Assembly: GCA_964523525.1 (NCBI GenBank)
Contig: CAZFYO010000001.1
Span: 65,068-129,067, forward strand
Direction: 5' to 3'
Length of the DNA: 64,000 nucleotides
Source: an uncultured Elusimicrobia bacterium
Lineage (GTDB): Bacteria > Elusimicrobiota > Elusimicrobia > 2-02-FULL-39-32
Every line of letters begins with the position of its first letter. Within the stretch, counting starts at the first letter, position 1. A program made the position numbers and the translations under genes. The notes beneath the pieces are model-generated. The model was not told where the DNA came from, made no database searches, and was given only the letters and a program-made list of their open reading frames with translations. Below, one piece after another: positions 1 through 64,000 of the stretch.

Positions 1-343
1 TGCAGAGGTGGCCGATGCCTTCCTTGGAGCCGATCAGGCAAAGCGCTTCCTTGTTCGGGTCGATGTTCACGCCGAAACGGCTGTCCATCCATTCGGCCAC
101 GGCCTGGCGGAACTTGGGCATGCCCTTGGCCTGCGGGTAGCGGTGCGTTTTGGGATGGTCGCGCACCGTCTCGATGAGCCTCTCCACGATGTGCGGCGGC
201 GTGGGAAGGTCGGGGTTGCCCATGCCGAGGTCAATGACGTCCAGTTTTTTGGCGAAAGCTTCCAGCTTCAGGGCCGCGATGCGGGACAAAAAGTAGGGGG
301 GAAGCGACGACAGCTTTTTGGAATATTCGATGGTTTTCTTCAT
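1..343 (-). CDS. Class I/II PLP-dependent aminotransferase, N-terminal part (gene continues past the window start)
   Basis: Absent from the ORF track because it is open at the window edge. My reverse-strand translation from the ATG at 343-341 reads MKKTIEYSKKLSSLPPYFLSRIAALKLEAFAKKLDVIDLGMGNPDLPTPPHIVE..., which carries the DLGxGxPD motif of AspC/AlaT/DapL-type aminotransferases. The + ORF 8..364 is its antisense shadow. Confidence 0.8.
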   Translation of the reverse strand, partial: MKKTIEYSKKLSSLPPYFLSRIAALKLEAFAKKLDVIDLGMGNPDLPTPPHIVERLIETVRDHPKTHRYPQAKGMPKFRQAVAEWMDSRFGVNIDPNKEALCLIGSKEGIGHLC

Positions 344-370
344 GGCCGCCTGGAAAAATGTTAAATCTGG

Positions 371-673
371 TTAAAAAATCTTCGGAGCTTCTTCGCGGTC
401 CCGGACAATCCATTCCGGAAGGCGCCTGGCGTATTCCCAGCAGAGAAATCCGATGCCCGCGCAGGCCAGGCCGAAAGCCGTCTCAAAACCGCTCCAGCGG
501 AGCCACTGCGCCTGCGTTACGAACTGCCAGCGTTCCAGCGAATAGTAATTGGCTTCCGGCTCGCCGGCAAAAGCGTGGTACAGCCCCAACGCGGTCATCA
601 GGCAGCCCCACACCATGAATATCCAGCCCGCGATTTGAACCAACCCGCGGATCTTGATCTTTTCGGTCGGCAT
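371..673 (-). CDS. Small hypothetical membrane protein
   Basis: 100-aa ORF with two hydrophobic segments (GLVQIAGWIFMVWGCLMTALGLY and TAFGLACAGIGFLCW). It abuts the HU gene (1-nt overlap at 673). No family recognised. Confidence 0.5.
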   Translation of the reverse strand: MPTEKIKIRGLVQIAGWIFMVWGCLMTALGLYHAFAGEPEANYYSLERWQFVTQAQWLRWSGFETAFGLACAGIGFLCWEYARRLPEWIVRDREEAPKIF

Positions 674-963
674 TACGCCTGCGGCTCTTGCGATTTGACG
701 AGCTGCTTGAACGAGAGGCTGGGCTTGAACGAGATTTTTTTGCCCGCGGGGAGCTGGACCGTCTCTCCGGTCTGGAGATTGCGCGCGGGTTTGGCTTTGC
801 GCGCCTTGATGCGGAAGGTCCCGAGCCCCGTCAGCGTCACCTTGTCGCCCGTCTGGATGGATTCGCCGATCGTCTTCACAAGCGATTTGATCACGCGCTT
901 CGCCACTTCATGCTTCACGCGCGACTTTTCCGCCACTTTGGATATGAGTTCGTCTTTTTTCAT
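673..963 (-). CDS. hup: HU/IHF-family DNA-binding protein
   Basis: 96 aa. MKKDELISKVAEK...VTLTGLGTFRIKARKAKPARNLQTGETVQLPAGKKISFKPS is the classic HU beta-arm signature. Confidence 0.9.
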   Translation of the reverse strand: MKKDELISKVAEKSRVKHEVAKRVIKSLVKTIGESIQTGDKVTLTGLGTFRIKARKAKPARNLQTGETVQLPAGKKISFKPSLSFKQLVKSQEPQA

Positions 964-1637
964 GGTTTGTTCCCTGCCTGGTAATTGCTCATGTATGGCA
1001 ATTTCCCTGCGACGGCTTTGATCTGGTCCATGGCGCTCAGCAGTTCGGCGGTGGAGTCCCAGGTGCCTTCGGTCAGGGCTTTTCGGGTCTGGTCGGGCAT
1101 TTCAATGTTGAACGTGAAGTCGCCGCAGCTGGCGGTTTTCTTGACCAAATCAATCTTGATGGCGGAAGAGGGACTTTCCTTGACGAGACTCATCAGGCTT
1201 TCGATGTTCTCGTGGCTCGCGGCCATGATCGGCAGGCCGATCGCGGTGCAGTTATCGTGAAAAATTTCGGCGAAGGATTCTCCGATGATGGCGCGGATGC
1301 CCCAGCGGTAGAGCGATTGCGGCGCATGCTCGCGGCTTGAGCCGCATCCGAAGTTGCGGTTCACGATGAGCACCGTGCCTCCCTTGAACTTGGGGTTATT
1401 AAAGGAATGGTCCTTTTTGACGCCGTTCTCGCCGAAGCGCGCGTCATAAAAGGCGTATTGCCCCAGATCGTCGAAAGTGATGCATTTCATAAAGCGCGCC
1501 GGGATGATGCGGTCCGTGTCGATATCGTTGCCGGGCACGGGCACGCCTCGCCCTTCCACCGAGCGGATTTTCATCTCGTCCAGCGCTGACTTTGCTGCAG
1601 GGTGCTGATCGGCAGGCTTTTTTAATTTAGTTTTCAT
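960..1637 (-). CDS. leuD: 3-isopropylmalate dehydratase small subunit
   Basis: Contains DIDTDRIIPARF and NFGCGSSREHAPQ motifs. I start it at the internal ATG (MKTKLKKPAD..., 1637) because the ORF extension to 1694 reads into the palindromic spacer element. Confidence 0.9.
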   Translation of the reverse strand: MKTKLKKPADQHPAAKSALDEMKIRSVEGRGVPVPGNDIDTDRIIPARFMKCITFDDLGQYAFYDARFGENGVKKDHSFNNPKFKGGTVLIVNRNFGCGSSREHAPQSLYRWGIRAIIGESFAEIFHDNCTAIGLPIMAASHENIESLMSLVKESPSSAIKIDLVKKTASCGDFTFNIEMPDQTRKALTEGTWDSTAELLSAMDQIKAVAGKLPYMSNYQAGNKP

Positions 1638-1652
1638 GTTATGAAGAGGGAT

Positions 1653-1801
1653 TGATGTGAAAAATTTCAAAAGCGTCAGTGCGCTGGCGACCACCTAAAG
1701 GTGGCCTCGCTTCCAAAAAGATTAAGGAGGCGAGGTGTGCGCGCGAAGCGCACTGCCGGAGCGAGCCCGCTGGGCTCGCGCTTTTGAAATTTTTTACATC
1801 A
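1653..1801. repeat. Nested-palindrome element bounded by 23-bp inverted repeats in the leuC-leuD spacer
   Basis: Arms TGATGTGAAAAATTTCAAAAGCG (1653-1675) and CGCTTTTGAAATTTTTTACATCA (1779-1801) are complementary at 22 of 23 positions. Inner pairings: CAGTGCGCT 1677-1685 with AGCGCACTG 1747-1755; CCACC-TAAA-GGTGG 1691-1704; a 10-bp stem 1705-1714 with 1726-1735; GCGAGCCC-GCT-GGGCTCGC 1761-1779. Confidence 0.75.
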
Positions 1802-1823
1802 GTCCCGATTAGAATGTATGACA

Positions 1824-3227
<1,404 letters not shown>

Positions 3228-3228
3228 A

Positions 3229-3280
3229 AGAAAAAGGTCTGGTACCGTTCCTTAATTGTGTTCATAGGAAAACGGTGCCA
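3229..3280 (-). terminator. Putative intrinsic terminator after sdhB
   Basis: On the minus strand, GGCACCGTTTTCC (3280-3268) pairs with GGAACGGTACC (3251-3241) and is followed by AGACCTTTTTCTT. It lies between the sdhB stop (3318) and the leuC start (3227). Confidence 0.5.
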
Positions 3281-3317
3281 ATGTTCGCAAGCGCAATTTG
3301 ATTTCATATTTATCTTC

Positions 3318-4016
3318 CTAAATCTTTTCGTACAACAGTTTGCGTTTCACGTCGCCGATGGCGCCCGTTACGTCGATATCTTTCGGGCAGGCGTCGGAAC
3401 AGTTGAAGACGGTGCGGCAGCGCCACACGCCTTCGCGCCCGTTCAGCGTTTCAAGGCGCTCTTCGGAGCCCTTGTCGCGCGAGTCAAAAATAAAGCGATG
3501 CGCCTGAACGATAGCCGCGGGCCCGACGTAGTTGGGGTCGGACCAGAACGAGGGGCAGGACGTGGTGCAGCAGGCGCAGAGGATGCACTTCGTCGTGTCG
3601 TCAAAGCGGGCGCGCTCTTTGGGCGACTGCAGGCGCTCCTTTTCCGGAGCTCCTTCGTCGTTGATCAAATAGGGTTTGATGGAGCGGTACTTTTCAAAAA
3701 ACGGGTCCATGTCCACGACCAAATCTTTCTTAATCTTAAAGCCCATCATGGGCTCGATCACGATCGGCTGCTTCAAGCTCTTGATGAGCACTTTGCAGGC
3801 CAGGCGGTTCTGCCCGTTGATGCGCATGCCGTCCGAACCGCAGACGCCGTGGGCGCAAGATTTGCGCAGCGTTAACGTGCCGTCAAAGTCGTCTTTGACC
3901 GCCAAAATGGCGTCCAGGACGCGGTCCGTGGGCTCGGCTTCCACCGTAAAATCCTGATAATAAGGGACCTTGTCCTTATCCGGATTATAGCGTTGAATTT
4001 TCAGCGCGACTTTCAT
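3318..4016 (-). CDS. sdhB: Succinate dehydrogenase/fumarate reductase iron-sulfur subunit
   Basis: Three Cys clusters are present (CAHGVCGSDGMRINGQNRLAC, CILCACCTTSCP, CRTVFNCSDACPK). Overlaps the sdhA stop by 1 nt. Confidence 0.92.
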   Translation of the reverse strand: MKVALKIQRYNPDKDKVPYYQDFTVEAEPTDRVLDAILAVKDDFDGTLTLRKSCAHGVCGSDGMRINGQNRLACKVLIKSLKQPIVIEPMMGFKIKKDLVVDMDPFFEKYRSIKPYLINDEGAPEKERLQSPKERARFDDTTKCILCACCTTSCPSFWSDPNYVGPAAIVQAHRFIFDSRDKGSEERLETLNGREGVWRCRTVFNCSDACPKDIDVTGAIGDVKRKLLYEKI

Positions 4017-5758
4017 TAATATTTTCGTTCCTGCGGGGTAAATTTCCCCAAAACAACGGGTTTATAGGATAATTTTACACCTTTATCCGACAGGGTCGCA
4101 AGAGTATGCTTGAGCCAGGAGGCATCGTCCCTCTTTTGATAATCGTCGCGGGCATGCGCCCCGCGCGACTCCGTGCGGGCAATGGCGCTGGCGACCGTGA
4201 CTTCGGAGAGGTCGAGCAGGTTACCCAACTCCATGGCTTCCAACAAATCCGAGTTGAAAACAGAGCTCTTATCTGAGACCCCCACATTGAGATATCGCTT
4301 CCTGAGGGTCTGGATTTCAGTGAGGCACTCGCGCATTTCCTTGTCGATCCGGAAGACGCCGCACTTGTCCATCATGACTTCCTGCATCTGTTTGCGCAGC
4401 GGGCCGACTTTCTCGGTGCCCGAACCGTTCATTAACTTGGCGATCTGCGCCACCACAAATTTTTCCGGTTCGGCGGGGAGCGGGGCGAAATCGTTCGCCC
4501 GGCAGTACTTTGCCATCGATAAACCGGCGCGGCGACCGAAGACCAGGATGTCCACCAGCGAATTGGTCCCGAGCCGATTGCCTCCATGGACCGAGACGCA
4601 GGCCACTTCGCCCGCGGCGTAAAATCCTTTGAACGGCGTGTTTTTATCGTCGTAAACCACTTCCGAATCCTTGTTGGTCGGAATGCCGCCCATGGCGTAA
4701 TGCGCCGTGGGCTGGATGGGAATCAAATCTTTCTTGGGCTCGAGGCCCATGTAGGTGCGGACGAAATCGGCGATGTCGGGCAGCTTTTTCTCGATGACGT
4801 CGGCGTCGAGATGCGTTAAATCCAAATGCACGTAATCTTTGCCGTCGATGCCGTTGCCGGCCCGCACTTCCGTGTGGATGCAGCGGGACACGATGTCGCG
4901 CGGCGCCAAATCTTTAATAGTCGGAGCGTAACGTTCCATGAACCGTTCGCCCGTCCGGTTGCGCAAAATGCCGCCTTCGCCGCGGCAGGCTTCGGAAAGC
5001 AGGATGCCCATCTTGTAGATGCCGGTCGGATGGAACTGGAAGAACTCCATGTCTTCGAGCGGAATTCCGTGGCGGAGCGCGATGGCCATGCCGTCGCCGG
5101 TGAGCGCATGGGCGTTGGACGTGATCTTGAACATCCGGCCCGATCCGCCCGTGGCGAACAGCACCGACTTCGCGTGGAAAATGTGGATGTCGCCCGTCGC
5201 GACAGCGATGGCGACGACGCCGCGGCAAACGTGATTTTCTTCGATCAGGTCCACGACGTGGAACTCGTCAAAGAACTTCACTTCATTTTTGATGCACTGC
5301 TGGTAGAGCGTCTGCAAAATCATGTGGCCCGTGCGGTCCGCGGCGAAGCAGGAGCGCTGTACCGGCCCCTTGCCGTGGTCGCGAGTGTGGCCGCCGAAGC
5401 GCCGCTGGTCGATCTTGCCGTCTTCGGTGCGGTTGAACGGCAGGCCGAGATGTTCGAGCTCGTAAACCGTGGTAACGGCTTCGTTGCACAGCACTTCCAC
5501 CGCGTCCTGATCGGCCAGATAGTCCGATCCCTTTACGGTGTCGTACATGTGCCATTCGGGATGATCTTCCTCGCGGTTGGCTAACGCCGCGCCAATGCCG
5601 CCCTGCGCGGCACCCGTATGGGAACGCGTGGGATAAAGTTTGGAAAGGACCGCGGTCTGGACCTGAGCCTGGGAGAGCGCTAACGCGGCATAAAGCCCCG
5701 CTCCGCCTCCGCCGACGACGATCGCTTCGTATTTGTGATAGATGGGCGCTTTGCTCAT
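4016..5758 (-). CDS. sdhA: Succinate dehydrogenase/fumarate reductase flavoprotein subunit
   Basis: 580 aa. FAD-binding VVGGGGAGLYAAL, the covalent-FAD histidine context RSHTGAAQGGI, and HPTG and RGEGG motifs. Confidence 0.95.
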   Translation of the reverse strand: MSKAPIYHKYEAIVVGGGGAGLYAALALSQAQVQTAVLSKLYPTRSHTGAAQGGIGAALANREEDHPEWHMYDTVKGSDYLADQDAVEVLCNEAVTTVYELEHLGLPFNRTEDGKIDQRRFGGHTRDHGKGPVQRSCFAADRTGHMILQTLYQQCIKNEVKFFDEFHVVDLIEENHVCRGVVAIAVATGDIHIFHAKSVLFATGGSGRMFKITSNAHALTGDGMAIALRHGIPLEDMEFFQFHPTGIYKMGILLSEACRGEGGILRNRTGERFMERYAPTIKDLAPRDIVSRCIHTEVRAGNGIDGKDYVHLDLTHLDADVIEKKLPDIADFVRTYMGLEPKKDLIPIQPTAHYAMGGIPTNKDSEVVYDDKNTPFKGFYAAGEVACVSVHGGNRLGTNSLVDILVFGRRAGLSMAKYCRANDFAPLPAEPEKFVVAQIAKLMNGSGTEKVGPLRKQMQEVMMDKCGVFRIDKEMRECLTEIQTLRKRYLNVGVSDKSSVFNSDLLEAMELGNLLDLSEVTVASAIARTESRGAHARDDYQKRDDASWLKHTLATLSDKGVKLSYKPVVLGKFTPQERKY

Positions 5759-5780
5759 GGGAGTTATTCTGAGGTCATCC

Positions 5781-6173
5781 TTACTGCGGCTGGAACGTTA
5801 CGATCACCATCAGTCCGATGACGGTGAAGACGAATCCGAGGACGTAGAGTAGAGCCAAAGCGAGGGTCCGAATGCCTCCGGGACGCAGATAATCGTCGAT
5901 GATGACGCGCAGGCCGTTCAATCCGTGAAGCAGGGCCAGCAGGAGCAGGAGCGCGTCATAGATCCGCCAGAAGGGAGTGGACCAGCGTTCCGCCACAAAC
6001 CAGTAATCGATCACGTCAATGCTGTTGATGATGTGCATGATCACCATATGCCCGACCGCGAGGAACAGGAGCGCCACGCCCGAAATACGCATGAAAAACC
6101 AGGCGAAAAGCTCGAAATTGTTATCGGTGGGGGCGGGACGGCCGCGGCGGAAATCTGTGGGCTGAGCGGGCAT
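5781..6173 (-). CDS. sdhD: Succinate dehydrogenase membrane anchor subunit (SdhD-like)
   Basis: 130 aa with three hydrophobic helices, positioned between sdhC and sdhA. Assigned by context and topology. Confidence 0.7.
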   Translation of the reverse strand: MPAQPTDFRRGRPAPTDNNFELFAWFFMRISGVALLFLAVGHMVIMHIINSIDVIDYWFVAERWSTPFWRIYDALLLLLALLHGLNGLRVIIDDYLRPGGIRTLALALLYVLGFVFTVIGLMVIVTFQPQ

Positions 6174-6174
6174 A

Positions 6175-6522
6175 TTAATGTTGGAACAGCATGATGTAGG
6201 TGACGGGACCCATGCAGCCGAGGGTCAGGGCAGCCACTGCCCACATCATTTCCTTATGGTATTTCGTGCCGTTTGGCCAAAAGTCCACCAGGATGATCCG
6301 GACGCCGTTGAACGAGTGATAAAGGACCGCGCCAAAAAGGCCCACTTCAGCGAACTTAAAAACAGGATTGCGGAACATTTCGATCACGCGGTTGTAGGCA
6401 TCCGGTCCCCAGCCTACCAGCATGGTATCCAGGATATGGATGAATAAAAACAGCAGGACGCCCACGCCGGTCAGGCGATGGAAAATCCAGGACCATTGTC
6501 CCTCTTTACCGCGGTACATCAT
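6175..6522 (-). CDS. sdhC: Succinate dehydrogenase cytochrome b subunit (SdhC-like)
   Basis: 115 aa with three hydrophobic helices and the conserved HRLTGVG and SFNGVR contexts. First gene of the sdh cluster. Confidence 0.75.
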   Translation of the reverse strand: MMYRGKEGQWSWIFHRLTGVGVLLFLFIHILDTMLVGWGPDAYNRVIEMFRNPVFKFAEVGLFGAVLYHSFNGVRIILVDFWPNGTKYHKEMMWAVAALTLGCMGPVTYIMLFQH

Positions 6523-6572
6523 GATATGTTTTTTGCCTCAGGGTGATATTGAGTTGAAAAATGATACCAAAA

Positions 6573-8102
6573 CTAAAATGGATAATCAATTCCGACGAAA
6601 AGCGCGGTGCCCTCGTCGCTGAAGCCGAGGTCGATCACCCCCACGACGTTAGGACGCACGACCGAACGAAACCCGACCCCGCCGACGTGATGCAGCTCCG
6701 AGAGCATGAATTGATCGTTCTCGCTGAACACGTCGCCGGCTTCGTAGAATGGAGTCACCTCAAAGTCGACGTTCACGTTGAACGCTTTCAGCGTATAGAA
6801 CCGGATGCGCTCTTCCAGGTGGAAGCTGGCCTTCTTGCGGTCCACAAAGCGCGCGTCGCCGAACCCGCGGAGCGAGTCCTTGCCGCCCAGGAGAGATTGC
6901 TCGTAGAAAGGAACGTTGAATCCGTCGATCCCTTCGCCCATCAGCCGCCAGCCCGTGACGAGTCGGTTGTTGACCGCGGGGTAAAATCCGCGCAGTTCCG
7001 CTCCGCTTCGGACGTATTTGCTGTCGCCGCCCATATAGCGGCCTGCGTTCTCCACGAATGCGCTGATGTAATGCCCCCGCACCGGAGCGATGGGCAGGTC
7101 GCGCGAGTCGTAAGACAGCGTGATGCGCTGGGCGGACGTGTCCAGGGTCTGGTCCACGCCCGGCGAAAGTGGCCGCAGCGATGAGATTCTGGGAAGGCCG
7201 TCAAGCGGGCCGTCCACGGCGATGGCCCGGCGAATGCGGTGCGATAAGATCGCGCGGAGGTTTCCGAGAAAGTTGACGCCGGTGTGGACCTGCAGGTGAT
7301 TGTCGCGCAGGGTATAGGTGGCCTGGTCGCTTTCCTGCGAGTTCCGGCCGATCCCGTAAAAGCGGTTCGACCCTTCGAATTGATGATTGAAGTCGAACTT
7401 GAAATAGAACCAGTCCGCGAAAAACCGGGGGTCTTCGTAGCGCAGGGTCGCGCGCCGGTTGGTCTCAAGCGCATAGGAGCCCAGGGCGAAAAGCTGCGCC
7501 CCCGGCCGGGGATACCAGTAATAGCGCAGCGTGGTCGTCATCCTGAAAATCTTGTTGTACGTGATGGACGGCGCGAAGATGTGCCGTACCGCCTCCTGCT
7601 TGTCAACGAACAAAAACACTGGAAGCAAGCCGACCGTCAATCCCGAGTTGGGGTCGGAGGATGGCGCGGGCAGGTAAACCCGCGTTTTTCCCGGCGAGGC
7701 GGCGATCATCACGTTGATAAGGCCCTGCAGCATCCGGCCTCCGAGCGAATGCGCGCCCTTTACGGCGACCTTGGTTTCTTCGACAGCCACGTGCGCCGTT
7801 TTTGAAACCGCGTCGTGCATTTCTTCTTCGATCTTCTGGATTTTGGGCGGCATTTTGGCTCGGGCCCGTTCGCGAAGATTTTGCTTCGGCCTGGCATTCG
7901 CCGGGGGAGCCGCCGCCGGCGAGGACGCCGGGATCGCCAGCGTGGCGGTGGAGCCCGAAACAGACTGCGCTCCCGGCGATTCGGTCTGGCTGTCCGGCGC
8001 CGCCGCGGAAAGTTTTTCCGCTGCGCCGCACAGAATCGCGCCGGCGATCCATAATGAGCCGATGGGAATTATCAGCCTCGTTTTTTTGAAGGGCGTCTTC
8101 AT
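6573..8102 (-). CDS. Omp85/surface-antigen (D15) family outer-membrane beta-barrel, no recognisable POTRA region
   Basis: Starts at MKTPFKKTRLIIPIGSLWIAGAILCGA (signal peptide). That ATG overlaps the upstream stop as ATGA (8099-8102). Long alternating beta-strand region ending ...ALFVGIDYPF (C-terminal Phe). An Ala/Pro/Ser-rich linker follows the signal peptide. The ORF extension to 8354 is rejected. Confidence 0.8.
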   Translation of the reverse strand: MKTPFKKTRLIIPIGSLWIAGAILCGAAEKLSAAAPDSQTESPGAQSVSGSTATLAIPASSPAAAPPANARPKQNLRERARAKMPPKIQKIEEEMHDAVSKTAHVAVEETKVAVKGAHSLGGRMLQGLINVMIAASPGKTRVYLPAPSSDPNSGLTVGLLPVFLFVDKQEAVRHIFAPSITYNKIFRMTTTLRYYWYPRPGAQLFALGSYALETNRRATLRYEDPRFFADWFYFKFDFNHQFEGSNRFYGIGRNSQESDQATYTLRDNHLQVHTGVNFLGNLRAILSHRIRRAIAVDGPLDGLPRISSLRPLSPGVDQTLDTSAQRITLSYDSRDLPIAPVRGHYISAFVENAGRYMGGDSKYVRSGAELRGFYPAVNNRLVTGWRLMGEGIDGFNVPFYEQSLLGGKDSLRGFGDARFVDRKKASFHLEERIRFYTLKAFNVNVDFEVTPFYEAGDVFSENDQFMLSELHHVGGVGFRSVVRPNVVGVIDLGFSDEGTALFVGIDYPF

Positions 8103-9115
8103 GCTTTTGCCGCCGGGGACTGCGTGGAGGCGCTCACGGTTTCGGCCGCGAAGAGCGCCAGGCCCAGAAAGACCCAGAAAATTTCGGCGAGGCGGCGCAG
8201 GATGGCAACGGAAAGTCCCGCGGGTTCGGAGAGGTTGAGGATCGTAAAAGTGAGCACCATGGTTCCTTCCTGGGTGCCGGCCTTCCAGGGAACGAAAAAG
8301 AAAAATGAACTGAGCAGCATGGAGAGCGTGGCAATCAGCACGGGCACGATCCAATGTTCCTGCATGTTGAGGAGATCCAGCGCGATCCAGATGAAAAGCA
8401 TCGTCTCGGCCCAGCCGAGCGCGCAGAGCAGGATCGCCGAGAAAATCCGTTTCGGCTTTGAGCGGTACGTTTCGATGATGTGTTCGTCCAGCCGCGCGAC
8501 GCGCGCAACCTGGTTCGAGACCCAGTCGCGCTCGGCTTCGATCTTTTCGAGCAGCCAGGAGACGATCCGGAAAAATCCGAAGCGCTGCAGCCGCGAGAAC
8601 GACACCAGCAGTATGCCGAAAGCGGCGAGTCCCAGTCCCACCCGGGCCTTCAGCTGGCTATCCACGTCGGTGTTGAAGAAGGTCACCAGAAATCCCGCCG
8701 CGACCGCGAGCCAGAACCCGAAGAGGTTGCAGAATTTCAGCACCACCACCGACGCCGCCGACGCCGCGAGGTTGGTTTTCTCGCGGATCGAAAAGGCTTT
8801 GAGCGGCTCGCCGCCGACGCGCGTGAGCGTGATGTAGTTCAGAGAGTCTCCCTGCAGAGTGGCGCGGAACAATTTCCACAAACCGATCTCCCGGCCTTCC
8901 TTGGCGAGAATAAAGCGCCAGGCCAGCGTGTCCATCAGATAAGGAATGCTGGACAGCATCACCAGGAGGATGAATCCCCAGCCGACCTGGTGCAGGTTTT
9001 GGCCGACGCGGGAGGGGCCGAGGCGGTAGATCATCCAGCCCACGATGCCCAGGCCGAAAATCCCGAAGGCCCTCTCGAATTTGAGGATCAGTTCGTCCGA
9101 AAAGTTCAGTTTCAC
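8099..9115 (-). CDS. Polytopic membrane protein, flippase-like/lysyl-PG-synthase TM-region-like (UPF0104-type)
   Basis: 338 aa with about 8 hydrophobic helices. The N-terminal pattern (...GLGIVGWMIYRLGPSRVGQNLHQVGWGFILLVMLSS...DTLAWRFIL) resembles that family by eye. Translationally coupled to the Omp85 gene. Confidence 0.6.
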   Translation of the reverse strand: MKLNFSDELILKFERAFGIFGLGIVGWMIYRLGPSRVGQNLHQVGWGFILLVMLSSIPYLMDTLAWRFILAKEGREIGLWKLFRATLQGDSLNYITLTRVGGEPLKAFSIREKTNLAASAASVVVLKFCNLFGFWLAVAAGFLVTFFNTDVDSQLKARVGLGLAAFGILLVSFSRLQRFGFFRIVSWLLEKIEAERDWVSNQVARVARLDEHIIETYRSKPKRIFSAILLCALGWAETMLFIWIALDLLNMQEHWIVPVLIATLSMLLSSFFFFVPWKAGTQEGTMVLTFTILNLSEPAGLSVAILRRLAEIFWVFLGLALFAAETVSASTQSPAAKA

Positions 9116-9117
9116 GT

Positions 9118-10227
9118 TTATTTTCTTGCGATAGAGAGCAGCAGCAGCGTGTCGATCACGCCCCAGATGAGCCAGAGCGCGAAGATGATGTCCAGCAGTA
9201 TGAAAAAATTGGTCGACAGAAATTCCCGGGCCTGGTTATAGGTCTCCTCGATGCGGGACAGCTTGATGTCCACCGTTTTGTAAAGCTCGTCGATGTTGAA
9301 CGCCTTGGCGACGTCCTTGTAGATCGTGCGCAGGTGCCAGTCGGAATCCACCTTGGGGATGTTCGTCGAAACGTTGTAAAGAGAATCCACGATGGATATC
9401 TTGTCCTTGCCGAAAGCGATGGCTTCCGAGGAAAACTTCTGATAGTTGGACGGAAAATTCCAGAACTTGTAATAAGGCGGCAGGTTTTCCAGCAGTTTCT
9501 GTGCGCTGTCCGTCTCGCTGTTCAGCACGAAGTGGTACGACTTCAGGCTCCAATACTGCGCGTACGTGAGGGCGATCAGGTCGAGGATGGTTTCGTATTC
9601 GGAGGAAGAGATCACGGCGCCGAAGCGTTTCAGCAAAATAATCTGGTTTTCGTAGTATCCGAAGTTGCCGAGCGGTTCGCGCTGGAAAACAAAGTCGGAC
9701 AGCATGTCAAAGTTCGGCTCGCCGGCCACGACGCCGTACAGCGCCTTGTAGTTTTTACGGATGAACGCGTCTGCGTTCTGGACGTCGTCCGGATCGATGA
9801 TGAAAACGGGAAAAATATCGGACTCTTCGAGGCGCATATCGTAGCGGTGGATGGCGAACGCCTGCGCCCGGGCGGCCAGCTCGATCACCCGGGACTGGCA
9901 CCATTCCAGGATCGCGGATTTGCCGACCATCATTTTTTCGGTGTTGCAGGAAATGTCGGCGCATTCGGCGACGTCCAGGTCCGCGGTGAACTTGATCTGG
10001 ATGATGCCGGTGCCGAAGCGGTAGAGGTGCGACTCGGTCTGGGCCCCCGAGAACTCCCGGCCCCCCAGCGAAAGCGCCGGCAGGTCGTGCGTGGAGATCT
10101 CGTGGACGATGCTCTGCGTCCCCTCGCTCGTGAAATCGAGCTCGAGGCCGAGGTCGAAGGGGAAAAGCAGGACCACGTGGGTCTGCATGTTCCGCTTCTC
10201 GTGCGTTTTTTCTTTCGCGTGAGTCAT
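9118..10227 (-). CDS. Hypothetical protein with a C-terminal transmembrane helix
   Basis: 369-aa ORF with normal coding composition and a single C-terminal TM (NFFILLDIIFALWLIWGVIDTLLLLS). No confident family assignment. Confidence 0.55.
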   Translation of the reverse strand: MTHAKEKTHEKRNMQTHVVLLFPFDLGLELDFTSEGTQSIVHEISTHDLPALSLGGREFSGAQTESHLYRFGTGIIQIKFTADLDVAECADISCNTEKMMVGKSAILEWCQSRVIELAARAQAFAIHRYDMRLEESDIFPVFIIDPDDVQNADAFIRKNYKALYGVVAGEPNFDMLSDFVFQREPLGNFGYYENQIILLKRFGAVISSSEYETILDLIALTYAQYWSLKSYHFVLNSETDSAQKLLENLPPYYKFWNFPSNYQKFSSEAIAFGKDKISIVDSLYNVSTNIPKVDSDWHLRTIYKDVAKAFNIDELYKTVDIKLSRIEETYNQAREFLSTNFFILLDIIFALWLIWGVIDTLLLLSIARK

Positions 10228-10244
10228 TTCGGTCCGGTTCGGGA

Positions 10245-10589
10245 TCAGGTCCTGTTTACCAGAAAAATCATCGCTTCCTTCAGCCGCGCGCGGTGCGGCC
10301 CGTCATCCAGCAGGATTTCCACGCGCGGGTAATGCCCTCCGCTTCGCACCCCCGACACTTTCGCCGGGACGTCGCTGAACTGGTGTAGCTGTTCGATCGC
10401 AAACGTGAGGAAGACCCGCTCTTCGGGCACGAGCGTGAAGTAGGTTTCCAATTCTACAGAATCCTGCGAAATTTTAGAAATGCGGCCCCAGCCTTCGGGC
10501 GGACTCTGTTGGGCGAAGCGCAGGCCGCAGGGTATATCGGCCGCGACGGGATAATGCTGGACGGGTGTTTTGACGGGTTCGCTGCTCAT
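10245..10589 (-). CDS. Small hypothetical protein, possibly a degenerate PilZ-like beta-barrel
   Basis: 114 aa. GRISKISQDSVELET resembles the PilZ D/NxSxxG strand, but no RxxxR motif is visible. 4-nt overlap with the upstream gene. Confidence 0.4.
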   Translation of the reverse strand: MSSEPVKTPVQHYPVAADIPCGLRFAQQSPPEGWGRISKISQDSVELETYFTLVPEERVFLTFAIEQLHQFSDVPAKVSGVRSGGHYPRVEILLDDGPHRARLKEAMIFLVNRT

Positions 10590-11776
10590 GGGCCTTCTGG
10601 GATCGCCTCGCGCACGATGGCCGGAGGCTTTTCCGCCACGGTCCAGAAACGCTCGCCGTCGAACGCCGCCCCGACCCGCCTGGACCGGGTTTCGCCCATC
10701 GCCACGTATTTTTCCACGGTCAGCGACTGGGCTTTGAAGCCGTGCCTCAGCATCCGGTTCTGTCCGCCCTCGACGCTCCAGAGCGACGAGCCGTCCCAGA
10801 AAAGCGCCAGCGGCATACCGGGATAGTTAAACTCCGCTTCCACGGTCAACGCCTTATCCATCGCGTGGCGGTAGACCTTGCGCGTTCCGGAATCCGCGCT
10901 CCATAAATTTTTGCCGTCGAACACCATTCCGGCCGGATTGTTGCCGGGACCGCGCGCCGACTGCACGAGCTTCAGTTTTGTTCCGACCTCATACTTTCTC
11001 ATGTGATGAGCGGCCGACAATATCCACAGAAAATTCCCTTCCCATGTGATCGCCACCGGCTGGAGATCGGCGAGATGATAGACCGACTGCATGACGAAAC
11101 CTTCCGGCTGCGGGTCGTGTTTGTAAATGGATTGGGCGTACCAGTCGGCGATCCAGAAATACCGCCCCTGCAGGGCGATGGCCGAGGGGTGCGTGTAGGG
11201 AAGGGGGAACTGTTTTTCCGAGCGGTATTCGTCGCGCGCGGCTTTTTCGCGCGCTTTCATATCCATGCGGTATTTGACGGTTCCGCCGCCCGCGGCAAGA
11301 AATGCGAACATAACGGCGCTGATGATGAAATTCTTCTTTTTCCAGAAAGGGGATTTGGGCGGGAAGCGCACCGGCTCGGATTCCGCGCGCTCAATACCGC
11401 GCCGGAATATTTTTTCGAGATCGGATTCGAGTATCGACGGCTGGGCGCATTCCCAGGCGCCCGCGTTCATCAGTTCCAGCGCGCGGGCCATCGAATGTTT
11501 ATCGAGACCCACGATCGCGGCGGGCCTGGGGCCTGAACCGGAAGCGGACTTTAAGGCAGACTCAGATTTTGCCAATCCGGACAGAATTTCTTCAGCGGTC
11601 TTGCCGCCGTACTTTTCGGCGAGGATCAGGAGGTGGGTCTTTTCCTGCGCCAGCGTTTCGGCGAGCTTCGCGGAGTCGGGGCAGGGCTGAGATTTAATTC
11701 CGAGGGATTCCAGGACGGACGCGGCGGCGCTTTTAAGTTCACCTTCCGGAAGGAGCAGGACGGCGCGGCGCGGCAT
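10586..11776 (-). CDS. Receiver-like N-domain / TM / beta-propeller-repeat protein
   Basis: 396 aa. The N-terminal ~120 aa has a CheY-like alternation but reads VLLLPEG and HLLILAEKYGG where acidic residues are expected. One TM (FIISAVMFAFLAAGGG). Then five repeats of a hydrophobic-W...Y/R-H/E pattern (FWIADWYAQSIYKH, FLWILSAAHHMRKYE, NLWSADSGTRKVYRH, SLWSVEGGQNRMLRH, RFWTVAEKPPAIVRE). Confidence 0.6.
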   Translation of the reverse strand: MPRRAVLLLPEGELKSAAASVLESLGIKSQPCPDSAKLAETLAQEKTHLLILAEKYGGKTAEEILSGLAKSESALKSASGSGPRPAAIVGLDKHSMARALELMNAGAWECAQPSILESDLEKIFRRGIERAESEPVRFPPKSPFWKKKNFIISAVMFAFLAAGGGTVKYRMDMKAREKAARDEYRSEKQFPLPYTHPSAIALQGRYFWIADWYAQSIYKHDPQPEGFVMQSVYHLADLQPVAITWEGNFLWILSAAHHMRKYEVGTKLKLVQSARGPGNNPAGMVFDGKNLWSADSGTRKVYRHAMDKALTVEAEFNYPGMPLALFWDGSSLWSVEGGQNRMLRHGFKAQSLTVEKYVAMGETRSRRVGAAFDGERFWTVAEKPPAIVREAIPEGP

Positions 11777-13056
11777 CAGGGAGTGTCAAGCGAAACCGAT
11801 TCGTAGACGGGAAACCTGGCGAGGAACTTCGCGCCCGCGCCTTCCGCGGGCTCGATCGTCAACTCGCCGCCCATGAGAGCGATCCAGCGGAGCGCCTTGC
11901 TGAGTCCGAGCCCGGCCCGTCCCTTGCGCGTCGAAAAAAACGGCTGAAAAATTTTTTCGTGCAGGTGCTCGGGGATCCCGGGGCCGTTATCGGAAACGCT
12001 GAACCCCACCCAGGCTCCGCCCGGGTCCTTTTCCGTCTTGAGGCGCAGTTCGCGGGCTCCGCCGTCCGCCGCGTTCGCCGCCATTTCCTGAATTGCCAGG
12101 CCCAGGAGGTTCTCGTCCAGCATCACGGGCGCCGTCGCGCCTAAATCTTTTTGAACGTCCAGTTTGGACTGCTGGATCCACGCTTCGGAGGCGGCGAGCC
12201 AATGCTCGAGCGCGGCGCCGACGGTGACTTTTTCGGCTTTCAGCTCGGGCTGATGGTTCAGCTCCGCGAAACTTTGCAATCCCTCCTCCAGCTTTTCGAT
12301 GGCGCGCGATTTTTCGCTCAAAACCTGCGTGATGAACTCCGTATCATTTTGCTGCGGCAGCTTCCGGCTGCGCTCTTTAAGCAGCTGCGCGGTTCCGCCC
12401 AATCCGCCGATCTGGTTCTGGATGAACCCGGCGAGTCCGTTCATCAGCAGGCGCTCTTCGCTCACGATCAGCTGTTTTTGCCGGGCCATCAGGCGGTAGA
12501 GCTCCGCGAAGAGCCGCTCTTTGACTTCCGACTTGTCTGCGCTGGATTTTTCGCGCATCATCACGACGGTTTCGGCCCAGTCCTGGACGTGTTTTTTGAA
12601 ATCGTTGTCGACGCTATCCATTTCGCGCTTCAAAATCTCGCGGCGCTGTTCCAGGGTTTCCACGTTCCAGACCCACTGCCCGCGGAGCCGCGCCTGGTCC
12701 CCGCGCAGCTGCGAGGAGCGCTTCTCGAGACGCTCCACCTCTTCGTTCAGCTCCAAAATTTTGCGGTTGGCGGATTCGGCCGCGACTTTCGCCTCGAGGT
12801 TTTCGCGCTTCAGGCCGGCCACCTCGCGCTCCAGGTCGGCCAGGCGGAACTTGGCTTCCTCTCCGGAAATGTTGGACAGCCGTTTCAGAATGCTGATTTC
12901 ATCTTCGTAAACCTGTTTCTGTTTCTCGAGGCCGCGCTCCTCTTCCGCCACGCGCGCCTGCAGCTCCTCGAGCGTCTTCAGCCGATTTTCGTCGGAGATG
13001 TGGCTGCGCAGCTCGGCGAAGAGCTGGAATATCGCTTTGCCTTTCGGCCGCGTCAC
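11776..13056 (-). CDS. Soluble coiled-coil protein with a histidine-kinase-type ATPase domain; H-box histidine apparently missing
   Basis: 426 aa, GTG start overlapping the upstream stop (GTGA). About 200 aa of heptad-like E/K/R/L sequence. C-terminal HATPase_c motifs are present (N-box EMAANAADGG, G1 SDNGPGIP, G2 GRAGLGLS). The segment where the H-box should lie reads LAGFIQNQIGGLGGTAQLL, with no His. Confidence 0.75.
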   Translation of the reverse strand: MTRPKGKAIFQLFAELRSHISDENRLKTLEELQARVAEEERGLEKQKQVYEDEISILKRLSNISGEEAKFRLADLEREVAGLKRENLEAKVAAESANRKILELNEEVERLEKRSSQLRGDQARLRGQWVWNVETLEQRREILKREMDSVDNDFKKHVQDWAETVVMMREKSSADKSEVKERLFAELYRLMARQKQLIVSEERLLMNGLAGFIQNQIGGLGGTAQLLKERSRKLPQQNDTEFITQVLSEKSRAIEKLEEGLQSFAELNHQPELKAEKVTVGAALEHWLAASEAWIQQSKLDVQKDLGATAPVMLDENLLGLAIQEMAANAADGGARELRLKTEKDPGGAWVGFSVSDNGPGIPEHLHEKIFQPFFSTRKGRAGLGLSKALRWIALMGGELTIEPAEGAGAKFLARFPVYESVSLDTP

Positions 13057-14504
13057 GGGATCACCAGCTCTTCGTTCTCTTTGGGCACGCCGCGGATGAT
13101 CTTGGCCTCGTTAACGTCGTAAATCACCTGCCATTGGTTGGGGTCGCCGTAATATTTCTGCGCGATGCCCCGCAGGGTATCGCCCGGCGCGACGCGGTGT
13201 TTGCGCACGTCGCCCGAGAACGGCGGCCGCGTTTCGACTTTTGGGTTCGCCCGCTCTTCCTTTCGGGTAAGCTTGGCTTTCTGCTCCTGCAGTTTTTTCA
13301 GCTCTTCTTCGCTCTTTTTCAGTTCTTCTTCCCGGTCTTCAATCGTGTTCTCAAGCTCCTGAAGCTCCTTCATCGCCTTTTCGCGCTTTTCGCGCGCGAG
13401 TTCCAGGTCCGACTGCATGGCTTCGTACAATTCTTTCGATTCGCGGATCGATGTTTTCAAAGTATCGTGTTTCGATTCGAGGTTCGTGACCTTGTTTTCA
13501 ACCTCGTCCGCTTTTTCGAGACGCTCCTGGTAAAAATATTGCGCGAGCAATGGCGTTCCGAAACGGTACGTCACCGCCACGAGCACCCGGTCGTTGGGTT
13601 TGGACATTTTTTCGACCTGGAAACCGTAGCCGATGTCGAGCTGGACGGGCGGCAGCACCGCGCCCAGGCCGATGGTGAGCTGGCGCGCCTGGTCGGCGGC
13701 CTTGGTGGAGCCCAGCCGGAGCAGGAGGAGCCGGCGGAAGAACGCGATCTCCAGGCCCGGCTGAAAACTGCCGACGCCGTTTTCCACCACGAAATCGAGG
13801 GAAAGCGTGGACTGCGGATTTTTCCAGGCCGCGCCGAACCGATAGAGGACGGGCGACGATATGGACTTCATGTTCATCTCCTGGATCGCAATGGCCGTGG
13901 ACCATCCACTGGTGAGAGGCATCTCGCCTTCGTTGAATTTGTAGAGGAAGCCCAAGTCGATGCCCGCGCCGAAACCGCCGTTATCGCCGCCGCGGTCGCG
14001 CATCCGGAACGTGAGGCCCGTGCTCAGGTTCTGCAGCTCTTTTAAGATTCTCGTTCCCGCGGGCAGCACGTCCATGATGTTCGTTCCGAACGAGGCGCCG
14101 AACGTCGTGTAGGTTGCCTCGCCCTCGCGCCCGGTGCGGTGCAGCATCATGCCGGCGGTCCCGTATTTCCAGTAGGGTCTGTACGCTTCCAGGGGAAGGA
14201 CGCCGGCCACGTGGATTTCGCTCTGCGGAAAGGGATATTCGGAGTAGGATCGCCCGGCCAGGCCCGCCACTTCAATGTGTTTCACGTTGCCGAGTCCCGC
14301 GGGATTAAAGAACATCGCGTTGTAATCGTTGCCCACCGCGGAAAAACCGTTGCCCATGGCGAAAGCACGTGCGGATTCGGGCCGCGGGCTCACGGCTTGC
14401 GAATCATAAGGGAGAAAAATGGCGGAAGCCAGGCCGAGGGCGGCCCATAAAACCCGTCCCCGGATGAATCGGCTCGAAGAAATTTCAGCGATGTGAGTTT
14501 TCAA
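13053..14504 (-). CDS. PorV-like outer-membrane beta-barrel fused to a coiled coil and a C-terminal LysM domain
   Basis: 483 aa with a signal peptide (VLWAALGLASAIFLPYDSQA). Carries the N-terminal motif ARAFAMGNGFSAVGNDYNAMFFNPAGLG shared with three other barrels in this window. The barrel ends ...VAVTYRF. An ~90-aa E/K-rich coiled coil follows, then LysM-like HRVAPGDTLRGIAQKYYGDPNQWQVIYDVN. TTG start. Confidence 0.7.
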   Translation of the reverse strand: MKTHIAEISSSRFIRGRVLWAALGLASAIFLPYDSQAVSPRPESARAFAMGNGFSAVGNDYNAMFFNPAGLGNVKHIEVAGLAGRSYSEYPFPQSEIHVAGVLPLEAYRPYWKYGTAGMMLHRTGREGEATYTTFGASFGTNIMDVLPAGTRILKELQNLSTGLTFRMRDRGGDNGGFGAGIDLGFLYKFNEGEMPLTSGWSTAIAIQEMNMKSISSPVLYRFGAAWKNPQSTLSLDFVVENGVGSFQPGLEIAFFRRLLLLRLGSTKAADQARQLTIGLGAVLPPVQLDIGYGFQVEKMSKPNDRVLVAVTYRFGTPLLAQYFYQERLEKADEVENKVTNLESKHDTLKTSIRESKELYEAMQSDLELAREKREKAMKELQELENTIEDREEELKKSEEELKKLQEQKAKLTRKEERANPKVETRPPFSGDVRKHRVAPGDTLRGIAQKYYGDPNQWQVIYDVNEAKIIRGVPKENEELVIP

Positions 14505-14513
14505 TACATTTTT

Positions 14514-14541
14514 ATTCTATCACAATCCAAAAAAAGGTCAA
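14514..14541 (-). promoter_or_regulatory. Candidate sigma70-type promoter for the minus-strand envelope operon
   Basis: The minus strand reads TTGACC (14541-14536), a 16-nt spacer, then TGATAGAAT (extended -10, hexamer 14519-14514). Caveat: it sits only about 10 nt upstream of the TTG start at 14504, implying an almost leaderless mRNA, so either the start or the promoter call may be wrong. Confidence 0.35.
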
Positions 14542-14604
14542 AGCTTCGCGCGGGGGCGCGCCAAAATGCCGCCCCGGATTATTTTGTACAATCACGAAAT
14601 CCAA

Positions 14605-15120
14605 ATGAAAAAACAGGCCGCCTTCATCGCTTTGGGGAGCAATCAGGGAAACCGGCTGGCCAACCTGCGCCGCTCCTTGGTTTTATTAAGGAAGGATGGG
14701 GCCATCGGTCCTTTGCGGCAATCCAAAGTCTATGAGACGTCACCGCTGGGGCCGCGACAGAGGGATTTTCTGAACGCCGTGGTCCGGATGGAAACCGTTT
14801 TAGGTCCCGAAGCCCTGCTGGGCCGGCTTAAAAAGATCGAGGGCGTTTTGGGCCGGAAAAGCGCCCGCAAAAGGAAAAAGTGGGGCCCGCGGCCCATCGA
14901 TCTCGACATTCTATTCATCGGGAAATTGCGGATGAAATCGCGCCGTTTGACGGTTCCTCACCCGCGCTATTCGGACCGGAAGTTCGTGCTTCGGCCCCTG
15001 GCGGACATCGCGCCGCGCCTCAAGCCGCCCGGCTCATACCGCACCATCCGCCAAATCCTTTCTTCATTGACAGACGGGGGCCAAAAAGTTAAACTTTTCA
15101 GAGGAAAAATCCTTCCATGA
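14605..15120 (+). CDS. folK: 2-amino-4-hydroxy-6-hydroxymethyldihydropteridine diphosphokinase
   Basis: MKKQAAFIALGSNQGNRLANL... plus RKKWGPRPIDLDIL and LTVPHPR motifs typical of HPPK. Internal ATG at 14605 chosen over the ORF start at 14566. Confidence 0.85.
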   Translation: MKKQAAFIALGSNQGNRLANLRRSLVLLRKDGAIGPLRQSKVYETSPLGPRQRDFLNAVVRMETVLGPEALLGRLKKIEGVLGRKSARKRKKWGPRPIDLDILFIGKLRMKSRRLTVPHPRYSDRKFVLRPLADIAPRLKPPGSYRTIRQILSSLTDGGQKVKLFRGKILP

Positions 15121-15136
15121 CCCACGGGCGAACATC

Positions 15137-15970
15137 ATGAATAAAATAACCATCACCACGCTATCCGATATGAAAAAAAAGGGCGAAAAGATCACCGCCC
15201 TCACCGCCTATGACGCCGCCACCGCCAAAATTTTGAATGAATGCGCCGTAGAAATCGCGCTGGTCGGCGACTCGGTCGGCAACGTCAAACTCGGTTACGA
15301 AAACACGGTCCCCGTGACCATGGACGAGATGCTGCATCATGTAAAGGCGGCGAAACGCGGCAACAGCGCGGCTCTTCTGGTCGCGGATATGCCGTATCTT
15401 TCCTATCAGCTTTCCGCGAATGACGCTAAAATTAACGCCGGCCGGTTGATCAAGGAAGGCGGCGCGGAAGCCGTGAAGCTCGAAGGCGGCATCGAAGTGG
15501 CGCAGACCATCAAGGCTTTGGTGGACATCAACATTCCGGTGATGGGCCATCTGGGGCTGACGCCGCAGGCCATCTACAAGATGGGCGGCTACAAGATGCA
15601 GGGAAAATCCGAAGCCTCGCGCGAGAAGATGGTCACGGACGCGAAAGTGCTGGAAGGCGCGGGCGTGTTCGCCATCGTGCTCGAATGCATCCCGTCCGAT
15701 CTTGCTAAGGAGATCACCCGCAAAGTTTCCGTTCCCACGATCGGCATCGGCGCGGGGCCCCATTGCGACGGCCAGGTGCTCGTTACCGACGATCTGCTTG
15801 GCCTCACCGAAGATCCCGTTCCCAAATTTGTGAAGCGCTACGCGAACCTGCGCGACGAGATCAAAACCGCCGTGAAAAAATTTCAGGATGAAGTCCGGTC
15901 CCAGAAGTACCCGTCCGATCAGCCGCAAAAAGCGCCCGAATCATCGCCGTCAAAATCTCCGCGCTTTTAA
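15137..15970 (+). CDS. panB: 3-methyl-2-oxobutanoate hydroxymethyltransferase
   Basis: 277 aa. KITALTAYDAATAKIL, VGDSVGNV and VKLEGG motifs. Confidence 0.95.
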   Translation: MNKITITTLSDMKKKGEKITALTAYDAATAKILNECAVEIALVGDSVGNVKLGYENTVPVTMDEMLHHVKAAKRGNSAALLVADMPYLSYQLSANDAKINAGRLIKEGGAEAVKLEGGIEVAQTIKALVDINIPVMGHLGLTPQAIYKMGGYKMQGKSEASREKMVTDAKVLEGAGVFAIVLECIPSDLAKEITRKVSVPTIGIGAGPHCDGQVLVTDDLLGLTEDPVPKFVKRYANLRDEIKTAVKKFQDEVRSQKYPSDQPQKAPESSPSKSPRF

Positions 15971-15984
15971 GCACCCGCGTCCCG

Positions 15985-16854
15985 ATGATCCTGGCCATCC
16001 CGCTGATTCTCATCGCCATCGCTCTGGCGTGGGGTTGGTTTTCGTCCGGCATCATCATCCGCCAGCCGCGCCTCGCCAACGAGTTCAATCCGAAATCCTT
16101 CGGTTACGCTTACGAAACGTTTAAGGTCCTGACGGCCGATAAAGTCGAGCTGGTGGGATGGTTCGTGCCGGCGAAGTCACCTTCAAAATCCACGATCATC
16201 ATCAACCATGGCTGGGGCGCCAACCGCAGCGATATCCTGGGGACCTCCATATTCCTCGCGGGGAAATACAATCTGGTCTACTACGACTTCCGCAACCACG
16301 GCAATTCGGGCGGCAGCCAGACGTCGCTCGGCCGGCTCGAAGTCACGGATTTTTTGACTATCATTCAGTACGTGAAGAGCCAGAAAAAGGAGTTCTCCGA
16401 AAAGCTGGCGGTCCTCGGATTTTCTTTGGGGGGCGCGGTGGCGATCACGGGGGCCGCTCTCAATCCGGAAGTTATGGCCGTCGCGGCGGAAAGTCCGTTC
16501 GCTTCTTACAAGGAAGTTGTGTACCGTTACGGCACGAAGTTTTTTTACGCGCCGCGCTTCATGATTCCCATCACTTTGTTTTTCGCGCAGCATCGCCTCG
16601 GTTTCGACCCGGACGAATATTCACCGTTGCACCACGTTTCCAGGCTGGGCTCGCGCCCGCTCTTCATTATTCAGGGCGGTTCGGATGAGCGAATGCCCGT
16701 CAGCGAGGGTCAGCGCCTGATGGATCTGGCCCCGGGGCCCAAGGAGCTTTGGGTCGTGGGCGAGGCTGGCCACATTGGCGCAAAAGAGGTCAATCCGGCG
16801 GAATACGAGAGGCGGGTTTTGGAGTTTTTTGACAAGGCGCTCGGGTCCAAGTGA
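15985..16854 (+). CDS. Alpha/beta-fold hydrolase with an N-terminal membrane anchor
   Basis: 289 aa. N-terminal TM, nucleophile elbow GFSLGG, and later acid/His contexts (GGSDERMP, GEAGHIG). Confidence 0.8.
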   Translation: MILAIPLILIAIALAWGWFSSGIIIRQPRLANEFNPKSFGYAYETFKVLTADKVELVGWFVPAKSPSKSTIIINHGWGANRSDILGTSIFLAGKYNLVYYDFRNHGNSGGSQTSLGRLEVTDFLTIIQYVKSQKKEFSEKLAVLGFSLGGAVAITGAALNPEVMAVAAESPFASYKEVVYRYGTKFFYAPRFMIPITLFFAQHRLGFDPDEYSPLHHVSRLGSRPLFIIQGGSDERMPVSEGQRLMDLAPGPKELWVVGEAGHIGAKEVNPAEYERRVLEFFDKALGSK

Positions 16855-17159
16855 TCTACGTCTGCGAGGCGGATTTAAGGGAAGGGGAACTGCGCGGCCT
16901 CAAAGTCGAAGGCCAATGGCTGCTGGTCGCGCTCCACAAAAACATCTATTACCTGCTGGATGCCGCCTGCGCCCATTCGGGGTATCCCCTGCACGACTCC
17001 AAGCGGTTGAACGCGGAGGGAGTCATCACCTGCCCGCTGCATTACGCGCAGTTTGATTGCATGACTGGAAAGGTGGTGTCAGATCCCGCGATTTGCGACA
17101 ATCAACCGACGTTCAAGGTGGAAGTGAAAGAAGGGAAGGTTTACTGGATTAACGGCTAA
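16851..17159 (+). CDS. Rieske [2Fe-2S] domain protein
   Basis: 102 aa. CAHSGYPL...CPLHYAQFD matches the CxH...CxxH Rieske ligand pattern. GTG start overlapping the upstream stop (GTGA). Confidence 0.75.
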   Translation: MIYVCEADLREGELRGLKVEGQWLLVALHKNIYYLLDAACAHSGYPLHDSKRLNAEGVITCPLHYAQFDCMTGKVVSDPAICDNQPTFKVEVKEGKVYWING

Positions 17160-17718
17160 ACTCGGCGGAGTCGTCGGGGTCGATGCCGGCATTTTCGGTG
17201 GACCCTGCGACTTTGTAGGTGTCCAAAGTGGTGACGGGTTTCCCTCCGTTCAGGTTCTTGTAGTAATCCTCGAGTTCCTTGTAGCTCCCCAGAAAAAACT
17301 GCCTCCAGGCGCGAAACGTCATGGATTCCACGCCCAGCTCCTGCTTCGACCGCTTCATGCGGATCTTGCAGAGGAAGTGCCCGCCCTGTTTCATGGCTTC
17401 GGCCAGCGCCTTTTCGATGAAGGGCGTCATGTCGTCCATGATGGGGTCCGTCGCCTCCCGCCGGACGACGATGGTCGCGATGGGTTCCACGTGCGCCTTC
17501 ACGCTGTAGAAGCCCTGCCAGGCCTTCCACTGGTACGGCGCGAAGAGTTTTCGCTCGCAGCGCTCCGTCACGATCACGCTCGCGGTGTCCGTGACCGCCT
17601 CGTACTTCTGCTGAAGCCCGAAGGTGTCCACTTCCACCGTGATCGCCCGCGCAGGTCGCGCTCCGATCGAGCAGAAAATTAAAAAAACAGCTGCCGCCGG
17701 CAGAAATTTTCGAATCAC
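17149..17718 (-). CDS. Hypothetical secreted protein
   Basis: The ORF extends to 17781, but a GTG at 17718 gives a signal-like N-terminus (VIRKFLPAAAVFLIFCSIGARPARA) and avoids a 40-nt overlap with the upstream gene. The start is uncertain. Confidence 0.5.
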   Translation of the reverse strand: MIRKFLPAAAVFLIFCSIGARPARAITVEVDTFGLQQKYEAVTDTASVIVTERCERKLFAPYQWKAWQGFYSVKAHVEPIATIVVRREATDPIMDDMTPFIEKALAEAMKQGGHFLCKIRMKRSKQELGVESMTFRAWRQFFLGSYKELEDYYKNLNGGKPVTTLDTYKVAGSTENAGIDPDDSAEFSR

Positions 17719-17741
17719 GCGTCCGATTATATCATTTCGCG

Positions 17742-17996
17742 CTAATAACCCTTTTGCTTCAGCCAGTAAAGAAGCGCGCACATCCCGGCAAAAATGCCCA
17801 GCATCCAGGCCCAGTCATCGATGAAATAAGGATAAACCATCATGATGATTCCGAAAATCAGGAAAATGGGCCGCGAGCGTTTGCGGCCGTATCGAAAAAA
17901 TACAAATCCCGCGCCGCTGACCATCATGGAGCCCACCAGACCGCCGAAGCTGAAATTCATATTGATGGATTCCATTGTAGAAAAACTCAAGGCCAA
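17742..17996 (-). CDS. Small hypothetical membrane protein
   Basis: 84 aa with two or three hydrophobic helices. No family recognised. Confidence 0.45.
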   Translation of the reverse strand: MALSFSTMESINMNFSFGGLVGSMMVSGAGFVFFRYGRKRSRPIFLIFGIIMMVYPYFIDDWAWMLGIFAGMCALLYWLKQKGY

Positions 17997-18099
17997 ATAC
18001 CCGCTTTATGCTCTCGCCGGGGGGAGTCTTTCTCCTTGCCTACCGATTGCAAAATTGCTACCATATTGCGAGTTTATCGACGGTATTTGACAGATTTAT

Positions 18100-18178
18100 G
18101 GCGCCATCGTCTAGCCTGGTTTAGGACGCCGCCCTCTCAAGGCGGAGATCACGGGTTCAAATCCCGTTGGCGCTACCA
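18100..18178 (+). tRNA. tRNA-Glu (anticodon CTC), CCA encoded
   Basis: Hand-folded cloverleaf. Acceptor GGCGCCA pairs with TGGCGCT (G1:U72 wobble). Anticodon arm is CCGCC-CTCTCAA-GGCGG, giving anticodon CTC. T arm is ACGGG-TTCAAAT-CCCGT. Discriminator A is followed by CCA. The D arm GTCTAGCCTGGTTTAGGAC resembles tRNA-Glu. Confidence 0.9.
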
Positions 18179-18214
18179 TATGAGAAGTAAATTTTGGGGG
18201 AAAAGGATTTTTTC

Positions 18215-20731
18215 ATGGCGAAAAAAGACGACGACCAGCTGAAACTGCAGATGAACCCTTCCGAACGGGTGGTGCCGCGCAACGTCGAAGACGAGATGCG
18301 CACCTCCTACATCGATTACTCGATGTCGGTCATTGTCGGCCGCGCGCTGCCTGACGTGCGCGACGGTTTGAAACCCGTTCACCGCCGCATCCTCTACGCC
18401 ATGGACGAGATGGGCTTGGCCCACAACAAACCATATAAGAAATCCGCCCGAGTGGTCGGTGACGTTCTCGGTAAATACCACCCGCACGGCGACACCGCGG
18501 TTTACGACGCGTTGGTCCGTATGATCCAGGACTTCTCGCTGCGCGCTCCGCTCGGCGACGGCCAGGGGAACTTCGGTTCCATCGACGGCGACCGTCCGGC
18601 CGCCATGCGTTACACCGAAGTGCGCCTCGCCGCCATTGCGCGCGAAATGCTCGACGATATCGAAAAGGAAACCGTCGACTTCGTCCCCAACTACGACGGC
18701 TCGCTGCAGGAACCGTCCGTCCTCCCCGCGAAACTTCCCAATTTGCTCATCAACGGCTCTTCCGGCATCGCCGTCGGCATGGCCACCAACATTCCGCCGC
18801 ACAACCTCGTCGAAGTCTGCGACGCGGTCATCGCCTATATCAACGACGAAAACATTACGGCTCCCGATCTTTTGAAGATCGTGAAGGGCCCCGATTTCCC
18901 GACGGCCGGCATCATCACCGGCAAGCAGGGCATCAAGGATTATTTTGAGACGGGACGCGGCTCGGTCCGCATCCGCGCCAAGGCCGACATCGAAGATATC
19001 CGCGGCGGCCGCCAGGCTGTCGTCGTTACGGAGCTTCCGTATCAGGTCAACAAGGCGACACTGCAGGAAACCATCGCCGAGCTCGTGCGCGATAAAAAGA
19101 TCACTGACATTTCGGATATTCGCGACGAGTCGTCCCGCGAGGGCATCCGCGTCGTCATCGAGATCAAGCGCGACGGCAACGCCAACATCGTTTTGAACCA
19201 GCTCTACAAGATGACGCAGATGGAAGTCTCCTTCGGCATCATCATGCTGGCCATCGTCGACGGCAGGCCGAAGATCCTGCCCTTCAAGGAAGTGCTCGTC
19301 CAGTACGTCAAGCACCGCCGCGAAGTCATCGTCCGGCGCACCAAGTTTGAATTAAAGAAAGCCGAAGACCGCGCCCACATCCTCGAGGGCTTGAAAATCG
19401 CCCTTGACAACCTGGACAAGATCGTCAAGCTCATCCGCGAATCGAAAGACGTGGACGTGGCCCGCGCGAAACTGATGGAAAAGTTCGGCCTCTCGCGCAT
19501 CCAGGCGCAGGCCATCCTCGACATGCGGCTCCACCAGCTCACCGGCCTCGAGCGCAAGAAGATCGAGGACGAATACCTCGAGCTCATCAAGCTCATCGCG
19601 AAATTAAAGGCCATCCTTGCCGACTCCAAGAAAGTTCTTGATATCATCGCGAACGAATTGAAGGAAATTAAGGAGAAGTACGGCGACGAGCGACGCACCA
19701 AGATCACCGCGCAGTCGGCGGAGTTCTCCATCGAAGATTTGATCGACGACGAAGAAGTGGTTGTGACCTTCTCTCACTCGGGTTACGTCAAGCGCATGCC
19801 CGTCGACACCTATAAGGCGCAGAAGCGCGGCGGCAAGGGCATCACGGGGATGACCACGAAAGAGGACGATTACGTCGAGCAGCTGTTCATCACAAACACG
19901 CACGCCTATCTGCTCCTCTTCACGAACCGCGGCCGCCTCTACTGGCTGCGGGTTTTCGAGATTCCCGACGCGGGACGCACCGCCCGCGGCAAGGCGATCG
20001 TCAATTTTGTGCAGCTGGGCACGGAAGAGAAAATCACTTCCGCCATTCCCATCGCCACCTTCGAAGAAAAGAAGGGCGAGGAAACCTATCTGTTGATGGC
20101 CACGCGCAACGGAACCATCAAGCGCGCGCTCCTTTCCGAATACGCCAACATCCGCACCAGCGGCGTCTACGCGATCACGCTCGACGAAGGCAACGTGCTC
20201 GTCGACGTGAAGCACACCGACGGCAAACAGCAGGTCATCATGGGCACCAAGGACGGCATGGCCATCCGGTTTGACGAAGAGCAGATCCGCGTCGTCGGCC
20301 GCACCGGCAAGGGCGTGCGCGGCATCAAGCTCGATGCCGGCGACCAGGTTATCGGCATGGAAGTGGCTCCGTCCAACTCCAAGGCGTCGTTGCTCACGGT
20401 CTGCGAAAACGGCCACGGCAAGCGCACCGACCTTTCCGAATACCGCGACCAAACGCGCGCCGGCAAGGGCGTCATTACGATCAAGACGTCGGAGCGCAAC
20501 GGTTCTGTCATCGGCGTCAAGCTCGTCACCAACGAGAACGACGTGATGGTCATGACCACCAAGGGCATGACGGTCCGCCTCCCGTGCAAAGATATCCGCG
20601 TGATTTCCCGCAACACCCAGGGCGTGCGGCTCGTCCGGCTTGAAGAAGGCGACAAGATCGCCGCGGTCACCCCCGTCGTCAAGGACGAGGGCGCCGACGA
20701 AGCCTCGAACGGCGAACTTCCCAAAGCATAG
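18215..20731 (+). CDS. gyrA: DNA gyrase subunit A
   Basis: Carries [32 protein letters not shown], the active-site context AAMRYTE, and a C-terminal beta-pinwheel repeat region. ATG at 18215 preferred over the upstream TTG at 18194. Confidence 0.97.
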
Positions 20732-20801
20732 GCTTAAACCCATCAGGAAAAGCTGCCCGTTGATCCGCTTCCAGTCATGAAGCCGGGGTCTTCCTGTTAT
20801 T

Positions 20802-21110
20802 ATGGACATGCACAAGGCTGAATCCGAATGGTCGAACCCGAATAATTGGAGGTTCGGCATCTATCGCTCGAAGCTCGATTTTCGGGTTATTGTCCCAAAG
20901 CAAAATAAGTATGGCGGGTGGACCATCAACTTCGGGCATCCCCGCGGACTTCTCGTTCTAATCGGCATGATCGGAATCGTCGTGGTTCCGGCGTTCCTGC
21001 TGATTCAATACGGCCGCCCAACTCCCTTCAAAATGATAGTTCTCACCTGCGCTTCCATCCTGGTTCTCATGAGCGTCTGCATATGGGAAACCAACCGGTA
21101 CAAAGAATAG
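20802..21110 (+). CDS. Small hypothetical membrane protein
   Basis: 102 aa with two hydrophobic helices (LLVLIGMIGIVVVPAFLLI and MIVLTCASILVLMSVCIW). Confidence 0.5.
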   Translation: MDMHKAESEWSNPNNWRFGIYRSKLDFRVIVPKQNKYGGWTINFGHPRGLLVLIGMIGIVVVPAFLLIQYGRPTPFKMIVLTCASILVLMSVCIWETNRYKE

Positions 21111-21124
21111 AGCGTTCCTGATCT

Positions 21125-21913
21125 ATGCGTGTTAAGTGGAGCCAGAATTTTCTGTACGATGCCAACATCGCGGGGCGGTGCGTGAAGGCGCTGGAGCTCG
21201 ACCACGCCGACGAGGCCCTGGAAATCGGCCCCGGCCGCGGCGTTTTGACCTCGAAACTGGTCCAGCAGGCGGGCAAGCTGGTCGCCGTGGAAATCGACCC
21301 TTTGCTCGCCGCAAACCTCCGGTCCAAATTTTCTTCCTGGCCTGATTTTACCGTCATCAACGACGATTTTTTGAACGTGGATTTGGAGACTCTGGGATTC
21401 ACCCGCGATAAAGTCCGGGTGATTGGAAATCTGCCCTACGCGGTCGTTTCGCCGATCATCCAGAAAGTGCTGGCCTGGCGGCGGTGGGAGCGCGCCGTCT
21501 TCATGGTTCAGCGGGAGGTCGCGGAGCGGATGCTGGCCGCGCCCGGCGGAAAAACGTATGGAATCTTGTCGATTGCCGTTCAGTCGCAATGCGTCGCCCG
21601 GAGGCTTTTTCACGTGCCGAGAGGCTGTTTCCGGCCCGCACCGAACGTGGAGTCTACGGTCATCGCTTTGAAGCCTCTGCCGGCGCCGCTGTTCGATCCC
21701 CAGCGCGAGGCGGAATTTTTTAAGGTCGTCAAAGGGGCTTTTGCTCACCGGCGGAAAACGCTGCTGAATTCGCTTGAATACGCGCTTGAGTTGCCTCAGG
21801 CCGAACTGGCCGCCGCCATCGAGGGAGCAAAATTGTCGTCGAAGGCGCGCGCTGAAACGCTGTCGATCGACGATTTCAACCGTCTGTCGCAGGTTCTGTA
21901 TGGTGGGCGCTGA
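21125..21913 (+). CDS. rsmA: 16S rRNA (adenine1518/1519-N6)-dimethyltransferase
   Basis: WSQNFLYD..., SAM motif EIGPGRGVLT, and GNLPYAV. Confidence 0.9.
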   Translation: MRVKWSQNFLYDANIAGRCVKALELDHADEALEIGPGRGVLTSKLVQQAGKLVAVEIDPLLAANLRSKFSSWPDFTVINDDFLNVDLETLGFTRDKVRVIGNLPYAVVSPIIQKVLAWRRWERAVFMVQREVAERMLAAPGGKTYGILSIAVQSQCVARRLFHVPRGCFRPAPNVESTVIALKPLPAPLFDPQREAEFFKVVKGAFAHRRKTLLNSLEYALELPQAELAAAIEGAKLSSKARAETLSIDDFNRLSQVLYGGR

Positions 21914-21914
21914 A

Positions 21915-22709
21915 ATGGGCGGCAAAAGACCTCTTTCCGGCGTTCGCGTGGTCGTCACGCGCGCGCGCGATCAGGCTTCCGGCTTCGCGAATCTTTTGCG
22001 GGGGTCCGGAGCGAAAGTCCTGGTCTGCCCGACGATAAAGATCATCCCTCCGCGCAGTTTCGCTCCGCTCGACCGCGCGATCCGCAATCTGGAAGCCTAC
22101 GATTGGCTGATTTTTACGAGCGTGAACGGCGTCGAAACGTTCGGCCGGCGCTTGAGGGCGTTAAAGCGCAAAGTTTCCGGTTTAAGAACCGGTTTGAGGA
22201 CCTGCGCGATCGGGCCGGCGACGGCGGAACGGATGCGCGCCTATAAAATTCCCGTCGGCAAAGTTTCGAAGGAATACGTCGCCGAATCCGTGCTGGACGC
22301 GCTTAAAAGCGTGAAGGGGCGGCGCATTCTGATCCCGCGCGCGGCGGTGGCGCGAGACGTGCTGCCGGTAACGCTGCGGAAGCGCGGCGCCAGAGTCGAT
22401 GTGGTCGAAGCCTATCGAACAAAGCCCGATCCGTCGGGGCTGCCGCAGCTCAAGGCTTGGCTCAAAAAGTCCGGTGTGGACTGCGTGACCTTCACTTCTT
22501 CGTCGACGGCAAAGAATTTTTTCGCGCTCCTGGGCACGCAGGGGCAAAAACTGCTGCGCGACCCGCGCATTAAAGCCGCCTCGATCGGCCCCGTCACGAC
22601 CGCGACGCTGAAAGCCGAGGGCTGGCCGCCGCGCATCGTCGCCGCGAAGCCCACGACCCGGCATCTGGCCGCCGCGATTCAACGGGCTTTTCGCAGTTGG
22701 CAGAAATAG
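21915..22709 (+). CDS. hemD: Uroporphyrinogen-III synthase
   Basis: MGGKRPLSGVRVVVTRARDQASGFANLLRGSGAKVLVCPTIKI..., with a two-lobe repeat pattern (WLIFTSVNGV and CVTFTSSSTA). ATG at 21915 sits just after the rsmA stop; the alternative ATG at 21900 would overlap it. Confidence 0.8.
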   Translation: MGGKRPLSGVRVVVTRARDQASGFANLLRGSGAKVLVCPTIKIIPPRSFAPLDRAIRNLEAYDWLIFTSVNGVETFGRRLRALKRKVSGLRTGLRTCAIGPATAERMRAYKIPVGKVSKEYVAESVLDALKSVKGRRILIPRAAVARDVLPVTLRKRGARVDVVEAYRTKPDPSGLPQLKAWLKKSGVDCVTFTSSSTAKNFFALLGTQGQKLLRDPRIKAASIGPVTTATLKAEGWPPRIVAAKPTTRHLAAAIQRAFRSWQK

Positions 22710-22741
22710 CGAGTTCGAATAACAGATAAAGGAGCAGCATC

Positions 22742-23557
22742 ATGAAACCACCCGCAACGCCCGCAAATCTCCGTCGAGTCCTGCTCGCCTGCCTCCGCGA
22801 AAGCGGCAGCATCCTCAAGAGGGGCTTCCGAACCACGTCGTTCAAGATCCACATGAAAGGCCCCGTGAATCCCGTCACGGATATCGATTTCGCCGCCGAG
22901 AAGAAGATTTTTTCGATCCTCAAAATGAACTTTCCGGACCACGGAATCCTGAGCGAAGAGTCGCCGCCCCAAAAAGGGCGGTCCGAATACCGCTGGATCA
23001 TCGACCCCCTGGATGGCACCATCAATTTTGCCCACGGCCTGCCGATGTCGTCGGTTTCCATCGGCCTGGAAAAGGGCGGGAAGATGCTGATGGGCGGCAT
23101 TTACAACCCGATGCTGGGCGAGCTCTTTTTGGGCGAGCGGGGAAAGGGCGCAACGTTGAACGGTCAAAGGATCCGCGTTTCAAAACAGACGAAGCTCATC
23201 AGCAGCCTGCTCGTGACCGGGTTCCCTTATGACCGCCAGAAGCATGGCCAATACTATCTGAAATTTGTGGGGGCGATGCTGAAGCATTGCATGGGCCTCC
23301 GCCGGCTGGGTTCGGCGGCGCTCGATCTGGCTTATGTGGCCTGCGGCCGGTTTGAAGCCTTTTGGGAGTTCAACCTCCAGCCCTGGGACGTGGCGGCCGG
23401 CATGCTGATTGTGGAAGAGGCTGGGGGAAAGGTGACCGATATGCGTGGTAATTTAATTGCTAGCGGAAAGTCGACCGAACTCCTATCGTCCAATGGGGGG
23501 GTCCATGCCCAGATTTTGGCAAAATTCCGCCCCTGGTTAAAAAAATATAATAGCTGA
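22742..23557 (+). CDS. suhB: Inositol monophosphatase family protein
   Basis: EESPP..., WIIDPLDGTINFAHGLP and WDVAAG motifs. Confidence 0.85.
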   Translation: MKPPATPANLRRVLLACLRESGSILKRGFRTTSFKIHMKGPVNPVTDIDFAAEKKIFSILKMNFPDHGILSEESPPQKGRSEYRWIIDPLDGTINFAHGLPMSSVSIGLEKGGKMLMGGIYNPMLGELFLGERGKGATLNGQRIRVSKQTKLISSLLVTGFPYDRQKHGQYYLKFVGAMLKHCMGLRRLGSAALDLAYVACGRFEAFWEFNLQPWDVAAGMLIVEEAGGKVTDMRGNLIASGKSTELLSSNGGVHAQILAKFRPWLKKYNS

Positions 23558-23558
23558 T

Positions 23559-23581
23559 AAATCATATCAAATATATGATTT
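23559..23581. repeat. AT-only 9-bp inverted repeat immediately after the suhB stop
   Basis: AAATCATAT (23559-23567), loop CAAAT, ATATGATTT (23573-23581). It could be a weak terminator or a protein-binding site. Confidence 0.4.
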
Positions 23582-23615
23582 TCCGAAAAATGTAACCCTG
23601 TGCCGGTAGGGGGGG

Positions 23616-23644
23616 TTGACAAAAGGGGGCATCCCTGTTAAAGT
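23616..23644 (+). promoter_or_regulatory. Near-consensus sigma70-type promoter
   Basis: TTGACA (23616-23621), a 17-nt spacer, then TAAAGT (23639-23644), in a region with no credible ORF. Confidence 0.5.
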
Positions 23645-23650
23645 TGCTAA

Positions 23651-23768
23651 GTCTGAAGGAACTGCAGATTCCTCCAGATAAAGTTCGGGGGCTTTCAATC
23701 TTCTTGCATTGGTTTGGCGTTTCTTCGGGAAGCCACTGAACTTGTACAGTTCGAGTGGTTTTTTTTAT
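23651..23768 (+). ncRNA. Candidate small RNA (~120 nt) bounded by a promoter and an intrinsic terminator
   Basis: Lies downstream of the promoter above. Contains a cUUCGg-type hairpin (TTTC-TTCG-GGAA, 23720-23731). Ends in the hairpin CCACTGAAC / GTTCGAGTGG (23733-23758) followed by a run of eight T, then ATTTT (23759-23770). The family is not recognised. Confidence 0.4.
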
Positions 23769-23775
23769 TTTGGAG

Positions 23776-24167
23776 GAGGAACTGAAAGCCCCGCCCCCAA
23801 AGACCCTCGAAGAAGCGAATAAGGCAGCGAAAAGCAGCGACGCTCTTTCACTGACTCGATAAAGGCAAATCCCTTCCCGCCCCAGCAGTTTGGCGGGATG
23901 GCACCTCTCGGAAATTCGTAAGGGGGGTGACGGGAAACCGTGAGACGCAAAGCCCCTGCTCAAGAAGCAGGGCCCCGGCACGAGGCCGGGGTACGGGACT
24001 AACCTCCGCAAACACGTCGCGGGGTAAGTTGGCTGGGTTGCCGAAGTACATGATCCCTCTCGCAAGAAGGGTGTCCAAGGGCGGCAGGCCCAAGGACGAC
24101 CGCTCGTACGCGATGGACTGATACCCAAGCAACCGACTCCCGTAGTTCCAGTGAGTTGGTTTTTTTA
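23776..24167 (+). ncRNA. Candidate ~390-nt structured RNA or leader upstream of the 24197 operon; possible c-di-GMP-I (GEMM-I)-like core
   Basis: No credible ORF. Has GNRA-capped hairpins (ACGG-GAAA-CCGT 23930-23941; a GCAA-capped hairpin at 24055-24071). Has GC-rich hairpins (CCCTGCT-CAAGAA-GCAGGG 23954-23972; CCCCGGC-ACGAG-GCCGGGG 23973-23991). The 11-mer GACGCAAAGCC (23944-23954) matches, as I recall it, the conserved GEMM-I core, and GCGGGGT lies at 24019-24025. Ends with a weak hairpin plus a T-run (24160-24167) 30 nt before the ATG. Confidence 0.35.
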
Positions 24168-24196
24168 TTGCTCAAGGCGACTAAAAAAGGGGAGAT

Positions 24197-24592
24197 ATGA
24201 ACAAGAAGACGAGCCATCGTTGGATTGTACTATTCGCCGCCGTCTTATCGACGGGGTTCCTTTTTGCCGTGGGGGAAACGCCCACCCTCATCGATGAGGT
24301 CGTGAACTACCCCAATCCCTTTGACAGCCGCCGCGAGGACACCACGGTTTCCTATCGCCTCATCCAGGATCTGCCGGTCCGGGTCCGGATCTACGATTTG
24401 TTCGGCTACCAGGTCCGCGAACTGTACTTCCATTCGGGCTCTATCGGCGGGCAGACCGGCATCAATACGTTCCGCTGGGACGGGACCGACAGCGCGGGCC
24501 AGAAGGTATCCAAGGGCGGCTATATCTGCATGATCACGGTGGAAGGCGACCAGCCCACCCGCTCGATCCGTAAGATAGGAGTGGTCCATTAA
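24197..24592 (+). CDS. Small secreted protein consisting of a signal peptide plus one FlgD-Ig/T9SS-CTD-like beta-sandwich
   Basis: 131 aa with a signal peptide (WIVLFAAVLSTGFLFAVG). NYPNPFDS...VRVRIYDLFGYQVREL...FRWDGTDSAGQKVSKGGYICMITVEG matches the FlgD-Ig / Por-secretion-tail pattern. Good RBS (AAAGGGGAG). Confidence 0.7.
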   Translation: MNKKTSHRWIVLFAAVLSTGFLFAVGETPTLIDEVVNYPNPFDSRREDTTVSYRLIQDLPVRVRIYDLFGYQVRELYFHSGSIGGQTGINTFRWDGTDSAGQKVSKGGYICMITVEGDQPTRSIRKIGVVH

Positions 24593-24603
24593 GTAACCGA
24601 TTT

Positions 24604-26220
24604 ATGGCGAACCTGAAACGCAGCCATCGCCGCGCGAAAGTCCAGGGCCTGATCAAGGTCCTGCACGGCGCTTTGCTGTCGACGGCGGTCCTGGCTTCCA
24701 CCGTTTTCGCCGCGGGCGATACGGGCGGCCAGGTCGCGCAGTTCATGTCCTTCGGAGCGGGCGCTCGCTCGCTCTCCATGGGCCGCGCGTTCTTCGCGGT
24801 TTCCGATGACGCTTCAAGCGTTTACTCCAACCCGGCCGGCATGACCCAGCTTGAAAAGAAGGAGATCGGCTTCATGCAGGCGACCGTGGGCCTCGATTCC
24901 CAGCTGACCACCATGAACTACGTCCACCCTTCCAAGAAGGGCTGGGTCTGGGGCATCAACATGACCCAGATGAAGACGGGCGGGTTCGAGAAAGTGACGG
25001 TTAAGAGGAACAGCGCAGGAGAAATTTCGGAGCTCAAGAAGGGGGGCGATTTTTCGGACAGCAGCACGGGCTACATCTTCGGGTTCGGTAAAAAGGTGCT
25101 GAACACCCTGGCCGTGGGCATGTCGATCAAGCAGATTTCCCGGCAGCTGGACGATTCCGCCGATTCCGTCATCACCGCGGACGCCGCGGCGCTGTCCTAT
25201 CCCATGACCGACAATGCCAACTACCGCCTGGCGTTCGGCATCCAGAACATCTTCGCGATCCAGTCCGGCGATACCGATGACAAACTCCCGCTTTTGATCA
25301 AGGTCGGCAATTCCTATAAAGGCTTGAAAGACCGGATGCTGCTGGCGTTCGATATCACGCAGAACTTTACCCGGAACGTGACGGAGTGGAACATGGGCGC
25401 GGAATACTGGGTCTGGAAATACGTGGTGCTGCGGGCCGGCGTGGAAGGCAACCCCGGTTTGCGCCAGTCGAGCTTCGGACTGGGACTCCGCGTCAAAGGC
25501 GTGAACCTGGACATCGCGCAGGGCCTCACCGATTTGGGCGTTTCGTCCCGCATGGGCGCGTCCTGGAAGTTCGGCAAGTCGGTCATCGCGAAACGCGAAG
25601 ATACCGCCCGCCGGCTGATCCAGGAAGGCATCGCGGCGTACCAGCAGGGCAACTACGTGCTGGCGCTGGACCGGTTGAACCGTTCGCTTGATCTCGACCC
25701 GACCAACAACGATATCCGCACCCTGGTGGCGCGGCTCTCCGCCGTCGTGACGACGATGCCGTCGGCCGCCGGCGACAACGAAGTGGCCGGCATCATCCGC
25801 AAATCCATCCAGGATTACCTGAAAGGCGACAACAAGTCCGCCATCAATTCTCTGCGCTACGCTTATCTCGAAAAAGACCCGACCAACGAGAAGCTGCTCC
25901 AGGTGCTGAACAAGATCGAGAAGGAAGCCCGCGAGAAGATCACCGAGCGCGCCGATCAGAAGAAGAAAGGCTTCTCCTACATCGACCAGAAACTCTACGA
26001 CGCCCTGCAATCGATTTACGACGCGAAGTACGACAAGGCCATCATCCTCCTGCAGGAAGTGCTGGATCTGGACCCGCAGAACATCGAGGCCATGAAGCGT
26101 TTGGGATCGGCATTCTTCCTGATCGAACAAAAGGCCCAGGCCAAGGAAGTCTGGTCGCGCGCCATGGAGCTGGACCCCTCGGATCAAGTTATACAACAGT
26201 ACTTGAATCAGATCCCTTAG
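24604..26220 (+). CDS. PorV-like outer-membrane beta-barrel with a C-terminal TPR extension
   Basis: 538 aa with a signal peptide. Carries the motif GAGARSLSMGRAFFAVSDDASSVYSNPAGM. The barrel ends ...RMGASWKF at about aa 325. About 200 aa of TPR-like repeats follow (GNYVLALDRLNRSLDLDPTN, KYDKAIILLQEVLDLDPQN, AQAKEVWSRAMELDPSD). Confidence 0.75.
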   Translation: MANLKRSHRRAKVQGLIKVLHGALLSTAVLASTVFAAGDTGGQVAQFMSFGAGARSLSMGRAFFAVSDDASSVYSNPAGMTQLEKKEIGFMQATVGLDSQLTTMNYVHPSKKGWVWGINMTQMKTGGFEKVTVKRNSAGEISELKKGGDFSDSSTGYIFGFGKKVLNTLAVGMSIKQISRQLDDSADSVITADAAALSYPMTDNANYRLAFGIQNIFAIQSGDTDDKLPLLIKVGNSYKGLKDRMLLAFDITQNFTRNVTEWNMGAEYWVWKYVVLRAGVEGNPGLRQSSFGLGLRVKGVNLDIAQGLTDLGVSSRMGASWKFGKSVIAKREDTARRLIQEGIAAYQQGNYVLALDRLNRSLDLDPTNNDIRTLVARLSAVVTTMPSAAGDNEVAGIIRKSIQDYLKGDNKSAINSLRYAYLEKDPTNEKLLQVLNKIEKEAREKITERADQKKKGFSYIDQKLYDALQSIYDAKYDKAIILLQEVLDLDPQNIEAMKRLGSAFFLIEQKAQAKEVWSRAMELDPSDQVIQQYLNQIP

Positions 26221-26271
26221 TCTGTTATATAGCGATCGGGGGATATACTTAAGGAAAGAAGAGGTACGACA

Positions 26272-28239
26272 TTGAATCACGCGGATCAAAATCGGGGGTC
26301 CTTGCGACTGGCCGATTTTTTTATTTTCGGGCGGATTTTCCTGCTCGCGGCCGCGCTCGTTTTTGCCTGCAAACCCATTTTTTCCGAGGACGCGCCGCCC
26401 AAGGAGCCGGGCGAGTCGGAGCTGATCGAGCGGCAGAGGATCATGGAGCGCGATCTCGAAGCGCGTATCCAAAACGTCCTGAACAAGACGCTCGGGCCCG
26501 ACCAGTCGGAAGTGAAGGTCAGCATCAATTTATCGGTGATGAAGGACGTCAAGAAGAAGTCCGGATCGGGACAGCAGAAAAAACAGAAAGAAGAAAATCC
26601 TCTGGGCGACACCAAATTTATCCTGCCGGGCGTGCCCGCGCCCAAGAACGTGGGCAAGGAAAAAGAGCCCGAGAACGTCACGAAGCAGCAGGCCGAACAG
26701 GAGCGCGAGCAGACGCAGATCAGCTTCAAGGTCATCACCTCGAAGCGCGAAGCCGTGGTCTTTTACAACGAGAAAATGAAAGCCAAGGAGGCGGAAGCCA
26801 AGCGCGCGGTGATGGCGCTGACCGACCTCAAGGACGAAGAGCTCAAGTTCATACCCGGCAAGTTCTTCACGTCGGTCTCGACGTACTGGGAAGAGTTCAT
26901 CAAGGACCCGAAGAACCTCATCTTTTCGGCCTTGCTTTTCCTCCTGCTCCTCCTCATCCTGTGGCTCTTCATCCCCCTCACCAGCTTTTTCAAGAATTAC
27001 ATTACGGCCATGAAAGAGAAGGCCGGGATCGAAGTGAAGATGGAATCGTCGAGCGAAGACGAGACCGATGCGAACAGAGACGGGCTCTCGCCCGAGGAGC
27101 TCGCAGAACGCGGGCTGCTGGGCGAAGACGGGAAGGAGGGTGAGGGAGAAATGGCGAAGAAATACGCACCGTTCGAATATATCACCGAGGAGAATTTGAA
27201 GCGCCTCCTGGGCGTGTTCCGCAAGGAGCCGCCGCAGGTCATCGCGCTTGTTCTCTCTTACCTGAAACAGGACCTCGTGAAGACCATCTATTCCGAGCTC
27301 CCCGTCGACCTCCAGGTGAAAGTCGCGGCCGAGGCCAGCGCCGTGCGCCAGGCGACCGAAGAACAGGTCCGCATGGTCGATGAAAACATCAAGGCCAAGA
27401 TTGATTTCGTGGTGGGCGGCGTGGACAACCTCATCAAAATTCTGGAAGAAGTGGATTACAAAATCCGCGACAACATCCTCGAATATTTGATGAACCACAA
27501 GCCGCAGCTTTACGAAAAAGTCCGGTCCAGCATTCTGCTGTTCGAAGATTTCGTGAAGTTCCCCGACCCCGCGGTGCAGACCATTTTGCGCGAGCTGAAA
27601 ACCGACCAGCTGGCGCGGTGCCTGCGGAACGCGAGTCCGGAGCTTCTGAACAAGTTCATGACCAACATGTCGCAGGGAGGCGCGGCGCTCCTGAAGGAAG
27701 AAATGGAGTTCGGCCGGCCCGTGAGCGACGATCAGATCGAGATGGACCGCCAATCGGTGATGAACAGCGTCAAGCAGATGGAAAGCGACGGAAAAGTCGC
27801 CATCCGCGAAAAGAAGAAGATTTCCGTCTTCGAATCGGAAGACGCGACGTCGCCTTTGACGCCCAGCATGCCGGACGAGTCCGGTTCGCGGCGCGGCGGC
27901 AAGGGCCCGGGACTGGGATTGCCGTCGGCGGCTCCCGCGCCGGGCGCCGGAGTTTCGGGCGCTGCCGGAGAAGCCGGGAACGAGGCCGCGTCCTATATTT
28001 CCTACGGCGAACAGCTCTACGCGGAAGAAAAGTTTGATGAAGCCCTGACGTACCTGCAGCACGGGGTCGAGCAGGACCCGAACAACGCGGCGGCTTATCA
28101 GACGATGGGCCACTGCTATTACAGCTTGAGCATGCCCACCGAGGCGCTGCAGTGCTACGAGTACGCGCTGTCGCTCGCGCCGGGCGACGAAACGCTCCGC
28201 CAGTGGGTGGAGCAGTTCAAGCAGAGCGTCGGAGCTTAA
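26272..28239 (+). CDS. Bitopic membrane protein: FliF/YscJ-like ring-building motif (periplasmic) + FliG middle and C-terminal domains (cytoplasmic) + TPR tail
   Basis: 655 aa, TTG start with RBS AAGGAAAGAAGAGG. TM1 is aa 16-35. The periplasmic segment IMERDLEARIQNVLNKTLGPDQSEVKVSINLS resembles the FliF segment ALEGELARTIETLGPVKSARVHLAMP. TM2 is aa 215-240. Aa ~298-512 align by eye to FliG: KEPPQVIALVLSYL vs EHPQIIATILVHL, and NMSQGGAALLKEEMEFGRPVSDDQIE...MESDGKVAI vs NMSQRAADILRDDLANRGPVRLSQVE...LAETGEMVI. TPR spans aa ~573-650. Confidence 0.8.
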   Translation: MNHADQNRGSLRLADFFIFGRIFLLAAALVFACKPIFSEDAPPKEPGESELIERQRIMERDLEARIQNVLNKTLGPDQSEVKVSINLSVMKDVKKKSGSGQQKKQKEENPLGDTKFILPGVPAPKNVGKEKEPENVTKQQAEQEREQTQISFKVITSKREAVVFYNEKMKAKEAEAKRAVMALTDLKDEELKFIPGKFFTSVSTYWEEFIKDPKNLIFSALLFLLLLLILWLFIPLTSFFKNYITAMKEKAGIEVKMESSSEDETDANRDGLSPEELAERGLLGEDGKEGEGEMAKKYAPFEYITEENLKRLLGVFRKEPPQVIALVLSYLKQDLVKTIYSELPVDLQVKVAAEASAVRQATEEQVRMVDENIKAKIDFVVGGVDNLIKILEEVDYKIRDNILEYLMNHKPQLYEKVRSSILLFEDFVKFPDPAVQTILRELKTDQLARCLRNASPELLNKFMTNMSQGGAALLKEEMEFGRPVSDDQIEMDRQSVMNSVKQMESDGKVAIREKKKISVFESEDATSPLTPSMPDESGSRRGGKGPGLGLPSAAPAPGAGVSGAAGEAGNEAASYISYGEQLYAEEKFDEALTYLQHGVEQDPNNAAAYQTMGHCYYSLSMPTEALQCYEYALSLAPGDETLRQWVEQFKQSVGA

Positions 28240-28248
28240 AGGATCGAC

Positions 28249-31200
28249 ATGGCGGACATCAGAGACAAGATCAAGACCTGGCTGAACAAGTCGCAGGATG
28301 AGGCGGCCGCCGCGCGTCCGCCCGCGTCCGGCCAGGCTCCGGGCCAGGCGCCCGCGCCGTCGTCCAAGACGCCCGAGGCGAAAGTTCCCGAACCGAAAGC
28401 CTCCGAACCGGAAGAGCCTCTGGATCTGACCGTGACCGAACCGAAAACCACGGAGCCCGGCAGCCGCCGCAACGCCGCGATGAGCCGCATGTCTTCCGCG
28501 GAAAAGGGAACCTATTTGCTGCAGGAACAGTCGGACGCGGAGAAAAAGCTGGCCGAGCTGACCCAGGAGCTGGGCGACGTCCGCAGAAAATTTCACGACG
28601 ATATCCGCAGGAAGGAAGAAGAGAAGATCAAACTTTTCGCGCACCTGGCCCAGGCGGACCAGAAGAGCCAGGCTTCCATCAGCCAGCAGCAGGCGGCCAT
28701 TGAAAAACTGCAGCGCGAAAGCCAGATGGAGATCGAGGCGCTCGAAAAACGGCTTCAGGAAGAAAGCCGCGAATGGGCCGGCGAGATCGAGGCCATCGAA
28801 AAGAACAAGGGCGAATATTCCGCTGCCGGGGACTTGAAGCGGCAGGAACTGGAAATGCAGGAAAAGCACCGCATCCAGGACCAGCAGAAGATTTTAGATC
28901 AGCTGGACGGCCAGATTGATATGGTCAGAAATAAAATTGAAGGCGAAAGAAAGAAATATGAGGAGCGCATCCGAGTGATCGAAAACGACAACCTTTCCAT
29001 CAAATCCCAGATCCAGCTCAAACAGGCGACCCAGCGGACGCACGAGCAGAAGCTGGTCGAGGAATTTTCGAGCGCCCAGACCGATTGGGAGGCCCGCATG
29101 AGGGCTCTGCAGTCCCAGATGCAGGCCGAAAAGCAGAAGTGGCAGGAGGCTCTGGGTCATAAGGAAGCCGAGTTCCGGGCCATCAAGTCCGAATTGGAAA
29201 AGAAAGATTCCGCCATGAAATTCGCCCTGAAGAGCAAAAAGGAAGACCTGCTTTCCGCGCTGGCGCGCGCCGAGGCGAAGCTCAAGAGCCTTTCCGATGA
29301 GGCCAGAAAAGAAAAGATCGAGTACGAAAAGGATTTGAAGTTCCGCACCGACGAAGCGGAGAAGCTGAAAGTCGAGCTGATGCTGCTCGATTCCCAGCTG
29401 AAAGTCGAAAGCGAAAAGGCCGAGTCCTCCATTTTATCCCTGCAGCAGGAAGCCAACAACAAGATCTCGTTCCTGGAAAGCAAAATCCAGGAGGAAAGCC
29501 GCATCGGCCAGAAGCAGGTGGAAGAAAAGAAACAAGAGATCGACAACCTGGCGCTCCAGTTCGGCATTAAAAAGAGCTCTCTCCAGGAAGAATTCTTGCA
29601 GAAGAAAGCCGATCTGGAAAAGCGCAAGAAAGAGCTTCAGGAAGAGCTCAAAAAAGCCATCCGCCTGCTCGAGAAGGAGCGGGAGGACCACCGCATCGAA
29701 GTCGCGGAGCGCGACGCGGTCATCGCCAAGATCAAGCAGGAAATGGGCAAGAGCTCGGACGAAATGGCGAAGAAGCGAGAAGAGTTTTTGGTGAGCATGG
29801 ACGCCCAAAAGCAGGAAATGGCGGCCAAAATATCCGCGCTGGAAGAGCGCGTCAAGATTGAGAAGCAGGGACTGAACGAGCTGCTGGGCCGGGAAAATCA
29901 AACCCTGATGGAAAAGAAGGCGATGCTTTCCAAGGAACAAGCGCAGGTCCAGCACGCGGTCAAAAAGCAGGAGGACGAGCTCCATTTTGAGATCACGCCC
30001 ATCAAGAACCAGATCATGGACCAGCGCAACCGCCTCGAGCAGGAGCGCGCGTCGCGCGAAAAGATTTTAGGCGCCAAGGACCAGATTATCCAGAACCTGC
30101 AAAAGCAGAAACAGACGCTTCAGGAAACGATTTTCAATTCGCTGAGCCAGCACCAGGGCCTGATAGATAAGGAAAAGGGCAAGGGCGCAGAAAAGATCGA
30201 CGAGCTGCATAAGAAGTGGGAAGTCGAGAAGAGCACTTTGGAGCAGGCGATCGCCAGCATCCGCCGGGAATACGAAAACGTGCAGAATGAAGTCGCGAAG
30301 CTCCCGCCCCAGGCGGAGTCGCAGCTGAACCTCTTCATGACCGCGCACAAGAAGGAGCTGGAGTCGCTCCAGCAGCTCCACCAGTCCGCCGTCAGCCAGC
30401 GGGACCAGGAAGAAAAACTCCATCAGAACAAGATGGCGCAGATGCAGGCGAGAGAAGACGAGCTCGCGAAAGAGCACCAGTCCCTGCAGAACAAATTTGA
30501 GGAAGCGCGACGCCGCCAGGAAGAGCAGATCGCCGAACTTCACAAGAGCCAGCAGAAACGCTCGCAGGATGCGGAGCTCGAAATCAAAAAGGCCCGCGAC
30601 GATTATCAGGCGCTCCTGAAATCGTCCGAGCAGGAATTGGAAACGCAGAAGAAATCCCTGGCCGATAAAAAAGCCGCTTTTGAAACCGACCGGCAGACCC
30701 TGGAGGCCGATTGGAACGAGAAAAAGAAAGGCCTTGAGTCCAAGATCACTGAAATCCGGGGCCAGTACGAGTCGCAGAAGGCGATCTGGCAGAAGGCCCT
30801 GGCCGACAGCACGGCTCACATCCGCGGCCTCGAACAGAAGCTCGAGCATCAGAAGAACGAACATCAACGCACTCTGGAAGCCCTCGAAGCCCGCAAAAAA
30901 GCCCAGGAATCAGATTTTGCCGCGAAAATGGAAGATCTCCGCCGCCAGAAAGCCGGGGCCGGTGATGAGCAATCCACGAAGCTCAAAGAAAAGAGCGACA
31001 ACATGGCCGCGCTGGACCGGGAGATTCAGGATTTCATTCAGCAGTCGCAGACCGATGCCGCGAACCGCAAGGCGGATATCGAGCGCCAGCAAAAAGAGTT
31101 GGAATCGCGCAAACAGGGTCTGCAGAAGGAGCTGGAGCTCGAAAGCAAACGTTCTCCGGAACTGCTGGAACAGAAAGACCGTCAGATTCAGTCTCTGAAG

Positions 31201-33231
31201 ACCGAGCTCTCCGATAACGAAACGCGATTTAAGAACGAGTGGGAAAGCATGGAGTCCGAGTTCGCGGCGTTCAACAAGACGTCGGCGGAAGCGATCAGGA
31301 CTCTGGAAAAAGAGCTGCAGGACGGAGGGGCCTCCTTCGAAAAAACCCTCGCTGAAAGGAATTTGCGGGTCCAGTCGCTGCAGGAAGAGAAGAATAAGGA
31401 AGAGGTCAAATCCAACCAGGTTTTGACCCAGCTCACCAACGAGCTGAACAAAATGAAGGCCGCTTACGAGCTCGAGATCAAGGATTTGGAAAAGAAGATC
31501 GCTCAGGAAAAGGCGCGGTTCGAACAGCAGTTCAAGGTGCGCGAAGTCGACGTCGAAGGCCTGCAGAAAACCCTCGCGCAGAAGAAGTCGCAGAGGGACG
31601 CGGCCGTGGAATCGCGCAGCAAGGAGATCGAGCAGGAAAAGCGCCGGCTGTCTCTTAGAAAGGACGATCTTTCCAAGCGGATCGCCGAAGACCGCCAGCT
31701 GGCGCAGAAAACCGTGCGCGCCCGCGAAGAAGAGATTTCCAAAATCCAGGCGGAAATCAGCGTTCATAAGGAAGAGTTCCACGCCCAGGAATCCAAATTT
31801 AAGGAACAGATCCTCCGGGAACGGTCCAAATACGAGGGCCGCATCAAGGACCTGACCAAGCATTACGAAAAAGACATCGACTCCCAAACCCGTACGCTTC
31901 AGGAAAAACAGAAGGAGCTGGAGAAACTCAATCTGCAGCTTGGCAACTGGAACGAGAATGCCCGCCTCGAGGACGAAAAGAGCCGCGAGCGCTGGGAAGA
32001 AGAACGGCTCGGCTTTGAAAAGGAAATTCAGGAGCTGGAGTATCAGCTGGCCCAAGAGCGGACGTCCATCGACGAGGCGACCGAGAAAAAATCCGAGGAG
32101 ATCAAGCGGCTCACCGCGGATCTGGCGCGGCTCCAGCAGACCTATTCGGTCCAGCTGGCCGAGTTGAAACGCGAGAAGGACAACGTCGCCAACGAGGAAA
32201 CGGAGTGGGAGAACAAACTTAAAGATGAGAAAGGGCGGCTGGCGGAAGAGGTCCGCGCGACCGAGCGCGAGCTCGAGCGGATCAAGGTCCAGCTGGCGCT
32301 CAAAGAAACCCAGGTGAACATCGAGAAGCAGAAGAAGGAGCGCGAGATCCGCTGGGCGAAGCGGCCGCTGGAGTTCAAGCTGCTCGAGTTGAAACGCAAG
32401 CAGGAAGAGAAGGAGCGCGAAGGCCGCCGCCGGTCCGAGCTCGTGGAAGCGGAGCGGAAACGCCTCGTGGCGGAAATCAAGCAGCTCGATGGGTTGATTC
32501 AGGACGAATCGAAAAAACGGGATTCCGTCCTTTCCGGATACAAAGACGAGGTGAAACACCGCATCCAGGGCCTGAGGGAGCAGGTGAAATCGGACAACAC
32601 CTCCCTCGTGCAGATGTTGTCGGCCCGCCGGGAAGAGCTGACCGGATTAAAAAACGCGTTGAAGAGCATGGACCAGGTTTTGAAGGAGTTTGAGGGAGCC
32701 AGCCAGCCCGTGCATTTCGCGGAACTGGAAGACGAGATCGCGCAGCTGGAACAGGAGCTGGCCGCGGCCGCCGAGAAAGGAAGCTCTGGATCCGCGCAGG
32801 CCGAGATCAAGGATTTCCAGCAGGAGATCAAAAACAAGAACAGGAATATATCTCAGGAGCGTTCCAAGTCGGAAAAAATTTTATCGAAGGTCAAAGGAGG
32901 GCTGGATCCCTTCTTCAAGGCGACCGACCAGTTGAGCCAGGACGCCGCGGCCGCGCGAGAGAAGTCGTCGAAAGCGAAGGCCCTGATGGAACAGGGCATG
33001 CGGGCGTTCGCGGAAGAGCGGCTGGCCGAAGCCCAGAATTATTTCCTGCAATCGATCGATCACGATTCCCGCAACGCGGTCTGTTATCAAATGCTGGGGC
33101 TCGCGTCCGAAAAGATGAAAGATATCGCGAAGGCGCGCGGTTATTTCAAGAAAGCGCTGGAGCTGGAGCCCGGAAACCAATTTCTCAAAAATCATCTGAG
33201 CCAAATGGATCAAAGTAACAAAGGAGCATGA
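28249..33231 (+). CDS. Giant (1660 aa) coiled-coil protein with a Pro/Ala-rich N-terminus and a C-terminal TPR module
   Basis: About 1450 aa of nearly uninterrupted E/K/Q/L/R heptad-like sequence. N-terminal PPASGQAPGQAPAPSSKTPEAKVPEPKASEPEEP. C-terminal AEAQNYFLQSIDHDSRNAVCYQMLGLASEKMKDIAKARGYFKKALELEPGN (TPR). Starts 9 nt after the upstream stop. Confidence 0.8.
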   Translation: MADIRDKIKTWLNKSQDEAAAARPPASGQAPGQAPAPSSKTPEAKVPEPKASEPEEPLDLTVTEPKTTEPGSRRNAAMSRMSSAEKGTYLLQEQSDAEKKLAELTQELGDVRRKFHDDIRRKEEEKIKLFAHLAQADQKSQASISQQQAAIEKLQRESQMEIEALEKRLQEESREWAGEIEAIEKNKGEYSAAGDLKRQELEMQEKHRIQDQQKILDQLDGQIDMVRNKIEGERKKYEERIRVIENDNLSIKSQIQLKQATQRTHEQKLVEEFSSAQTDWEARMRALQSQMQAEKQKWQEALGHKEAEFRAIKSELEKKDSAMKFALKSKKEDLLSALARAEAKLKSLSDEARKEKIEYEKDLKFRTDEAEKLKVELMLLDSQLKVESEKAESSILSLQQEANNKISFLESKIQEESRIGQKQVEEKKQEIDNLALQFGIKKSSLQEEFLQKKADLEKRKKELQEELKKAIRLLEKEREDHRIEVAERDAVIAKIKQEMGKSSDEMAKKREEFLVSMDAQKQEMAAKISALEERVKIEKQGLNELLGRENQTLMEKKAMLSKEQAQVQHAVKKQEDELHFEITPIKNQIMDQRNRLEQERASREKILGAKDQIIQNLQKQKQTLQETIFNSLSQHQGLIDKEKGKGAEKIDELHKKWEVEKSTLEQAIASIRREYENVQNEVAKLPPQAESQLNLFMTAHKKELESLQQLHQSAVSQRDQEEKLHQNKMAQMQAREDELAKEHQSLQNKFEEARRRQEEQIAELHKSQQKRSQDAELEIKKARDDYQALLKSSEQELETQKKSLADKKAAFETDRQTLEADWNEKKKGLESKITEIRGQYESQKAIWQKALADSTAHIRGLEQKLEHQKNEHQRTLEALEARKKAQESDFAAKMEDLRRQKAGAGDEQSTKLKEKSDNMAALDREIQDFIQQSQTDAANRKADIERQQKELESRKQGLQKELELESKRSPELLEQKDRQIQSLKTELSDNETRFKNEWESMESEFAAFNKTSAEAIRTLEKELQDGGASFEKTLAERNLRVQSLQEEKNKEEVKSNQVLTQLTNELNKMKAAYELEIKDLEKKIAQEKARFEQQFKVREVDVEGLQKTLAQKKSQRDAAVESRSKEIEQEKRRLSLRKDDLSKRIAEDRQLAQKTVRAREEEISKIQAEISVHKEEFHAQESKFKEQILRERSKYEGRIKDLTKHYEKDIDSQTRTLQEKQKELEKLNLQLGNWNENARLEDEKSRERWEEERLGFEKEIQELEYQLAQERTSIDEATEKKSEEIKRLTADLARLQQTYSVQLAELKREKDNVANEETEWENKLKDEKGRLAEEVRATERELERIKVQLALKETQVNIEKQKKEREIRWAKRPLEFKLLELKRKQEEKEREGRRRSELVEAERKRLVAEIKQLDGLIQDESKKRDSVLSGYKDEVKHRIQGLREQVKSDNTSLVQMLSARREELTGLKNALKSMDQVLKEFEGASQPVHFAELEDEIAQLEQELAAAAEKGSSGSAQAEIKDFQQEIKNKNRNISQERSKSEKILSKVKGGLDPFFKATDQLSQDAAAAREKSSKAKALMEQGMRAFAEERLAEAQNYFLQSIDHDSRNAVCYQMLGLASEKMKDIAKARGYFKKALELEPGNQFLKNHLSQMDQSNKGA

Positions 33232-35252
33232 CCATGCCAGAGCTGCCGCCCAAAAGAATTCCGCCCCCGTTAGGAGGCATGAAACCCCCTATGAAAGCGC
33301 CCGGCGCGCCGGGACTTCCCGGATTGCCGGGAGCGAAACCTCCCATGATGCCCGGCCAAACCCCAGCGCTCCCTGGGGCCAGACCCGGCATGCCCGGCCA
33401 GCATGGAATGCCCGCCGCGAACGCTCCTTCCAGCGCGGTCATTGAGGAACGGCTCAGGAAGATGGAAGAGCACGCGCGGGAAATCGAAGATTCGAAGAAA
33501 AAACTGGAAAAATCCCTCGCCGAGATGGAGATCAAGCTCAAGGACGAGAAGGAAAAAGCGCTCTCGCAGGCGATCAAGGCCCGCGAAGAGGAAGCCCTTT
33601 CCCTCAAGATGGAGCAGGCGCTCAAGGAAATGCAGGACAAGGCGCGCGTCGCGCGCCGCGAACAGGAAATGGAAGAGTCCCGCGCCCGCGCCGAGGAAAA
33701 GGCGAAAGACCTCGAACGCAGGCTGAACGAAGAGCGCGAAGCCTGGGTGATCAACCTGAAGAAGCAGATGGAGATGCGGGACCATGAAACCAAGCAGGTC
33801 GAAGGCCAGATCGAAAGCCGGTTTCACGATCTCGAAAGGCGCTGGCTCGAAGAACGGTCGGCGCTGATCCAGTCGCTCAAGTCCAAAGAGGACGAGACGC
33901 AGGATTTGAAGCAGCGGGCGGACCGCGCGGAGATCGAGCTCCACCGGATCCGGGAAGAGTCGATCAAGTCGGTCGAGCAGGAGCGCCGGAACCTGGCGTT
34001 CGAGTTCGAGTCCCGCAAGGACGAATTGCTGCGCGAGAGGGATTCTCTCGCCTCGGCGCTGGACCAGCGCGAAAACGAGCTGATGTCGCTCCGCGCCCAG
34101 CTGGCGATGGTGGATTCCCAGGTCCGCATGGCGCAGGAATCGGCGCAGAAGGGCCTGAACGAAAAGGAACGCGCCTGGCAGATGCAGATCGGAGAGATGG
34201 ACCGCGAATTCTTCCAGCTGAAACAGACGCGGGACCGCCTCGTTACCGAAAACGAAACTTTGAAGGGCGAGCTGCGCGACGTCCGCGAGCGCGCCGACGC
34301 CTTCCAGCAGAAGATGAATGAATTGCGCCTCGAAGCGGTCCGGAAAGGCGACGAATGCGAGGCTTTGTCCCGGGAGCTTTTCACGGAGCGCCAGACCTGG
34401 AGCGGCAAGATCGAGGAACGCATCCTGATGGAGCGCAACCTCCAGGAAACGCTGAACGCGCGCGAAAGCGAGCTGGGACGGCTGAAAAGCGTGTCCGCGG
34501 CGCTGGAATCGCGCCTCAAGGAGCAATTTGAGAAAGAGCGCAAGGAAGTCGAGCAGGCCAACCTGCGGTTACTGCGCGAAAAAGAGCAGAGCTACGCGGA
34601 TCTGAAAATGATCTCGGAGAGGGATAAGAGCATCATCCGCCTGGACCTTCAGGAAAAGATCGCGGAGCGCGAGCGGGAAATCGCGGCCTTAAAGCTCGAC
34701 TTCGCCCATATGCGGGCCGACTTGCTGAAACAATTCGACAAGGATAAGGAAGCCGCCCAGCACCAGTTCCAGCGGGAGTTCGGCGTGCGCGCCGACCTCA
34801 TGCAAAAGGAGCTGGACGAGGCGCACCGCGCCATGATGTCCGAGCTCGAGGCTTATGACGGAAAGATCAAGGCCGAGGAAGCGCGCCATCAAAAGGAAAT
34901 GCAGTCCAAAGAAGCTGAGGTTGTCCGGGCGGCCGAATCGGTCCGCCGGATGGAAGCCCTGGTTTCGGAGGAGCGCGAAGAGCTGGCCAGGGACCGGAGC
35001 GCCATGGAGCAGAAATTCTCCGAGGACGCGGCCCGGCTGCGCGAAAACTTTCAGAGCGAAAAAGAGCGGCTGGAACGTCAGTTGAGCGAAGCCGCCAGCG
35101 CGGCCGGAGACGACGGTTCGGGACTGTATTTCGAGCGGGAAAACAACGACCACCTGTCGCTCGGCCAGCTGATCTGGAAGTACCTGACGCGGACCGTGAT
35201 CGTTATTAATTTCAGGGGCGTTCCCCGCAAGTTCAGGAAGGTGCAGGAATGA
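33228..35252 (+). CDS. Proline/glycine-rich N-terminus + ~550-aa coiled-coil protein
   Basis: 674 aa. The ATG overlaps the upstream stop (ATGA); an alternative ATG at 33234 has better spacing from AAAGGAG. N-terminal PPKRIPPPLGGMKPPMKAPGAPGLPGLPGAKPPMMPGQTPALPGARPGMPGQHGMP, followed by E/R/K/L-rich coiled coil. Confidence 0.7.
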   Translation: MTMPELPPKRIPPPLGGMKPPMKAPGAPGLPGLPGAKPPMMPGQTPALPGARPGMPGQHGMPAANAPSSAVIEERLRKMEEHAREIEDSKKKLEKSLAEMEIKLKDEKEKALSQAIKAREEEALSLKMEQALKEMQDKARVARREQEMEESRARAEEKAKDLERRLNEEREAWVINLKKQMEMRDHETKQVEGQIESRFHDLERRWLEERSALIQSLKSKEDETQDLKQRADRAEIELHRIREESIKSVEQERRNLAFEFESRKDELLRERDSLASALDQRENELMSLRAQLAMVDSQVRMAQESAQKGLNEKERAWQMQIGEMDREFFQLKQTRDRLVTENETLKGELRDVRERADAFQQKMNELRLEAVRKGDECEALSRELFTERQTWSGKIEERILMERNLQETLNARESELGRLKSVSAALESRLKEQFEKERKEVEQANLRLLREKEQSYADLKMISERDKSIIRLDLQEKIAEREREIAALKLDFAHMRADLLKQFDKDKEAAQHQFQREFGVRADLMQKELDEAHRAMMSELEAYDGKIKAEEARHQKEMQSKEAEVVRAAESVRRMEALVSEEREELARDRSAMEQKFSEDAARLRENFQSEKERLERQLSEAASAAGDDGSGLYFERENNDHLSLGQLIWKYLTRTVIVINFRGVPRKFRKVQE

Positions 35253-35911
35253 ACGAAGAGCTCGCCAGGCTGGGAAAAAACTGGGAAGGGCGCATCAAGT
35301 CGATACAGAAAAACATCGCGGCGTCGGAAGCCCGCATGATGCCGGCGCCGATAACGGCTGCTCCCGCGCGATTTTCCGCGCCGGAAACCGGGTTGAAGTC
35401 GCAGTTCGAGGAACTTAAGCAGAGCCTCGCCGAGTTCGCCGCCGAATGGGGAAAGAACCGCCCGGCGGCCGCCTCTGTTTCGGGGCCCGATACCGCCCGC
35501 ATTGACGCGAGGCTCGGGGCGCTCGAGAAGCAGTGCGAAGATTTCAGAAACGCGCTTTCGGAAGTGCAGAAGATCGAATCGTTCATGAAGGACGCGCGCC
35601 AGAAGCAGTATGAGACGTTCGTCGAGGACCGCGGCAAGCTCCGCGTGGACTATCTGGATTTGAAGCAGGAAGTGACGCAGAAGCTGAAGATCATGCAGCT
35701 GCGCATCGAAGACCTCCTCGCGGCCAGCGCCGCGCAGTCGTTCAAAGCCGTGGACGCGCCCGAAGGCGAGGCGCACGACGTGTCCCATCTGAGCAGCATT
35801 GCGGGGACGGAGGAAAAAGGGTTCCTGCAGAGGCTGGCCGAATGGTGGAACGAGCCGGTCCTATCTTTCTCGAAAGACGAGCCGAAGGACGGTCCGACGG
35901 AAAATTCTTGA
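35249..35911 (+). CDS. Hypothetical helical protein, last gene of the coiled-coil operon
   Basis: 220 aa. ATGA overlap with the upstream gene. Predicted helical or coiled segments. No family recognised. Confidence 0.6.
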   Translation: MNEELARLGKNWEGRIKSIQKNIAASEARMMPAPITAAPARFSAPETGLKSQFEELKQSLAEFAAEWGKNRPAAASVSGPDTARIDARLGALEKQCEDFRNALSEVQKIESFMKDARQKQYETFVEDRGKLRVDYLDLKQEVTQKLKIMQLRIEDLLAASAAQSFKAVDAPEGEAHDVSHLSSIAGTEEKGFLQRLAEWWNEPVLSFSKDEPKDGPTENS

Positions 35912-35976
35912 CTCTCCGGCGCAAATGTGTTTCAATGAAACCTCTGATTTCCAACGCCGCATCCGGAGGTCGATAG

Positions 35977-36576
35977 ATGGGAGCAGATGTTCTAGTCCTC
36001 AACCGCAACTTTTACGCCGTCCACATCACCTCATGGCGGCGAGCCCTCTCCCTTCTGTATTTAGACCACGCCCGCGTCGTTGATCAGGAATATAAAACCT
36101 ACAGCTTTGCCGACTGGCGCGAACTCTCCCAGCTCGTCGACGACAATCCCGCCGGCTACGTTCGCACTCCTTCTTTCAAGATCGCCATCCCCGAAGTCAT
36201 CGCGCTCCGGATGTACGACGAGCTGCCCGTTTCCGAAGTCAAATTCACCCGGCGCAACATCTACGAGCACTACAGCTACATCTGCTGTTACTGCGGCAAG
36301 AAATTCGCCACGAACAATTTGAACCTGGAGCACATCATCCCGCGCTCGCGCGGCGGACAATCGACCTGGAGCAACGTCGTGACGTCCTGCATCGCCTGCA
36401 ACATCAAGAAGGGCAACAAGCTTCCCGAGGAAGCGGGCATGAAACTTTTGATCAAGCCCTCGAAGCCCAAGTGGCGCGGGGCGCAGTCGCTCATCCTGCA
36501 CGCTTCGTTCAAGGTGAAAGCCTCCTGGCAGCGCTTCGTGGACGCCGCCTACTGGAACACCGAGATCGAAGATTGA
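35977..36576 (+). CDS. HNH endonuclease family protein
   Basis: 199 aa. CCYCGKKFATNNLNLEHIIPRSRGGQSTWSNVVTSCIACNIKKGN is a complete HNH/Zn-finger motif. RBS GGAGG lies 7 nt upstream. Confidence 0.85.
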   Translation: MGADVLVLNRNFYAVHITSWRRALSLLYLDHARVVDQEYKTYSFADWRELSQLVDDNPAGYVRTPSFKIAIPEVIALRMYDELPVSEVKFTRRNIYEHYSYICCYCGKKFATNNLNLEHIIPRSRGGQSTWSNVVTSCIACNIKKGNKLPEEAGMKLLIKPSKPKWRGAQSLILHASFKVKASWQRFVDAAYWNTEIED

Positions 36577-36737
36577 CCTCCGAACCCGAACTCCAGCCCG
36601 ATTCCGAAGAAGCGGTCAAGGCGGCGCGCAAAAAAGCGTCGCAGGTCGGCCTTTTGCTGGGCGCTCTCACGCTGGTCCTCGGCTCGCTGGTCTGCCTCTT
36701 CTACCTGCTTTATTTCAAACCCTGGAAATTCCAGTAA
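36573..36737 (+). CDS. Possible 54-aa single-pass membrane peptide
   Basis: A TTG overlaps the HNH stop. The C-terminal TM reads VGLLLGALTLVLGSLVCLFYLLYF. The ORF-track version (36471..) overlaps HNH by about 100 nt and is unlikely as drawn. Weak call. Confidence 0.3.
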   Translation: MTSEPELQPDSEEAVKAARKKASQVGLLLGALTLVLGSLVCLFYLLYFKPWKFQ

Positions 36738-36771
36738 ATATCTGAAGATAATTATCTGAACGGAGGACTTT

Positions 36772-37086
36772 ATGTCAAATCCCGAATCGGGCCAGAAGGC
36801 GGGACAGATGCAGATCGAAATCGACGACGCGACGGCGCAGGGCGAGTACGCCAACCTCGCGCTGATCAGCCATTCCGAGACGGAGATGATCCTGGACTTC
36901 ATCTTTATCCAGCCGCAGGCCGCCAAAGCCAAGGTCCGGTCGCGCATCATCACCTCCCCATTGCACGCCAAGAAAGTCCTCCAGGCCCTCGAAGACAACA
37001 TCAAAAAGTATGAATCCCGATTCGGAAAGATTGAAACGGAAAACCCGCCCAGGACCGACGGCCCCAACATCGGTTTTTACCACTAG
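36772..37086 (+). CDS. DUF3467-like small protein
   Basis: 104 aa. GEYANLALISHSETEMILDFIFIQP...ARVRSRIITSPLHAKKVLQAL matches my recollection of the DUF3467 pattern. Confidence 0.65.
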   Translation: MSNPESGQKAGQMQIEIDDATAQGEYANLALISHSETEMILDFIFIQPQAAKAKVRSRIITSPLHAKKVLQALEDNIKKYESRFGKIETENPPRTDGPNIGFYH

Positions 37087-37116
37087 AACTTCAATCGTTC
37101 AAATTTAGGCGTTTCC

Positions 37117-38367
37117 ATGAGGATCGAGATTGTTTGCTTTGGCTCCGAGCTCCTGCTCGACAAGGTCAACACGAATTCGAACGCGATTGCGCAGAAACTG
37201 GAGTCGCTGGGTTTTGAAGTCCGCCAGGTTGTCACCGTCGGCGACGATCCTGCGGACGTAACGCAGGCCCTGCGCGAATCGCTCCGGCGCTCGGACGCGG
37301 TCCTCACCTGCGGCGGGCTCGGTCCTACGTTCGATGATCTCACCCGAGACTGCGCGTCTAAAGTCGTTAACCGCCCGCTCATCTACTCCAGATCCATCCA
37401 CGACCGCATCGCGGCCCGTTTCCGTTCCGTTCACCTTGCCATGCCCGCGGAAAACAAAAATCAGGCCTATCTCGTGCAGGGCGCAAAGGAAATCCCGAAC
37501 GCTTTCGGCACCGCCCCGGGCCAGATCATTGAATGGAAAGGTAAAAGCCTGATTCTGCTGCCGGGACCCGCCAAAGAATGCCTGCCGATGATGGATCAGG
37601 CGGTTCTTCCCTATTTCAGGCGGCGTTTTAAGGCGCAAATTTCAAAGCGGCTCATGCTGCACGTTTACGGGCATCCGGAATCGGCCATCGATGAATTGAT
37701 CCAGCCCGTGGTGGCGAAAATGTGGAAAGAAAAGGGCGCCGCGGCCGTCTTTGGCATTCTGGCGCACCGTTCCATTATCGACGTGAAGGCGACGGTGCGG
37801 GGCAAAAATCGCGCGGCGGTCGAAAAAATGGTCCGGCAGATTAAATCCGAGCTTCAATGGATTTTGGGAGAGAAGGTTTACGGGGAAGATGACGATACGC
37901 TGGAGTCCGTCGCGGGCGGCCTGTTAAAAGCGAGGCGGCAGACCCTGGCGACGGCGGAATCCTGCACGGGCGGGCGGATCGCCAACAAGATTACGGATAT
38001 CGCTGGAAGCTCCTCATATTTCATGGAAGGGGCCGTGACCTACTCCAACGCGAGCAAAATGCGGATCCTGGGCGTGAGAAAAGCGACTTTGGGCAAGTTT
38101 GGCGCGGTGAGCGAGGAATGCGCGGAAGAAATGGCGCGGGGAATCCGCGAGCGGGCAAAAGCGGATTGGGGTCTTTCCGTAACGGGCATCGCCGGGCCCG
38201 ACGGCGGCAGCCAAGCGAAACCCATCGGCACCGTTTATTTCGGGATTGCTTCGAAGCTCGGCGTAAAAACCGTCCGAAAGAATTTTTTTGGCACCCGGAC
38301 CGAGATCAAGGAAAAATCCGCGCTTTTCGCGCTCAACTTTCTTCGGCTGGAGTTATTGAAGAGGTAA
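37117..38367 (+). CDS. cinA: CinA family protein (MoCF-like domain + nicotinamide-nucleotide amidohydrolase PncC domain)
   Basis: 416 aa. MRIEIVCFGSELLLDKVNTNSNAIAQKL..., TCGGLGPTFDDLT, and C-terminal ESCTGG...GIAGP motifs. Confidence 0.9.
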   Translation: MRIEIVCFGSELLLDKVNTNSNAIAQKLESLGFEVRQVVTVGDDPADVTQALRESLRRSDAVLTCGGLGPTFDDLTRDCASKVVNRPLIYSRSIHDRIAARFRSVHLAMPAENKNQAYLVQGAKEIPNAFGTAPGQIIEWKGKSLILLPGPAKECLPMMDQAVLPYFRRRFKAQISKRLMLHVYGHPESAIDELIQPVVAKMWKEKGAAAVFGILAHRSIIDVKATVRGKNRAAVEKMVRQIKSELQWILGEKVYGEDDDTLESVAGGLLKARRQTLATAESCTGGRIANKITDIAGSSSYFMEGAVTYSNASKMRILGVRKATLGKFGAVSEECAEEMARGIRERAKADWGLSVTGIAGPDGGSQAKPIGTVYFGIASKLGVKTVRKNFFGTRTEIKEKSALFALNFLRLELLKR

Positions 38368-38389
38368 AACTTCCGAAACAGCTGGGATT

Positions 38390-41300
38390 TTAGACGATGA
38401 AGTACTTGGCTTCGGGGTGGTGGACGACGATGGCGGTGGTGGACTGTTCGGGCACTAAGTGAAACTCTTCCGTTAACTCAATTCCAATCTTCTCCGCCGG
38501 TAAAATTTTGAATAGCTTCGCCTGATCTTCCAGGTTGGGGCAGGCCGGGTAGCCGAAACTGTAGCGCGATCCCCGGTATTTTTGATGGAACAGCCCCTCG
38601 ATGTCCGCCGCATCCTCCTTGTCGAAGTCCCAATCCTTCCGGATCATCCGGTGCGTATATTCCGCCAGCGCCTCCGCCGACTCCACCGACATGCCGTGCA
38701 GGTATAAATAATCCGTATATTGGTTGGCCTTAAAGAGTTTCTGCTCGACTTCGCTCGCGCGCGGGCCCACCGTAACGGTTTGGAACGCGACCACGTCGAT
38801 CTGCTTGCTTTCAATCGGACGGAAAAAATCCGAAAGGCAGTGATAGGGCGGATTTTTCTGCCGCGGGAACGTAAAGCGGACGATTTCGGACTTCTGGTCC
38901 TCGCCCAGGATGATCAGGTCGTCGCCTTTTGAGACGCAGGGGAAATATCCGTAAAGAACCCGCGGCTCGATGATTTTTTCGCGGACGCAGCGCTCCTGCA
39001 TCTCCTTAAAAAGCGGTTCCACCTTCCCCTTAACAATCTTCTCGTACTCTTCTTTGGATAGACCTGCCTGCTTGAACTGCCATTGGCCCTTAAACAGCGC
39101 GGTTTTGTTGATATAAGGATAAACCTGTGCCGGCGTGATGTTTTTCAAAATCTTGTAGCCCCAGAACGGCGGTTTGGGGATTGGATTATCCATCGCGACG
39201 CCTGAACGCGAGGGAATCGGGCCCTTTTTGTGGCCATTGGCCAACGGCTGGACTTTGGGCCTTGCCTTGGGCGTTTCAAGCTCTTTCAGCTTTGCGGGGT
39301 CTTTCAGGCCTTCCATAACGTGCAGCGCCGAGAAAGCGTCCTGGCCGTAAAAAACCTTGCCGTCATAGACGCTGCGCAGGTCTTCTTCGACATATTTCCG
39401 GTTCAGCGCCGCCCCGCCGCAAATCACGGGGATTTTGAGGCCGCGTTTGTTCATTTCTTCCAAATCTTCTTTCATCACAAGCGTGGATTTCACGAGCAGT
39501 CCCGAAAGCCCGATGATGTCCGCCTTGTTTTCCTCGGTCGCGGCCAAAATATTCTCGATCGGTTGTTTGATGCCGAGATTAAACACCTTGTAGCCGTTAT
39601 TTGTCAGGATGATATCGACTAAATTTTTTCCGATGTCGTGTACATCGCCCTTTACGGTGGCCAGCACCATCCGGCCTTTCTCATTTCCTGAAACCTTTTC
39701 CATGTGCGGCTCGAGATAGGCCACGGCTTTTTTCATGACTTCGGCGGATTGCAGCACGAAAGGCAGCTGCATCTTGCCCGCGCCGAAAAGCTCGCCCACC
39801 ACTTTCATGCCGTCCATCAGAAAAGTATTGATGATGTCGAGCGCGCTGTGTTTCTTTAGAGCCTCGTCCAGCTCTTTTTCGAGCTGATCCCGGCTGCCAT
39901 CGATGATCTTGTGCTTGAGCGACTCCTCGACCGTATCGTACTGCTTCTTTTTCTCGACTTTCTTTTCGGTCCCGCCGCGCTTTTGGAAGTAAGCGATCAA
40001 GTCCTGCAGGGGATCGGACTTTTCCATTTCATTGAAGATCAGGCGGCGGCAGATTTCGCGCGCTTCTTCTTCGATCTTGAAAAGGGGAATGATCTTGGCG
40101 GCGTGAACAATCGCCGCATCGAGGCCGGCTTCGATCGCGTAATGCAGAAAAACGCTGTTTAGATAGGTGCGCGACTCGGGCGATAAGCCGAACGAGATGT
40201 TGCTGAGGCCCAGCACCGTGCGGACGCCGGGAATCTTCTGCTTGATGAGCCGGATGGCTTCAATCGTTTCGATGCCGGCGTTGCGGAACTCCGCATCGCC
40301 GCTGCCGAGCGTAAACGTTAACGTATCGAAGAAAATGTCTTCGGCGCGGATGCCGTACTTTGTGGTCGCTAAATCGTGGATGCGCTGGGCGATCTCAAAT
40401 TTTTTGTGGCGGTCTTTCGCCATTCCCTTTTCGTCGATGGTGAGCGCGATGAGCCCCGCGCCGTAGCGTTTCGCCATAGGGCAGACCTTCATCATGCGCT
40501 CTTCGCCGTCTTCGAGGTTGATCGAGTTGATGATCGCCTTGCCGCTGGTGCGCTTGAGCGCTTCTTCCAGCACCGGCGCTTCAGTGGAGTCGATCACGAG
40601 CGGCACCGTCACCTGCTGGTTCAGCCGCGTGATCACCTCGTTCATGTCGCGGACTTCGTTCCGCCCGACGTAAGCGGTGCAGACGTCCAGCATGTGCGAA
40701 CCCTCGGCGACCGATTCGCGCGCCATCGCCGTAATGCCGTCGTAATCTTCTTTCTCGAGCAGCTGCTTGAAAAGCCGGCTGCCGTTGGCGTTGGTGCGCT
40801 CGCCGATCAGGAGAGGCGGCGGCTCCTGGCGATACGTGACCGCGGAATAAAGGCTGGCGGCGCTCGGCTCGCGCTCAATTTTCCGCGCGAGAGGCTTTAA
40901 GCCCCCAACGCGCTTCGCCACCTCCGCCAAATGCTCCGGCGTCGTGCCGCAGCATCCGCCGACGATAGACACGCCAAACTCTTTCACGAAGCGCTCGTGG
41001 TAATCGGCCAATTCTTTGGGCGATAGCTTATAGACCGCGCGGCCGCCGACATTTTCGGGCAGACCCGCGTTGGGCTGGATGGAAACGGGAATGCGCGCGT
41101 GCTGGCAGAGGTAGCGGACGTTATCCACCATCTCGCGCGGGCCCGTGGCGCAGTTCATGCCGATGATGTCGATGGGCAGCATCTCGAGCGCGGTGAGCGC
41201 GGCGCCCGCTTCGCTGCCGAGCAGCATCGTTCCGGTCTGCTCGACGGTAATCTGCGTGATAATGGGAACGCGATAGCCGACTTTGGCCATCGTTTCGTTC

Positions 41301-41815
41301 GCGGCGATGACGGCAATTTTAATCTGGAGCAGATCCTGGCAGGTTTCGATCAGCAGAACGTCGGGCTTGCCCTGCAAAAGGCCCGTGAACTGTTCGCAAT
41401 AGAGCGCGTACATCTCGTCAAAGGAAATATGACCCAGCGTGGGGAGTTTGGTCGTGGGGCCGACGGAGCCGGCGACGAAACGGGGCTTGTCCGGCGTGGA
41501 ATACTTATCCGCGCATTTGCGCGCGAGCTCGACCGCCTTGCGGTTCAGCTCCAGCACCTTGTCGCCGATATCGTATTCGTTCAGCACCAGCCGGCTCGAG
41601 CCGAACGTGTTGCTTTCCAGCACGTCGCATCCGGCTTTCAGGAAACTTTCATGGACCGCCGCCACCGCTTCGGGTTTGGTCTCGATGAGATATTCGTTGC
41701 AGCCGTCCTTCCCGCCGAAATCGGAGGGTTTCAGGTTCATGTACTGCAGATTGGTTCCCATCGCCCCGTCGAAAATGAGGATTTTTTGCGAGACGGCTTT
41801 CAGAAAATCGCTCAT
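38390..41815 (-). CDS. metH: Cobalamin-dependent methionine synthase
   Basis: Starts at MSDFLKAVSQKILIFDGAMGT. Has homocysteine-binding, pterin-binding, B12-binding (GDVHDIGKN) and AdoMet-activation domains. The ATG at 41815 overlaps the aroD stop (ATGA). The ORF extension to 41938 is rejected. Confidence 0.95.
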   Translation of the reverse strand: MSDFLKAVSQKILIFDGAMGTNLQYMNLKPSDFGGKDGCNEYLIETKPEAVAAVHESFLKAGCDVLESNTFGSSRLVLNEYDIGDKVLELNRKAVELARKCADKYSTPDKPRFVAGSVGPTTKLPTLGHISFDEMYALYCEQFTGLLQGKPDVLLIETCQDLLQIKIAVIAANETMAKVGYRVPIITQITVEQTGTMLLGSEAGAALTALEMLPIDIIGMNCATGPREMVDNVRYLCQHARIPVSIQPNAGLPENVGGRAVYKLSPKELADYHERFVKEFGVSIVGGCCGTTPEHLAEVAKRVGGLKPLARKIEREPSAASLYSAVTYRQEPPPLLIGERTNANGSRLFKQLLEKEDYDGITAMARESVAEGSHMLDVCTAYVGRNEVRDMNEVITRLNQQVTVPLVIDSTEAPVLEEALKRTSGKAIINSINLEDGEERMMKVCPMAKRYGAGLIALTIDEKGMAKDRHKKFEIAQRIHDLATTKYGIRAEDIFFDTLTFTLGSGDAEFRNAGIETIEAIRLIKQKIPGVRTVLGLSNISFGLSPESRTYLNSVFLHYAIEAGLDAAIVHAAKIIPLFKIEEEAREICRRLIFNEMEKSDPLQDLIAYFQKRGGTEKKVEKKKQYDTVEESLKHKIIDGSRDQLEKELDEALKKHSALDIINTFLMDGMKVVGELFGAGKMQLPFVLQSAEVMKKAVAYLEPHMEKVSGNEKGRMVLATVKGDVHDIGKNLVDIILTNNGYKVFNLGIKQPIENILAATEENKADIIGLSGLLVKSTLVMKEDLEEMNKRGLKIPVICGGAALNRKYVEEDLRSVYDGKVFYGQDAFSALHVMEGLKDPAKLKELETPKARPKVQPLANGHKKGPIPSRSGVAMDNPIPKPPFWGYKILKNITPAQVYPYINKTALFKGQWQFKQAGLSKEEYEKIVKGKVEPLFKEMQERCVREKIIEPRVLYGYFPCVSKGDDLIILGEDQKSEIVRFTFPRQKNPPYHCLSDFFRPIESKQIDVVAFQTVTVGPRASEVEQKLFKANQYTDYLYLHGMSVESAEALAEYTHRMIRKDWDFDKEDAADIEGLFHQKYRGSRYSFGYPACPNLEDQAKLFKILPAEKIGIELTEEFHLVPEQSTTAIVVHHPEAKYFIV

Positions 41816-42585
41816 TTGGATTTTGAAATCTGTCCCGGCTGTAGTTTCCGATAAACCATCGCGAGGTCTTTCACCGGAACCTGGCCGGGAGCGGCGGAAC
41901 GGCCGATGAATCCGTAGGTCAGGCAAGACCCGAAGCAAAACCCGGCGAGACGCGAGACTTTTCCCTCGTCGCCCATCGCGATGAAGGATTTATGGATGGA
42001 ATCGGGCCTGAGACAGGCCAGCATGAAGCGCAGGACTCCGAGGCGATCCTTGGGCCGCGCGGCGATCTTCAAAATATCGCCCTTCAGCATTTTGAACTGG
42101 GCCGTGAGCTTGGCAATACGCCGATCGTTGGGAACGCCGGAGAAATCGTGATAGGAAAGCACCGTTTTAACGCGGGCCTTGCGGGCCGCGGCGCAGACTT
42201 TTCCCGCGATGCGGCTGTTCAGCTCCACATCCAGTAAATCGGCGAAAGGCAATGCTTGGAGATAGAGTTGGAGGCGCTCTGAATCGCCCAGCCGCGCGAA
42301 AACCTTTGGGCGCCCATTCGCAGGGCCCTGTTCGCGGGGATCCCGCACGGTAATTAAGATGGGTAAAGCCGCAGATTTGCGGATCTGGGACAGGATGGAA
42401 GCAAGCGCATCGCGCTGGCCGCGGCTGAAGCTATCAATACGGATTTCGAGAACGTCAGCCCCGTCTTTTTTGGCTTTTTTTGCTTGGGCGGGAAGATCAG
42501 AAGGGCCCAGAAGGGTCGCGACCACGCGCGGCCGTTGGGCGATGAGGCTTAAGATATCATTGTTTTGTCGGATCAGGCGTACCAT
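41812..42585 (-). CDS. aroD: Type I 3-dehydroquinate dehydratase
   Basis: 257 aa. VVATLLG...GADVLEIRIDSF and VLSYHDF contexts typical of type I DHQase. By-eye assignment. Confidence 0.7.
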   Translation of the reverse strand: MVRLIRQNNDILSLIAQRPRVVATLLGPSDLPAQAKKAKKDGADVLEIRIDSFSRGQRDALASILSQIRKSAALPILITVRDPREQGPANGRPKVFARLGDSERLQLYLQALPFADLLDVELNSRIAGKVCAAARKARVKTVLSYHDFSGVPNDRRIAKLTAQFKMLKGDILKIAARPKDRLGVLRFMLACLRPDSIHKSFIAMGDEGKVSRLAGFCFGSCLTYGFIGRSAAPGQVPVKDLAMVYRKLQPGQISKSK

Positions 42586-42606
42586 TCTATCAAATCCTGG
42601 CTTTCG

Positions 42607-43755
42607 TCAAATCTTCGCCGCGGTTTTCTTCGCCTGTTTTTCCTCGGCGCGCGCGTCATGCGCCGCCAGATATTCCTTTTTGAAGGCCTCGTAGCGGCCT
42701 TCAACGATGGCCTTGCGGGCTTCGCGGACGAGATTTAAGAGGACGTAAAGGTTGTGGATGCTCGCCAGCCGCATGCCGAGCATCTCGTGCTCGCGCAGGA
42801 GATGGTTGATGTAGGAGCGGCTGTACTTTTTGCAGACGGAACAGCCGCATTTTTCGTCGAGCGGGCGGTCGTCGGACTCCAGCTTCTGGCCGCGCATGTT
42901 GAAGCGTCCGTCGTGCGTGAAAATCGTGCCGTGGCGCGCGCATTGCGTGGGGAACGTGCTGTCAAAGACGTCGACGCCGAGCGCGACCGAGTCCAGCAGT
43001 TCGCGGATCGAGCCCACGCCCATGAGATAACGCGGTTTGTGCTTGGGCAGAAGGTGGGTCGACTCGGAAAGCAGGCGCATCATCTCTTCCTTGGTCTCGC
43101 CGATGGAAAGGCCGCCGATGCCGTAGCCGTCCGGGTCGAGCTTCTCCATCTGCTCGGTGCACCAGGCGCGGAGCTCGGAGTTGGTGCCGCCCTGCGTGAT
43201 GGCAAAAATCTGCGGCACGCCGATTTTGCGGCCGTATTCTACGCCGCGGCGCGCCCAATCGACGGAGCGCTGCGTCGCCTCTTTAACTTTGGCGGGCGTG
43301 GCGTCGTGCTTCGGGCAATCGTCCAGCAGCATGGCGACGTCCGCCCCGATCGCCTTGTGCATGTCCATGCAAACTTCGGGCGTATAAAGCCGGTTGGCGC
43401 CGTTGTAATAATCCTTGTAATGCAGGCCCTCATCGGAAATGCGGATATTGAAGCCGTCGCGGATGATCTGAAACCCGCCCGAATCGGTGATGATGGCGCC
43501 GTCCCAGCGCATGAAATTGTGCAGTCCGCCAACGCGCTTCAGGTTTTCCAGTCCCGGCCGCACGTAGAGATGCAAAGCGTTCGAAATAATCATTTCCGCG
43601 CCGATTTCGCGCAATTCTTCGACGGAAACCGTTTTCACGGAACCCTTGGTCGCGACCGGCATGAATGCGGGCGTGTGGATCTCGCCATGATTGGTCGTGA
43701 GAATCCCGGCGCGGGCTTCGGTGTTTTTATCTTGAGCGACAATTTTAAATGGCAT
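42607..43755 (-). CDS. tgt: Queuine tRNA-ribosyltransferase
   Basis: MPFKIVAQDKNTEARAGILTTNHGEIHTPAFMPVATKGSVK..., DSGGFQ, and the Zn site CGCSVCKKYSRSYINHL. The ORF extension to 43878 is rejected. Confidence 0.92.
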   Translation of the reverse strand: MPFKIVAQDKNTEARAGILTTNHGEIHTPAFMPVATKGSVKTVSVEELREIGAEMIISNALHLYVRPGLENLKRVGGLHNFMRWDGAIITDSGGFQIIRDGFNIRISDEGLHYKDYYNGANRLYTPEVCMDMHKAIGADVAMLLDDCPKHDATPAKVKEATQRSVDWARRGVEYGRKIGVPQIFAITQGGTNSELRAWCTEQMEKLDPDGYGIGGLSIGETKEEMMRLLSESTHLLPKHKPRYLMGVGSIRELLDSVALGVDVFDSTFPTQCARHGTIFTHDGRFNMRGQKLESDDRPLDEKCGCSVCKKYSRSYINHLLREHEMLGMRLASIHNLYVLLNLVREARKAIVEGRYEAFKKEYLAAHDARAEEKQAKKTAAKI

Positions 43756-43793
43756 AGGAATTAAAAGATGAAGATAGAGATTTAAAAAATAGA

Positions 43794-44849
43794 TTACCTG
43801 TAAATTAACATGCCGTCGCCCAAACTGAAGAAGCGGTAACGCTTTTCGATGGCTTCTTTGTAAGCATCCATCAGCCACTCTTTGCCGGCGAAAGCGCAGG
43901 CCAGCAGCAGCAAAGTGGATTCAGGCAGATGAAAATTTGTCAGAGCGCCCGCGTAGGGAAACGCGAAACGATGGCCGGGATAAATGTAGATATCGGTCCA
44001 GCCGGAGCCCACCGCCACGCGGCCATTTTGGGTGGCGCTCTCCAAAGTTCGGATGCTGGTGGTTCCGACCGCAAAGCAGCGGCGTCCCGCCTCAATCGCC
44101 GCGTTGATTTTAGCAGCCGTCTCAGGGGTCACGTCAAAATATTCGGGATGCATCTTCCATTCCTCGACGGTATCTACGCGGATCGGAGCGAACGTTCCGA
44201 TGCCGACATGCAGGGTCAAATATGCGAACTCGACGCCCTTATCTTCCAATTGTTTCATCAATTCGGGCGTGAAATGAAGGCCGGCTGTAGGGGCGGCCAA
44301 AGAACCCTGGATTTTGGAATAAACGGTTTGATAGCGGCTTTGGTCTTCCATCTTTTTCTTAATATAAGGAGGGATGGGAAGCTCGCCGGCGGCTTCAATC
44401 TGGTCGGGCCGGTCAAATTCGATTTTATATTGAGCGCCTTTGGTGTTTTCCACTACTTTGGCCTTCAGCTCGGCCCCGGATTTAGAACCATCGCCGGATG
44501 GGTTGATGGGGAATATCAGCGTCATGCCGGGTTTGATGTTGGAACCGCGAATCAAAGCGTCGCGCACCGGACTCGTATCCGAAGCGCTCCCGTTCAGCCG
44601 CGGCAAAACCAAACAGTCTACTTTCCCGCCGGTCTCTTTCTTGCCGATCAGCTTGGCCTTCGCCACCCGGGTGTTGTTAACAATCAGGAGGTCGCCCTTC
44701 CGGAAATAATCCGGCAGGTTTTTGATCTGGCGATGCTCGCGCGCGCCATCCGTCCCTAGAACCAAAAGTTTGGCGTCCTCGCGGTTGGGAAGTCCCTCTT
44801 GAGCGATCAGCTCCTTGGGCAGGGGATAGTCGAATTCCGATAACAGCAT
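43794..44849 (-). CDS. queA: S-adenosylmethionine:tRNA ribosyltransferase-isomerase
   Basis: MLLSEFDYPLPKELIAQ..., PPYIKK and VGTTSIRTLES motifs. An alternative ATG lies 18 nt upstream (44867). Confidence 0.9.
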   Translation of the reverse strand: MLLSEFDYPLPKELIAQEGLPNREDAKLLVLGTDGAREHRQIKNLPDYFRKGDLLIVNNTRVAKAKLIGKKETGGKVDCLVLPRLNGSASDTSPVRDALIRGSNIKPGMTLIFPINPSGDGSKSGAELKAKVVENTKGAQYKIEFDRPDQIEAAGELPIPPYIKKKMEDQSRYQTVYSKIQGSLAAPTAGLHFTPELMKQLEDKGVEFAYLTLHVGIGTFAPIRVDTVEEWKMHPEYFDVTPETAAKINAAIEAGRRCFAVGTTSIRTLESATQNGRVAVGSGWTDIYIYPGHRFAFPYAGALTNFHLPESTLLLLACAFAGKEWLMDAYKEAIEKRYRFFSLGDGMLIYR

Positions 44850-44888
44850 AGCGCGTAATTTTACCAAATTTGCGTCGAAGGCCCTAAA

Positions 44889-45581
44889 TTGCTATCTTTT
44901 GAATCTGTGAAAAAAGCCATCGTTTTGTTGTCCGGAGGGTTGGACTCCGCCACCGCCCTCTTCTGGGCAAAATCTAAAAAATACAAGGTTTTTGCGCTGA
45001 TGTTCGACTACGGCCAGCGCCACCGGCGGGAGCTTGAGAACGCGCAGAAACTCTGCCGGGCGACCCGCACGCCGTACCAAAAGGTCCGGTTCGCGCTCCC
45101 TTGGGGCGGAAGTTCGCTTACCAATAAGGAAGCGCGCCTGCCGGGAGGGCGCAACCCCAAGGCCATGGCGGCCGGGGGAATCCCGTCCACTTACGTTCCG
45201 GCGCGCAACACGATTTTTCTGAGCTTCGCTCTGTCCTACGCGGACGCGGCCGAAGCCGATGCGGTGGTCATCGGCGCCAACGCCATCGATTACAGCGGCT
45301 ATCCGGACTGCCGCCCGAACTATCTGAAAGCCATGGCCCGCGTGGCGAAGCTGGGCACCCGGCGGGGGGACAGCGGCAAACGAATCGAAATCCTGTCGCC
45401 GCTGGTGCGCCTGACCAAAGCCCAGATCATAAAACTGGGGCTAAAGCTCAAAGTGCCCTACAGCCTCACCTGGTCCTGTTATAAGGGAGTCCAAAAACCC
45501 TGCGGGCAATGTGATAGCTGCATTCTGCGGGCCAAGGGATTTGAACAAGCGGGTTTCATAGATCCGGCATTGAATCGCTAA
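44889..45581 (+). CDS. queC: 7-cyano-7-deazaguanine synthase
   Basis: AIVLLSGGLDSATAL and the C-terminal Zn motif CYKG...CGQCDSCILR. The ORF-track start is a TTG at 44889; a GTG at 44907 (VKKAIVLLSGG) is an equally plausible start. Confidence 0.9.
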   Translation: MLSFESVKKAIVLLSGGLDSATALFWAKSKKYKVFALMFDYGQRHRRELENAQKLCRATRTPYQKVRFALPWGGSSLTNKEARLPGGRNPKAMAAGGIPSTYVPARNTIFLSFALSYADAAEADAVVIGANAIDYSGYPDCRPNYLKAMARVAKLGTRRGDSGKRIEILSPLVRLTKAQIIKLGLKLKVPYSLTWSCYKGVQKPCGQCDSCILRAKGFEQAGFIDPALNR

Positions 45582-45613
45582 AATTTAAAGATAAATGATA
45601 AGGTGAGGATATT

Positions 45614-46006
45614 ATGAACGAGATAACGAAGATTGCGACGCGGGGACTGGACGCCAAATTACCGTCGATGGAAGCGTTTCCGACCCATTTCAAGGACTAC
45701 AAGATCATCCTGAGGGTTCCCGAATATACCTCCATGTGCCCCAAGACCGGACTGCCCGATTTCGGAAATATCACCCTCACCTACGTCCCCAACCGCCATT
45801 GCGTGGAACTGAAATCGTTCAAATATTACATCCACGCCTACCGGAACGTGGGGATTTTTTACGAGAACGCGGTGAACAAGATTTTGGCGGATTTCGTGAA
45901 GGCGATTAAGCCGAAGTGGGCCGTCATTCAGGGGGATTTTACGCCGAGAGGGGGCATCAGCACGACGATCGTGGCCCGCTTTGGCAAGCCGCCGAAAGAC
46001 GCGTAA
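45614..46006 (+). CDS. queF: NADPH-dependent 7-cyano-7-deazaguanine reductase (type I)
   Basis: 130 aa. EYTSMCPKTGLPDFGNITLTYVP and the SFKYYIHAYRN motif. Confidence 0.9.
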   Translation: MNEITKIATRGLDAKLPSMEAFPTHFKDYKIILRVPEYTSMCPKTGLPDFGNITLTYVPNRHCVELKSFKYYIHAYRNVGIFYENAVNKILADFVKAIKPKWAVIQGDFTPRGGISTTIVARFGKPPKDA

Positions 46007-46019
46007 GACTGAGAGGTTT

Positions 46020-46361
46020 TTAGAGGTACCGCAGGAACTTGTTGTTTTTGTCGACGAGAACGTTGGAAGGTTTGACGGGCTTGTCCGATAATTCGAACCC
46101 CATCACGATGATTTCTTCGCCCTTCTTGATCAGGTGGGCCGCCGCGCCGTTCATGCAGATCATGCCCGATCCGGGCTTTCCCAAAATAACGTAAGTTTCC
46201 AGCCGCGCGCCGGTCGTGTTGCTCGCGACCAGCACCTTTTCGCCCGGCAGGAATTTGGCCTTTTTCACCAAAAGCTCGTCGATGGTGATGCTCCCGACAT
46301 AATTGACGGAGGCGTCCGTAACGTTCGCTTTATGGATTTTTGATCTTAGAAACCAGCGCAT
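46020..46361 (-). CDS. panD: Aspartate 1-decarboxylase
   Basis: MRWFLRSKIHKANVTDASVNYVGSITIDE... contains the self-processing G-S site context. ATG at 46361 preferred over 46373. Confidence 0.9.
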   Translation of the reverse strand: MRWFLRSKIHKANVTDASVNYVGSITIDELLVKKAKFLPGEKVLVASNTTGARLETYVILGKPGSGMICMNGAAAHLIKKGEEIIVMGFELSDKPVKPSNVLVDKNNKFLRYL

Positions 46362-46496
46362 GTGAGACGGCATTTTACCTTTTTATACACATCCATACAA
46401 ATCTTATCTTTCGCCTTGAAAACCCCCAAAAGTCCTGCTATAAAGGAAGCGACTCAAAAAGCCGCGTTATTCAGCCAGTCTTCCATCGGGGGAAAA

Positions 46497-46961
46497 TTGA
46501 AGAAAAACGACAGAGTCTCACCGTCGAAAATCCGGGCGATCTGCAAGATCACCGGGGTTTCTCTCGTTTTTTTTGCCACTAACCTGAACCTGCTTTTCAG
46601 CGCCGAGCGCAAGGTCGCGAACCCCTCCAAATTTAAGGTCAATTATTCCCTGCAGAAATCGGGAGCTTCCGGCGGATCGGGGCCCAACGCTTTCGGCGCT
46701 CCGGGACTTTTCGGAGCCTCGGGCGTTTCGGGCGGATCGGCGGCCGCAGCCAGCATCGCGGTCAACATCCTCGACGAGCGGTTCTATCCCATCAAAGCCT
46801 TCGTCCTGCGGGACGTGACGGACACTTCCCGGGTCGAGTCCCTCTGGGACGGCCGCGACGTGTACGGCAAGGAATCTCCCGCCGGCAGATATTACGCCCA
46901 GCTTTCGATCGTGTATGGCGACGGCAGCCGCGAAACCAAGGTCTTCAAGTTCGTCAAATGA
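46497..46961 (+). CDS. Small secreted protein: signal/TM + Gly/Ser/Ala linker + FlgD-Ig-like domain
   Basis: TTG at 46497 preceded by GGGGGA. The ORF-track start at 46362 would overlap the divergent panD start. Hydrophobic ITGVSLVFFATNLNLLFS. Linker GASGGSGPNAFGAPGLFGASGVSGGSAAAA. C-terminal LWDGRDVYGKESPAGRYYAQLSIVYGDG matches the FlgD-Ig pattern. The stop overlaps the next ATG (ATGA). Confidence 0.6.
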   Translation: MKKNDRVSPSKIRAICKITGVSLVFFATNLNLLFSAERKVANPSKFKVNYSLQKSGASGGSGPNAFGAPGLFGASGVSGGSAAAASIAVNILDERFYPIKAFVLRDVTDTSRVESLWDGRDVYGKESPAGRYYAQLSIVYGDGSRETKVFKFVK

Positions 46962-49900
46962 TTTCCCCGATGAACCCCGCGCGCCGTTCCCTGACTTTTT
47001 CCTTCTCGCTCACCCTCGCCGTCCTGGGCTCCATCAGCGCCCTTTGGCAGAACGTTAACGCGGCGCCTCGCGTCGCCAGCACCATCCAGCTTTCGCAGAA
47101 CAGCGGGCTCGACCAGCCCATCCCCATGGCCGCCGCGTCGGACGGCACGCTCTACGTCGGCGGCTACTACAGCGGGACCGTGGTCAAAATCAATCCTTCG
47201 ACCAAGAAGGTCACGGCGCAGGCGGGCGGCATGCGTTATCCCGTCGATATCCGCCTCCACGACAACAAAGTTTATGTCAGCGCTCTGGACAGCGGCAACC
47301 AGGCGCAGATCATGGTCTTCGACCTCAACCTCAATTTCGTCAAAAGCATCGCCTCGCAGAACGGCTGGATCCACTCCTTCGTCATCGACTCGGACGCCGC
47401 GAAACTCTACTACGGCACCTGGGGCAAACTGCACGTCATCGATTTGAGCAACGATTCCCAGCGGCAGATCGCCGACCTGGGCAACTGGTTCTACGCGGTC
47501 TCGAGCATGAACCTCGACAAGGTCCGCAATAAGCTTTACCTCACGATCTACAACAGCGACCAGGCCACCGCCGAGATGGCGCACTTCGATTTAACCGGCG
47601 AAACGATCGGGACGCGGCTGGACATCGGCAAGAACCCCGTGGGCGTCGACAGCCGCTACGACAGCGACCGCGACGGCGACAAGCTTTTCATCACGCAGAT
47701 GTACAGCTCGAGCATTACGGTGGTGGACGTTTCGAACGACTCGGTCCAGCACCTGCCCAACATCTCCTGGCCCCAGCGGCTGATCGCGGACCGCGGCCGG
47801 CACAAACTTTACATCGTCGACAACTACACGGACAAGCTCCACATCCTGAACACGCAGACCCTGGCGCTGGAACACAGCATGACGCCGGGCGACGACCCTT
47901 CGGGCGTGGCCTTCGACGCCTCGCGCAACCGGATCTACACTTCCAACGTCTGGTCGCAGGACGTGAGCATCGTGGATTACAACAGCTTTGCTTTGATCGA
48001 GCGGATTTCTTTCGCGCCCGCGACACCTCTGGACGGCGAAATCGACGGCGGCGCCTTCTACCTTTCCAACGGACCCAACGGCGGCATCTACAAAATTGAT
48101 GCCGGCGACCACCGCATCCTCGAAAAGATCAATTTCTACGACTACATGCTGATGTCCGGGCTCTTCAACTTCCCGGCCGGCTTCTTAAACCTCTACGGCG
48201 GCGAGATGGAGCTTCCCGCCGCGGGCGGCGACCGCCGCGCCTACGCTTTGGACGAGTTCAACCAGGGGATCGCGGAATACAACCTGACGACTCATCGTTA
48301 CATCGGCAACATCCGACCCGACGGCATGCCGACTTCGCTGACGGTTTATAACGGCAAGCTTTACTTTCCTTATGTATCCAACTCAAATTTGTACCTGGGC
48401 ATTCATGACGGTTCGGCCATCACTTCCAAGCTGATCGGACCCAGCGACCGCGCTCAGGGCATCAAGATCAACCCGGCGACCGGCAAGTGCTATATCGCCG
48501 ACTACTCGAACCATAAGGTCGTGGTTTACGATTTGAGCACGTTCGCGGTGTTGCAGCGAATCGACGTGGGGGAATATCCCGCGAATATCGTCATCGATTC
48601 TGCTGTTAATCTGATTTACGTCACCAACTACGGCGGCAATTCCGTGACCGTGATCGATGGCGTCACGCACTCGGTGAAAGCGACGGTTCCCGTGGGCAAC
48701 GGGCCCTGGGGCATCGGCATCAACGCCGCCAAAAAACGGATTTACGTCGTGAACACGGATGATAACAGCCTGTCGGTGATCGACGCGCGGAACGTGCATT
48801 CGGTGATCGCGACGCTGCCCGTGGCGGGCGGCGCCAAGTTCTGCACCGTAGATACCGCGCGGCACCAGATTTTCGTGCCCGGCCAGACGGCCGGCGCGGT
48901 GACCGTGATCGAAGACGTCGCTGACGCGACTCCCCCCGTCTTCGATTGCCCCGCCGCCATACTTAAGGAAAACGTGGAGAGCGACTCCGTCGTGGTCAAT
49001 TTCAACACGCCGGCCGTGACGGACGACATGGATCCCAGCCCGACGATCACCCTGAGCCCCGCTTCGGGCAGCTCGTTCAATGTCGGCGTCACCACGGTCA
49101 CCGTCATCGCTCAGGATGCGGGCGGGAACATCGCACGCTGCGCCTTCACGGTCACCGTCAAAAAGAAGATTTGTCCCAGAAACGTCGGCGATCTGGCCGC
49201 CAATCCTATCGCGGGCCGCAAGATCGAGGTGAGCTGGTCGCCTTCCATCACGCCCGACATCAAGGAATACCGGATTTATATGGGCGAGGACAACGTGGAT
49301 TTCAATTCGCCTGCGGCCATCGTGCTGCCGACCGTCACGAGCTGGACCGCGCAGAACCTGCGCAGCGGCGGAACGTACAAATTTGTGGTACGCGCGATGC
49401 ACAAAGGCGGCTGCGAAGAAACCAACACGAACATCGTCGCCGCGACGGCTTTTGAGACGCCGCCCTGCCTGTCGGCCAGCATCAAGAGCCCCAAGAACGG
49501 GCAGAAAGTTTCGGGCGAACGCCTCACCGTGACGGCCGACATCCGCTGCGACAACTCCACCTCCGTAAAGTCCGTCCGTTTTGAATATCGCCGCGCCTGG
49601 GAAAACAGCTGGAAGAAAATCCCCGCCGCCAACTCCGAACATCCCAATCCCGATTTGCAGGCTCCCTACTTTGTCCATTGGAACGTGGAAGACCTGGCCA
49701 ACGGCGAGTATCTCGTCCGCTCGGTCGCGATCGACGCGCAGGGCAATGAAGATGACTGCCCTTCCTATGTCACCATCGTGGTGGACCATGCCGACCCCGA
49801 CTGCGAAGAGCGCCGGGACGACAACGGCAAGGTTGAAAAGATCGAGAAAATCGAAAACCAGAAAAAGAACACCGTGATCATCAGCGACGGTAAGATGTCC

Positions 49901-50581
49901 TGCCCGGCGGAAGTGCAGATCCCGGCGGGATGCCTCTCGAATGATGAAACGAAAGTCACCGTGAAGCTGAACCCGGACACTCCCAGGAGCGACCGCCTGA
50001 AAGCCGCGGGCAGCAGCATCGAGATCGAACTGCACAGCGGACAGAGCAATCTGGCCGGCGAAGCCACCCTGACGCTTCCTTACGTGGATGAGGACGACGA
50101 CGGGATCGTGGACGGCAAGAACATCCGCGCGCAAGATTTGGCCGTATTCTATTACAACCCCGCGCACCGCAAGTGGGACAAGATGAGCGGTTCCGTGAAT
50201 CGCAAAAATAAGACCGTGATTGCCCGCACCAGCCATTTCTCGCTTTTCGCCCTCTTCGACGCGCAGAGCGCGGCGGACGCCACGTTCACCCTGGGTGAAG
50301 CCTTCGCCTACCCGAACCCCGCGCGCGGCGGAAGGAACCCCATCCTCCATTTTGAGACGGGCGTCGCCGACGAGGTCACGATGCGGATCTACGACGCTTC
50401 GGGCGAGCTCAAACACACGATTTCTATGGGCAACTCGCCCACGGTCGTCAACGACAAATACGCCTACGAAGCCGTCTGGGACGTTTCGAACATCGCCAGC
50501 GGCGTCTACGTGGTGACTGCGACGGCCAAAAAAGACGGGCAAACGCTCCGCAAAAATTTCAAACTGGCCGTGGTGAAATAG
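46958..50581 (+). CDS. 1207-aa surface protein: YVTN-type beta-propeller repeats, HYR domain, Fn3/Ig-like modules, T9SS-type C-terminal sorting domain
   Basis: Signal peptide present. Repeated ...LYV/IYVTN...VxVID... units (e.g. NLIYVTNYGGNSVTVIDGVTHSVKATVPVGNGPWGIGI). HYR-like PPVFDCPAAILKENVESDSVVVNFNTPAVTDDMDPSP...GVTTVTVIAQDAGGNIARCAFTVTV. CTD reads FAYPNPARGG...VTMRIYDASGEL...ASGVYVVTATAKKDGQTLRKNFKLAVVK. Confidence 0.85.
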   Translation: MISPMNPARRSLTFSFSLTLAVLGSISALWQNVNAAPRVASTIQLSQNSGLDQPIPMAAASDGTLYVGGYYSGTVVKINPSTKKVTAQAGGMRYPVDIRLHDNKVYVSALDSGNQAQIMVFDLNLNFVKSIASQNGWIHSFVIDSDAAKLYYGTWGKLHVIDLSNDSQRQIADLGNWFYAVSSMNLDKVRNKLYLTIYNSDQATAEMAHFDLTGETIGTRLDIGKNPVGVDSRYDSDRDGDKLFITQMYSSSITVVDVSNDSVQHLPNISWPQRLIADRGRHKLYIVDNYTDKLHILNTQTLALEHSMTPGDDPSGVAFDASRNRIYTSNVWSQDVSIVDYNSFALIERISFAPATPLDGEIDGGAFYLSNGPNGGIYKIDAGDHRILEKINFYDYMLMSGLFNFPAGFLNLYGGEMELPAAGGDRRAYALDEFNQGIAEYNLTTHRYIGNIRPDGMPTSLTVYNGKLYFPYVSNSNLYLGIHDGSAITSKLIGPSDRAQGIKINPATGKCYIADYSNHKVVVYDLSTFAVLQRIDVGEYPANIVIDSAVNLIYVTNYGGNSVTVIDGVTHSVKATVPVGNGPWGIGINAAKKRIYVVNTDDNSLSVIDARNVHSVIATLPVAGGAKFCTVDTARHQIFVPGQTAGAVTVIEDVADATPPVFDCPAAILKENVESDSVVVNFNTPAVTDDMDPSPTITLSPASGSSFNVGVTTVTVIAQDAGGNIARCAFTVTVKKKICPRNVGDLAANPIAGRKIEVSWSPSITPDIKEYRIYMGEDNVDFNSPAAIVLPTVTSWTAQNLRSGGTYKFVVRAMHKGGCEETNTNIVAATAFETPPCLSASIKSPKNGQKVSGERLTVTADIRCDNSTSVKSVRFEYRRAWENSWKKIPAANSEHPNPDLQAPYFVHWNVEDLANGEYLVRSVAIDAQGNEDDCPSYVTIVVDHADPDCEERRDDNGKVEKIEKIENQKKNTVIISDGKMSCPAEVQIPAGCLSNDETKVTVKLNPDTPRSDRLKAAGSSIEIELHSGQSNLAGEATLTLPYVDEDDDGIVDGKNIRAQDLAVFYYNPAHRKWDKMSGSVNRKNKTVIARTSHFSLFALFDAQSAADATFTLGEAFAYPNPARGGRNPILHFETGVADEVTMRIYDASGELKHTISMGNSPTVVNDKYAYEAVWDVSNIASGVYVVTATAKKDGQTLRKNFKLAVVK

Positions 50582-50582
50582 G

Positions 50583-51596
50583 ATGACGCTGAACCGGCAC
50601 CTAAAAGCCTTCGGACTTTCGGTCGGGATCGCGGTTGGATCCTGGGCGCAGTCCTTCGCGGGCTCGGGCGCGGCTTTCCTTAAAATTCCCGTGGGCGCGC
50701 GCGCCGTCAGCATGGGCAACGCCTACACCGCCGCCGCCAATGACGTGACTTCGCTCCATTGGAACCCGGCGGGCCTTTCCCGCATGGGCCGCAAGGAGCT
50801 CAGCTTCATGCATGCGGAACTCTTCGCGGAACAGCGCTACGATTTCATCGGTTACGGCATGCCTCTGGGCGCGGGATCGCGCGAGGTCTCCGAGATCAAC
50901 GACGCGCCATTCCTGAGCGGCGACGCCAGGACGCGCACACCGTTTTCAAGCTCCTGGGCGATGGGATTCTCCGCGATTTACATGAGCCACGGCTCGCTCG
51001 AAGGACGCGACGAGGTAGGACGCAAGACCGGCGATTTCGGCGCGAGCGATTTCGCGTTCAGCCTCGGGCTCAGCCGCAAGGTCACCCAGCGCAGCTATTT
51101 CGGCGCAACGGTGAAGACGCTGCGCGAGTCTATCGGTTCAGAAAACGCTTCCGGTTTCGCCGCGGACCTGGGCTACATGACGCGCATGCCTCGCTTTTCT
51201 CTGGGACTTTCCGTGCTCAACCTCGGGCCCTCGCTCAAATTTGCCAGCGAAAAGTACGCGTTGCCGCTCACTCTCGCCACGGGCGCGGGCTACGCGATGG
51301 GCGGCGGGTTTATTCTTTCAGCCGACTACAAGCACCGGATGAACGACAACGTTTCGTCTCTCGGCGCGGGCGCGGAGTTCAACGTCATGAACAATTTTTC
51401 TCTCCGGGCCGGCTACATCAGCCAGCTCACGAACCTCAATAAATCGTCCGGCGGATCGAAGGGCCTCGCCGACCAGCTCACCGGTCTCGGCATGGGCTTC
51501 GGCTTCCGGGCCTTCAAGTCGCAGATCGACTACGCGCTCACCCCCATGGGCGAGCTCGGCCTCACGCAGCGCCTCTCCCTCACCGCCCGCTTCTAA
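50583..51596 (+). CDS. PorV-like outer-membrane beta-barrel
   Basis: 337 aa. Starts 1 nt after the CTD-protein stop. Has a signal peptide, the motif VGARAVSMGNAYTAAANDVTSLHWNPAGLS, and C-terminal ...QRLSLTARF. Confidence 0.8.
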   Translation: MTLNRHLKAFGLSVGIAVGSWAQSFAGSGAAFLKIPVGARAVSMGNAYTAAANDVTSLHWNPAGLSRMGRKELSFMHAELFAEQRYDFIGYGMPLGAGSREVSEINDAPFLSGDARTRTPFSSSWAMGFSAIYMSHGSLEGRDEVGRKTGDFGASDFAFSLGLSRKVTQRSYFGATVKTLRESIGSENASGFAADLGYMTRMPRFSLGLSVLNLGPSLKFASEKYALPLTLATGAGYAMGGGFILSADYKHRMNDNVSSLGAGAEFNVMNNFSLRAGYISQLTNLNKSSGGSKGLADQLTGLGMGFGFRAFKSQIDYALTPMGELGLTQRLSLTARF

Positions 51597-51900
51597 CCTC
51601 CCCCAGCATAATTGGATCCGTTTCTACAGTATGTGTAGGATAATTCTTTGTTAACCCCAACAATTGCGGCTTCGCGCGCTACAGCGGTTCATTGGGTGCC
51701 TCGATCGCGACAAAGCTGTTTACGTTCTCAGCGCCGAACGGCGTGTATGTGGACGCGGCGTCTCAGTCAAACTGGTATATCTCGAACCAAATAGTTTTTT
51801 AGAATGAAGCTAAGATTCAATTCACATCGGATTGAAAATAGTTAATTTTGATATACTCAAATCAGGCCGATTTAGAAAACTCACAAGAAGGAGACTTTGG

Positions 51901-52761
51901 ATGGGTGGAAAAATTAGGGGGCTTTTAACTTTAGGGCGCGAGAAATTTATTCCGCGTCCCTTTTTATTTTTAGGAGGCGACTTGAAACATTTTATTTTGG
52001 TGCTCTTAGGGGCATATACATTGATGCCAGGCATTGTTAAAGGGGTTGATATTTCTACCACAACCGCAAAGTTAGGGTGGGTAAGGTATGACGATAAAAT
52101 TGTTCTATATGATGCAAAGGGCAGCTCGATTAAAACTATAGAAACTAAAGAATATGATAAATCAGAAAAAGCAGAACATGGTGGTGGCGATGTTGTTGTT
52201 TATAGTTATCGAATTAGTGGTGATGTCTCCGAGTCTCATAAGTATGCATGGACCGTGACCGTAGAGGTAAATATGGTTGAAAGATGGCAGAAACAAATTT
52301 TTCGATACTTTGATGGTAGGGGGAATATGCTTTGGGAAAAAAATGGTGGGGCTCACGCCACAATTTCCGCCGATGGGGAAGTAGTACTATTATCTCATTG
52401 CGATCCCAATAGTTTAATGAATCTCACGGAGGGAAGCGAGGTGGCATATTGGGCAACGATATATTCAAGTAGTGGTGCTGAGTTGTGGAAATTTAGTGAA
52501 TTCTCTTTGAGGAATCCTGAAACAATATTTATTGAGAGAAACGGCCGATTTGGCTTTTTACGTAGTATGGTGCCAGAAAATAGAGTGATTTTTTTTGACA
52601 AACAAAAACAAAAAATATCTATATATAAAGGGTTTGGGAATGAAGTTTCAATAAATCATGAAGGATTCTTTTATGTTAAGAATCGAAAAAAAATCAGAGA
52701 CAAGTCAGGAAAAACTGTTCAAATAATTACCACTAAAGTTTTTGAGGGTAATTTTGACTAA
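51901..52761 (+). CDS. Hypothetical secreted protein (AT-rich block)
   Basis: ATG at 51901 with a strong RBS (AAGGAG, 7-nt spacer). Hydrophobic N-terminal segment HFILVLLGAYTLMPG. No family recognised. The ORF-track start at 51832 lacks an RBS. Confidence 0.55.
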   Translation: MGGKIRGLLTLGREKFIPRPFLFLGGDLKHFILVLLGAYTLMPGIVKGVDISTTTAKLGWVRYDDKIVLYDAKGSSIKTIETKEYDKSEKAEHGGGDVVVYSYRISGDVSESHKYAWTVTVEVNMVERWQKQIFRYFDGRGNMLWEKNGGAHATISADGEVVLLSHCDPNSLMNLTEGSEVAYWATIYSSSGAELWKFSEFSLRNPETIFIERNGRFGFLRSMVPENRVIFFDKQKQKISIYKGFGNEVSINHEGFFYVKNRKKIRDKSGKTVQIITTKVFEGNFD

Positions 52762-55700
52762 TAAATATTTGTTTTTCTTAGTTGTTCTAATTTCAAATAC
52801 GGCACTAGCTTACAGTTTAGACTCACCATTTCCTAACAGCCCAATAACCGATGACTTTGGTCCTAGAAGACTTGAAGGGGGGTTTAATTTTCATGGGGGT
52901 GTAGATTTTGGCGCTCCGTCTGGATCCTCGATCTATGTTGTTGAGTCGGGGACAATAACGGATATTACAGGATTCGGAAAGGATGCAAATGGAGGATATC
53001 GAATAAAGATAAAAGGTGACATTACAAACAGAAATATTTTTTATATGCATATGTTTACAGCTACGGGAACGGTTACACCTTCAAATCCTTTACGTCACGG
53101 AGACTTTCAAATTGAAAAATCAGGAGGATTGCTTAGAATACGTAGACTGTCCTTAAATGAGGTTTATGATGTTGACGACCATATCGATATGAACACTTTA
53201 ATTGGGCCTGTTGGAAATTCTGGCCAGGTGACGGGACCTCATTTGCACCTTCAAGTAGATGCGGGGACTGCTATCGATAACCCGTTTTTGTATGTAAATC
53301 ATCCGACCAGTGAGTTTTCTGTTACGATCAGTACTAACCTAGTTCATAAAACATCATATTCGCTTACTGATGCGCAGAAATTCAGTATACAGTTTGATAT
53401 TGACTCAAGTCCGGGTAATGACCTAGATGCTGTTAAGGTTCTAGTTGATAACAATGCACTATACTCACCGACCGATTCTTCGGGAACCTTTGCGTTTAAG
53501 TATGGTGGGAGACCTGGTGAATATCGAACATTAAGCTCTTCAATATCTGCTGGTGAGCTAGTAAATCTAAACTCCCAGCATCCATTTATGGGGATGTCTA
53601 ATTTTTCAGTCGTTGCGGTAGATAAAAATGTAAATCGGTTTACTTTGCGTGATGTTGACTTGTCAAGTTTTAGCTTATCAAACCACACTATTACGATATT
53701 GCCTTACAACGTTCTGGGCGTAGTTTCTGGGACAGCAACATACAATTTTTCGATATATGGCAATGAGTCTGATGAGGTTGTTGACAGTTCGGGAACAGCA
53801 AAACCAAATGGAAGCATTGTTTTAGACGGTTCAATTGGCATGAGCATTAATTGCTCATCTGCCGTATCATCGGTGCAGCTTGTCGGTGAAACAAATCAAG
53901 GGTTATTTTCTCAGACCACTCAGGCGACTTATTTTGGAGAATCATATTATGGGGTTCATTTTCCTACAAATACAGGCCAAACACTACCGCCAGGGACTTA
54001 CAGTATAAATTACGCGTGCGGATCGGAGAATAGAACATATAATTTCAGCGTTCAATCCCCAATTAGCACAAAAACAATAATATCTGGTTCAGGGGCGATG
54101 TCATTTGTTTCGAATATTCCCACATTTGTAGACGAATACTATTCTTCTCCGGATTTTTACATTGCGGGTTCGACATATATCAGAATATCGTATAGTTTTT
54201 TAACAACACGATTATCCAGTCCAACCCCAAATCCAAATAGTTGTGGTTTGTCTTGTTTTGGTGGAAGCACCAAGCCCAATGTTTACGTTAGACTATTTAA
54301 TTCTACATCGACAACATTGCCGCACTCCAGTTATTCCGATGCCCTAACGCAGTTTAATTGGTCAATCAAAAATATTAGCCCCTCTTCGTGCGCAGTGCCT
54401 GTAAACACGGAGATAATTCCCAACCCTGGGAATACCTATACTTGCACTGATGAGTATGAGTTTGCAAGTCCTGTCAATTTTATTGCCCGGCCATATTTTT
54501 TTCTAAGGGTTGAGGTTAACAATGGGGCATGCAGTGTTGTCCCACACGATTGTTCAATCGATCTTTCAAGTCCTGTGTGGACAACCGGAGTTTATTTAGG
54601 AGCAACGGCTATTACAGAAAATCATCGAATACTAATCGGCCCAAATGTAGGCGTTGGCACAGTAACCTCAATTACGCCTATAGGGCCTTATATTAGCATT
54701 ACACCTAGAGATGGTGTTAATTTGACATTTGCGCAGATTCAAAAAATTGGAATCACTAACGTAAACACGGGCACTTGGGCGAATATCATTGCGTGGATTA
54801 AGAGGTTATTGAATTTGGGTAGTAACGTGTACGAAATTTCGACAACAGCAGAATATTCTGGAGATATAACCCTGAAATTAAGATACGACCATACCCAAGT
54901 TTCCCCTTATGAGGAGCAATATCTAAGAATCGTTCAGTTCGATTCGGATGGAAATGCGGATGATATCACAGTTTCTATTGACACTGTCACAAAAGAAATA
55001 GTGGGTGTTACGACAGTTTTGGGCACATTTGGGATTGCTGTTCCGGAAGATTTAGGCCTACCCTCAGCCATTACTGACTTATCAATATCCCAGGTTACAA
55101 CAAGTAGCGTAACACTATGCTGGACCGCGCCTTCGGATGACGGCACGTTGGAATCAACGATCGCCTACGACCTGCGCTACGCCACTTTTCCCATCACGAC
55201 CTCCGATCAGTTTTTTGACGCAACGCCCGTGCCGGATATCTCGACCCCCAACACGCGCGGCACGCTCGAAACGTTTGTCGTTTCCGGGCTGGCGGGTTTA
55301 ACCACATACTATTTCGCTCTGATGTCCGCAGATGACGATGGTAATGTCGGTGCAGTGAGTAATAGCCCATCGACAAACACTCTTCTTGGTCCGCCACGGG
55401 CCTCAACAGGATTTTCTGGAACGGTACTGTCAACCATGGCGATCTTTTGGTCTTGGTCCGACAATTCCGGTACGGAAAGCGGATATCGCGTCGTGACTTC
55501 AAGCGGTGGTGTCATTTCGGGGGATCTCGCCGTCAATTCAACCATCTATGTGCAGTTGAATCTTTTGCCCAATGCGTCTCACCAAAACTATGTTCAGGCT
55601 TTTAATGCGGCAGGGGTGTCAAATTCAACAGAGTCGTTAAGCTGGACTCTCGCTAACCCTCCGACCGGAAGCGCATTGGTGGATGTGCAGGTGTCCAGTA

Positions 55701-57808
55701 TTTCCTTGACTTGGAACGCTAACAGTAATCCCGCCATTACGATTTATACTGTAGAAAGCTCTACCAACTCAGATTTTTCACTCGTCCAGGTCTCCACTGT
55801 TGCCGGAACGAGCTTCACCGGCCAAAATTTGATGGCCGACACCTCTTATTACTTGCGAGTTAAAGCTGAGAATGGAGCGGGTATATCCACGGTCTATGAC
55901 TCTACCCTTTCTACGCGCACAAGAGCATCAGGGGAAACCACGCCTCCGACTATAGCCATAAGTTCGCCTGTAGCTGGGAGCACTCTTGCCGCGATCGTAA
56001 CGTTATTCGGAACAGCCGCGGACAATGTAGCGCTGCTTAAAGTGGAAGTCCAAATTGATACCGGCTCATTCAATTTGGCCGTAGGCACATCAAACTGGAG
56101 CTACGTCTTCTATGCTACTGGGGTCGCGAACGGCACACACACCATTACGGCGCTCGCAACAGATGTAAATATGAATGTCCAATCCACATCGATGGTATAT
56201 ATGGTATTGAACGATACTCAGGCGCCCACGACCCCTACCGGTTTGGCGGCTACACCTGTTTCGGGCGCGCAAATCAATCTTTCCTGGAGCGCTTCGTCCG
56301 ACAATATCGCGGTTTCAGCGTACAAGGTCTTCAGAAATACGGTGCAAATCGCCACTTCTGCCCTTACATCCTATAACGACATGGGTTTATCGGCGCAAAC
56401 CACGTACACCTACACGGTGGCCGCTTTTGACGCCACTGGAAATGTTTCCTCGACCTCAACAGCCGTAACAACTACTACCTTGATTAGCAACGAAGTCGTC
56501 GCCGTCATCCGCGAGGATTGTTCAGGGTATTCAAACTGCTACAACTCGCTTAAGGATTGGGAATCGAACTACGGCGGCATCAGCTTCGGGACCTGCACTG
56601 TGGGAAGCCTGACCTGCGCCAAGAAGAGCGCCGTGGCTAAAATCGAGGGCAGTTGGGTGGACTCGGACACCCAGCCCGTGACGTTTAACGGGTGGAACAC
56701 CAGCACGACGTTTTACATCCGGATTTATACGTCCACGGAAGCCCGGCATAACGGCACCATCGGCACGGGCTATCGGATGGAAATGGACTATGAAACCCCG
56801 ATCACCATTCAAGAAAACTTTGTTAGCGTTGACGGCGTCTCTTTCCGGAAGGGAGGCAGCAATCCGGGGGAAATAGTGCTGGTTGACTACGAAACCGACG
56901 CCAATTCCCGCATCGAAGTCAAAAACTGCTATTTGAGGGGCGATTACAGCGGTTCCATCAGCGGCATATCCGTGAATGGCGGCAGCAGCAATCAAAAAAG
57001 AGTCTATTTGTGGAACAACATTCTGGAAAATTTCAAAGGCAGTTCCTGCCACGGCATCAAATGCGCGTTTGGTACCGTTCATGCCTATAACAACACGGTT
57101 GTTAATTCCGCCATCGGCATTCGGAGGACGGCCGGAACCCTGATCGCTAAAAACAACCTTTCCTACAACAACACCACCGACTATATGGGGACATTTTCCA
57201 GCTCCTCGACCCATAACCTTTCCAAGGACCAAACGGCGCCATCCACGAATACATATTTTCGGGGCGCGACCGTCTTATTCGTGAGCACAGCAAATAATTT
57301 CCACTTGGTCAGCACGGATACTGGCGCCGTGGACATGGGAACGGACCTGTTCCCTGAGTTCAGCAATGACATCGACGGGCATACTCGTTCCGGCTCCTGG
57401 GATATCGGCGCGGATGAGTATAATGGCGGAGGCGGTGGCGCTCCCGCATTCGGTCTGAACCAAATCCCTGTGGAAACGCCGCCTTTGGCGCCCTTTGTTG
57501 ATCCAACATTCAAATTGAACGAGGCTTACGCGTATCCCAATCCTGCTTACAACGGAAGCAGGCCTACCATTCACATCGAATGCGGCATCGCGGACTCGGT
57601 TGAAATCCGAATTTATGATGTTGCCGGAGAGCTCCTGCATGACAGGCGGATCGACGGCCCGCCCGTGATAATCAACAACATGTACGCTTACGAATACACT
57701 TGGGATTCAGGCGGACAGGCCAGCGGCGTCTATGTCTATGTCGTTCTCGCCAAAAAAGCGGGTGATAACCCTATTAAGATCATGAAGAAGTTGGCGCTGA
57801 TCAAATGA
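52742..57808 (+). CDS. 1688-aa secreted multidomain protein: N-terminal M23 metallopeptidase, unknown ~600-aa region, Fn3 and Ig-like repeats, right-handed beta-helix-like region, T9SS-type CTD
   Basis: Signal peptide YLFFLVVLISNTALA. M23 motifs FHGGVDF (HxxxD) and GPHLHLQV (HxH). Fn3-like units (e.g. PSAITDLSISQVTTSSVTLCWTAPSDDG...YYFALMSADDDGNVG and LAATPVSGAQINLSWSASSDNIAVSAYKVF). Repetitive N-x-hydrophobic turns (YNNTVVNSAIGIRR, KNNLSYNNT). CTD reads YAYPNPAYNGSRPTIHIECG...VEIRIYDVAGELL...ASGVYVYVVLAKK. The start codon is uncertain (TTG at 52742, 52754 or 52769). Confidence 0.8.
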   Translation: MRVILTNKYLFFLVVLISNTALAYSLDSPFPNSPITDDFGPRRLEGGFNFHGGVDFGAPSGSSIYVVESGTITDITGFGKDANGGYRIKIKGDITNRNIFYMHMFTATGTVTPSNPLRHGDFQIEKSGGLLRIRRLSLNEVYDVDDHIDMNTLIGPVGNSGQVTGPHLHLQVDAGTAIDNPFLYVNHPTSEFSVTISTNLVHKTSYSLTDAQKFSIQFDIDSSPGNDLDAVKVLVDNNALYSPTDSSGTFAFKYGGRPGEYRTLSSSISAGELVNLNSQHPFMGMSNFSVVAVDKNVNRFTLRDVDLSSFSLSNHTITILPYNVLGVVSGTATYNFSIYGNESDEVVDSSGTAKPNGSIVLDGSIGMSINCSSAVSSVQLVGETNQGLFSQTTQATYFGESYYGVHFPTNTGQTLPPGTYSINYACGSENRTYNFSVQSPISTKTIISGSGAMSFVSNIPTFVDEYYSSPDFYIAGSTYIRISYSFLTTRLSSPTPNPNSCGLSCFGGSTKPNVYVRLFNSTSTTLPHSSYSDALTQFNWSIKNISPSSCAVPVNTEIIPNPGNTYTCTDEYEFASPVNFIARPYFFLRVEVNNGACSVVPHDCSIDLSSPVWTTGVYLGATAITENHRILIGPNVGVGTVTSITPIGPYISITPRDGVNLTFAQIQKIGITNVNTGTWANIIAWIKRLLNLGSNVYEISTTAEYSGDITLKLRYDHTQVSPYEEQYLRIVQFDSDGNADDITVSIDTVTKEIVGVTTVLGTFGIAVPEDLGLPSAITDLSISQVTTSSVTLCWTAPSDDGTLESTIAYDLRYATFPITTSDQFFDATPVPDISTPNTRGTLETFVVSGLAGLTTYYFALMSADDDGNVGAVSNSPSTNTLLGPPRASTGFSGTVLSTMAIFWSWSDNSGTESGYRVVTSSGGVISGDLAVNSTIYVQLNLLPNASHQNYVQAFNAAGVSNSTESLSWTLANPPTGSALVDVQVSSISLTWNANSNPAITIYTVESSTNSDFSLVQVSTVAGTSFTGQNLMADTSYYLRVKAENGAGISTVYDSTLSTRTRASGETTPPTIAISSPVAGSTLAAIVTLFGTAADNVALLKVEVQIDTGSFNLAVGTSNWSYVFYATGVANGTHTITALATDVNMNVQSTSMVYMVLNDTQAPTTPTGLAATPVSGAQINLSWSASSDNIAVSAYKVFRNTVQIATSALTSYNDMGLSAQTTYTYTVAAFDATGNVSSTSTAVTTTTLISNEVVAVIREDCSGYSNCYNSLKDWESNYGGISFGTCTVGSLTCAKKSAVAKIEGSWVDSDTQPVTFNGWNTSTTFYIRIYTSTEARHNGTIGTGYRMEMDYETPITIQENFVSVDGVSFRKGGSNPGEIVLVDYETDANSRIEVKNCYLRGDYSGSISGISVNGGSSNQKRVYLWNNILENFKGSSCHGIKCAFGTVHAYNNTVVNSAIGIRRTAGTLIAKNNLSYNNTTDYMGTFSSSSTHNLSKDQTAPSTNTYFRGATVLFVSTANNFHLVSTDTGAVDMGTDLFPEFSNDIDGHTRSGSWDIGADEYNGGGGGAPAFGLNQIPVETPPLAPFVDPTFKLNEAYAYPNPAYNGSRPTIHIECGIADSVEIRIYDVAGELLHDRRIDGPPVIINNMYAYEYTWDSGGQASGVYVYVVLAKKAGDNPIKIMKKLALIK

Positions 57809-58764
57809 TGCCTATTAAACGCGGTATCGCGCTGTGTCTTGGACTGCTGATGGCGCCGGTTTGTCATCCAAGCAGGGCAGATGCGGCGGCCGGCGCGAGT
57901 TTCCTTAAGTTGGGCGTTGGCGCCCGGGCGGCTGGGCTTGGGTCGGCTTATACCGCCATTGCGGACGACGTCACCGCGCTTCACTGGAATCCCGCAGGCC
58001 TTTCCGGCATGACCAAACGCGAAGTTTCCGCCATGCATGCGGAGCTCTATGCCGAAACGCGCTACGATTTCATCGGATACGCTCACCCCACGTCCCTTCT
58101 GAATATGGGGATATCAGCCGTTTACCTCACCCAAGGGTCCATCGATGGAAGATCGGTCAGCGGCTCTAAGACGGGCGATTTCAGCGCCAACGATCTTCTT
58201 GTAACCCTAGGTGCCGGCAAAATGATGATCGGCAACGCGGCTGTGGGCGCCAACCTTAAACTGATCCAATCTCAAATTGCCGGATCCTCCGCCAGAGGGT
58301 TTGCGTTCGATCTGGGGACTTCGTTTAAGCCCGTTCTTCCCATGGTGGGAAGCAACATTAAATTGGGACTTGCCCTGCAGAACATTGGCCCGAGGATGAA
58401 CTTTTCCAATGAGTCTTACGATTTGCCTCTGACCGCCGCCGCCGGGCTCGGATATCAGCCGTTCAACTCACTTCTTTTATCCGTGGACGTGAAGCGGCAT
58501 ATTTATGAATCCCGGACGCTCCTCAGCATCGGCACGGAATTCAGTCCGTTATCATTGATTTCGCTCCGCGCAGGGTACATCAGCGGCGCAGGCAGCCGGT
58601 CCGATGTCCTCGAACGGTCGAATGTTCAGTCTCAACTGTCAGGGCTTTCAGGCCTTGGAATGGGCATGGGATTTAAGCTCGGTTGGGGAAGCCTGGACTA
58701 TGCCTTTACTCCCGCGGGAGAACTGGGCAATGTCCAGCGGATATCGCTTTCCATGAAATTTTAA
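57805..58764 (+). CDS. PorV-like outer-membrane beta-barrel
   Basis: 319 aa. The ATG overlaps the CTD-protein stop (ATGA). Motif VGARAAGLGSAYTAIADDVTALHWNPAGLS. Close paralog of 50583..51596 (MHAELYAETRYDFIGY vs MHAELFAEQRYDFIGY). C-terminal ...QRISLSMKF. Confidence 0.8.
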   Translation: MMPIKRGIALCLGLLMAPVCHPSRADAAAGASFLKLGVGARAAGLGSAYTAIADDVTALHWNPAGLSGMTKREVSAMHAELYAETRYDFIGYAHPTSLLNMGISAVYLTQGSIDGRSVSGSKTGDFSANDLLVTLGAGKMMIGNAAVGANLKLIQSQIAGSSARGFAFDLGTSFKPVLPMVGSNIKLGLALQNIGPRMNFSNESYDLPLTAAAGLGYQPFNSLLLSVDVKRHIYESRTLLSIGTEFSPLSLISLRAGYISGAGSRSDVLERSNVQSQLSGLSGLGMGMGFKLGWGSLDYAFTPAGELGNVQRISLSMKF

Positions 58765-58774
58765 GGAGCATCAG

Positions 58775-59110
58775 ATGAAATCGACCAGATTCACAGCGAT
58801 CATCATGGCATTGTTGTTCGGGTTTGCCGTTAATGTTTTTGCCAGAAAGGCCACCGCCGTCATGCGTTTCGTCAAAGTTATGGGAACGGTGCAATCCGTC
58901 AACAGTTCTCAAATGGTGATCACCGATTCGTCCAATAAATCCATCACGATCCCCCTGAATACCCAAACGAAAGTTGATAAAAGCGATGAATCCGCTCTCG
59001 CCTCGCAAATCCAGGTCGGCGACCGCGTCAGCGTCCGTTATGATGCCGCCACCAGGACTGCCGTCCGCATTGACATCCTCCAGCCTCTGAATACCGAAGT
59101 TAAGGAATAG
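58775..59110 (+). CDS. Small hypothetical secreted protein
   Basis: 111 aa with signal peptide FTAIIMALLFGFAVNVFA. No family recognised. Confidence 0.55.
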   Translation: MKSTRFTAIIMALLFGFAVNVFARKATAVMRFVKVMGTVQSVNSSQMVITDSSNKSITIPLNTQTKVDKSDESALASQIQVGDRVSVRYDAATRTAVRIDILQPLNTEVKE

Positions 59111-59137
59111 CAGATCAAACTGCCGCAGATCTCCGAA

Positions 59138-60280
59138 TTGTCTAATTCTCCACAGCCGCTCATCGGTCTGGCATTGATCCTCGGGCTGGCCTCGGCCCTC
59201 TATCTTCCCTCAATTTTCTTGCCGCACAACGAGTATGACGAAGTCATTTACGCGACGCTGGCGGAAAAGGTCGCGCACCGCTGGACGGACTATTCTCTCC
59301 AGGGCACTCCGGTTTTGGAAGAGCTGCCAAAAGTAACGTACGATCATCCCCTGTTTCACCGCCCGCCGCTGTTTGTCTATCTCTTATCCGTTTTCCGTTC
59401 ACTGCATCCGCTGGCCGGGGGACTTTTGCCGGCGCTCTGCGGTTTGGGCATCATCGCCTTCATATTTTTCCTGAAAAATCGAAGCGATAATCCCATGTCG
59501 GCTCTCATGGCCGCCGGCATCGCGGCCATCTCCCCGACGCTGATCTTCTGTTCAACCCGCATTTTGATGGACGTCCTTCTTGCTTTGGGTGTCTGCGCCG
59601 TGGTTTGGGCGGTGGCTAAAGCAACGGAAGATGAAAATCCGGCCGTTTTCGCCGCCGCCGGCCTATTCCTCGGCCTGGCGATCTTATCGAAAGAAACGGC
59701 CCTTCTGATCCTACCGGCTTGCGCCTATCAAACCTTCCGCGGAGGCATCACAAAAATCAAAATCAGGAATTTTTTGATATTTCTCGCCGCCGCGTTCGCG
59801 CTCTCCTTCCCCTGGTTTTATTATTTCAGGCAGGTGATGGGGACTTTCTTTCAGCAGGTGGGGAAAGCGGATTTGGACGCCAGCATCCAGATGTTTCCCT
59901 TCATGGCCCAGGTCGTGGGCCGGCCCTGGCATTTTTATTTTTCGCACGGAATCATGATCGCTCCCGTTTTTATATTCGGGTTTATCGAAATATATCGGAA
60001 AATCCGGGATAAAGAACCGCTGACTGAAATGATATGGGCGCTTTCCTATCTCTTGGGCCTGACGTTTTACAGCATGCTGGGGAACGGTTATCAGATGCGG
60101 TATGTCCTGCCCGCCGTTCCGGCGCTGAGCCTGCTGACGGCGGATGCTTTGCGGCGCGCCGGTCCCCGCGCGATTTGGGCTGCGGTCGCGCTCCTGTCCT
60201 ACGGATTGCTGAACGGCATTCTGAACGGCCTGCTTTTCAAGTCTCCCGAAGTTTATCCCGCCTTTGTTTTCTTCAGATAA
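59138..60280 (+). CDS. Polytopic membrane glycosyltransferase, GT39/ArnT/PMT-like
   Basis: 380 aa, TTG start, about 10 TM helices. An early periplasmic-loop acidic motif (HNEYDEVIYATLAEKV) as in the GT-C ArnT/PMT families. By-eye assignment. Confidence 0.6.
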   Translation: MSNSPQPLIGLALILGLASALYLPSIFLPHNEYDEVIYATLAEKVAHRWTDYSLQGTPVLEELPKVTYDHPLFHRPPLFVYLLSVFRSLHPLAGGLLPALCGLGIIAFIFFLKNRSDNPMSALMAAGIAAISPTLIFCSTRILMDVLLALGVCAVVWAVAKATEDENPAVFAAAGLFLGLAILSKETALLILPACAYQTFRGGITKIKIRNFLIFLAAAFALSFPWFYYFRQVMGTFFQQVGKADLDASIQMFPFMAQVVGRPWHFYFSHGIMIAPVFIFGFIEIYRKIRDKEPLTEMIWALSYLLGLTFYSMLGNGYQMRYVLPAVPALSLLTADALRRAGPRAIWAAVALLSYGLLNGILNGLLFKSPEVYPAFVFFR

Positions 60281-60287
60281 TCCCGGC

Positions 60288-62105
60288 ATGAATAATCCCG
60301 ACAACCGGACGGCGTTCCGGATCACCCCGGGCATTCTCGCGCTGTTGGCTCTCGCGGTATTCTTCGCGGCCTATTGGCCGGCCCTGCGGGGCGGCTTCAT
60401 ATGGGATGACGACCGCTATCTGACGCAGAACCCGCTCCTTTCCGATGCTCACGGCCTCTGGAAAATATGGTTCTCAAAAGAGACCGACCAATACTATCCG
60501 ATGGTTTTCACGTCCTTCTGGCTGGAAAAAAGCCTGTGGGGGTTAAATCCGTTGGGATACCATTTCGTGAATATCATTCTGCATGCGGCCAACGCCTGTC
60601 TGCTCGGCCTCATTTTGGCGCGGCTGAAACTGAAGAGCGCCTGGTTGATCGCAGGAATTTTCGCCCTGCATCCGGTTCACGTTGAGTCGGTTGCCTGGAT
60701 CACGGAAAGGAAAAACGTTTTATCCGGCTTCTTTTTCCTTTTATCGCTTTTGTCGTGGCTGAGGTACGAGGAAAAGGGAAAAATGTCCCGCTACGCGATG
60801 GCGCTCGCGGCGTTTGTGCTGGCACTATTCAGCAAAACGGTCGCCTGCTCCCTGCCCGTCGTCATTCTCTTGCTGCGCTGGATGCGCGGGGAAAAATGGA
60901 ATTGGAAAGTCGCGGTGGAGCTGGCACCCTTCTTTATCAGCGGCCTCGGGATGGGCCTTGTCACGGTCTTTCACGAGCGGGGCCACGTGGGCGCTTCGGG
61001 CGCGGAATGGAATTTTTCCATCGCCGAGCGGCTGATCCTGGCGGGCCGGATTCCCTGGTTCTATGTCTCGAAACTCGTCTTCCCGTTGGACCTGATGTTC
61101 ATCTACCCGCGCTGGAAACTCGATGCCGGACAAATCGCGCAATGGCTGCCGGCCGTGGGGCTGGTGGCTCTGTCCGCGGCGCTCTGGCTGAAGCGAAACG
61201 CAATCGGGCGCGCGCCTTTAGCCGCTCTGGTCGCGTTCATCGTGGTCCTGTTCCCCGCGCTCGGATTTTTTAACGTGTATCCCATGCGCTACTCGTTTGT
61301 TGCCGACCACTTCCAATATTTGGCGAGCATTGCTGCGCTCTGCCTCATTGTCGAGCCGCTTGCGTTGCGCTTCGCCGGGTCTGACGCGCCCTGGAGCCGG
61401 ACCGGAGAGCGAAGCATCATCAAAAAATCTGCCGCGATCGTCATTTTATGCCTGCTGGCGGCGCTGACCTGGAAGCAGGGATGGATTTACGCGAGCGAGA
61501 AAACCGTGTGGGAAGATACGGCGCAGAAAAATCCCGGCGCCATCATCGCTTACAACAACCTCGGCGCGATCTACATGCAGGAAGGGAATTTGCGCGGGGC
61601 CGAAGCGCTCTTCCGGCACATTACGAGCGTGATGCCGGACAACGCGGAGGCGCATCACAACCTCGGAGATGTTTATATTGGGCTGGGCGATCTCGATTCG
61701 GCGGCGGAGCACCTCCGGCAGTCGATGGCCCTGAACCCGGAGCTGTCAAAGCCGCATTTAACCCTGGGGCGGGTCCGGGCGATGCGCAAGGATTTTAAGG
61801 GCGCGGAGGAAGAGTTTCGGACCGCCCTGCGGCTTGAGCCCGGCAGCGCGGAGGCGATCTATAACCTCGGCCTGCTCTACTATCAAATGAAAAATTTTTC
61901 CCATGCCGAACTGTATTATTTGAAGGCGCTCGAAGCCAACCCTAATTTTCTATCCGCGCGGTTCAATCTGGGCGGTCTGTATTTCGAGCAAAAGAGCTAT
62001 CAAAAGGCGCTCACGCAGTTCACCCACGCGCTGGTGCTGGCGCCCCAAGACCCCCAGGTCGCGGCGGCCGTCATCAAAACCCAAGCCAAAATTTCAGGCG
62101 ATTAA
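60288..62105 (+). CDS. Polytopic membrane domain + C-terminal TPR repeats (TMTC/PMT_2-like protein O-mannosyltransferase architecture)
   Basis: ATG at 60288 (the TTG at 60264 would overlap the upstream gene). N-terminal GFIWDDDRYLTQNPLL motif followed by about 10 TM helices. At least five C-terminal TPRs (AYNNLGAIYMQEGNLRGAEALFRHI..., AHHNLGDVYIGLGDLDSAAEHL..., AIYNLGLLYYQMKNFSHAE...). Confidence 0.65.
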   Translation: MNNPDNRTAFRITPGILALLALAVFFAAYWPALRGGFIWDDDRYLTQNPLLSDAHGLWKIWFSKETDQYYPMVFTSFWLEKSLWGLNPLGYHFVNIILHAANACLLGLILARLKLKSAWLIAGIFALHPVHVESVAWITERKNVLSGFFFLLSLLSWLRYEEKGKMSRYAMALAAFVLALFSKTVACSLPVVILLLRWMRGEKWNWKVAVELAPFFISGLGMGLVTVFHERGHVGASGAEWNFSIAERLILAGRIPWFYVSKLVFPLDLMFIYPRWKLDAGQIAQWLPAVGLVALSAALWLKRNAIGRAPLAALVAFIVVLFPALGFFNVYPMRYSFVADHFQYLASIAALCLIVEPLALRFAGSDAPWSRTGERSIIKKSAAIVILCLLAALTWKQGWIYASEKTVWEDTAQKNPGAIIAYNNLGAIYMQEGNLRGAEALFRHITSVMPDNAEAHHNLGDVYIGLGDLDSAAEHLRQSMALNPELSKPHLTLGRVRAMRKDFKGAEEEFRTALRLEPGSAEAIYNLGLLYYQMKNFSHAELYYLKALEANPNFLSARFNLGGLYFEQKSYQKALTQFTHALVLAPQDPQVAAAVIKTQAKISGD

Positions 62106-62201
62106 ACCGAGAATCAGGCCCTCCGGATGTGGTAAAATACGTCAACCTGATACCCGGATTGAGGGTGACATTAGATTGATCGTTATCGGAGGCCGCTCCC
62201 C

Positions 62202-63263
62202 ATGCATTGGACCAACCTCGTAGAAAAAGCCATGAACAACGACCGCATTACCCGCTCGGATGCCGAGGAAGTCCTGAATTGCCCCGACGACTCCCTGCTT
62301 TCGCTGGTCGAAGCCACCTATAAGGTCCGCCGCAAATTTTTCGGCAAACGCGTCAAACTGAATTTCCTCCTCAACGCCAAATCCGGCCTCTGCCCCGAAG
62401 ACTGTTTTTACTGTTCCCAGTCCAAAGTGTCGGACGCGGCCATCGACAAATACCCCTTTCTTTCTGATAAAGAGATCATCGCGGCGGCCAAGCGGGCCGT
62501 TTCGGTGAAGGCCAAGCGGTTCTGCATGGTGAATTCGGGCCGCGGTCCCACGGACAATGAAATTTCCCTCATCTCGCTGGCGGTCAAGCACGTCAAGCAG
62601 GAGTTTCCGAACCTCGAAGTCTGCGTGTGCCTGGGCCTGCTCGCCCCGCACCAGGCGCAGGAGCTGAAGCGCGCCGGCGTCCACGCCTACAACCACAATC
62701 TGAACACGGTCGAGAACAAATATTCCGAGATCTGCACCACGCACACGTATCAGGACCGCGTCGACACCGTGCACGTCGCCAAAAGCGCCGGGCTCGAAGC
62801 CTGCAGCGGCGCGCTTTTCGGCATGGGCGAAAAAGACGAGGACATCATCCAGCTCGCTTTCACGTTCCGCCGCATCGGCGCCGAATCCATCCCGCTCAAC
62901 TTCCTGATTCCCATCGCTGGCACGCCGTTCGAAAAATTCCGCTTCATGAACCCGCGCAAGTGCCTGAAAATCCTCTGCCTCTTCCGCCTCGTGAACCCCA
63001 CGGCGGAAATCCGCATCGCCGGGGGCCGCGAAGTGAACCTCCGCTGGCTCCAGCCGCTGGGATTGTACGCGGCCAACTCGATCTTCATCGGCGATTATTT
63101 GACGACCAAGGGCCAGAAGCCCGAGGCCGACATCGCCATGATCGAAGACTTAGGGTTTGAGATCGAGGGCCACGACCCCGAGCTCGTGCCCGCGGGCGTC
63201 CCCGCGGCCAATCCCGGCAACGCCAATCCCGACCCCAAAGAGTTCGAAGTCAACCTAAACTAG
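62202..63263 (+). CDS. bioB: Biotin synthase
   Basis: Radical-SAM motif CPEDCFYCSQS, YNHNLNT, and an Ala/Pro/Asn-rich C-terminal tail. Confidence 0.9.
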   Translation: MHWTNLVEKAMNNDRITRSDAEEVLNCPDDSLLSLVEATYKVRRKFFGKRVKLNFLLNAKSGLCPEDCFYCSQSKVSDAAIDKYPFLSDKEIIAAAKRAVSVKAKRFCMVNSGRGPTDNEISLISLAVKHVKQEFPNLEVCVCLGLLAPHQAQELKRAGVHAYNHNLNTVENKYSEICTTHTYQDRVDTVHVAKSAGLEACSGALFGMGEKDEDIIQLAFTFRRIGAESIPLNFLIPIAGTPFEKFRFMNPRKCLKILCLFRLVNPTAEIRIAGGREVNLRWLQPLGLYAANSIFIGDYLTTKGQKPEADIAMIEDLGFEIEGHDPELVPAGVPAANPGNANPDPKEFEVNLN

Positions 63264-63269
63264 TCCCTC

Positions 63270-63662
63270 ATGGACGCCCTCACACGCGACAACGGCCGCC
63301 TGTTCTTCGTGCTGGGCTGCTTCTTCGCCTTCCTGGCAGTCGCCCTGGGCGCTTTCGCGGCCCACGCGCTCAAATCCCGCATCGCGCCCGACCTCCTCGC
63401 CATATTCGAAGTCGGCGTCCGCTATCACATGTACCACGCGCTGGCTTTGTTCGTGGTGGCGTTTGCATTCGCGCGCTGGCCGGGCGTCACTTTTTCCGTG
63501 CCGGGAATTCTCTTCACCGCCGGCATCGCACTGTTTTCCGGCAGCCTCTACGTTTTAAGCCTCACCGGCCTCCGCTGGCTGGGCGCCATCACTCCCGTCG
63601 GCGGACTCTGCTTCCTCCTCGGCTGGTTTTTTCTCGCGATCAAAGTTTGGCAGGCCCGATAA
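63270..63662 (+). CDS. DUF423 family membrane protein
   Basis: 130 aa with four TM helices and the GVRYHMYHALAL motif typical of DUF423/YgdD. Confidence 0.7.
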   Translation: MDALTRDNGRLFFVLGCFFAFLAVALGAFAAHALKSRIAPDLLAIFEVGVRYHMYHALALFVVAFAFARWPGVTFSVPGILFTAGIALFSGSLYVLSLTGLRWLGAITPVGGLCFLLGWFFLAIKVWQAR

Positions 63663-63671
63663 CCTCTCCTG

Positions 63672-64000
63672 ATGGAAATCCTTCGTCCCGTTGTCCTCGT
63701 CACCGGCGGATCGCGCGGCATCGGCCGGGCGATTGCCGTCGCGTTCGGCAAGCGGAAGTACCGCGTCGCAGTTAATTACTTTCAATCCGATGATCAGGCC
63801 CATTCGCTCGCCGACGAACTGCGCGATCTCGGCGCCGAAGCTCTGCTCGTAAAGGCCGATATCTCCAATTCCAAAAAAGTCGTCAACATGCTCCACGTGA
63901 TCGAAGAAAAGTGGGGCGCCATTGATCTGTTGATCAACAACGCCGGCGTGACGCGCGACCGCTCGATTTTGAAGATGACGGACGAGGAATGGCGCGAGCC
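63672..64000 (+). CDS. fabG: 3-oxoacyl-ACP reductase / short-chain dehydrogenase, N-terminal part (runs off the window end)
   Basis: Absent from the ORF track (no stop in the window). My translation reads MEILRPVVLVTGGSRGIGRAIAVAFGKRKYRVAVNY...LLINNAGVTRDRSILKMTDEEWRE, with the TGxxxGIG and NNAG SDR motifs. Confidence 0.85.
   Translation, partial: MEILRPVVLVTGGSRGIGRAIAVAFGKRKYRVAVNYFQSDDQAHSLADELRDLGAEALLVKADISNSKKVVNMLHVIEEKWGAIDLLINNAGVTRDRSILKMTDEEWRE

Follow-up and report, generated by a model that had tools for sequence, protein, structure and literature searches.

A seven-helix c-di-GMP-I (GEMM-I) aptamer in the leader of a FliG-containing envelope operon of an uncultured Elusimicrobia bacterium

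Class-I c-di-GMP riboswitches and the Elusimicrobia leader

The c-di-GMP-I (GEMM-I) riboswitches are modeled in Rfam as RF01051, which shares clan CL00126 with RF03167 and of which Vc2 from Vibrio cholerae is an example. The leader described here lies in a 64,000-nucleotide stretch of Elusimicrobia DNA that was analyzed as a whole and is referred to as the window, and its aptamer has the two-hairpin core and the signature AAAGGCAAA...GACGCAAAGCC...GGGUUGCCGAA in common with RF01051 and Vc2. Further common features are a P1 capped by the GAAA loop, a P2 with the CUAA receptor-type loop, the nucleotides G, A and C where Vc2 has G20, A47 and C92, the placement in a 5′ leader and a platform based on a terminator. 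The window aptamer is made of seven helices as opposed to three or four in the known form, and spans 194 nt as opposed to ~90 nt. Unlike the known form, it carries additional pairs of hairpins in the bulge of the P2 5′ strand and in P1b, the latter creating a four-way junction, and it falls below the gathering threshold of the family.

The Cd1 riboswitch of Clostridioides difficile, as Sudarsan et al. 2008 are said to have described it, has an aptamer of canonical size and precedes the flgB flagellar operon. Cd1 and the window leader would both act as transcription-terminating OFF switches, by which high c-di-GMP represses an operon encoding FliG-type rotor components, the OFF direction being the predicted one for the window. 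However, Cd1 controls a true flagellar operon, while Pfam identifies no other flagellar genes in the operon of the window. The Bc1 riboswitch of the Bacillus cereus group has a long expression platform with two terminators (PMC11218506), and thus resembles the window leader in having more than one intrinsic terminator per class-I c-di-GMP leader. Both Bc1 terminators are located 3′ of the aptamer, 28 bp apart, whereas in the window one is located 5′ and the other 3′ of it (PMC11218506).

Among the papers covered by a literature search, none connects Elusimicrobia with c-di-GMP riboswitches or deals with four-way-junction variants of GEMM-I; the riboswitch class of the aptamer is a known one, and its expanded form is undescribed. 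The complete reading, that of a single leader in which an expanded c-di-GMP-I aptamer, preceded by a 5′ module, acts as an OFF switch on the operon, is likely to be correct.

Organization of the leader

The spacer 23558-24196 is preceded by an inositol-monophosphatase gene (22742-23557) and followed by the first gene of the operon, the ATG of which is at 24197. It is non-coding, structured and conserved in at least nine related genomes, and constitutes a single 5′ leader, one transcription unit starting from the promoter at 23616-23644. The promoter is followed by the 5′ module ending at T1, a terminator-like hairpin with a U8 run, then by the aptamer at 23854-24047, the terminator T2 and the ATG (Table 1).

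Table 1. Positions of the leader elements, numbered from the first nucleotide of the window
Feature	Position	Strand	Basis or details
Promoter, sigma-70-type	23616-23644	+	-35 TTGACA 23616-23621, 17-nt spacer, extended -10 TGnTAAAGT 23636-23644
5′-terminal stem-loop UCUGAAGGAA-CUGCAG-AUUCCUCCAGA	23652-23678	+	Sequence reading, MFE fold
S1 switch sequence GUUCGGGGGCUUUCAA	23683-23698	+	GGGGCUUUC invariant in eight orthologues
S2 GGGAAGCC (23727-23734), overlapping the foot of T1	23727-23766	+	T1 23732-23759, U8 23759-23766
S3 UGAAAGCCCC, second S1 partner, 3′ of T1	23783-23792	+	Complementarity
CUCUUUCAC motif directly 5′ of the aptamer	23843-23851	+	Conservation
c-di-GMP-I (GEMM-I) aptamer, seven-helix form	23854-24047	+	RF01051 alignment, custom model R1, covariation
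Aptamer closing helix	23854-58 with 24042-47	+
G20-equivalent	G23864	+
P1a	23865-66 with 23947-48	+
P1b, proximal	23870-71 with 23942-43	+
P1b insert, 58 nt	23872-23929	+	Hairpin 1 23872-23901, hairpin 2 23902-23929
P1b, distal, with GAAA loop	23930-41	+
GACGCAAAGCC core	23944-54	+	A47-equivalent within AAA 23949-51
P2a	23951-54 with 24036-39	+
Two hairpins added to the P2 5′ strand at its bulge: Ha (23955-71), Hb (23973-91)	23955-23991	+	Family-wide
P2b	23994-99 with 24028-30 and 24033-35	+
Distal P2 hairpin Hc	24004-24	+
GCC holding the C92-equivalent	24040-42	+
Variable part of the platform	24053-24128	+	GCAA-capped hairpin and GC-rich hairpin (MFE folds); poorly conserved between orthologues
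GCAACC, proposed antiterminator partner of GGUUGC (24036-24041)	24129-24134	+	Overlaps three basal pairs of T2
Intrinsic terminator T2	24132-24166	+	ACCGACUC, 12-nt loop, GAGUUGGU, U7 at 24160-24166
RBS AGGGGAG and ATG of the first operon gene	24187-24199	+	Gene for a 131-aa FlgD_ig-like secreted protein

In a DNA search of relatives the spacer was matched in the congener G001 with 77-80% identity, whereas in further genera of the family the matches were limited to conserved islands, and a global alignment with G001 shows conservation of the promoter hexamers, the 5′ module, the aptamer and the terminator. The number of orthologues is small, which limits inference on the expression platform and the 5′ module. 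The non-coding nature of the spacer, as stated in the original prediction, follows from the lack of support for the only long open reading frame in it, an antisense frame for 188 aa (23562-24128). This frame is spurious: its product is of low complexity, it is split between frames in G001 and it is not conserved elsewhere. A CTG-initiated upstream frame of 27 codons (23783-23863) was likewise rejected, as G001 shows frame shifts in its interior and the remaining orthologues lack it.

The promoter matches the consensus at 10 of 12 positions in a consensus scan and has the additional TG, placing the predicted transcription start at about 23650-23652. The elements CCCTTGACAAAA and TG(T/G)TA(A/G)A(T/G)TT are kept in nine orthologues, and the spacer between the hexamers varies.

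The original prediction had proposed the promoter as TTGACA-17-TAAAGT, and it is indeed found there with hexamers conserved in all orthologues. The hairpins that it listed are present as well: the cUUCGg hairpin (23723-23728), the hairpin with eight T at the end of its "unit 1" (T1 at 23732-23759 with T at 23759-23766), the GAAA-capped hairpin (23930-23941), the GCAA-capped hairpin, which is located within the platform part 24053-24128, the two GC-rich hairpins (23955-23971 and 23973-23991) and the hairpin with a T-run 30 nt before the ATG, which corresponds to T2 with its T7. What did not hold is the division into two units, each delimited by its own promoter and terminator. A separate promoter for "unit 2" was found between T1 and the aptamer neither by the consensus scan nor by comparison of orthologues, and the leader contains one promoter and two terminators. 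In the orthologues G002 and G010 the promoter is followed by a short hairpin and then by the aptamer.

Class assignment and fold of the aptamer

At gathering thresholds, Rfam finds only a tRNA in the whole window. When the region 23450-24300 was searched with E-value reporting, the best match was RF01051, covering 23854-24045 with 24.6 bits and E=0.018, which is below the gathering threshold of 35 bits. The alignment is full-length, including 87 of 87 model positions, and accommodates an insert of 70 nt at the P1 loop region and another of 62 nt in P2. These insert states correspond to the two hairpin pairs and account for the low score, and annotation based on thresholds misses a real riboswitch here as a consequence of such insertions. 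The 6S RNA, c-di-GMP-II and all other Rfam families gave no match in the spacer at E up to 10. The orthologous leaders score 41-52 bits in Rfam, with G002 exceeding the RF01051 threshold at 52.4 bits, and G001, G003 and G008 reaching 41-44 bits against RF03167, under its threshold of 59 bits. The higher score of RF03167 at some loci results solely from the inclusion of the closing helix in that model. Elsewhere in the genome there is one GEMM-I above threshold, at C3:191293-191411.

The covariance model R1, which was built from G001 and the window sequence minus its P1 insert, gives 147.2 bits for the intact window and recovers all orthologues and a paralogous group, with GEMM-I-like matches in 85 of the 393 genomes of the class. 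Among 13 expanded aptamers, 95.5% of the cells are paired, compared to 27-48% in controls slid by one to three columns. Compensatory changes are observed in 27 of 42 pairs of these 13 sequences, a level reached in none of 500 shuffles, and are distributed over Ha and Hb (12/13 pairs), P1b (6/6), P2b (3/6) and distal P2 (5/6); alignment A6 was fitted to the model structure, and unguided RNAalifold on a plain MAFFT alignment recovers P1b, Ha, Hb and Hc. The match of the spacer to GEMM-I is far beyond chance.

The fold is that of a canonical GEMM-I with a pair of hairpins added where the 5′ strand of P2 bulges by a single nucleotide. As laid out by eye for the orthologues, the closing helix is followed by GGC-AAA, a P1b of 6 bp capped by GAAA, and GAC-GC, then by AA-AGCC with Ha and Hb, and further by (U)AC-RGGAC-UAA, Hc, and YAA-GUY-GG-CYG-GGUU-GCCGAA. 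The core blocks AAAGGCAAA, GACGCAAAGCC and GGG(U/C)UGCCGAA, which are invariant in the family orthologues, are all present in the window (23861-69, 23944-54 and 24035-45). The GAAA tetraloop at 23934-37 closes the 4-bp distal stem of P1, and the CUAA(C)/UAA internal loop of P2 (23999-24003 and 24025-27) falls on CUAAg of the consensus in the alignment and is predicted to be of the receptor type.

In Vc2 the ligand is contacted by G20, A47 and C92 (PMC5888326, PMC6140456), and these positions are occupied by G, A and C in the window, the one-to-one numbering being inferred from the consensus alignment. Both the G at the position of G20 and the A of GCAAAGCC are present. The related family RF03167 (c-di-GMP-I-GGC) is distinguished by a G at the position of A47, with GCGAAG in place of GCAAAG, whereas the window and its orthologues carry GACGCAAAGCC.

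The resemblance of the 11-mer at 23944-23954, GACGCAAAGCC, to the Vc2 core, as noted in the original prediction, thus reflects a true aptamer core, as evidenced by the RF01051 alignment, the R1 score of 147 bits and the covariation. The second resemblance, between GCGGGGT (24019-24025) and the Vc2 3′ strand, is coincidental, since this segment belongs to Hc, the distal hairpin of P2, as its 3′ arm, and the true counterpart is GGCUGGGUUGCCGAA at 24031-24045. The prediction had left a choice between a variant of GEMM-I, a different RNA class and coincidence; the Rfam matches of the orthologues and the covariation support the variant. That a canonical GEMM-I could not be folded at the time is explained by the four additional hairpins, which interrupt P1 and P2. 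Hence, the core of the spacer is very likely a genuine c-di-GMP-I riboswitch, and it is probably still functional in this genome.

The insert in P1

Both hairpin pairs occupy structurally peripheral sites. Ha and Hb are found throughout the family, and the second pair is formed by the 58-nt insert in P1b, which is missing from G001 and all other orthologues of the family, eight in total. The 5′ strand of P1b is interrupted by the insert once two base pairs, U-A and C-G, have formed, and the distal ACGG-GAAA-CCGU hairpin beyond it is perfect. It folds into two abutting hairpins without unpaired ends (-25.9 kcal/mol, z=-1.9), and the insertion of two flush hairpins converts P1 to a four-way junction. 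A dispersed repeat or MITE was rejected as its source, as no further copy exists in the genome or the family, and so was an assembly artefact, as the insert is 100% identical in an independently assembled Logan contig from the run SRR16481187.

The class was scanned for GGCAAA-N40-90-GACGCAAAGCC and the matches were folded. The P1 layout of the window recurs in at least eight further GEMM-I aptamers of the class, comprising 2-5 proximal pairs, two hairpins and a GNRA-capped hairpin of 3-4 bp. Among these, the aptamers of G032, G064 and G056 from family f5 belong to orthologous leaders of the same operon, and the G032 leader has the P2 hairpin pair in addition to the P1 pair. On comparison of these sequences, the P1 design of the window appears to be a recurrent one that was gained independently in the lineage of this genome, and its recurrence makes it more probable that the window aptamer still works. 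The orthologous leaders with and without the P1 and P2 pairs represent a natural series for testing how riboswitches tolerate or exploit added peripheral helices. That hairpin-pair insertions explain the missed annotation would help to improve the GEMM-I model and to detect further variants of this kind. The related pattern GGCAAA-N45-75-GACGCAAAGCC is too loose: of the loci listed for it, 80 were searched, and 4 of these were GEMM-I, all of them canonical.

Expression platform

T2 appears in the MFE folds as an 8-bp hairpin followed by U7, that is, a GC-rich hairpin directly followed by a U-run as in intrinsic terminators, and the U-run ends 30 nt upstream of the ATG. The elements AACCGAC...GUCGGU and U6-7 are kept in eight orthologues, and the window differs from G001 by G-U versus G-C pairs. 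A simple terminator scan missed T1 and T2 because of a bulge and the 12-nt loop (T2).

The island GCAAC(C), located 0-6 nt 5′ of the T2 5′ arm in 8 of 9 orthologues, is complementary to GGUUGCC of the aptamer 3′ strand. In G003, G006, G009 and G011 this duplex reaches into the T2 5′ arm with energies of -24 to -26.5 kcal/mol (p<=0.02 versus shuffles). The proposed antiterminator of the window is limited to 6 bp (24036-41 with 24129-34), and its extended duplex, with -22.2 kcal/mol and p ~0.1, is not significant relative to shuffled controls, nor is that of G001. T2 forms in the MFE folds of both states, and therefore any switching must be kinetic.

In the proposed mechanism, the closing helix and P2a of the c-di-GMP-bound aptamer would hold the 3′ strand GGGUUGCC and leave GCAACC free, allowing T2 to form and stop transcription 30 nt before the operon. 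Without the ligand, GGUUGC would pair with GCAACC, the basal pairs of T2 would be lost and the operon would be transcribed. Termination with the ligand and read-through without it would make the leader an OFF switch. This model somewhat favors OFF over ON, and the most likely outcome is that high c-di-GMP would switch off the FliG-containing envelope operon.

The 5′ module

The 5′-terminal stem-loop is present in G001, has another form in G006 and L181, and is absent in G003, G009 and G011. The switch sequence S1 is found in the eight orthologues in the invariant form CGGGGGCUUUCC/A and has two partners. One is S2, which together with the 5′ arm of T1 gives a duplex of -15.8 to -21.6 kcal/mol with S1 and thereby sequesters this arm. 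The other is S3, complementary to S1 over 9-10 bp in eight orthologues (-18.4 to -21.2 kcal/mol), with an edge pair that is A-U in both the window and G001 but C-G in the remaining orthologues. The T1 hairpin has -12.3 kcal/mol in the window and -10.4 to -14.5 kcal/mol across the orthologues, so that the S1:S2 duplex exceeds the strength of T1 in every one of them. Duplex energies were calculated per sequence in place of pair counts because T1 and S3 are one column out of register in the MAFFT alignment A7. A hairpin with a U-run is present in all nine orthologous leaders.

By this arrangement, the 5′ module may be a leaky terminator, the second of the leader, that contains its own antiterminator, with S3 as a possible later decoy. 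Between it and the aptamer, the motif (G)NUCUUU(C/G)A(C/A), represented by CUCUUUCAC in the window, is kept in nearly all examined orthologues and in the paralogous riboswitch L001; no pairing partner of it was identified. The S1/T1/S3 signature occurs a single time in the genome. The covariance model R2 of the module, which was built from two close sequences and was so narrow that it missed the window itself, revealed no convincing copies elsewhere, the weak matches in other families being taken as ordinary terminators.

Alternative explanations

The confinement of the P1b insert to this genome, when the congener and seven other family orthologues lack it, would also be expected if the window aptamer were a recently disabled riboswitch, in which the insert breaks the tetraloop-receptor docking or the pocket and leaves the operon constitutively on or off. 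The insert does pull the Rfam score under the threshold, and its folding z-score is just -1.9. However, P1b is perfect on either side of it (UC/GA and ACGG-GAAA-CCGU), all invariant core nucleotides are intact, and the same four-way junction is shared by at least eight further GEMM-I aptamers, including three from orthologous leaders of the operon, making a disabled copy unlikely. A change of ligand, for instance to 3′3′-cGAMP or another cyclic dinucleotide, has precedents in GEMM-I relatives with altered specificity (PMC6140456), and an A is indeed found at the G20 position in the orthologous leaders of family f17 and in the paralogue L001. The window and all family-f1 orthologues of the leader have a G at this position along with the canonical GACGCAAAGCC, and the genome contains many GGDEF genes, which makes such a change highly improbable. 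For the aptamer, the reading as a working c-di-GMP-I riboswitch is the more probable. It can be extended to a broader proposal, in which abutting hairpin pairs would have been gained repeatedly at the same few silent GEMM-I sites in the phylum, the P1 pair of the window being a very recent gain, the seven-helix aptamer would be a distinct, recurrent and undescribed sub-architecture with a role of its own, for example in bracing the tertiary structure or in tuning the kinetics of folding, and S1/S2-T1/S3 would be a second independent sensor, so that a FliG rotor system of non-flagellar type would be gated by two inputs through the leader. Taken jointly, these claims are doubtful.

For the 5′ module the strong conserved promoter and the hairpin with U8, giving a product of ~115 nt, together with the conservation of S1, S2 and T1 in eight orthologues, would fit an independent small RNA that spans approximately 23651-23766 and ends at T1, with the riboswitch being present only on read-through transcripts. 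Yet with no promoter between T1 and the aptamer, the expression of the operon needs read-through of T1, which is favored by S1:S2 being stronger than T1 in every orthologue; moreover, G002 and G010 carry just a short hairpin in place of this unit, the signature occurs once in the genome and no Rfam family matched it. A small RNA is therefore not expected, with a low probability comparable to that of a disabled aptamer. A structural role, in which a hairpin domain closed by S1:S3 protects or insulates, stabilizing the mRNA or aiding aptamer folding, deserves more weight and is a tentative possibility. Every orthologue has a stable hairpin located 3′ of the promoter and 5′ of the aptamer, even where S1 and S3 are missing, T1 is enclosed by the long-range 9-10-bp S1:S3 helix, and no conserved core resembling a ligand pocket is seen. 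Such a role leaves aside the U7-8 run kept straight after the hairpin in eight orthologues, and the overlap of S2 with the foot of T1, which is the classic arrangement of an antiterminator and a terminator. These two features are better accommodated by the leaky terminator with its own antiterminator.

The operon and c-di-GMP

According to Pfam, the genes downstream of the leader encode the 131-aa FlgD_ig-like protein, a UPF0164/TPR protein of the outer-membrane type, a FliG_M/FliG_C-TPR protein, a TPR-tailed protein of 1660 aa and two proteins with no family match. The operon thus comprises a FlgD_ig protein, a PorV-like/TPR barrel, a FliG-like rotor protein and giant coiled-coil proteins.

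The order of inositol monophosphatase, leader, FlgD_ig and UPF0164-TPR is kept in 7 of 8 family orthologues; the exception is G002, which lacks the FlgD_ig gene and has the UPF0164-TPR gene after the leader. In families f2, f4, f5, f10 and f17, a GEMM-I is found directly 5′ of the UPF0164-TPR gene, usually 3′ of the FlgD_ig gene. The link between the riboswitch and the operon is conserved across at least six families. The suggestion of the original prediction, a c-di-GMP-sensing attenuating leader in front of a FliG operon, is in line with the above-threshold Rfam match of an orthologue, the covariation and this synteny across families, and appears to be correct.

c-di-GMP is in this way tied, across families, to an uncharacterized envelope operon that specifies a FliG-like rotor, a PorV-like barrel and giant coiled coils. 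It provides a testable regulatory handle on the operon and hints at a role of the latter in motility or surface behavior. No EAL domain was found in the genome, which encodes eight or nine GGDEF proteins. The GEMM-I aptamers of families f2, f4, f5, f10 and f17 are mostly of canonical size, ~90 nt.

Paralogous aptamer and ligand specificity

The genome containing the window (G000) encodes a second, paralogous expanded GEMM-I aptamer at locus L001, which has a counterpart in the congener G001 (L048). The P2 hairpin pair is present in this paralogue, which is preceded by its own TTGACAAAA promoter, and the U-run of its terminator touches the ATG of a gene for a 175-aa secreted protein. By alignment, the position of the ligand-contacting G20 (Vc2 numbering) is occupied by A (AAUAGCACAC...GGCCGC), the signature of GEMM-Ib RNAs that bind cGAMP or are bispecific (PMC6140456).

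In f17, another family of the class, the orthologous riboswitch (loci L032, L035, L038, L042 and L047) is of canonical size, has its own promoter, and is located 3′ of the FlgD_ig gene, preceding the UPF0164-TPR gene. These f17 riboswitches, too, have A in the place of G20 (GAUAAUAGCAAAG...GGCGCAAAGC), so different families may respond to different ligands at the UPF0164-TPR/FlgD_ig operon.

Eight or nine genes with GGDEF domains are found in the whole G000 genome, while a search of the same genome for the EAL domain gave no match; c-di-GMP degradation is presumably handled by HD-GYP or other enzymes.

Features of the leader and of related aptamers
Feature	Position	Strand	Remarks
Paralogous expanded GEMM-I aptamer	G000:C3:191289-191418 (L001:1497-1626)		RF01051 match, 37.7 bits
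Orthologous aptamer L008 (G006, family f1)	L008:1378-1564 (G006:C17)		additional 47-nt expansion within the Ha loop
(G)NUCUUU(C/G)A(C/A) motif	window 23843-23851; L001:1478-1486		directly 5′ of the aptamer
Antisense ORF, 188 aa	window 23562-24128	-	spans nearly the entire leader

Hairpin expansions and flanking motif

For L008, Rfam gives an alternative, shorter 75-nt alignment (1382-1456) in place of the full aptamer, an example of inserts misleading the standard model. Near-identical CGCC-AGAAGUGU-GGCG hairpins occur in the P2 pairs of L209 (G032) and L206 (G044), both of family f5, and in L209 a hairpin of this type is found in the P1 pair as well. Their likeness hints at duplication or a common hairpin module; hairpin 1 of the window insert (CCCGCC...GGCGGG) resembles them only loosely.

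The motif 5′ of the aptamer is conserved across the orthologous leaders and is shared by the L001 paralogue; a search for its pairing partner found none.

Other features of the window

The antisense ORF is a called gene in the gene table of the Logan contig. We regard it as spurious, since its product is of low complexity and the frame is not conserved.

Elsewhere in the window, the GC content falls to 0.38-0.40 at ~52000-55000, as opposed to ~0.58 in the rest, and this stretch may be acquired DNA.

Follow-up and report, generated by a model that had tools for sequence, protein, structure and literature searches.

The question raised by this locus is what a FliG-like protein does in a gene cluster whose other members include an outer-membrane barrel, a surface-protein-like C-terminal domain (CTD) and long coiled-coil proteins. 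In the window, i.e., the 64-kb stretch of Elusimicrobiota DNA that was analysed, a check of the ORFs found the six genes P1 to P6 closely spaced and all on the + strand (24197-35911, Table 1). Inspection of the junctions found both ATGA overlaps (33228 and 35249), which verified the tight co-directional arrangement and the coordinates of the initial annotation. No flagellar or T9SS-core Pfam domain was found among the scanned ORFs across the 64 kb, tblastn with FlbD, MotA and MotB found none of these within the window, and no stator gene lies just past its right edge; the earlier statements that flagellar, T9SS core and MotAB genes are missing from this stretch thus agree with the searches. 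Our best explanation, which we would back at roughly even chances, is that the cluster is the type C version of an Elusimicrobiota-wide trans-envelope machine of MotAB-driven derivation, with P3 as its invariant core.

Table 1. Genes of the cluster and domains of P3, with positions in the window.
Feature	Length or extent	Position	Strand	Description
P1	131 aa	24197..24592	+	signal peptide and stand-alone T9SS-like C-terminal domain ('CTD-only')
P2	538 aa	24604..26220	+	PorV/PorQ-family outer-membrane beta-barrel (aa 44-323) and TPR tail (aa 330-530)
P3	655 aa	26272..28239	+	TTG start; N-terminal hydrophobic segment, FliF RBM3-like periplasmic domain, TM, FliG middle and C domains, TPR
P3 periplasmic domain	aa 44-212	26401..26907	+	FliF RBM3 / PF08345-like ring-building domain; inserted loop with invariant 'LPGVPxPK'
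P3 FliG middle and C-terminal domains	aa 299-512	27166..27807	+	includes torque helix 'LLKEEM'
P3 C-terminal cytoplasmic TPR	aa 568-654	27973..28233	+	TPR_1, TPR_2 and TPR_19 matches
P4	1660 aa	28249..33231	+	soluble coiled-coil protein with C-terminal TPR
P5	674 aa	33228..35252	+	proline-rich N-terminus, then coiled coil
P6	220 aa	35249..35911	+	small soluble lineage-specific protein, translationally coupled to P5 (ATGA overlap)

In P3, a FliF RBM3-like domain, a TM segment, the FliG middle and C-terminal domains and a TPR module are naturally fused into one protein. FliG_C (PF01706) scored 97.4 bits at aa 406-511 (cutoff 23.3, E 7.7e-28) and FliG_M (PF14841) 39.4 bits at aa 311-378 (cutoff 25, E 7.3e-10); the two domains aligned contiguously to T. 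maritima FliG 1lkv (E 3.6e-33), Foldseek matched the FliG region to the same structure (3e-11), and TM-scores against 1qc7 and 8ucs_H were 0.84-0.93. The earlier assignment of a FliG-like domain is therefore upheld. FliG_N gave 16 bits against a cutoff of 25 and was placed on the M region, and the full-length FliG equivalog TIGR00207 was not reached (115.9 bits vs a cutoff of 226.7), only model positions 109-330 being covered. In the JGI annotation the members of this family are called 'flagellar motor switch protein FliG'.

The periplasmic domain of P3 lies between the hydrophobic segments 11-38 and 212-244. PF08345 did not match it directly in Pfam, but the ring-building motif proposed in the initial annotation is backed by profile and structure searches. 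In a search of 1.84e9 proteins, the profile of the P3 family finds canonical FliF, aligned over its PF08345 region (E about 2e-6); the sister protein P0371 scores PF08345 directly (2.5e-8), and hhalign aligns the domain with residues 227-272 of E. coli FliF. A Foldseek search of the PDB gives FliF MS-ring structures, mostly RBM3/collar, at all of the first 17 ranks, and SpoIIIAG and PrgK come next. The domain shares an RBM fold with an insertion with SpoIIIAG and FliF RBM3 (Foldseek ranks 18, 21 and 24), but unlike SpoIIIAG and SctJ (PrgK), FliF holds all of the top 17 ranks, the sequence profile reaches FliF only, and the locus has neither sporulation nor injectisome context. The AF2 model has an alpha-beta-beta-alpha-beta topology at only moderate confidence (pLDDT 63; TM-scores 0.34-0.51). 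PF01514 (RBM1/RBM2) had no match on P3 at E <= 0.1, the periplasmic region being only about 170 aa long. The invariant prolines of the inserted loop are P119, P122 and P124. The TPR module, modelled with a pLDDT above 90, is kept across the family and carries a near-invariant W645, and the family is conserved over its full length.

The P3 family was found at 293 confirmed loci among GTDB species representatives, and the best 80 of these 293 all belong to Elusimicrobiota. The locus is single-copy, phylum-wide, vertically coherent and flanked by housekeeping genes, i.e., it is not a variable island. FlbD, MotA and MotB are encoded together in 40 of the 52 loci with at least 6 kb of downstream sequence, in the order P3, P5, FlbD, MotA, MotB, and usually with the PorV-TPR barrel and a giant CTD-bearing protein upstream. 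The 'orphan' status given to P3 before holds locally, in the window, and does not hold for the family, whose members are co-operonic with a stator in most related loci. This linkage argues for a rotor/stator-type machine or a derivative of one better than for a passive tether between a scaffold filament and an outer-membrane port, the arrangement first proposed for the cluster. The window locus belongs to type C, one of the two lineages (C and D) without a stator in cis (none in the 12 loci of these types that extend far enough). Both lineages have a CTD-only stub and, as an addition, a protein of about 1,600 aa with coiled coil and TPR. Orphan motAB, flbD and fliG genes have been noted once in Elusimicrobiota, with a role called 'unclear' (bioRxiv 10.1101/2022.07.08.499144); the machine itself appears to be undescribed, and the searchable literature yielded no account of such a system, in line with the remark in the initial annotation that no described system has this combination.

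The stator genes of the relatives resemble those of the flagellar motor in several respects. Their MotA is closer to flagellar MotA and PomA than to ExbB or TolQ, and is 74-89% identical across the top 120 clusters. The MotA and MotB proteins carry plug and OmpA domains together with the key residues: the R90 equivalent of MotA is K or R, and P173 and P222 are kept, in all 47 sequences, and D32 of MotB is found in 44 of 45, i.e., in every readable sequence, the remaining one being an ambiguous X. The flbD-motA-motB arrangement, with its small FlbD/SwrD protein, is that of Firmicutes and spirochaetes. On the rotor side (E. coli FliG numbering), the torque-helix residues of the window P3 are R at K264, G at R281, E at D288, E at D289 and S at R297. 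Position D288 is E in 80/80 P3 homologues, and, as in the flagellar motor, an acidic torque-helix residue would face a basic residue of MotA; in types C and D, position D289 is also E (18 of 18 proteins). Position R281 is G in 77/80 and E98 of MotA is Q in 29/47, so that both partners of the second ion pair are gone. Because FliG_N, R281 and R297 are absent, the rotor interface is non-canonical, and the lack of FliG_N together with the covalent FliF-like domain suggests that the fusion replaces the FliF-FliG contact.

P2 passes the cutoff of the PorV/PorQ family model NF033709 (96 bits, cutoff 90), aa 44-323 aligning to model positions 3-320 of 326, and has UPF0164 and FadL-like Pfam matches in addition to several TPR families at aa 330-530. 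The PorV-like barrel with a TPR tail that is presumably periplasmic was recognised correctly before, and the profile HMM check supported both this and the FliF/FliG assignment. P2 was also considered as the PorV or PorQ of a T9SS and rejected: it scores far under the cutoffs of PorV proper (NF033710, 19.8 bits vs 250) and PorQ proper (NF033711, 45.9 bits vs 220), and the scanned ORFs of the window have no T9SS core domain. It is 40-42% identical to the protein whose gene precedes the FliG gene in L003 and L004, and a PorV-TPR gene is present in 61 of the 67 loci with at least 2 kb of upstream sequence. Twice more in the window, the gene of a large surface protein precedes that of a PorV-like barrel, neither pair having a FliG or Mot partner, which suggests that CTD/barrel pairing is a general theme in the source genome.

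P1 has a hydrophobic N-terminus and falls just under the cutoffs of FlgD_ig (26.4 bits, cutoff 27) and TIGR04183 (20.2 bits, cutoff 23), so that the T9SS type A sorting domain (TIGR04183 / PF18962) is not formally reached. Among the NCBIfam models, it aligns best with the C-terminal domains of PorU (C-terminus, E 3.5e-11) and PorZ. Judged from these alignments, we consider the likeness to a T9SS CTD real despite the sub-cutoff scores, and the earlier FlgD-Ig/CTD-like description stands. The loci of relatives encode giant proteins in the same position; their last ~110 aa share 43-46% identity with P1, whose domain is by sequence a homologue of their C-termini. Where sized, the giants have 7,967 and 13,779 aa, and in stator-linked loci the CTD is part of a reading frame that stays open over more than 2,300 aa. 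In lineages C and D, the CTD-only orthologues measure 128-204 aa.

P4 and P5 lack TM segments and are rich in E, K, Q and L. P5 shows a heptad-like periodicity, and P4 is 54% heptad-like by a crude score, with its TPR at aa 1575-1643. P4 orthologues measure 1,595-1,660 aa in lineage C and 1,601-1,650 aa in lineage D, with two exceptions (1,861 aa in L033, and an ORF called at 963 aa in L012), and their C-terminal TPR matches have E values of 1e-23 to 7e-4; P4 is absent from the main stator-linked loci. No partner of the FliG gene is conserved more widely than P5, which was found in 61 of 67 loci and is 33-34% identical to the protein encoded between FliG and FlbD in L003 and L004; its proline-rich N-terminus occurs in lineages A, C and D. 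P6 matched no family, and tblastn against relatives found no orthologue, only low-level coiled-coil similarity, so the conserved unit consists of five genes. Close relatives, at 60-89% identity, keep the gene order, as does a second lineage that is only distantly related, and the idea of a conserved gene set spanning the envelope is supported for P1 to P5 and not for P6. A shared TPR docking logic of P2, P3 and P4, also suggested at first, is doubtful, since the TPR of P2 should be periplasmic and those of P3 and P4 cytoplasmic.

The machine that we favour could work as follows. The FliF MS-ring is a ring of about 33-34 subunits, and P3 oligomers may form a similar ring, with a FliG ring on its cytoplasmic face. 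MotAB units, anchored to the peptidoglycan and driven by ion flow, would push on the conserved acidic torque helix, and the periplasmic ring would hand the resulting movement or force on to the PorV-like barrel at its TPR tail, possibly by way of the invariant proline-rich loop. The barrel would hold the CTD at the cell surface, as PorV and PorQ do with PorU and PorZ (PMC8545088). P5, joined by P4 in the window lineage, would act as a cytoplasmic coiled-coil scaffold that docks onto the ring from the cytoplasm, perhaps through the TPR of P3, and the output would be a surface protein that is moved or put under tension. In the window lineage, a CTD-only stub takes the place of the giant, the ~1,600-aa coiled-coil/TPR protein is added and the locus has no stator genes; we think that a stator encoded at another site of the genome continues to drive the ring. 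The CTD proteins would have to cross the outer membrane without a SprA-type translocon, and all cultured Elusimicrobiota are reported to be non-motile, both of which count against this reading. In its layout the machine recalls the Agl-Glt system of Myxococcus, which also spans the envelope and brings together a motor of the MotAB/TolQR type, TPR proteins, outer-membrane barrels, a large coiled coil in the cytoplasm (the AglZ-like role) and a surface adhesin. But there is no sequence kinship beyond generic TPR similarity (GltE, E 0.012), the stator is of the flagellar MotAB type and not the TolQR-like AglRQS, and neither FliG nor FliF has a counterpart in Agl-Glt.

The lack of cis stators and the different accessory set of lineages C and D (CTD-only protein, P4) could also mean a non-motor function. 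These lineages may have lost the motor, the P3 ring serving as a static trans-envelope anchor of P4/P5 filaments to the P1-capped barrel, for cell shape, polarity, division or envelope cohesion. We regard this reading, in essence the tether of the initial annotation, as possible but rather unlikely. The strikingly constant length of P4 and its restriction to lineages C and D, the reduction of the giant surface protein to a CTD stub and the non-motility of the cultured members fit such an anchor. However, the stator-facing helix of C and D is at least as canonical ('KEEM', with both acidic residues in 18/18) as in the stator-linked lineages, which is unexpected if no stator is engaged. The L060 locus carries a large coiled-coil protein together with FlbD, MotA and MotB, and the two are thus not exclusive. 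A stator-linked FliF-FliG fusion also occurs in an Endomicrobiales MAG, and Uzun et al. described motAB, flbD and fliG homologues in an Endomicrobia-class genome.

We give a smaller chance to a secretion or anchoring device, in which FliF-FliG/MotAB would energise export or surface attachment of the CTD protein through or onto the PorV-like barrel, in analogy to GldLM/PorLM. In its favour, the T9SS runs on a MotAB-like 5:2 motor, and the genes of the CTD protein, the PorV/PorQ-family barrel and the motor are tightly linked. The cluster resembles the T9SS attachment complex (PorV-PorU, PorQ-PorZ) in encoding such a barrel beside a T9SS-like CTD protein, the CTD of P1 aligning best to the uncleaved CTDs that PorV and PorQ hold at the surface, and it resembles SprB/SprF-type gliding of Bacteroidota in pairing a giant adhesin with a neighbouring outer-membrane barrel and a 5:2 motor powered by ions. 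The two further surface-protein/barrel pairs of the window can be read in favour of this device, but they have no motor partner, the 'cargo' of the window is only a 107-aa CTD stub, and the short type B loci carry FliG, FlbD, MotA and MotB without a barrel or CTD protein. Unlike in T9SS and SprB gliding, PorK/L/M/N, SprA/Sov, PorU and PorZ are missing, no SprA, PorK or PorN-like component being found in any locus; the motor is MotAB with FliG and not GldLM/PorLM, the barrel has a TPR tail and lies far under the specific PorV and PorQ cutoffs, and Elusimicrobiota stand outside the FCB group, in which T9SS was described.

It is very improbable that P3 is a flagellar leftover or the genuine FliG of a flagellum encoded elsewhere, even though the JGI label would suggest this and one preprint reports complete flagellar gene sets in a few Elusimicrobiota genomes. 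The architecture and synteny of P3 contradict it: the 655-aa arrangement is conserved full-length in 293 species-level genomes, and FliG_N is missing where a FliF-like domain is covalently fused. The catalytic residues of the stator are intact, the conserved partners (PorV-like barrel, CTD proteins, coiled-coil proteins) are non-flagellar, and the phylum is reported to lack flagellar machinery (PMC11257099). About 80 related loci contained no flagellar gene context (fliF, fliM/N, flhA, rod, hook), export gate and filament genes included. Set beside the flagellar motor core, P3 joins FliF and FliG in one polypeptide with only the RBM3-like part of FliF, adds a C-terminal TPR and has lost R281 and R297, and the window has no stator. 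A Zorya-like anti-phage defence, with a MotAB-like stator and a long coiled-coil effector arm, is hardly credible. Long coiled coils beside MotAB homologues in relatives and an HNH endonuclease gene directly 3' of the cluster in type C loci speak for it, but P1-P6 are without a match among the PADLOC models, MotA fails to match ZorA, the match of MotB to ZorB is just that of a generic MotB, and the locus is no variable island.

Further variants of the same theme are found in L092 and L093, and in L093 a CTD-only gene lies alongside a CTD-bearing giant.

P3, the third product of a cluster of six plus-strand genes (P1 to P6), is a natural fusion of FliF (RBM3), a transmembrane segment, FliG (M and C domains) and TPR, in which the contact between the FliF C-terminus and FliG_N is replaced by a covalent link. 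Its 655 aa include two hydrophobic segments (11-38 and 212-244); the protein scored 39 bits for FliG_M and 97 bits for FliG_C, ends in TPR, and aligned contiguously to FliG-MC of T. maritima (1lkv, E 3.6e-33). A canonical FliG was rejected because TIGR00207 was matched at model positions 109-330 only and at half of its cutoff, so that P3 fails the equivalog and lacks the FliG_N of flagellar FliG, and because the neighbourhoods are non-flagellar. The FliF-like part proposed in the initial annotation found no direct HMM match, YscJ_FliF being missed in both Pfam and NCBIfam scans, but modelling, Foldseek and a family profile all back FliF RBM3; the RBM1/2 of flagellar FliF are absent. The AlphaFold2 model of P3 (pLDDT 72) contains a periplasmic alpha-beta-beta-alpha-beta unit, which modelled alone reached moderate confidence (pLDDT 63). 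When this domain model was compared with the PDB, ranks 1-17 were all FliF MS-ring structures, mostly RBM3/collar (best E 7.8e-5, probabilities 0.85-1.0, TM-scores 0.34-0.51), followed by SpoIIIAG, one more FliF entry and PrgK. The profile of the periplasmic domain matched only 279 of 1.84 billion representative proteins, among them canonical FliF (PF01514 + PF08345), matched at the PF08345 region with E ~2e-6, and sister fusion proteins score PF08345 directly. hhalign put the domain at residues 227-272 of a single-sequence E. coli FliF, where RBM3 begins, with weak scores (E 0.005, probability 7%). An invariant motif, LPGVPxPK, lies in a low-confidence loop of P3 (FILPGVPAPKNV) at the place of the FliF beta-collar. 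Many stand-alone RBM3-like proteins of ~180-220 aa were also seen (P0286, P0303, P0313 and other matches of ~160-240 aa), one named entry being from Elusimicrobia; these may be either fragmented genes from short contigs or a distinct partner that forms rings.

Features of the window and of related loci
Feature	Sequence	Position	Strand	Content or basis
P1, CTD-only protein	window	24197-24592	+	ORF call
P2, PorV-TPR barrel	window	24604-26220	+	ORF call
P3, FliF(RBM3)-FliG-TPR fusion	window	26272-28239	+	ORF call
P4, coiled coil	window	28249-33231	+	ORF call
P5, coiled coil	window	33228-35252	+	ORF call
P6, small protein	window	35249-35911	+	ORF call
HNH endonuclease gene	window	35977-36576		~199 aa, directly 3' of cluster, cinA next
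HNH endonuclease gene	L006	19573-20172		same place
Four co-directional ORFs	window	9118-11776 and 13053-14504	-	no Pfam match
Histidine-kinase-like gene	window	11776-13056		flanked by the four ORFs
Second surface protein/barrel pair	window	46958-51596		1,207 aa, 2 nt, 337 aa
Third surface protein/barrel pair	window	52742-58764		1,688 aa, 4-nt overlap, 319 aa
L092 (GCA_016930715.1, Endomicrobiales MAG)	L092	10001-14703		TPR-less FliF-FliG (478 aa), MotA, two tandem MotB, 285-aa TPR protein
Rotor variant of L093 (metagenome contig, JGI 3300037054)	L093	10001-12544		HisKA + HATPase_c ahead of FliF_C-FliG_MC module

The six co-directional and tightly packed genes of the initial annotation were recovered as described, with gaps of 11, 51 and 9 nt from P1 onwards and then two ATGA overlaps. 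Terminator-like sites occurred at chance level, with none above chance between the P1-P6 genes, and a promoter scan was uninformative. The flanks are housekeeping genes, namely tRNA-Glu, gyrA, hemD and inositol monophosphatase on the 5' side and an HNH endonuclease, cinA, metH, tgt and queC/F on the 3' side; the rest of the window includes sdh/frd, aconitase, an Omp85 protein, a histidine kinase and biotin synthase. The HNH gene was found at the same place in every relative of the window's clade with enough sequence (L006, L012 and L013), and it may have its own promoter, a promoter-like TTGACT lying just past the P6 stop.

More than 100 protein clusters share the P3 architecture, with 33-89% identity, and the named ones were all Elusimicrobia/Elusimicrobiota save two labelled 'bacterium'. 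GTDB species representatives contained 293 confirmed P3-family loci, the best 80 of which were all from Elusimicrobiota, Endomicrobia and Elusimicrobiaceae included. Neighbourhoods were typed in 82 distinct loci from tblastn seeds, and in a rough FliG tree the loci of each type grouped together as a clade. Type A, the majority, carries, in this order, an ORF for a giant (a very large CTD-bearing protein in the position of P1), PorV-TPR, FliF-FliG-TPR, P5, FlbD, MotA, MotB and a lipoprotein-like gene; the giant ORF stays open for more than 2,300-2,700 aa up to the locus edge, with gene calls of 7,967 and 13,779 aa, and some loci have an extra 583-aa coiled-coil protein between FliF-FliG-TPR and P5. 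Type B consists of FliG, FlbD, a 56-aa TM protein, MotA and MotB, and has neither barrel nor CTD protein nor P5. The window's own clade, at 60-89% identity, is type C, with CTD-only protein, PorV-TPR, FliG, P4, P5 and HNH between the same housekeeping flanks; MAGs of this type include GCA_001800095.1, MGUQ01, MGUS01 and JAKFYJ01. The Endomicrobia-type D has the same layout; its CTD-only protein measures 129-177 aa, and the TPR-ended protein that precedes P5 measures 1,601-1,861 aa. PorV-TPR and P5 were each present in 61 of 67 loci. Among the 52 loci whose downstream sequence reaches at least 6 kb, 40 have FlbD, MotA and MotB together, and all 12 loci lacking them were type C or D. A chance juxtaposition was rejected on these neighbourhood counts. 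The large coiled-coil protein and the stator are not mutually exclusive, since both occur in the locus L060. Two further variants were informative about the parts: the TPR can be a separate polypeptide, as in L092, where a giant (>2,988 aa) lies upstream with two genes between it and the FliF-FliG fusion, and a FecR-like gene is also upstream. In L093, the 7,555-aa giant carries a CTD itself and is followed by a 122-aa CTD-only protein, PorV-TPR, a histidine-kinase-FliF-FliG protein, a 357-aa protein with no family match, MotA and MotB; the CTD-only protein is thus a distinct part of the system, more than mere debris, and the kinase fusion hints at a machine that can be coupled straight to signalling.

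MotA of the P3-family loci is closest to flagellar MotA and PomA (6ysl, 9e-45), with no ExbB or TolQ among its structure matches. It was 74-89% identical among the best 120 clusters, a set that did not extend to the window clade, whereas the co-operonic FliF-FliG-TPR proteins (loci L003-L087) were only 33-39% identical; judged by these sequences, the stator evolves far more slowly than the presumed rotor. Residues were mapped on the E. coli K-12 sequences. MotA R90 is K or R, and P173 and P222 are kept, in all 47 proteins; MotB D32 is kept in 44 of 45, the remaining one being an ambiguous X; FliG D288 is E in 80/80, and at D289 every type C and D protein carries E, with variation in types A and B. 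PMC7564593 states a second E. coli ion pair, FliG R281 with MotA E98. This pair is gone on both sides, R281 being G in 77/80 and E98 being Q in 29/47. From residue conservation, the rotor-stator interface looks like a working but simplified one. Both acidic residues are retained in the window's own torque helix, 'LLKEEM', and tblastn found no FlbD, MotA or MotB over the 64-kb window; for the window lineage we favour, at about an even chance, a ring that would still be driven by a stator encoded elsewhere.

On the surface side, P1 (131 aa) has a signal peptide and a single beta-sandwich domain slightly below the FlgD_ig and TIGR04183 cutoffs, which aligned best with PorU (E 3.5e-11) and PorZ, at their C-terminal domains; the last ~110 aa of the giants are 43-46% identical to P1. 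P2 (538 aa) matched the broad PorV/PorQ family model at aa 44-323 (96 bits against a curated cutoff of 90) and neither the PorV nor the PorQ equivalog model, and continues beyond the barrel with ~200 aa of TPR. The P1-P2 pair has a precedent in the PorV and PorQ barrels, which hold PorU and PorZ on the cell surface, the PorZ CTD being uncleaved (PMC8545088). P4 (1660 aa) and P5 (674 aa) lack TM segments, are rich in E/K/Q/L and show heptad-like periodicity, P4 with a C-terminal TPR and P5 with a proline-rich stretch at its N-terminus. P4 is orthologous between types C and D (C-terminal TPR E 1e-23 to 7e-4), as found in the window and in L006, L008, L010, L011, L022, L029, L041, L043, L045, L048 and L057. 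Its length is kept at ~1,595-1,660 aa in two deeply diverged lineages with almost wholly diverged sequence, except for 1,861 aa in L033 and an ORF called at 963 aa in L012; this is reminiscent of a molecular ruler, which would measure ~0.24 µm if the coiled coil is continuous. P6 (220 aa) had no family match, and no orthologues were found in the related loci.

Our boldest reading, to which we give slightly less than an even chance, is an undescribed ion-driven machine of Elusimicrobiota, with a one-piece FliF(RBM3)-FliG rotor, flagellar-type MotAB/FlbD stators that turn or push it, and periplasmic coupling to a PorV-like barrel that holds a CTD-anchored giant of 8-14 thousand aa. It takes Elusimicrobiota as a phylum without flagella and the window as a remodelled lineage, with a CTD-only cap, a ~1,600-aa coiled coil and a stator unlinked or lost. 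From the homology, synteny and residue conservation observed, we infer the following steps. P3 would form an MS-ring-like oligomer with a cytoplasmic FliG ring, and peptidoglycan-anchored MotAB/FlbD units would act on the acidic torque helix. The periplasmic ring would touch the TPR tail of the barrel, perhaps via the proline-rich loop, and the barrel would hold the CTD plus the giant surface protein or, in the window lineage, the CTD cap only. P5 and P4 would be cytoplasmic scaffolds, the proline-rich P5 N-terminus maybe serving as a TPR ligand. A possible output is moving or tensioning the huge adhesin, in surface motility or attachment, or secreting it.

The initial annotation had proposed an undescribed trans-envelope apparatus, a ring tethering a filament or scaffold to an outer-membrane port; this was partly supported, and the relatives made it more specific. 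Essentially that idea, with the motor lost and a static tether for coiled-coil filaments left, is rather unlikely in our estimate; the coiled coil and the lack of linked stator genes in the type C and D loci speak for it, and the two acidic positions of the torque helix, kept as E in their FliG proteins, speak against it. Less probable again is a secretion motor. The domain scan agreed with the earlier statement that the 64-kb window holds no flagellar structural or T9SS-core gene. A flagellar relic is less likely still. A Zorya-like defence system, likewise less likely, was rejected after comparison with defence models. The proposed machine would work like a flagellar rotor and stator joined to a T9SS-style surface anchor while being a member of neither system; it could be a new organelle for surface motility or adhesin handling, and it could either have come from the flagellar motor by reduction or be related to the motor's ancestor and lack a type III export apparatus.

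We know of no described system with the composition of this cluster. To our knowledge, FliG and the FliF ring are found only in flagella, and the literature searched says nothing otherwise, with no non-flagellar FliG machine described and nothing tying Elusimicrobia to T9SS or PorV. The published statements on the phylum clash: flagellar machinery was reported absent from all Elusimicrobiota genomes (PMC11257099), and a 2022 preprint on magnetotactic Elusimicrobiota described a few genomes with full flagellar sets (10.1101/2022.07.08.499144). The same preprint found homologues of motAB, flbD and fliG without flagellar structural genes in most free-living Elusimicrobiota, called their role unclear, and glossed the PF06289-type FlbD as a transcriptional activator. 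Neither work describes the fusion, the operon or the link to PorV, CTD and giant, and Elusimicrobiota go unmentioned in a survey covering MotAB and its relatives outside flagella (PMC12505986). Automated 'FliG' labels on the fusion family may contribute to this confusion, and such labels in ~300 species-level genomes should not count as evidence of flagella. If this boldest reading is true, the FliF/FliG rotor would have its first use outside flagella, and the flagellar rotor-stator pair would underlie two kinds of machine, the second being a conserved FliF-FliG fusion with MotAB that has no export apparatus, rod, hook or filament. This would give a direct handle on the history of the motor module relative to the type III secretion core, for which phylogenies of FliG, FliF-RBM3 and MotAB from these loci against flagellar ones are a concrete test. 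A one-protein rotor would also be a simple system for the structure and biophysics of torque generation, and the link between PorV-like barrel and giant CTD protein suggests a new way to move, tension or display very large surface proteins, which bears on the reports of magnetotactic Elusimicrobiota without flagella (10.1101/2022.07.08.499144).

CTD/barrel pairing looks like a general theme of the window's genome. Two further surface proteins are each followed by a PorV/UPF0164-like barrel, the barrel of the second pair being without TPR tail. The surface protein of the second pair combines NHL/YNCE propeller, HYR, fn3, Big_7 and a Por_Secre_tail CTD, and that of the third is an fn3/Big_7 protein with a partial Peptidase_M23 match. 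DUF5666, a PMT_2 glycosyltransferase and a 613-aa TPR protein lie 3' of the third pair. The GC content at 52-56 kb of the window is much lower (0.39-0.46 against ~0.57-0.60); horizontal acquisition or a repetitive composition could account for this.

Follow-up and report, generated by a model that had tools for sequence, protein, structure and literature searches.

A natural FliF-FliG fusion with a TPR tail in Elusimicrobiota, a candidate rotor subunit outside the flagellum

Results

The stretch of DNA analyzed here (the window) comprises 64,000 nucleotides from an uncultured Elusimicrobia bacterium (GCA_964523525.1 CAZFYO010000001.1:65068-129067). At positions 26272-28239 of its + strand, which carries all features described below, lies an ORF of 655 aa with a TTG start and a Shine-Dalgarno sequence (AAGAGG) 8 nt 5′ of it; homologs that share 89% and 79% identity with its product have lengths of 657 and 646 aa. 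The encoded protein consists of, in order, a signal/TM helix, a ~180-aa periplasmic domain resembling FliF ring-building motif 3 (RBM3), a second TM helix, the FliG middle (FliG_M) and C-terminal (FliG_C) domains, and a tail of two TPR repeats. An initial annotation had described this FliF-like/FliG_MC/TPR fusion, and E-values far beyond chance confirm it. The sequence strings quoted there are all present in the protein, and the FliF-like topology proposed (TM1 at aa 16-35, TM2 at aa 215-240) is close to what we find.

The N-terminal hydrophobic helix spans aa 11-31 in the AlphaFold (AF2) model (26302..26364) and aa 11-29 in a Kyte-Doolittle scan. It is poorly conserved (18% identity) and may act as a signal anchor or as a signal peptide that is removed by cleavage. 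The second TM helix (AF2, aa 213-251, 26908..27024; Kyte-Doolittle, aa 212-230) is 71% identical inside the window's clade, whose members are not linked to stator genes and in which FliG_M (82%) and FliG_C (77%) are the most conserved domains. Only 48 acidic residues, of low confidence or disordered in the AF2 model, separate this helix from FliG_M, which leaves no room for a FliG_N domain. Across the family, an alignment of 116 sequences retains 16 invariant columns at ~35% overall identity.

The periplasmic domain is modeled as a split ring-building motif (26413..26859, core pLDDT >90) with α1 at aa 48-74, β1 at 79-95, a ~50-aa insertion at 96-147, β2 at 148-166, α2 at 167-184 and β3 at 191-196. 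The insertion contains the segment ‘LPGVPxPK’, with P119 and P122 invariant and P124 near-invariant. A Foldseek search of the PDB with this domain alone returned FliF RBM3/S-ring/collar structures as all of its top 18 matches (E = 2.8e-5 to 3.1e-3), followed by SpoIIIAG (E = 8.5e-3); loose modeling of the hairpin and insertion keeps the TM-scores at only 0.33-0.50. By sequence profile (hmmsearch) the best match is SpoIIIAG (E = 0.002), with FliF RBM3 at E~0.3 and, in the alignment to Vibrio FliF 264-381, LPGVP opposite FliF GVPGALSNQPP. Sequence similarity to FliF is weak in hhalign (probability 5%), and Pfam YscJ_FliF_C (PF08345) was matched by 9 of 24 family members (best E = 2.2e-4). PF01514 (YscJ_FliF; RBM1-RBM2, the SctJ-homology region) gave no match at E≤1 in the fusion protein or at E≤10 in 24 family members, and the periplasmic region of the AlphaFold model has space for one RBM only.

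Based on these comparisons, the domain is predicted to be an RBM3 with a β-collar insertion, an assignment made at the level of fold with weak sequence signal. The model and Foldseek support the earlier description of a single RBM-sized unit. Its ‘FliF/YscJ-like’ label stands in the FliF sense, as the split FliF RBM3/SpoIIIAG type with a β-hairpin insertion, but not in the sense of the YscJ/SctJ RBM1-2 type. An assignment to SctJ/YscJ/PrgK/EscJ, which combine a lipobox Cys with RBM1 and RBM2, was rejected: PrgK fold matches are weak (4oyc, E = 0.11; 2y9j, E = 0.14), and the Cys at aa 33 (‘LVFAC’) is not kept in homologs, so that there is no conserved lipobox.

The FliG middle (ARM_M) domain occupies aa 299-382 (27166..27417), with a Pfam FliG_M (PF14841) match at aa 311-378 (39.4 bits, cut-off 25). 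Thermotoga FliG-MC (1lkv) aligns over aa 299-512 (E = 3.6e-33) and is also matched by Foldseek (E = 1.7e-11). The Gly-Gly linker that closes the domain, G382-G383, is invariant (116/116). The EHPQR motif is degenerate and reads KEPPQ in the window protein; across the family, E125 (115/116) and P127 (114/116) persist, H126 is replaced by E/P and Q128 reads W/Q. R160, also part of FliM binding, is E in 108 of 116 members, a reversal of charge. Judged from these alignments, an intact EHPQR FliM-binding motif is lacking in the fusion family, and most of the motif is gone.

A Pfam search for FliG_N (PF14842) gave only a 16-bit cross-match inside FliG_M, and the full-length FliG model TIGR00207 reached 116 bits against a cut-off of 226.7, its alignment starting only at model position 109. 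Together with the 48-residue gap after TM2, these results bear out the initial annotation both in the absence of FliG_N and in the alignment to FliG from the EHPQ region through the torque helix, to which the Pfam, 1lkv and Foldseek matches likewise testify. A covalent link takes the place of FliG_N and the FliF tail, through which FliF and FliG normally join.

The FliG C-terminal domain (aa 383-512, 27418..27807) is matched by Pfam FliG_C (PF01706) at aa 406-511 (97.4 bits, E = 7.7e-28, cut-off 23.3) and superimposes on 8ucs_H, the FliG_C of a MotAB-FliG complex, with a TM-score of 0.93 and an rmsd of 1.2 Å (Foldseek). It includes an MFXF-type hinge, LLFED in the window protein and (I/V)xLF(E/D)D across the family, with F236 kept in 112 of 116 members. 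The MgtE N-terminal domain (PF03448) was considered and rejected, as its 26.6-bit match covers 50 residues inside the 97-bit FliG_C match and neither a CBS nor an MgtE domain is present. The outcome that would have refuted a FliG relationship, assignment to MgtE_N or another ARM-like fold without FliG_C, did not materialize.

The torque-helix segment, NMSQGGAALLKEEMEFGRPVS (aa 465-485, 27664..27726), was aligned to E. coli FliG. The E. coli string given in the initial annotation, NMSQRAADILRDDLANRGPV, is genuine MG1655 FliG sequence, and the alignment agrees that the acidic pair DD is replaced by EE and the two arginines by G and S (R281 = G469; D288/D289 = E476/E477; R297 = S485). Position 281 is G and position 288 is E in all 116 family members; D289 is replaced by E (n = 65) or S (n = 47), and R297 by T (n = 100) or S (n = 12). 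The K264 position is R/K in 107 of 116 sequences of the homolog set and more variable in the genome loci. The full charged torque set (K264, R281, D288, D289, R297) is retained only in part. The G281/E288 pattern is also present in loci without a nearby stator.

The TPR tail (aa 566-655, 27967..28239; pLDDT ~97) follows a ~50-aa disordered linker rich in Gly, Pro and Ala. Pfam TPR_1/TPR_2 repeats at aa 572-640 agree with its earlier identification. It scores 45-47 bits against the tails of the two flanking gene products and 25-34 bits against an unrelated TPR protein of the window.

The first gene of the operon (24197..24592) encodes a 131-aa secreted protein consisting only of a signal peptide and a β-sandwich with an NYPNPF motif that resembles FlgD_ig and the C-terminal domain (CTD) of type IX secretion system (T9SS) cargo (Pfam FlgD_ig, 26.4 bits; NCBIfam C-terminal domains of PorU, 41.5 bits, PorZ and M6i). 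It scores 20.2 bits with TIGR04183, just below the cut-off of 23, which another window protein passes (28.5). Its counterpart at one relative's locus (L041) matches Por_Secre_tail/CHU_C, and at another (L004) the same CTD-like domain ends a 12,492-aa protein. The second gene (24604..26220) encodes an outer-membrane β-barrel of the PorV/PorQ family (aa ~44-323; NCBIfam NF033709 PorV_fam, 96 bits, cut-off 90; Pfam UPF0164 and TPR), whose ~200-aa C-terminal TPR extension is presumably periplasmic. A PorV/PorQ-family barrel beside a CTD-bearing cargo, taken as a criterion for T9SS, is met here, with the barrel above its cut-off and its neighbor CTD-like. Without a dedicated search, no PorK/N, PorL/M, Sov/SprA or PorU was seen among the Pfam/NCBIfam matches of the scanned window ORFs or flanks.

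Ten bp after the fusion gene begins the gene for a 1660-aa protein of apparent coiled-coil composition (28249..33231), which has no TM segment and matches Pfam only in its C-terminal TPR tail; it is a possible cytoplasmic partner of the fusion TPR tail. Long ORFs occupy the equivalent position in L003, L027 and L041. The next gene, overlapping by 4 bp, encodes a 674-aa protein with a Pro-rich N-terminus and apparent coiled-coil composition (33228..35252; no Pfam match, no TM segment). The last, again with a 4-bp overlap, encodes a 220-aa protein (35249..35911) without a Pfam match and without a tblastn match at E≤1e-5 in any of the 85 loci compared.

Relatives are encoded in at least 124 species-level genomes, nearly all Elusimicrobiota, in a conserved operon. 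Of the 67 loci whose upstream sequence extends for 2 kb or more, 60 carry a PorV-family barrel gene directly before the fusion gene. FlbD-MotA-MotB genes lie downstream in 26 of the 41 loci with a downstream flank of at least 9.5 kb; when the minimum is lowered to 6 kb, the count is 36 of 51. The gap is ≤74 bp in 7 loci; L001, L004 and L093 carry such linked stator genes. A tail-less sister variant of the fusion gene is directly followed by MotA and two MotB genes. Of the 41 loci with the longer flank, 15 have no stator gene nearby, and these include the window's entire clade; at L041 the operon clearly ends without one, and a Pfam/NCBIfam scan of the window ORFs revealed no MotA/ExbB-family gene within the 64 kb.

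The linked MotA matches flagellar MotA/PomA (E = 1e-47), and the linked MotB contains Pfam MotB_plug and OmpA domains. The residues of the ion path are kept, P173 and P222 of MotA in 44 of 44 sequences and D32 of MotB in 19 of 19. MotA carries a positive residue (K or R) at position 90 in 43 of 44 sequences, and Q at position 98 in 31 of 44. In the canonical motor, MotA R90 pairs with FliG D288/D289 and MotA E98 with FliG R281 (PMC12505986). Rotor and stator charges show no clean locus-by-locus co-variation. With the L004 MotA as query, the linked MotA proteins are 65-91% identical to it.

None of 22 E. coli flagellar core proteins used as tblastn queries had a match in 1.33 Mb around 86 loci, a screen that reaches only ~10 kb to each side of the fusion gene. 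For whole genomes, the absence of flagella rests on the KEGG-based census of a single preprint (bioRxiv 10.1101/2022.07.08.499144). It reports fliG, motAB and flbD in most free-living Elusimicrobiota without flagellar structural genes, calls their role unclear or enigmatic, and describes a mostly non-flagellated phylum with complete flagellar sets in a few genomes; the genomes analyzed include those of loci L014 and L052. Within these limits, the fusion gene does not lie among the flagellar genes of a flagellated organism. A Zorya-type defense system (long-tailed MotA ZorA, with ZorB and ZorC/D/E) was also rejected: PADLOC gave only a generic MotB-ZorB cross-match and no match at all for the linked MotA or any window operon protein.

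Discussion

The reading that we favor, with some confidence and short of certainty, is that the fusion protein is the rotor subunit of a non-flagellar, MotAB-driven ring machine typical of Elusimicrobiota, in which rotation and output are inferred. Copies of the protein would assemble through their RBM into an S-ring-like ring in the inner membrane bearing a crown of FliG_C domains; the ring of FliF itself has about 33-34 subunits. Peptidoglycan-anchored MotA5B2 stators would push this crown at an interface simplified to the pair MotA K/R90 and FliG E288, rotor and stator alike having dropped the second pair (MotA E98/FliG R281). Because stators would push on the crown, the ring would turn, or at minimum be driven. 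At the position usually taken by the C-ring, the cytoplasmic TPR tail may dock coiled-coil proteins. The output is uncertain. Movement or export of cell-surface proteins, whether by gliding or in a type-IX-like manner, is suggested by the conserved partners: upstream, a T9SS-like CTD protein or giant adhesin together with a PorV-family barrel that has a periplasmic TPR arm, and downstream, giant cytoplasmic coiled-coil proteins. Homology and gene order are the only grounds for inferring that a ring assembles, that it rotates, or that it is connected to PorV or surface proteins. In the window clade, stators are not in the operon and would need to be encoded elsewhere in the genome, which is not established.

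The initial annotation had left the choice between a stator-like partner and a static scaffold; gene neighborhoods of the relatives favor the partner, and the window itself lacks a stator gene. A fixed, non-rotating inner-membrane ring or cluster, in which FliG_MC and the TPR tail recruit coiled-coil proteins and possibly stator-like anchors or pullers, is the strongest of the alternatives and still an unlikely one. Both torque-helix arginines are gone in every member, a loss that could equally signify lost torque transmission, and the charge of R160 is reversed; about one third of the operons, the window's included, lack a stator, and a TPR tail beside giant coiled-coil-like neighbors resembles a structural assembly. 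What such a scaffold does not account for is the tight linkage to intact flagellar-type stators in most relatives and, independently, in the tail-less variant. The features of FliG_C that mark a mobile torque receiver (the acidic torque residue, Gly-Gly linker and hinge) are moreover essentially invariant, and the domain is close to its stator-bound conformation (8ucs_H).

The very long coiled-coil-like cytoplasmic proteins conserved beside the fusion gene, the first of which shares the TPR tail module in the window, would also fit a motor without a closed rotor, in which MotAB units engage fusion proteins singly and move them laterally on a coiled-coil track, nearer to the Myxococcus Agl-Glt gliding motor. 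Giant adhesin-like surface proteins and outer-membrane barrels in the same operons point the same way, as does the placement of the gliding stator AglRS among MotAB relatives (PMC12505986). We consider this improbable, given that the periplasmic domain is specifically of the RBM3 type, which builds closed rings of at least 30 subunits in FliF and SpoIIIAG, and that the linked stators belong to the flagellar clade (MotA/PomA-like, with FlbD and the MotB plug) and not to AglRS/TolQR.

There is very little to recommend a fused MS-ring/rotor that serves a genuine, if reduced, flagellum whose other genes lie elsewhere in the genome. The global protein set does contain natural FliF-FliG fusions, ~790-920 aa in length, and JGI has given one of them (P0351) the name ‘flagellar M-ring protein FliF’. 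The stator cassette, FlbD included, is flagellar-type, the preprint lists complete flagellar sets in a few Elusimicrobiota genomes, and only 64 kb of the window's genome is covered. The fusion nevertheless lacks RBM1 and RBM2, which surround the export gate in FliF, as well as FliG_N and a usable FliM-binding motif. None of 86 loci has a flagellar gene inside ~10 kb, most carriers are reported in the same preprint to be without flagellar structural genes, and what is conserved beside the fusion gene is a PorV-family barrel and CTD proteins instead of flagellar components. That the protein is a decaying, functionless relic of a lost flagellum is scarcely tenable, since the loss of canonical charged residues and of the FliM-binding motif in a phylum described as mostly non-flagellated (bioRxiv 10.1101/2022.07.08.499144) is outweighed by an intact ORF and conserved operon in at least 124 species-level genomes, the 16 invariant columns with the FliG domains best conserved, and linked MotA proteins that remain 65-91% identical to that of L004.

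The MotAB-driven rotor can be extended to a bolder proposal, which we advance tentatively and consider less likely than not: a free-standing, non-flagellar rotary motor of Elusimicrobiota, with a fused ring (FliF RBM3 + FliG_MC) driven by MotAB/FlbD through a single charge pair, and with torque delivered to a PorV-family/CTD surface system and giant coiled-coil proteins in place of a rod and filament. If true, gliding or surface-protein transport would rely on a new type of envelope machine, and the motor would be either a present-day model of a pre-export ‘proto-rotor’ or a flagellar motor core put to another use once the flagellum had been lost. Among ion-driven rotary machines the flagellar motor is the textbook case, and how rotor, stator and export apparatus were joined has long been an open question; here the rotor is cut down to a single chain that joins one ring-building motif to the torque-receiving half of FliG, matched by simplified stators. 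Should the ring turn, the FliF-RBM3/FliG_MC/MotAB core would work as a self-contained module and offer a small target for structural and single-molecule work, in which the rotor gene could be co-expressed with motA, motB and flbD. Rotary torque would then also have a previously unrecognized use in the cell envelope of a phylum about which little is known, and the motor may account for the movement of non-flagellated magnetotactic Elusimicrobiota. Even if the ring does not turn, the protein is the clearest natural case of a peptide bond standing in for FliG_N and the FliF tail.

Compared with flagellar FliF and FliG (Salmonella, E. coli, and the engineered Salmonella FliF-FliG fusions 8z4d/8z4g), the fusion likewise has two TM helices flanking an RBM3/β-collar-type domain, then FliG_M, a Gly-Gly linker, and FliG_C with an MFXF-type hinge and an acidic torque residue, and its relatives are accompanied by flagellar-type MotA/MotB. 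Flagellar FliF has three RBMs, whereas the fusion protein has one, in about 180 periplasmic residues. It further differs in having no FliG_N and no FliF C-terminal tail, in its degenerate EHPQR motif, in the replacement of R281 by Gly and of R297 by Thr/Ser, in the added TPR tail, and in the lack of export gate, rod, hook, C-ring or filament genes near its gene. Rotation is known to tolerate a covalent connection between FliF and FliG (Francis 1992; Thomas 2001; both cited in PMC4768692).

The FliF-FliG protein of Chlamydiaceae (CT719 family; Bergeron 2016, PMC4768692) is also a natural fusion from reputedly non-flagellated hosts, with a signal sequence, two TM helices and a reduced periplasmic region; the corresponding NCBIfam model PRK05934 gives a weak local match at aa 308-351. 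That protein of ~330 aa has an RBM2-like unit and a second predicted RBM, no SpoIIIAG-like RBM3, and only FliG_M (PMC4768692); a torque helix and a stator context are accordingly absent from it. The window fusion is nearly the reverse, with an RBM3-like unit only, FliG_M, FliG_C and a TPR tail, and linkage to MotAB among its relatives. SpoIIIAG, the ring of the sporulation channel (5wc3), shares the single split RBM, the insertion between β1 and β2, and an adjoining membrane helix; it has no cytoplasmic FliG module and no stator and belongs to the Firmicute sporulation A-Q complex, whereas the fusion gene has no sporulation context.

With type IX secretion and Bacteroidota gliding (PorV shuttle, CTD cargo, PorLM/GldLM) the operon shares, at its start, the CTD-like protein and PorV/PorQ-family barrel. 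PorV is a cargo shuttle (PMC5562754), PorL/M is the T9SS motor (PMC8754138), and the system has been described as unique to Bacteroidetes (PMC8564354). Both systems involve an ion-driven motor of the MotAB/ExbBD superfamily, which for the fusion is a flagellar-type MotAB with a FliF/FliG-type rotor instead of GldLM/PorLM. Finally, the orphan fliG/motAB/flbD genes of Elusimicrobiota (bioRxiv 10.1101/2022.07.08.499144) are the same genes as the fusion/stator set, handled as KEGG calls in the motility section of that preprint. That section is silent on the FliF-like ring domain and the fusion itself, on the lack of FliG_N and the changes in the torque helix, and on the TPR tail and the partners, whether PorV/CTD or coiled-coil proteins.

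A FliF–FliG–TPR fusion protein

The fusion gene spans 26272-28239 on the + strand of the window (655 codons), with a TTG start codon and the sequence AAGAGG 8 nt before it; two homologs have lengths of 657 aa (89% identity) and 646 aa (79% identity). The Pfam matches are FliG_M (39.4 bits) over aa 311-378, FliG_C (97.4 bits, E=7.7e-28) over aa 406-511 and TPR repeats over aa 572-640, and aa 299-512 align with Thermotoga FliG-MC (1lkv, E=3.6e-33). The initial annotation had read the FliG N-domain as absent, and the NCBIfam full-length FliG model bears this out, aligning with the fusion only from model position 109 onward (116 bits, cut-off 226.7). It had also named an MgtE N-domain among the assignments that would refute its FliG reading. 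We rejected this candidate: MgtE_N matches over 50 residues (26.6 bits) as a cross-match inside FliG_C, and the FliG reading survives.

An AlphaFold2 model built from a 116-sequence alignment (mean pLDDT 79.8) places hydrophobic or membrane helices at aa 11-31 and 213-251 around one periplasmic unit, the FliF-like topology predicted from the sequence alone. The chain then continues through an acidic linker modeled as disordered (aa 252-298) into FliG_M and FliG_C (aa 309-505) and, past a second disordered linker, into a TPR pair (aa 566-654). A Foldseek search of the PDB supports the FliG_MC portion (1lkv, E=1.7e-11), and FliG_C superposes on the stator-bound FliG_C of 8ucs_H (TM 0.93, 1.2 A).

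The periplasmic ring-building motif

The periplasmic unit is modeled as alpha 48-74, beta 79-95, a low-confidence insertion, beta 148-166, alpha 167-184 and beta 191-196. Because FliG and TPR matches swamped the full-length Foldseek search, we modeled this domain alone. The best 18 PDB matches are all FliF MS-ring structures covering the third ring-building motif (RBM3), S-ring or collar (E=2.8e-5 to 3.1e-3), with SpoIIIAG next (E=8.5e-3) and PrgK at just 0.11. A 24-sequence profile of the domain matches SpoIIIAG (E=0.002) and Vibrio FliF RBM3 (E~0.3), 9 of the 24 family members touch Pfam YscJ_FliF_C, and LPGVPxPK, invariant in the family, aligns to GVPGALSNQPP of FliF. An hhalign comparison with E. 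coli FliF reached a probability of only 5% (E=0.0077) over FliF 226-271, the start of RBM3, and may count as weak corroboration. On the basis of these matches, we assign the motif to the RBM3/SpoIIIAG split type. The FliF/YscJ-like motif originally proposed is thus upheld as a FliF-type ring fold and not as a YscJ type, given the poor PrgK match and the lack of a conserved lipobox cysteine; an SctJ-like lipoprotein N-terminus was rejected, as the Cys of 'LVFAC' is not conserved across 43 homologs.

Distribution and related architectures

A survey of databases, which the initial annotation had suggested, found the same architecture in more than 150 full-length homologs, every named one from Elusimicrobia/Elusimicrobiota MAGs. 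Among 185,579 species genomes scanned, at least 124 encode a relative, and the 80 genomes retained from these are almost all Elusimicrobia, Elusimicrobiota or Endomicrobia. When FliG_MC alone served as query in an exhaustive HMMER search, the top ~70 clusters had the fusion architecture and canonical ~335-aa FliGs entered only from about E=1e-28. This search also returned a sister variant without the TPR tail (455-490 aa; named members Endomicrobiales/Elusimicrobiota) and natural fusions of ~790-920 aa with full-length FliF and canonical torque helices.

In three proteins of the latter kind (P0344 and P0366, ~900 aa; P0351, 787 aa), the torque helix has R281 and the acidic pair, with R297 additionally present in P0344 and P0366. 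By eye, P0344 contains a FliG_N-like stretch and P0351 appears to join FliF straight to FliG_MC; no domain search stands behind either reading. Another protein, P0340 (996 aa), has an odd architecture: its N-terminus carries a FliM-like peptide, and the protein further contains many ~35-aa repeats in a long array (LEYVPE...CLEAVK) and FliG_MC twice in tandem.

Operon and gene neighborhoods

The window genes between 24197 and 35911 are tightly packed (gaps of -4 to 52 bp) and encode, in order, a CTD-only secreted protein (CTD, T9SS-like C-terminal sorting domain), a PorV/PorQ-family barrel (NF033709, 96 bits, cut-off 90) that carries a TPR arm, the fusion, a 1660-aa coiled-coil-like protein whose C-terminus is a similar TPR tail, a 674-aa coiled-coil-like protein and a 220-aa protein. 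A terminator scan of the operon found no excess (24 found, 25.5 expected from shuffling). A similar two-repeat TPR module ends three consecutive products (24604-26220, 26272-28239 and 28249-33231), scoring 45-47 bits among themselves versus 25-34 bits to an unrelated TPR protein of the window; one of these tails should be periplasmic and two cytoplasmic. After the operon, genes for an HNH endonuclease (199 aa), a DUF3467 protein and CinA keep the same order in the window (35977-38367) and in a 67%-identical relative (L003, 19573-21762), probably as unrelated housekeeping synteny.

Across relatives, a PorV-like gene lies directly upstream of the fusion gene in 60/67 loci, and FlbD-MotA-MotB lies downstream in 26 of the 41 loci having at least 9.5 kb of flank, usually with a gene for a 231-aa lipoprotein next. 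We sorted loci by the position of this stator cassette. In the majority (class A), long ORFs spanning 1.4-7.7 kb separate it from the fusion; in the 7 loci of class B it lies immediately next to the fusion and the upstream PorV-like gene is missing; in class C (15 loci), to which the window belongs along with L003, L010 and L011 (relatives of 60-67% identity), there is no stator within 10 kb. At one locus without a nearby stator (L041) the operon stops at unrelated peptidase genes.

A single operon (L004) contains the full set, encoding a 12,492-aa CTD protein, PorV-like protein, fusion, 881-aa ORF, FlbD, MotA, MotB and lipoprotein. The 12,492-aa predicted protein (1-8088 of that locus) is encoded directly upstream of the PorV-like gene and has a terminal CTD-like domain matching that of a 131-aa ORF in the window. 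The ~231-aa predicted lipoprotein (16634-17329 there, and conserved after MotB in about 25 other class A loci) has a signal peptide ending LAGC and a weak CarboxypepD_reg match, and could belong to the periplasmic portion of the machine. Class B stators keep both R90 and E98, and a ~56-aa single-TM ORF is conserved between FlbD and MotA in class B loci only (L001, 12144-12314, and others).

The tail-less variant is likewise linked to stator genes in an Endomicrobiales MAG (GCA_016930715.1; L093, 10001-14703), where genes for a giant surface protein (at least 2988 aa) and a FecR-domain protein precede the fusion (478 aa), MotA, two tandem MotB paralogs and a separate TPR protein (285 aa). Where E. 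coli has D288/D289, this fusion carries Q/E instead of E/E.

Three times in the window (24197-26220, 46958-51596 and 52742-58764), the gene for a CTD-bearing secreted protein is paired with a following gene for a PorV/PorQ-family barrel; NF033709 scores of the barrels are 96, 152 and 163 bits, and one cargo exceeds the T9SS type A sorting-domain cut-off. As T9SS has been described as restricted to Bacteroidetes (PMC8564354), T9SS-like sorting modules in Elusimicrobiota merit their own study. Between 52001 and 56000, G+C falls to 0.39-0.46 versus ~0.57 elsewhere, starting where ORF 51832-52761 ends and extending into 52742-57808, a 1688-aa fn3/Big_7/M23 surface protein; this stretch could be a recent acquisition or repeat-rich adhesin sequence.

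Torque helix and stators

To compare residues with E. coli MG1655 motA, motB, fliF and fliG, we counted 116 fusion-family members. R281 is Gly and D288 is Glu in 116/116, D289 is Glu (65) or Ser (47) and R297 is Thr (100) or Ser (12); the window fusion itself has the acidic pair as EE and neither arginine, as the initial annotation had aligned them. K264 is Arg in 92 and Lys in 15, the Gly-Gly linker (G194-G195) is invariant and the MFXF hinge reads (I/V)xLF(E/D)D. Of the EHPQR motif E125 and P127 alone are retained, with R160 replaced by Glu. Judged from sequence, the fusion retains the features that make FliG_C a hinged torque receiver; FliG_N, the greater part of the FliM site and half of the set of charged residues are gone.

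The linked MotA matches flagellar MotA/PomA (E=1e-47), including MotA of the MotAB-FliG complex 8ucs; the linked MotB carries both a plug and an OmpA domain. Pfam clearly identifies FlbD, on whose mechanism the literature searched gave nothing useful. MotA P173 and P222 are retained in 44/44 and MotB D32 in 19/19, while MotA position 90 is Lys/Arg in 43/44 and position 98 is Gln in 31/44. Canonically, MotA R90 pairs with FliG D288/D289 and MotA E98 with FliG R281 (PMC12505986), so at the family level one charge pair is kept and the other dropped on both sides. Comparing FliG 264/289/297 with MotA 90/98 locus by locus gave no clean pattern; what holds up is solely that R281 and E98 are lost together at the level of the family.

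A proposed non-flagellar rotor

We favor, with some reserve, the interpretation that the fusion is a non-flagellar, MotAB-driven rotor. Architecture, fold-level homology, conservation and stator integrity are observed, as is the linkage to stator genes, which most relatives and also an independent variant show; ring assembly, rotation and output are inferred. The PorV/CTD surface-protein module would be the likely periplasmic partner of such a rotor and the coiled-coil proteins its likely cytoplasmic partners. There is also a considerable, though less than even, chance that the system as a whole represents a new type of envelope machine.

The main weakness of the rotor reading is that the stator genes of the window clade are absent from the operon and were not located elsewhere. 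A MotA-profile search of a 5.8-billion-protein set was swamped by near-identical stators of other clades, with no match assignable to the window's 361,897-bp contig or to class C contigs, and an outward walk from both window ends reached only 3-9-kb Logan fragments without a stator. FliG_M (82% identity) and FliG_C (77%) are nonetheless the most conserved fusion domains in the window clade, and the G281/E288 pattern is retained also at loci without a nearby stator. Among rival readings, we consider a static scaffold unlikely. Less likely again is a stator-driven track motor that would not be a ring; the periplasmic fold is of the FliF ring type. We find it very hard to regard the fusion as a true flagellar part: tblastn searches of the window and 85 loci (1.33 Mb) with 22 flagellar core proteins of E. 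coli gave no match, with E. coli FliG, MotA and MotB as controls matching 75, 42 and 41 loci, respectively. A relic is scarcely credible in view of the conserved FliG domains. There is no defense-system signature, and Zorya or another such system was rejected, PADLOC showing generic MotB-ZorB similarity alone.

Comparison with known systems

In the literature searched, one paper brings together FliG, MotAB and Elusimicrobiota (bioRxiv 10.1101/2022.07.08.499144), and two of its genomes are among the analyzed loci. That preprint lists homologs of fliG, motAB and flbD in most free-living Elusimicrobiota devoid of flagellar structural genes and regards their role as enigmatic. The presence of these genes in Elusimicrobiota is thus already known, as is natural FliF-FliG fusion, with its precedent in Chlamydia. 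Neither the fusion architecture nor the operon was found in the literature searched, nor, Chlamydia aside, were natural FliF-FliG fusions. The nearest described natural fusion, the Chlamydiaceae FliF-FliG protein (PMC4768692), differs in keeping an RBM2-like unit, lacking RBM3 and carrying FliG_M only, whereas the Elusimicrobia fusion joins an RBM3-like unit to both FliG_M and FliG_C.
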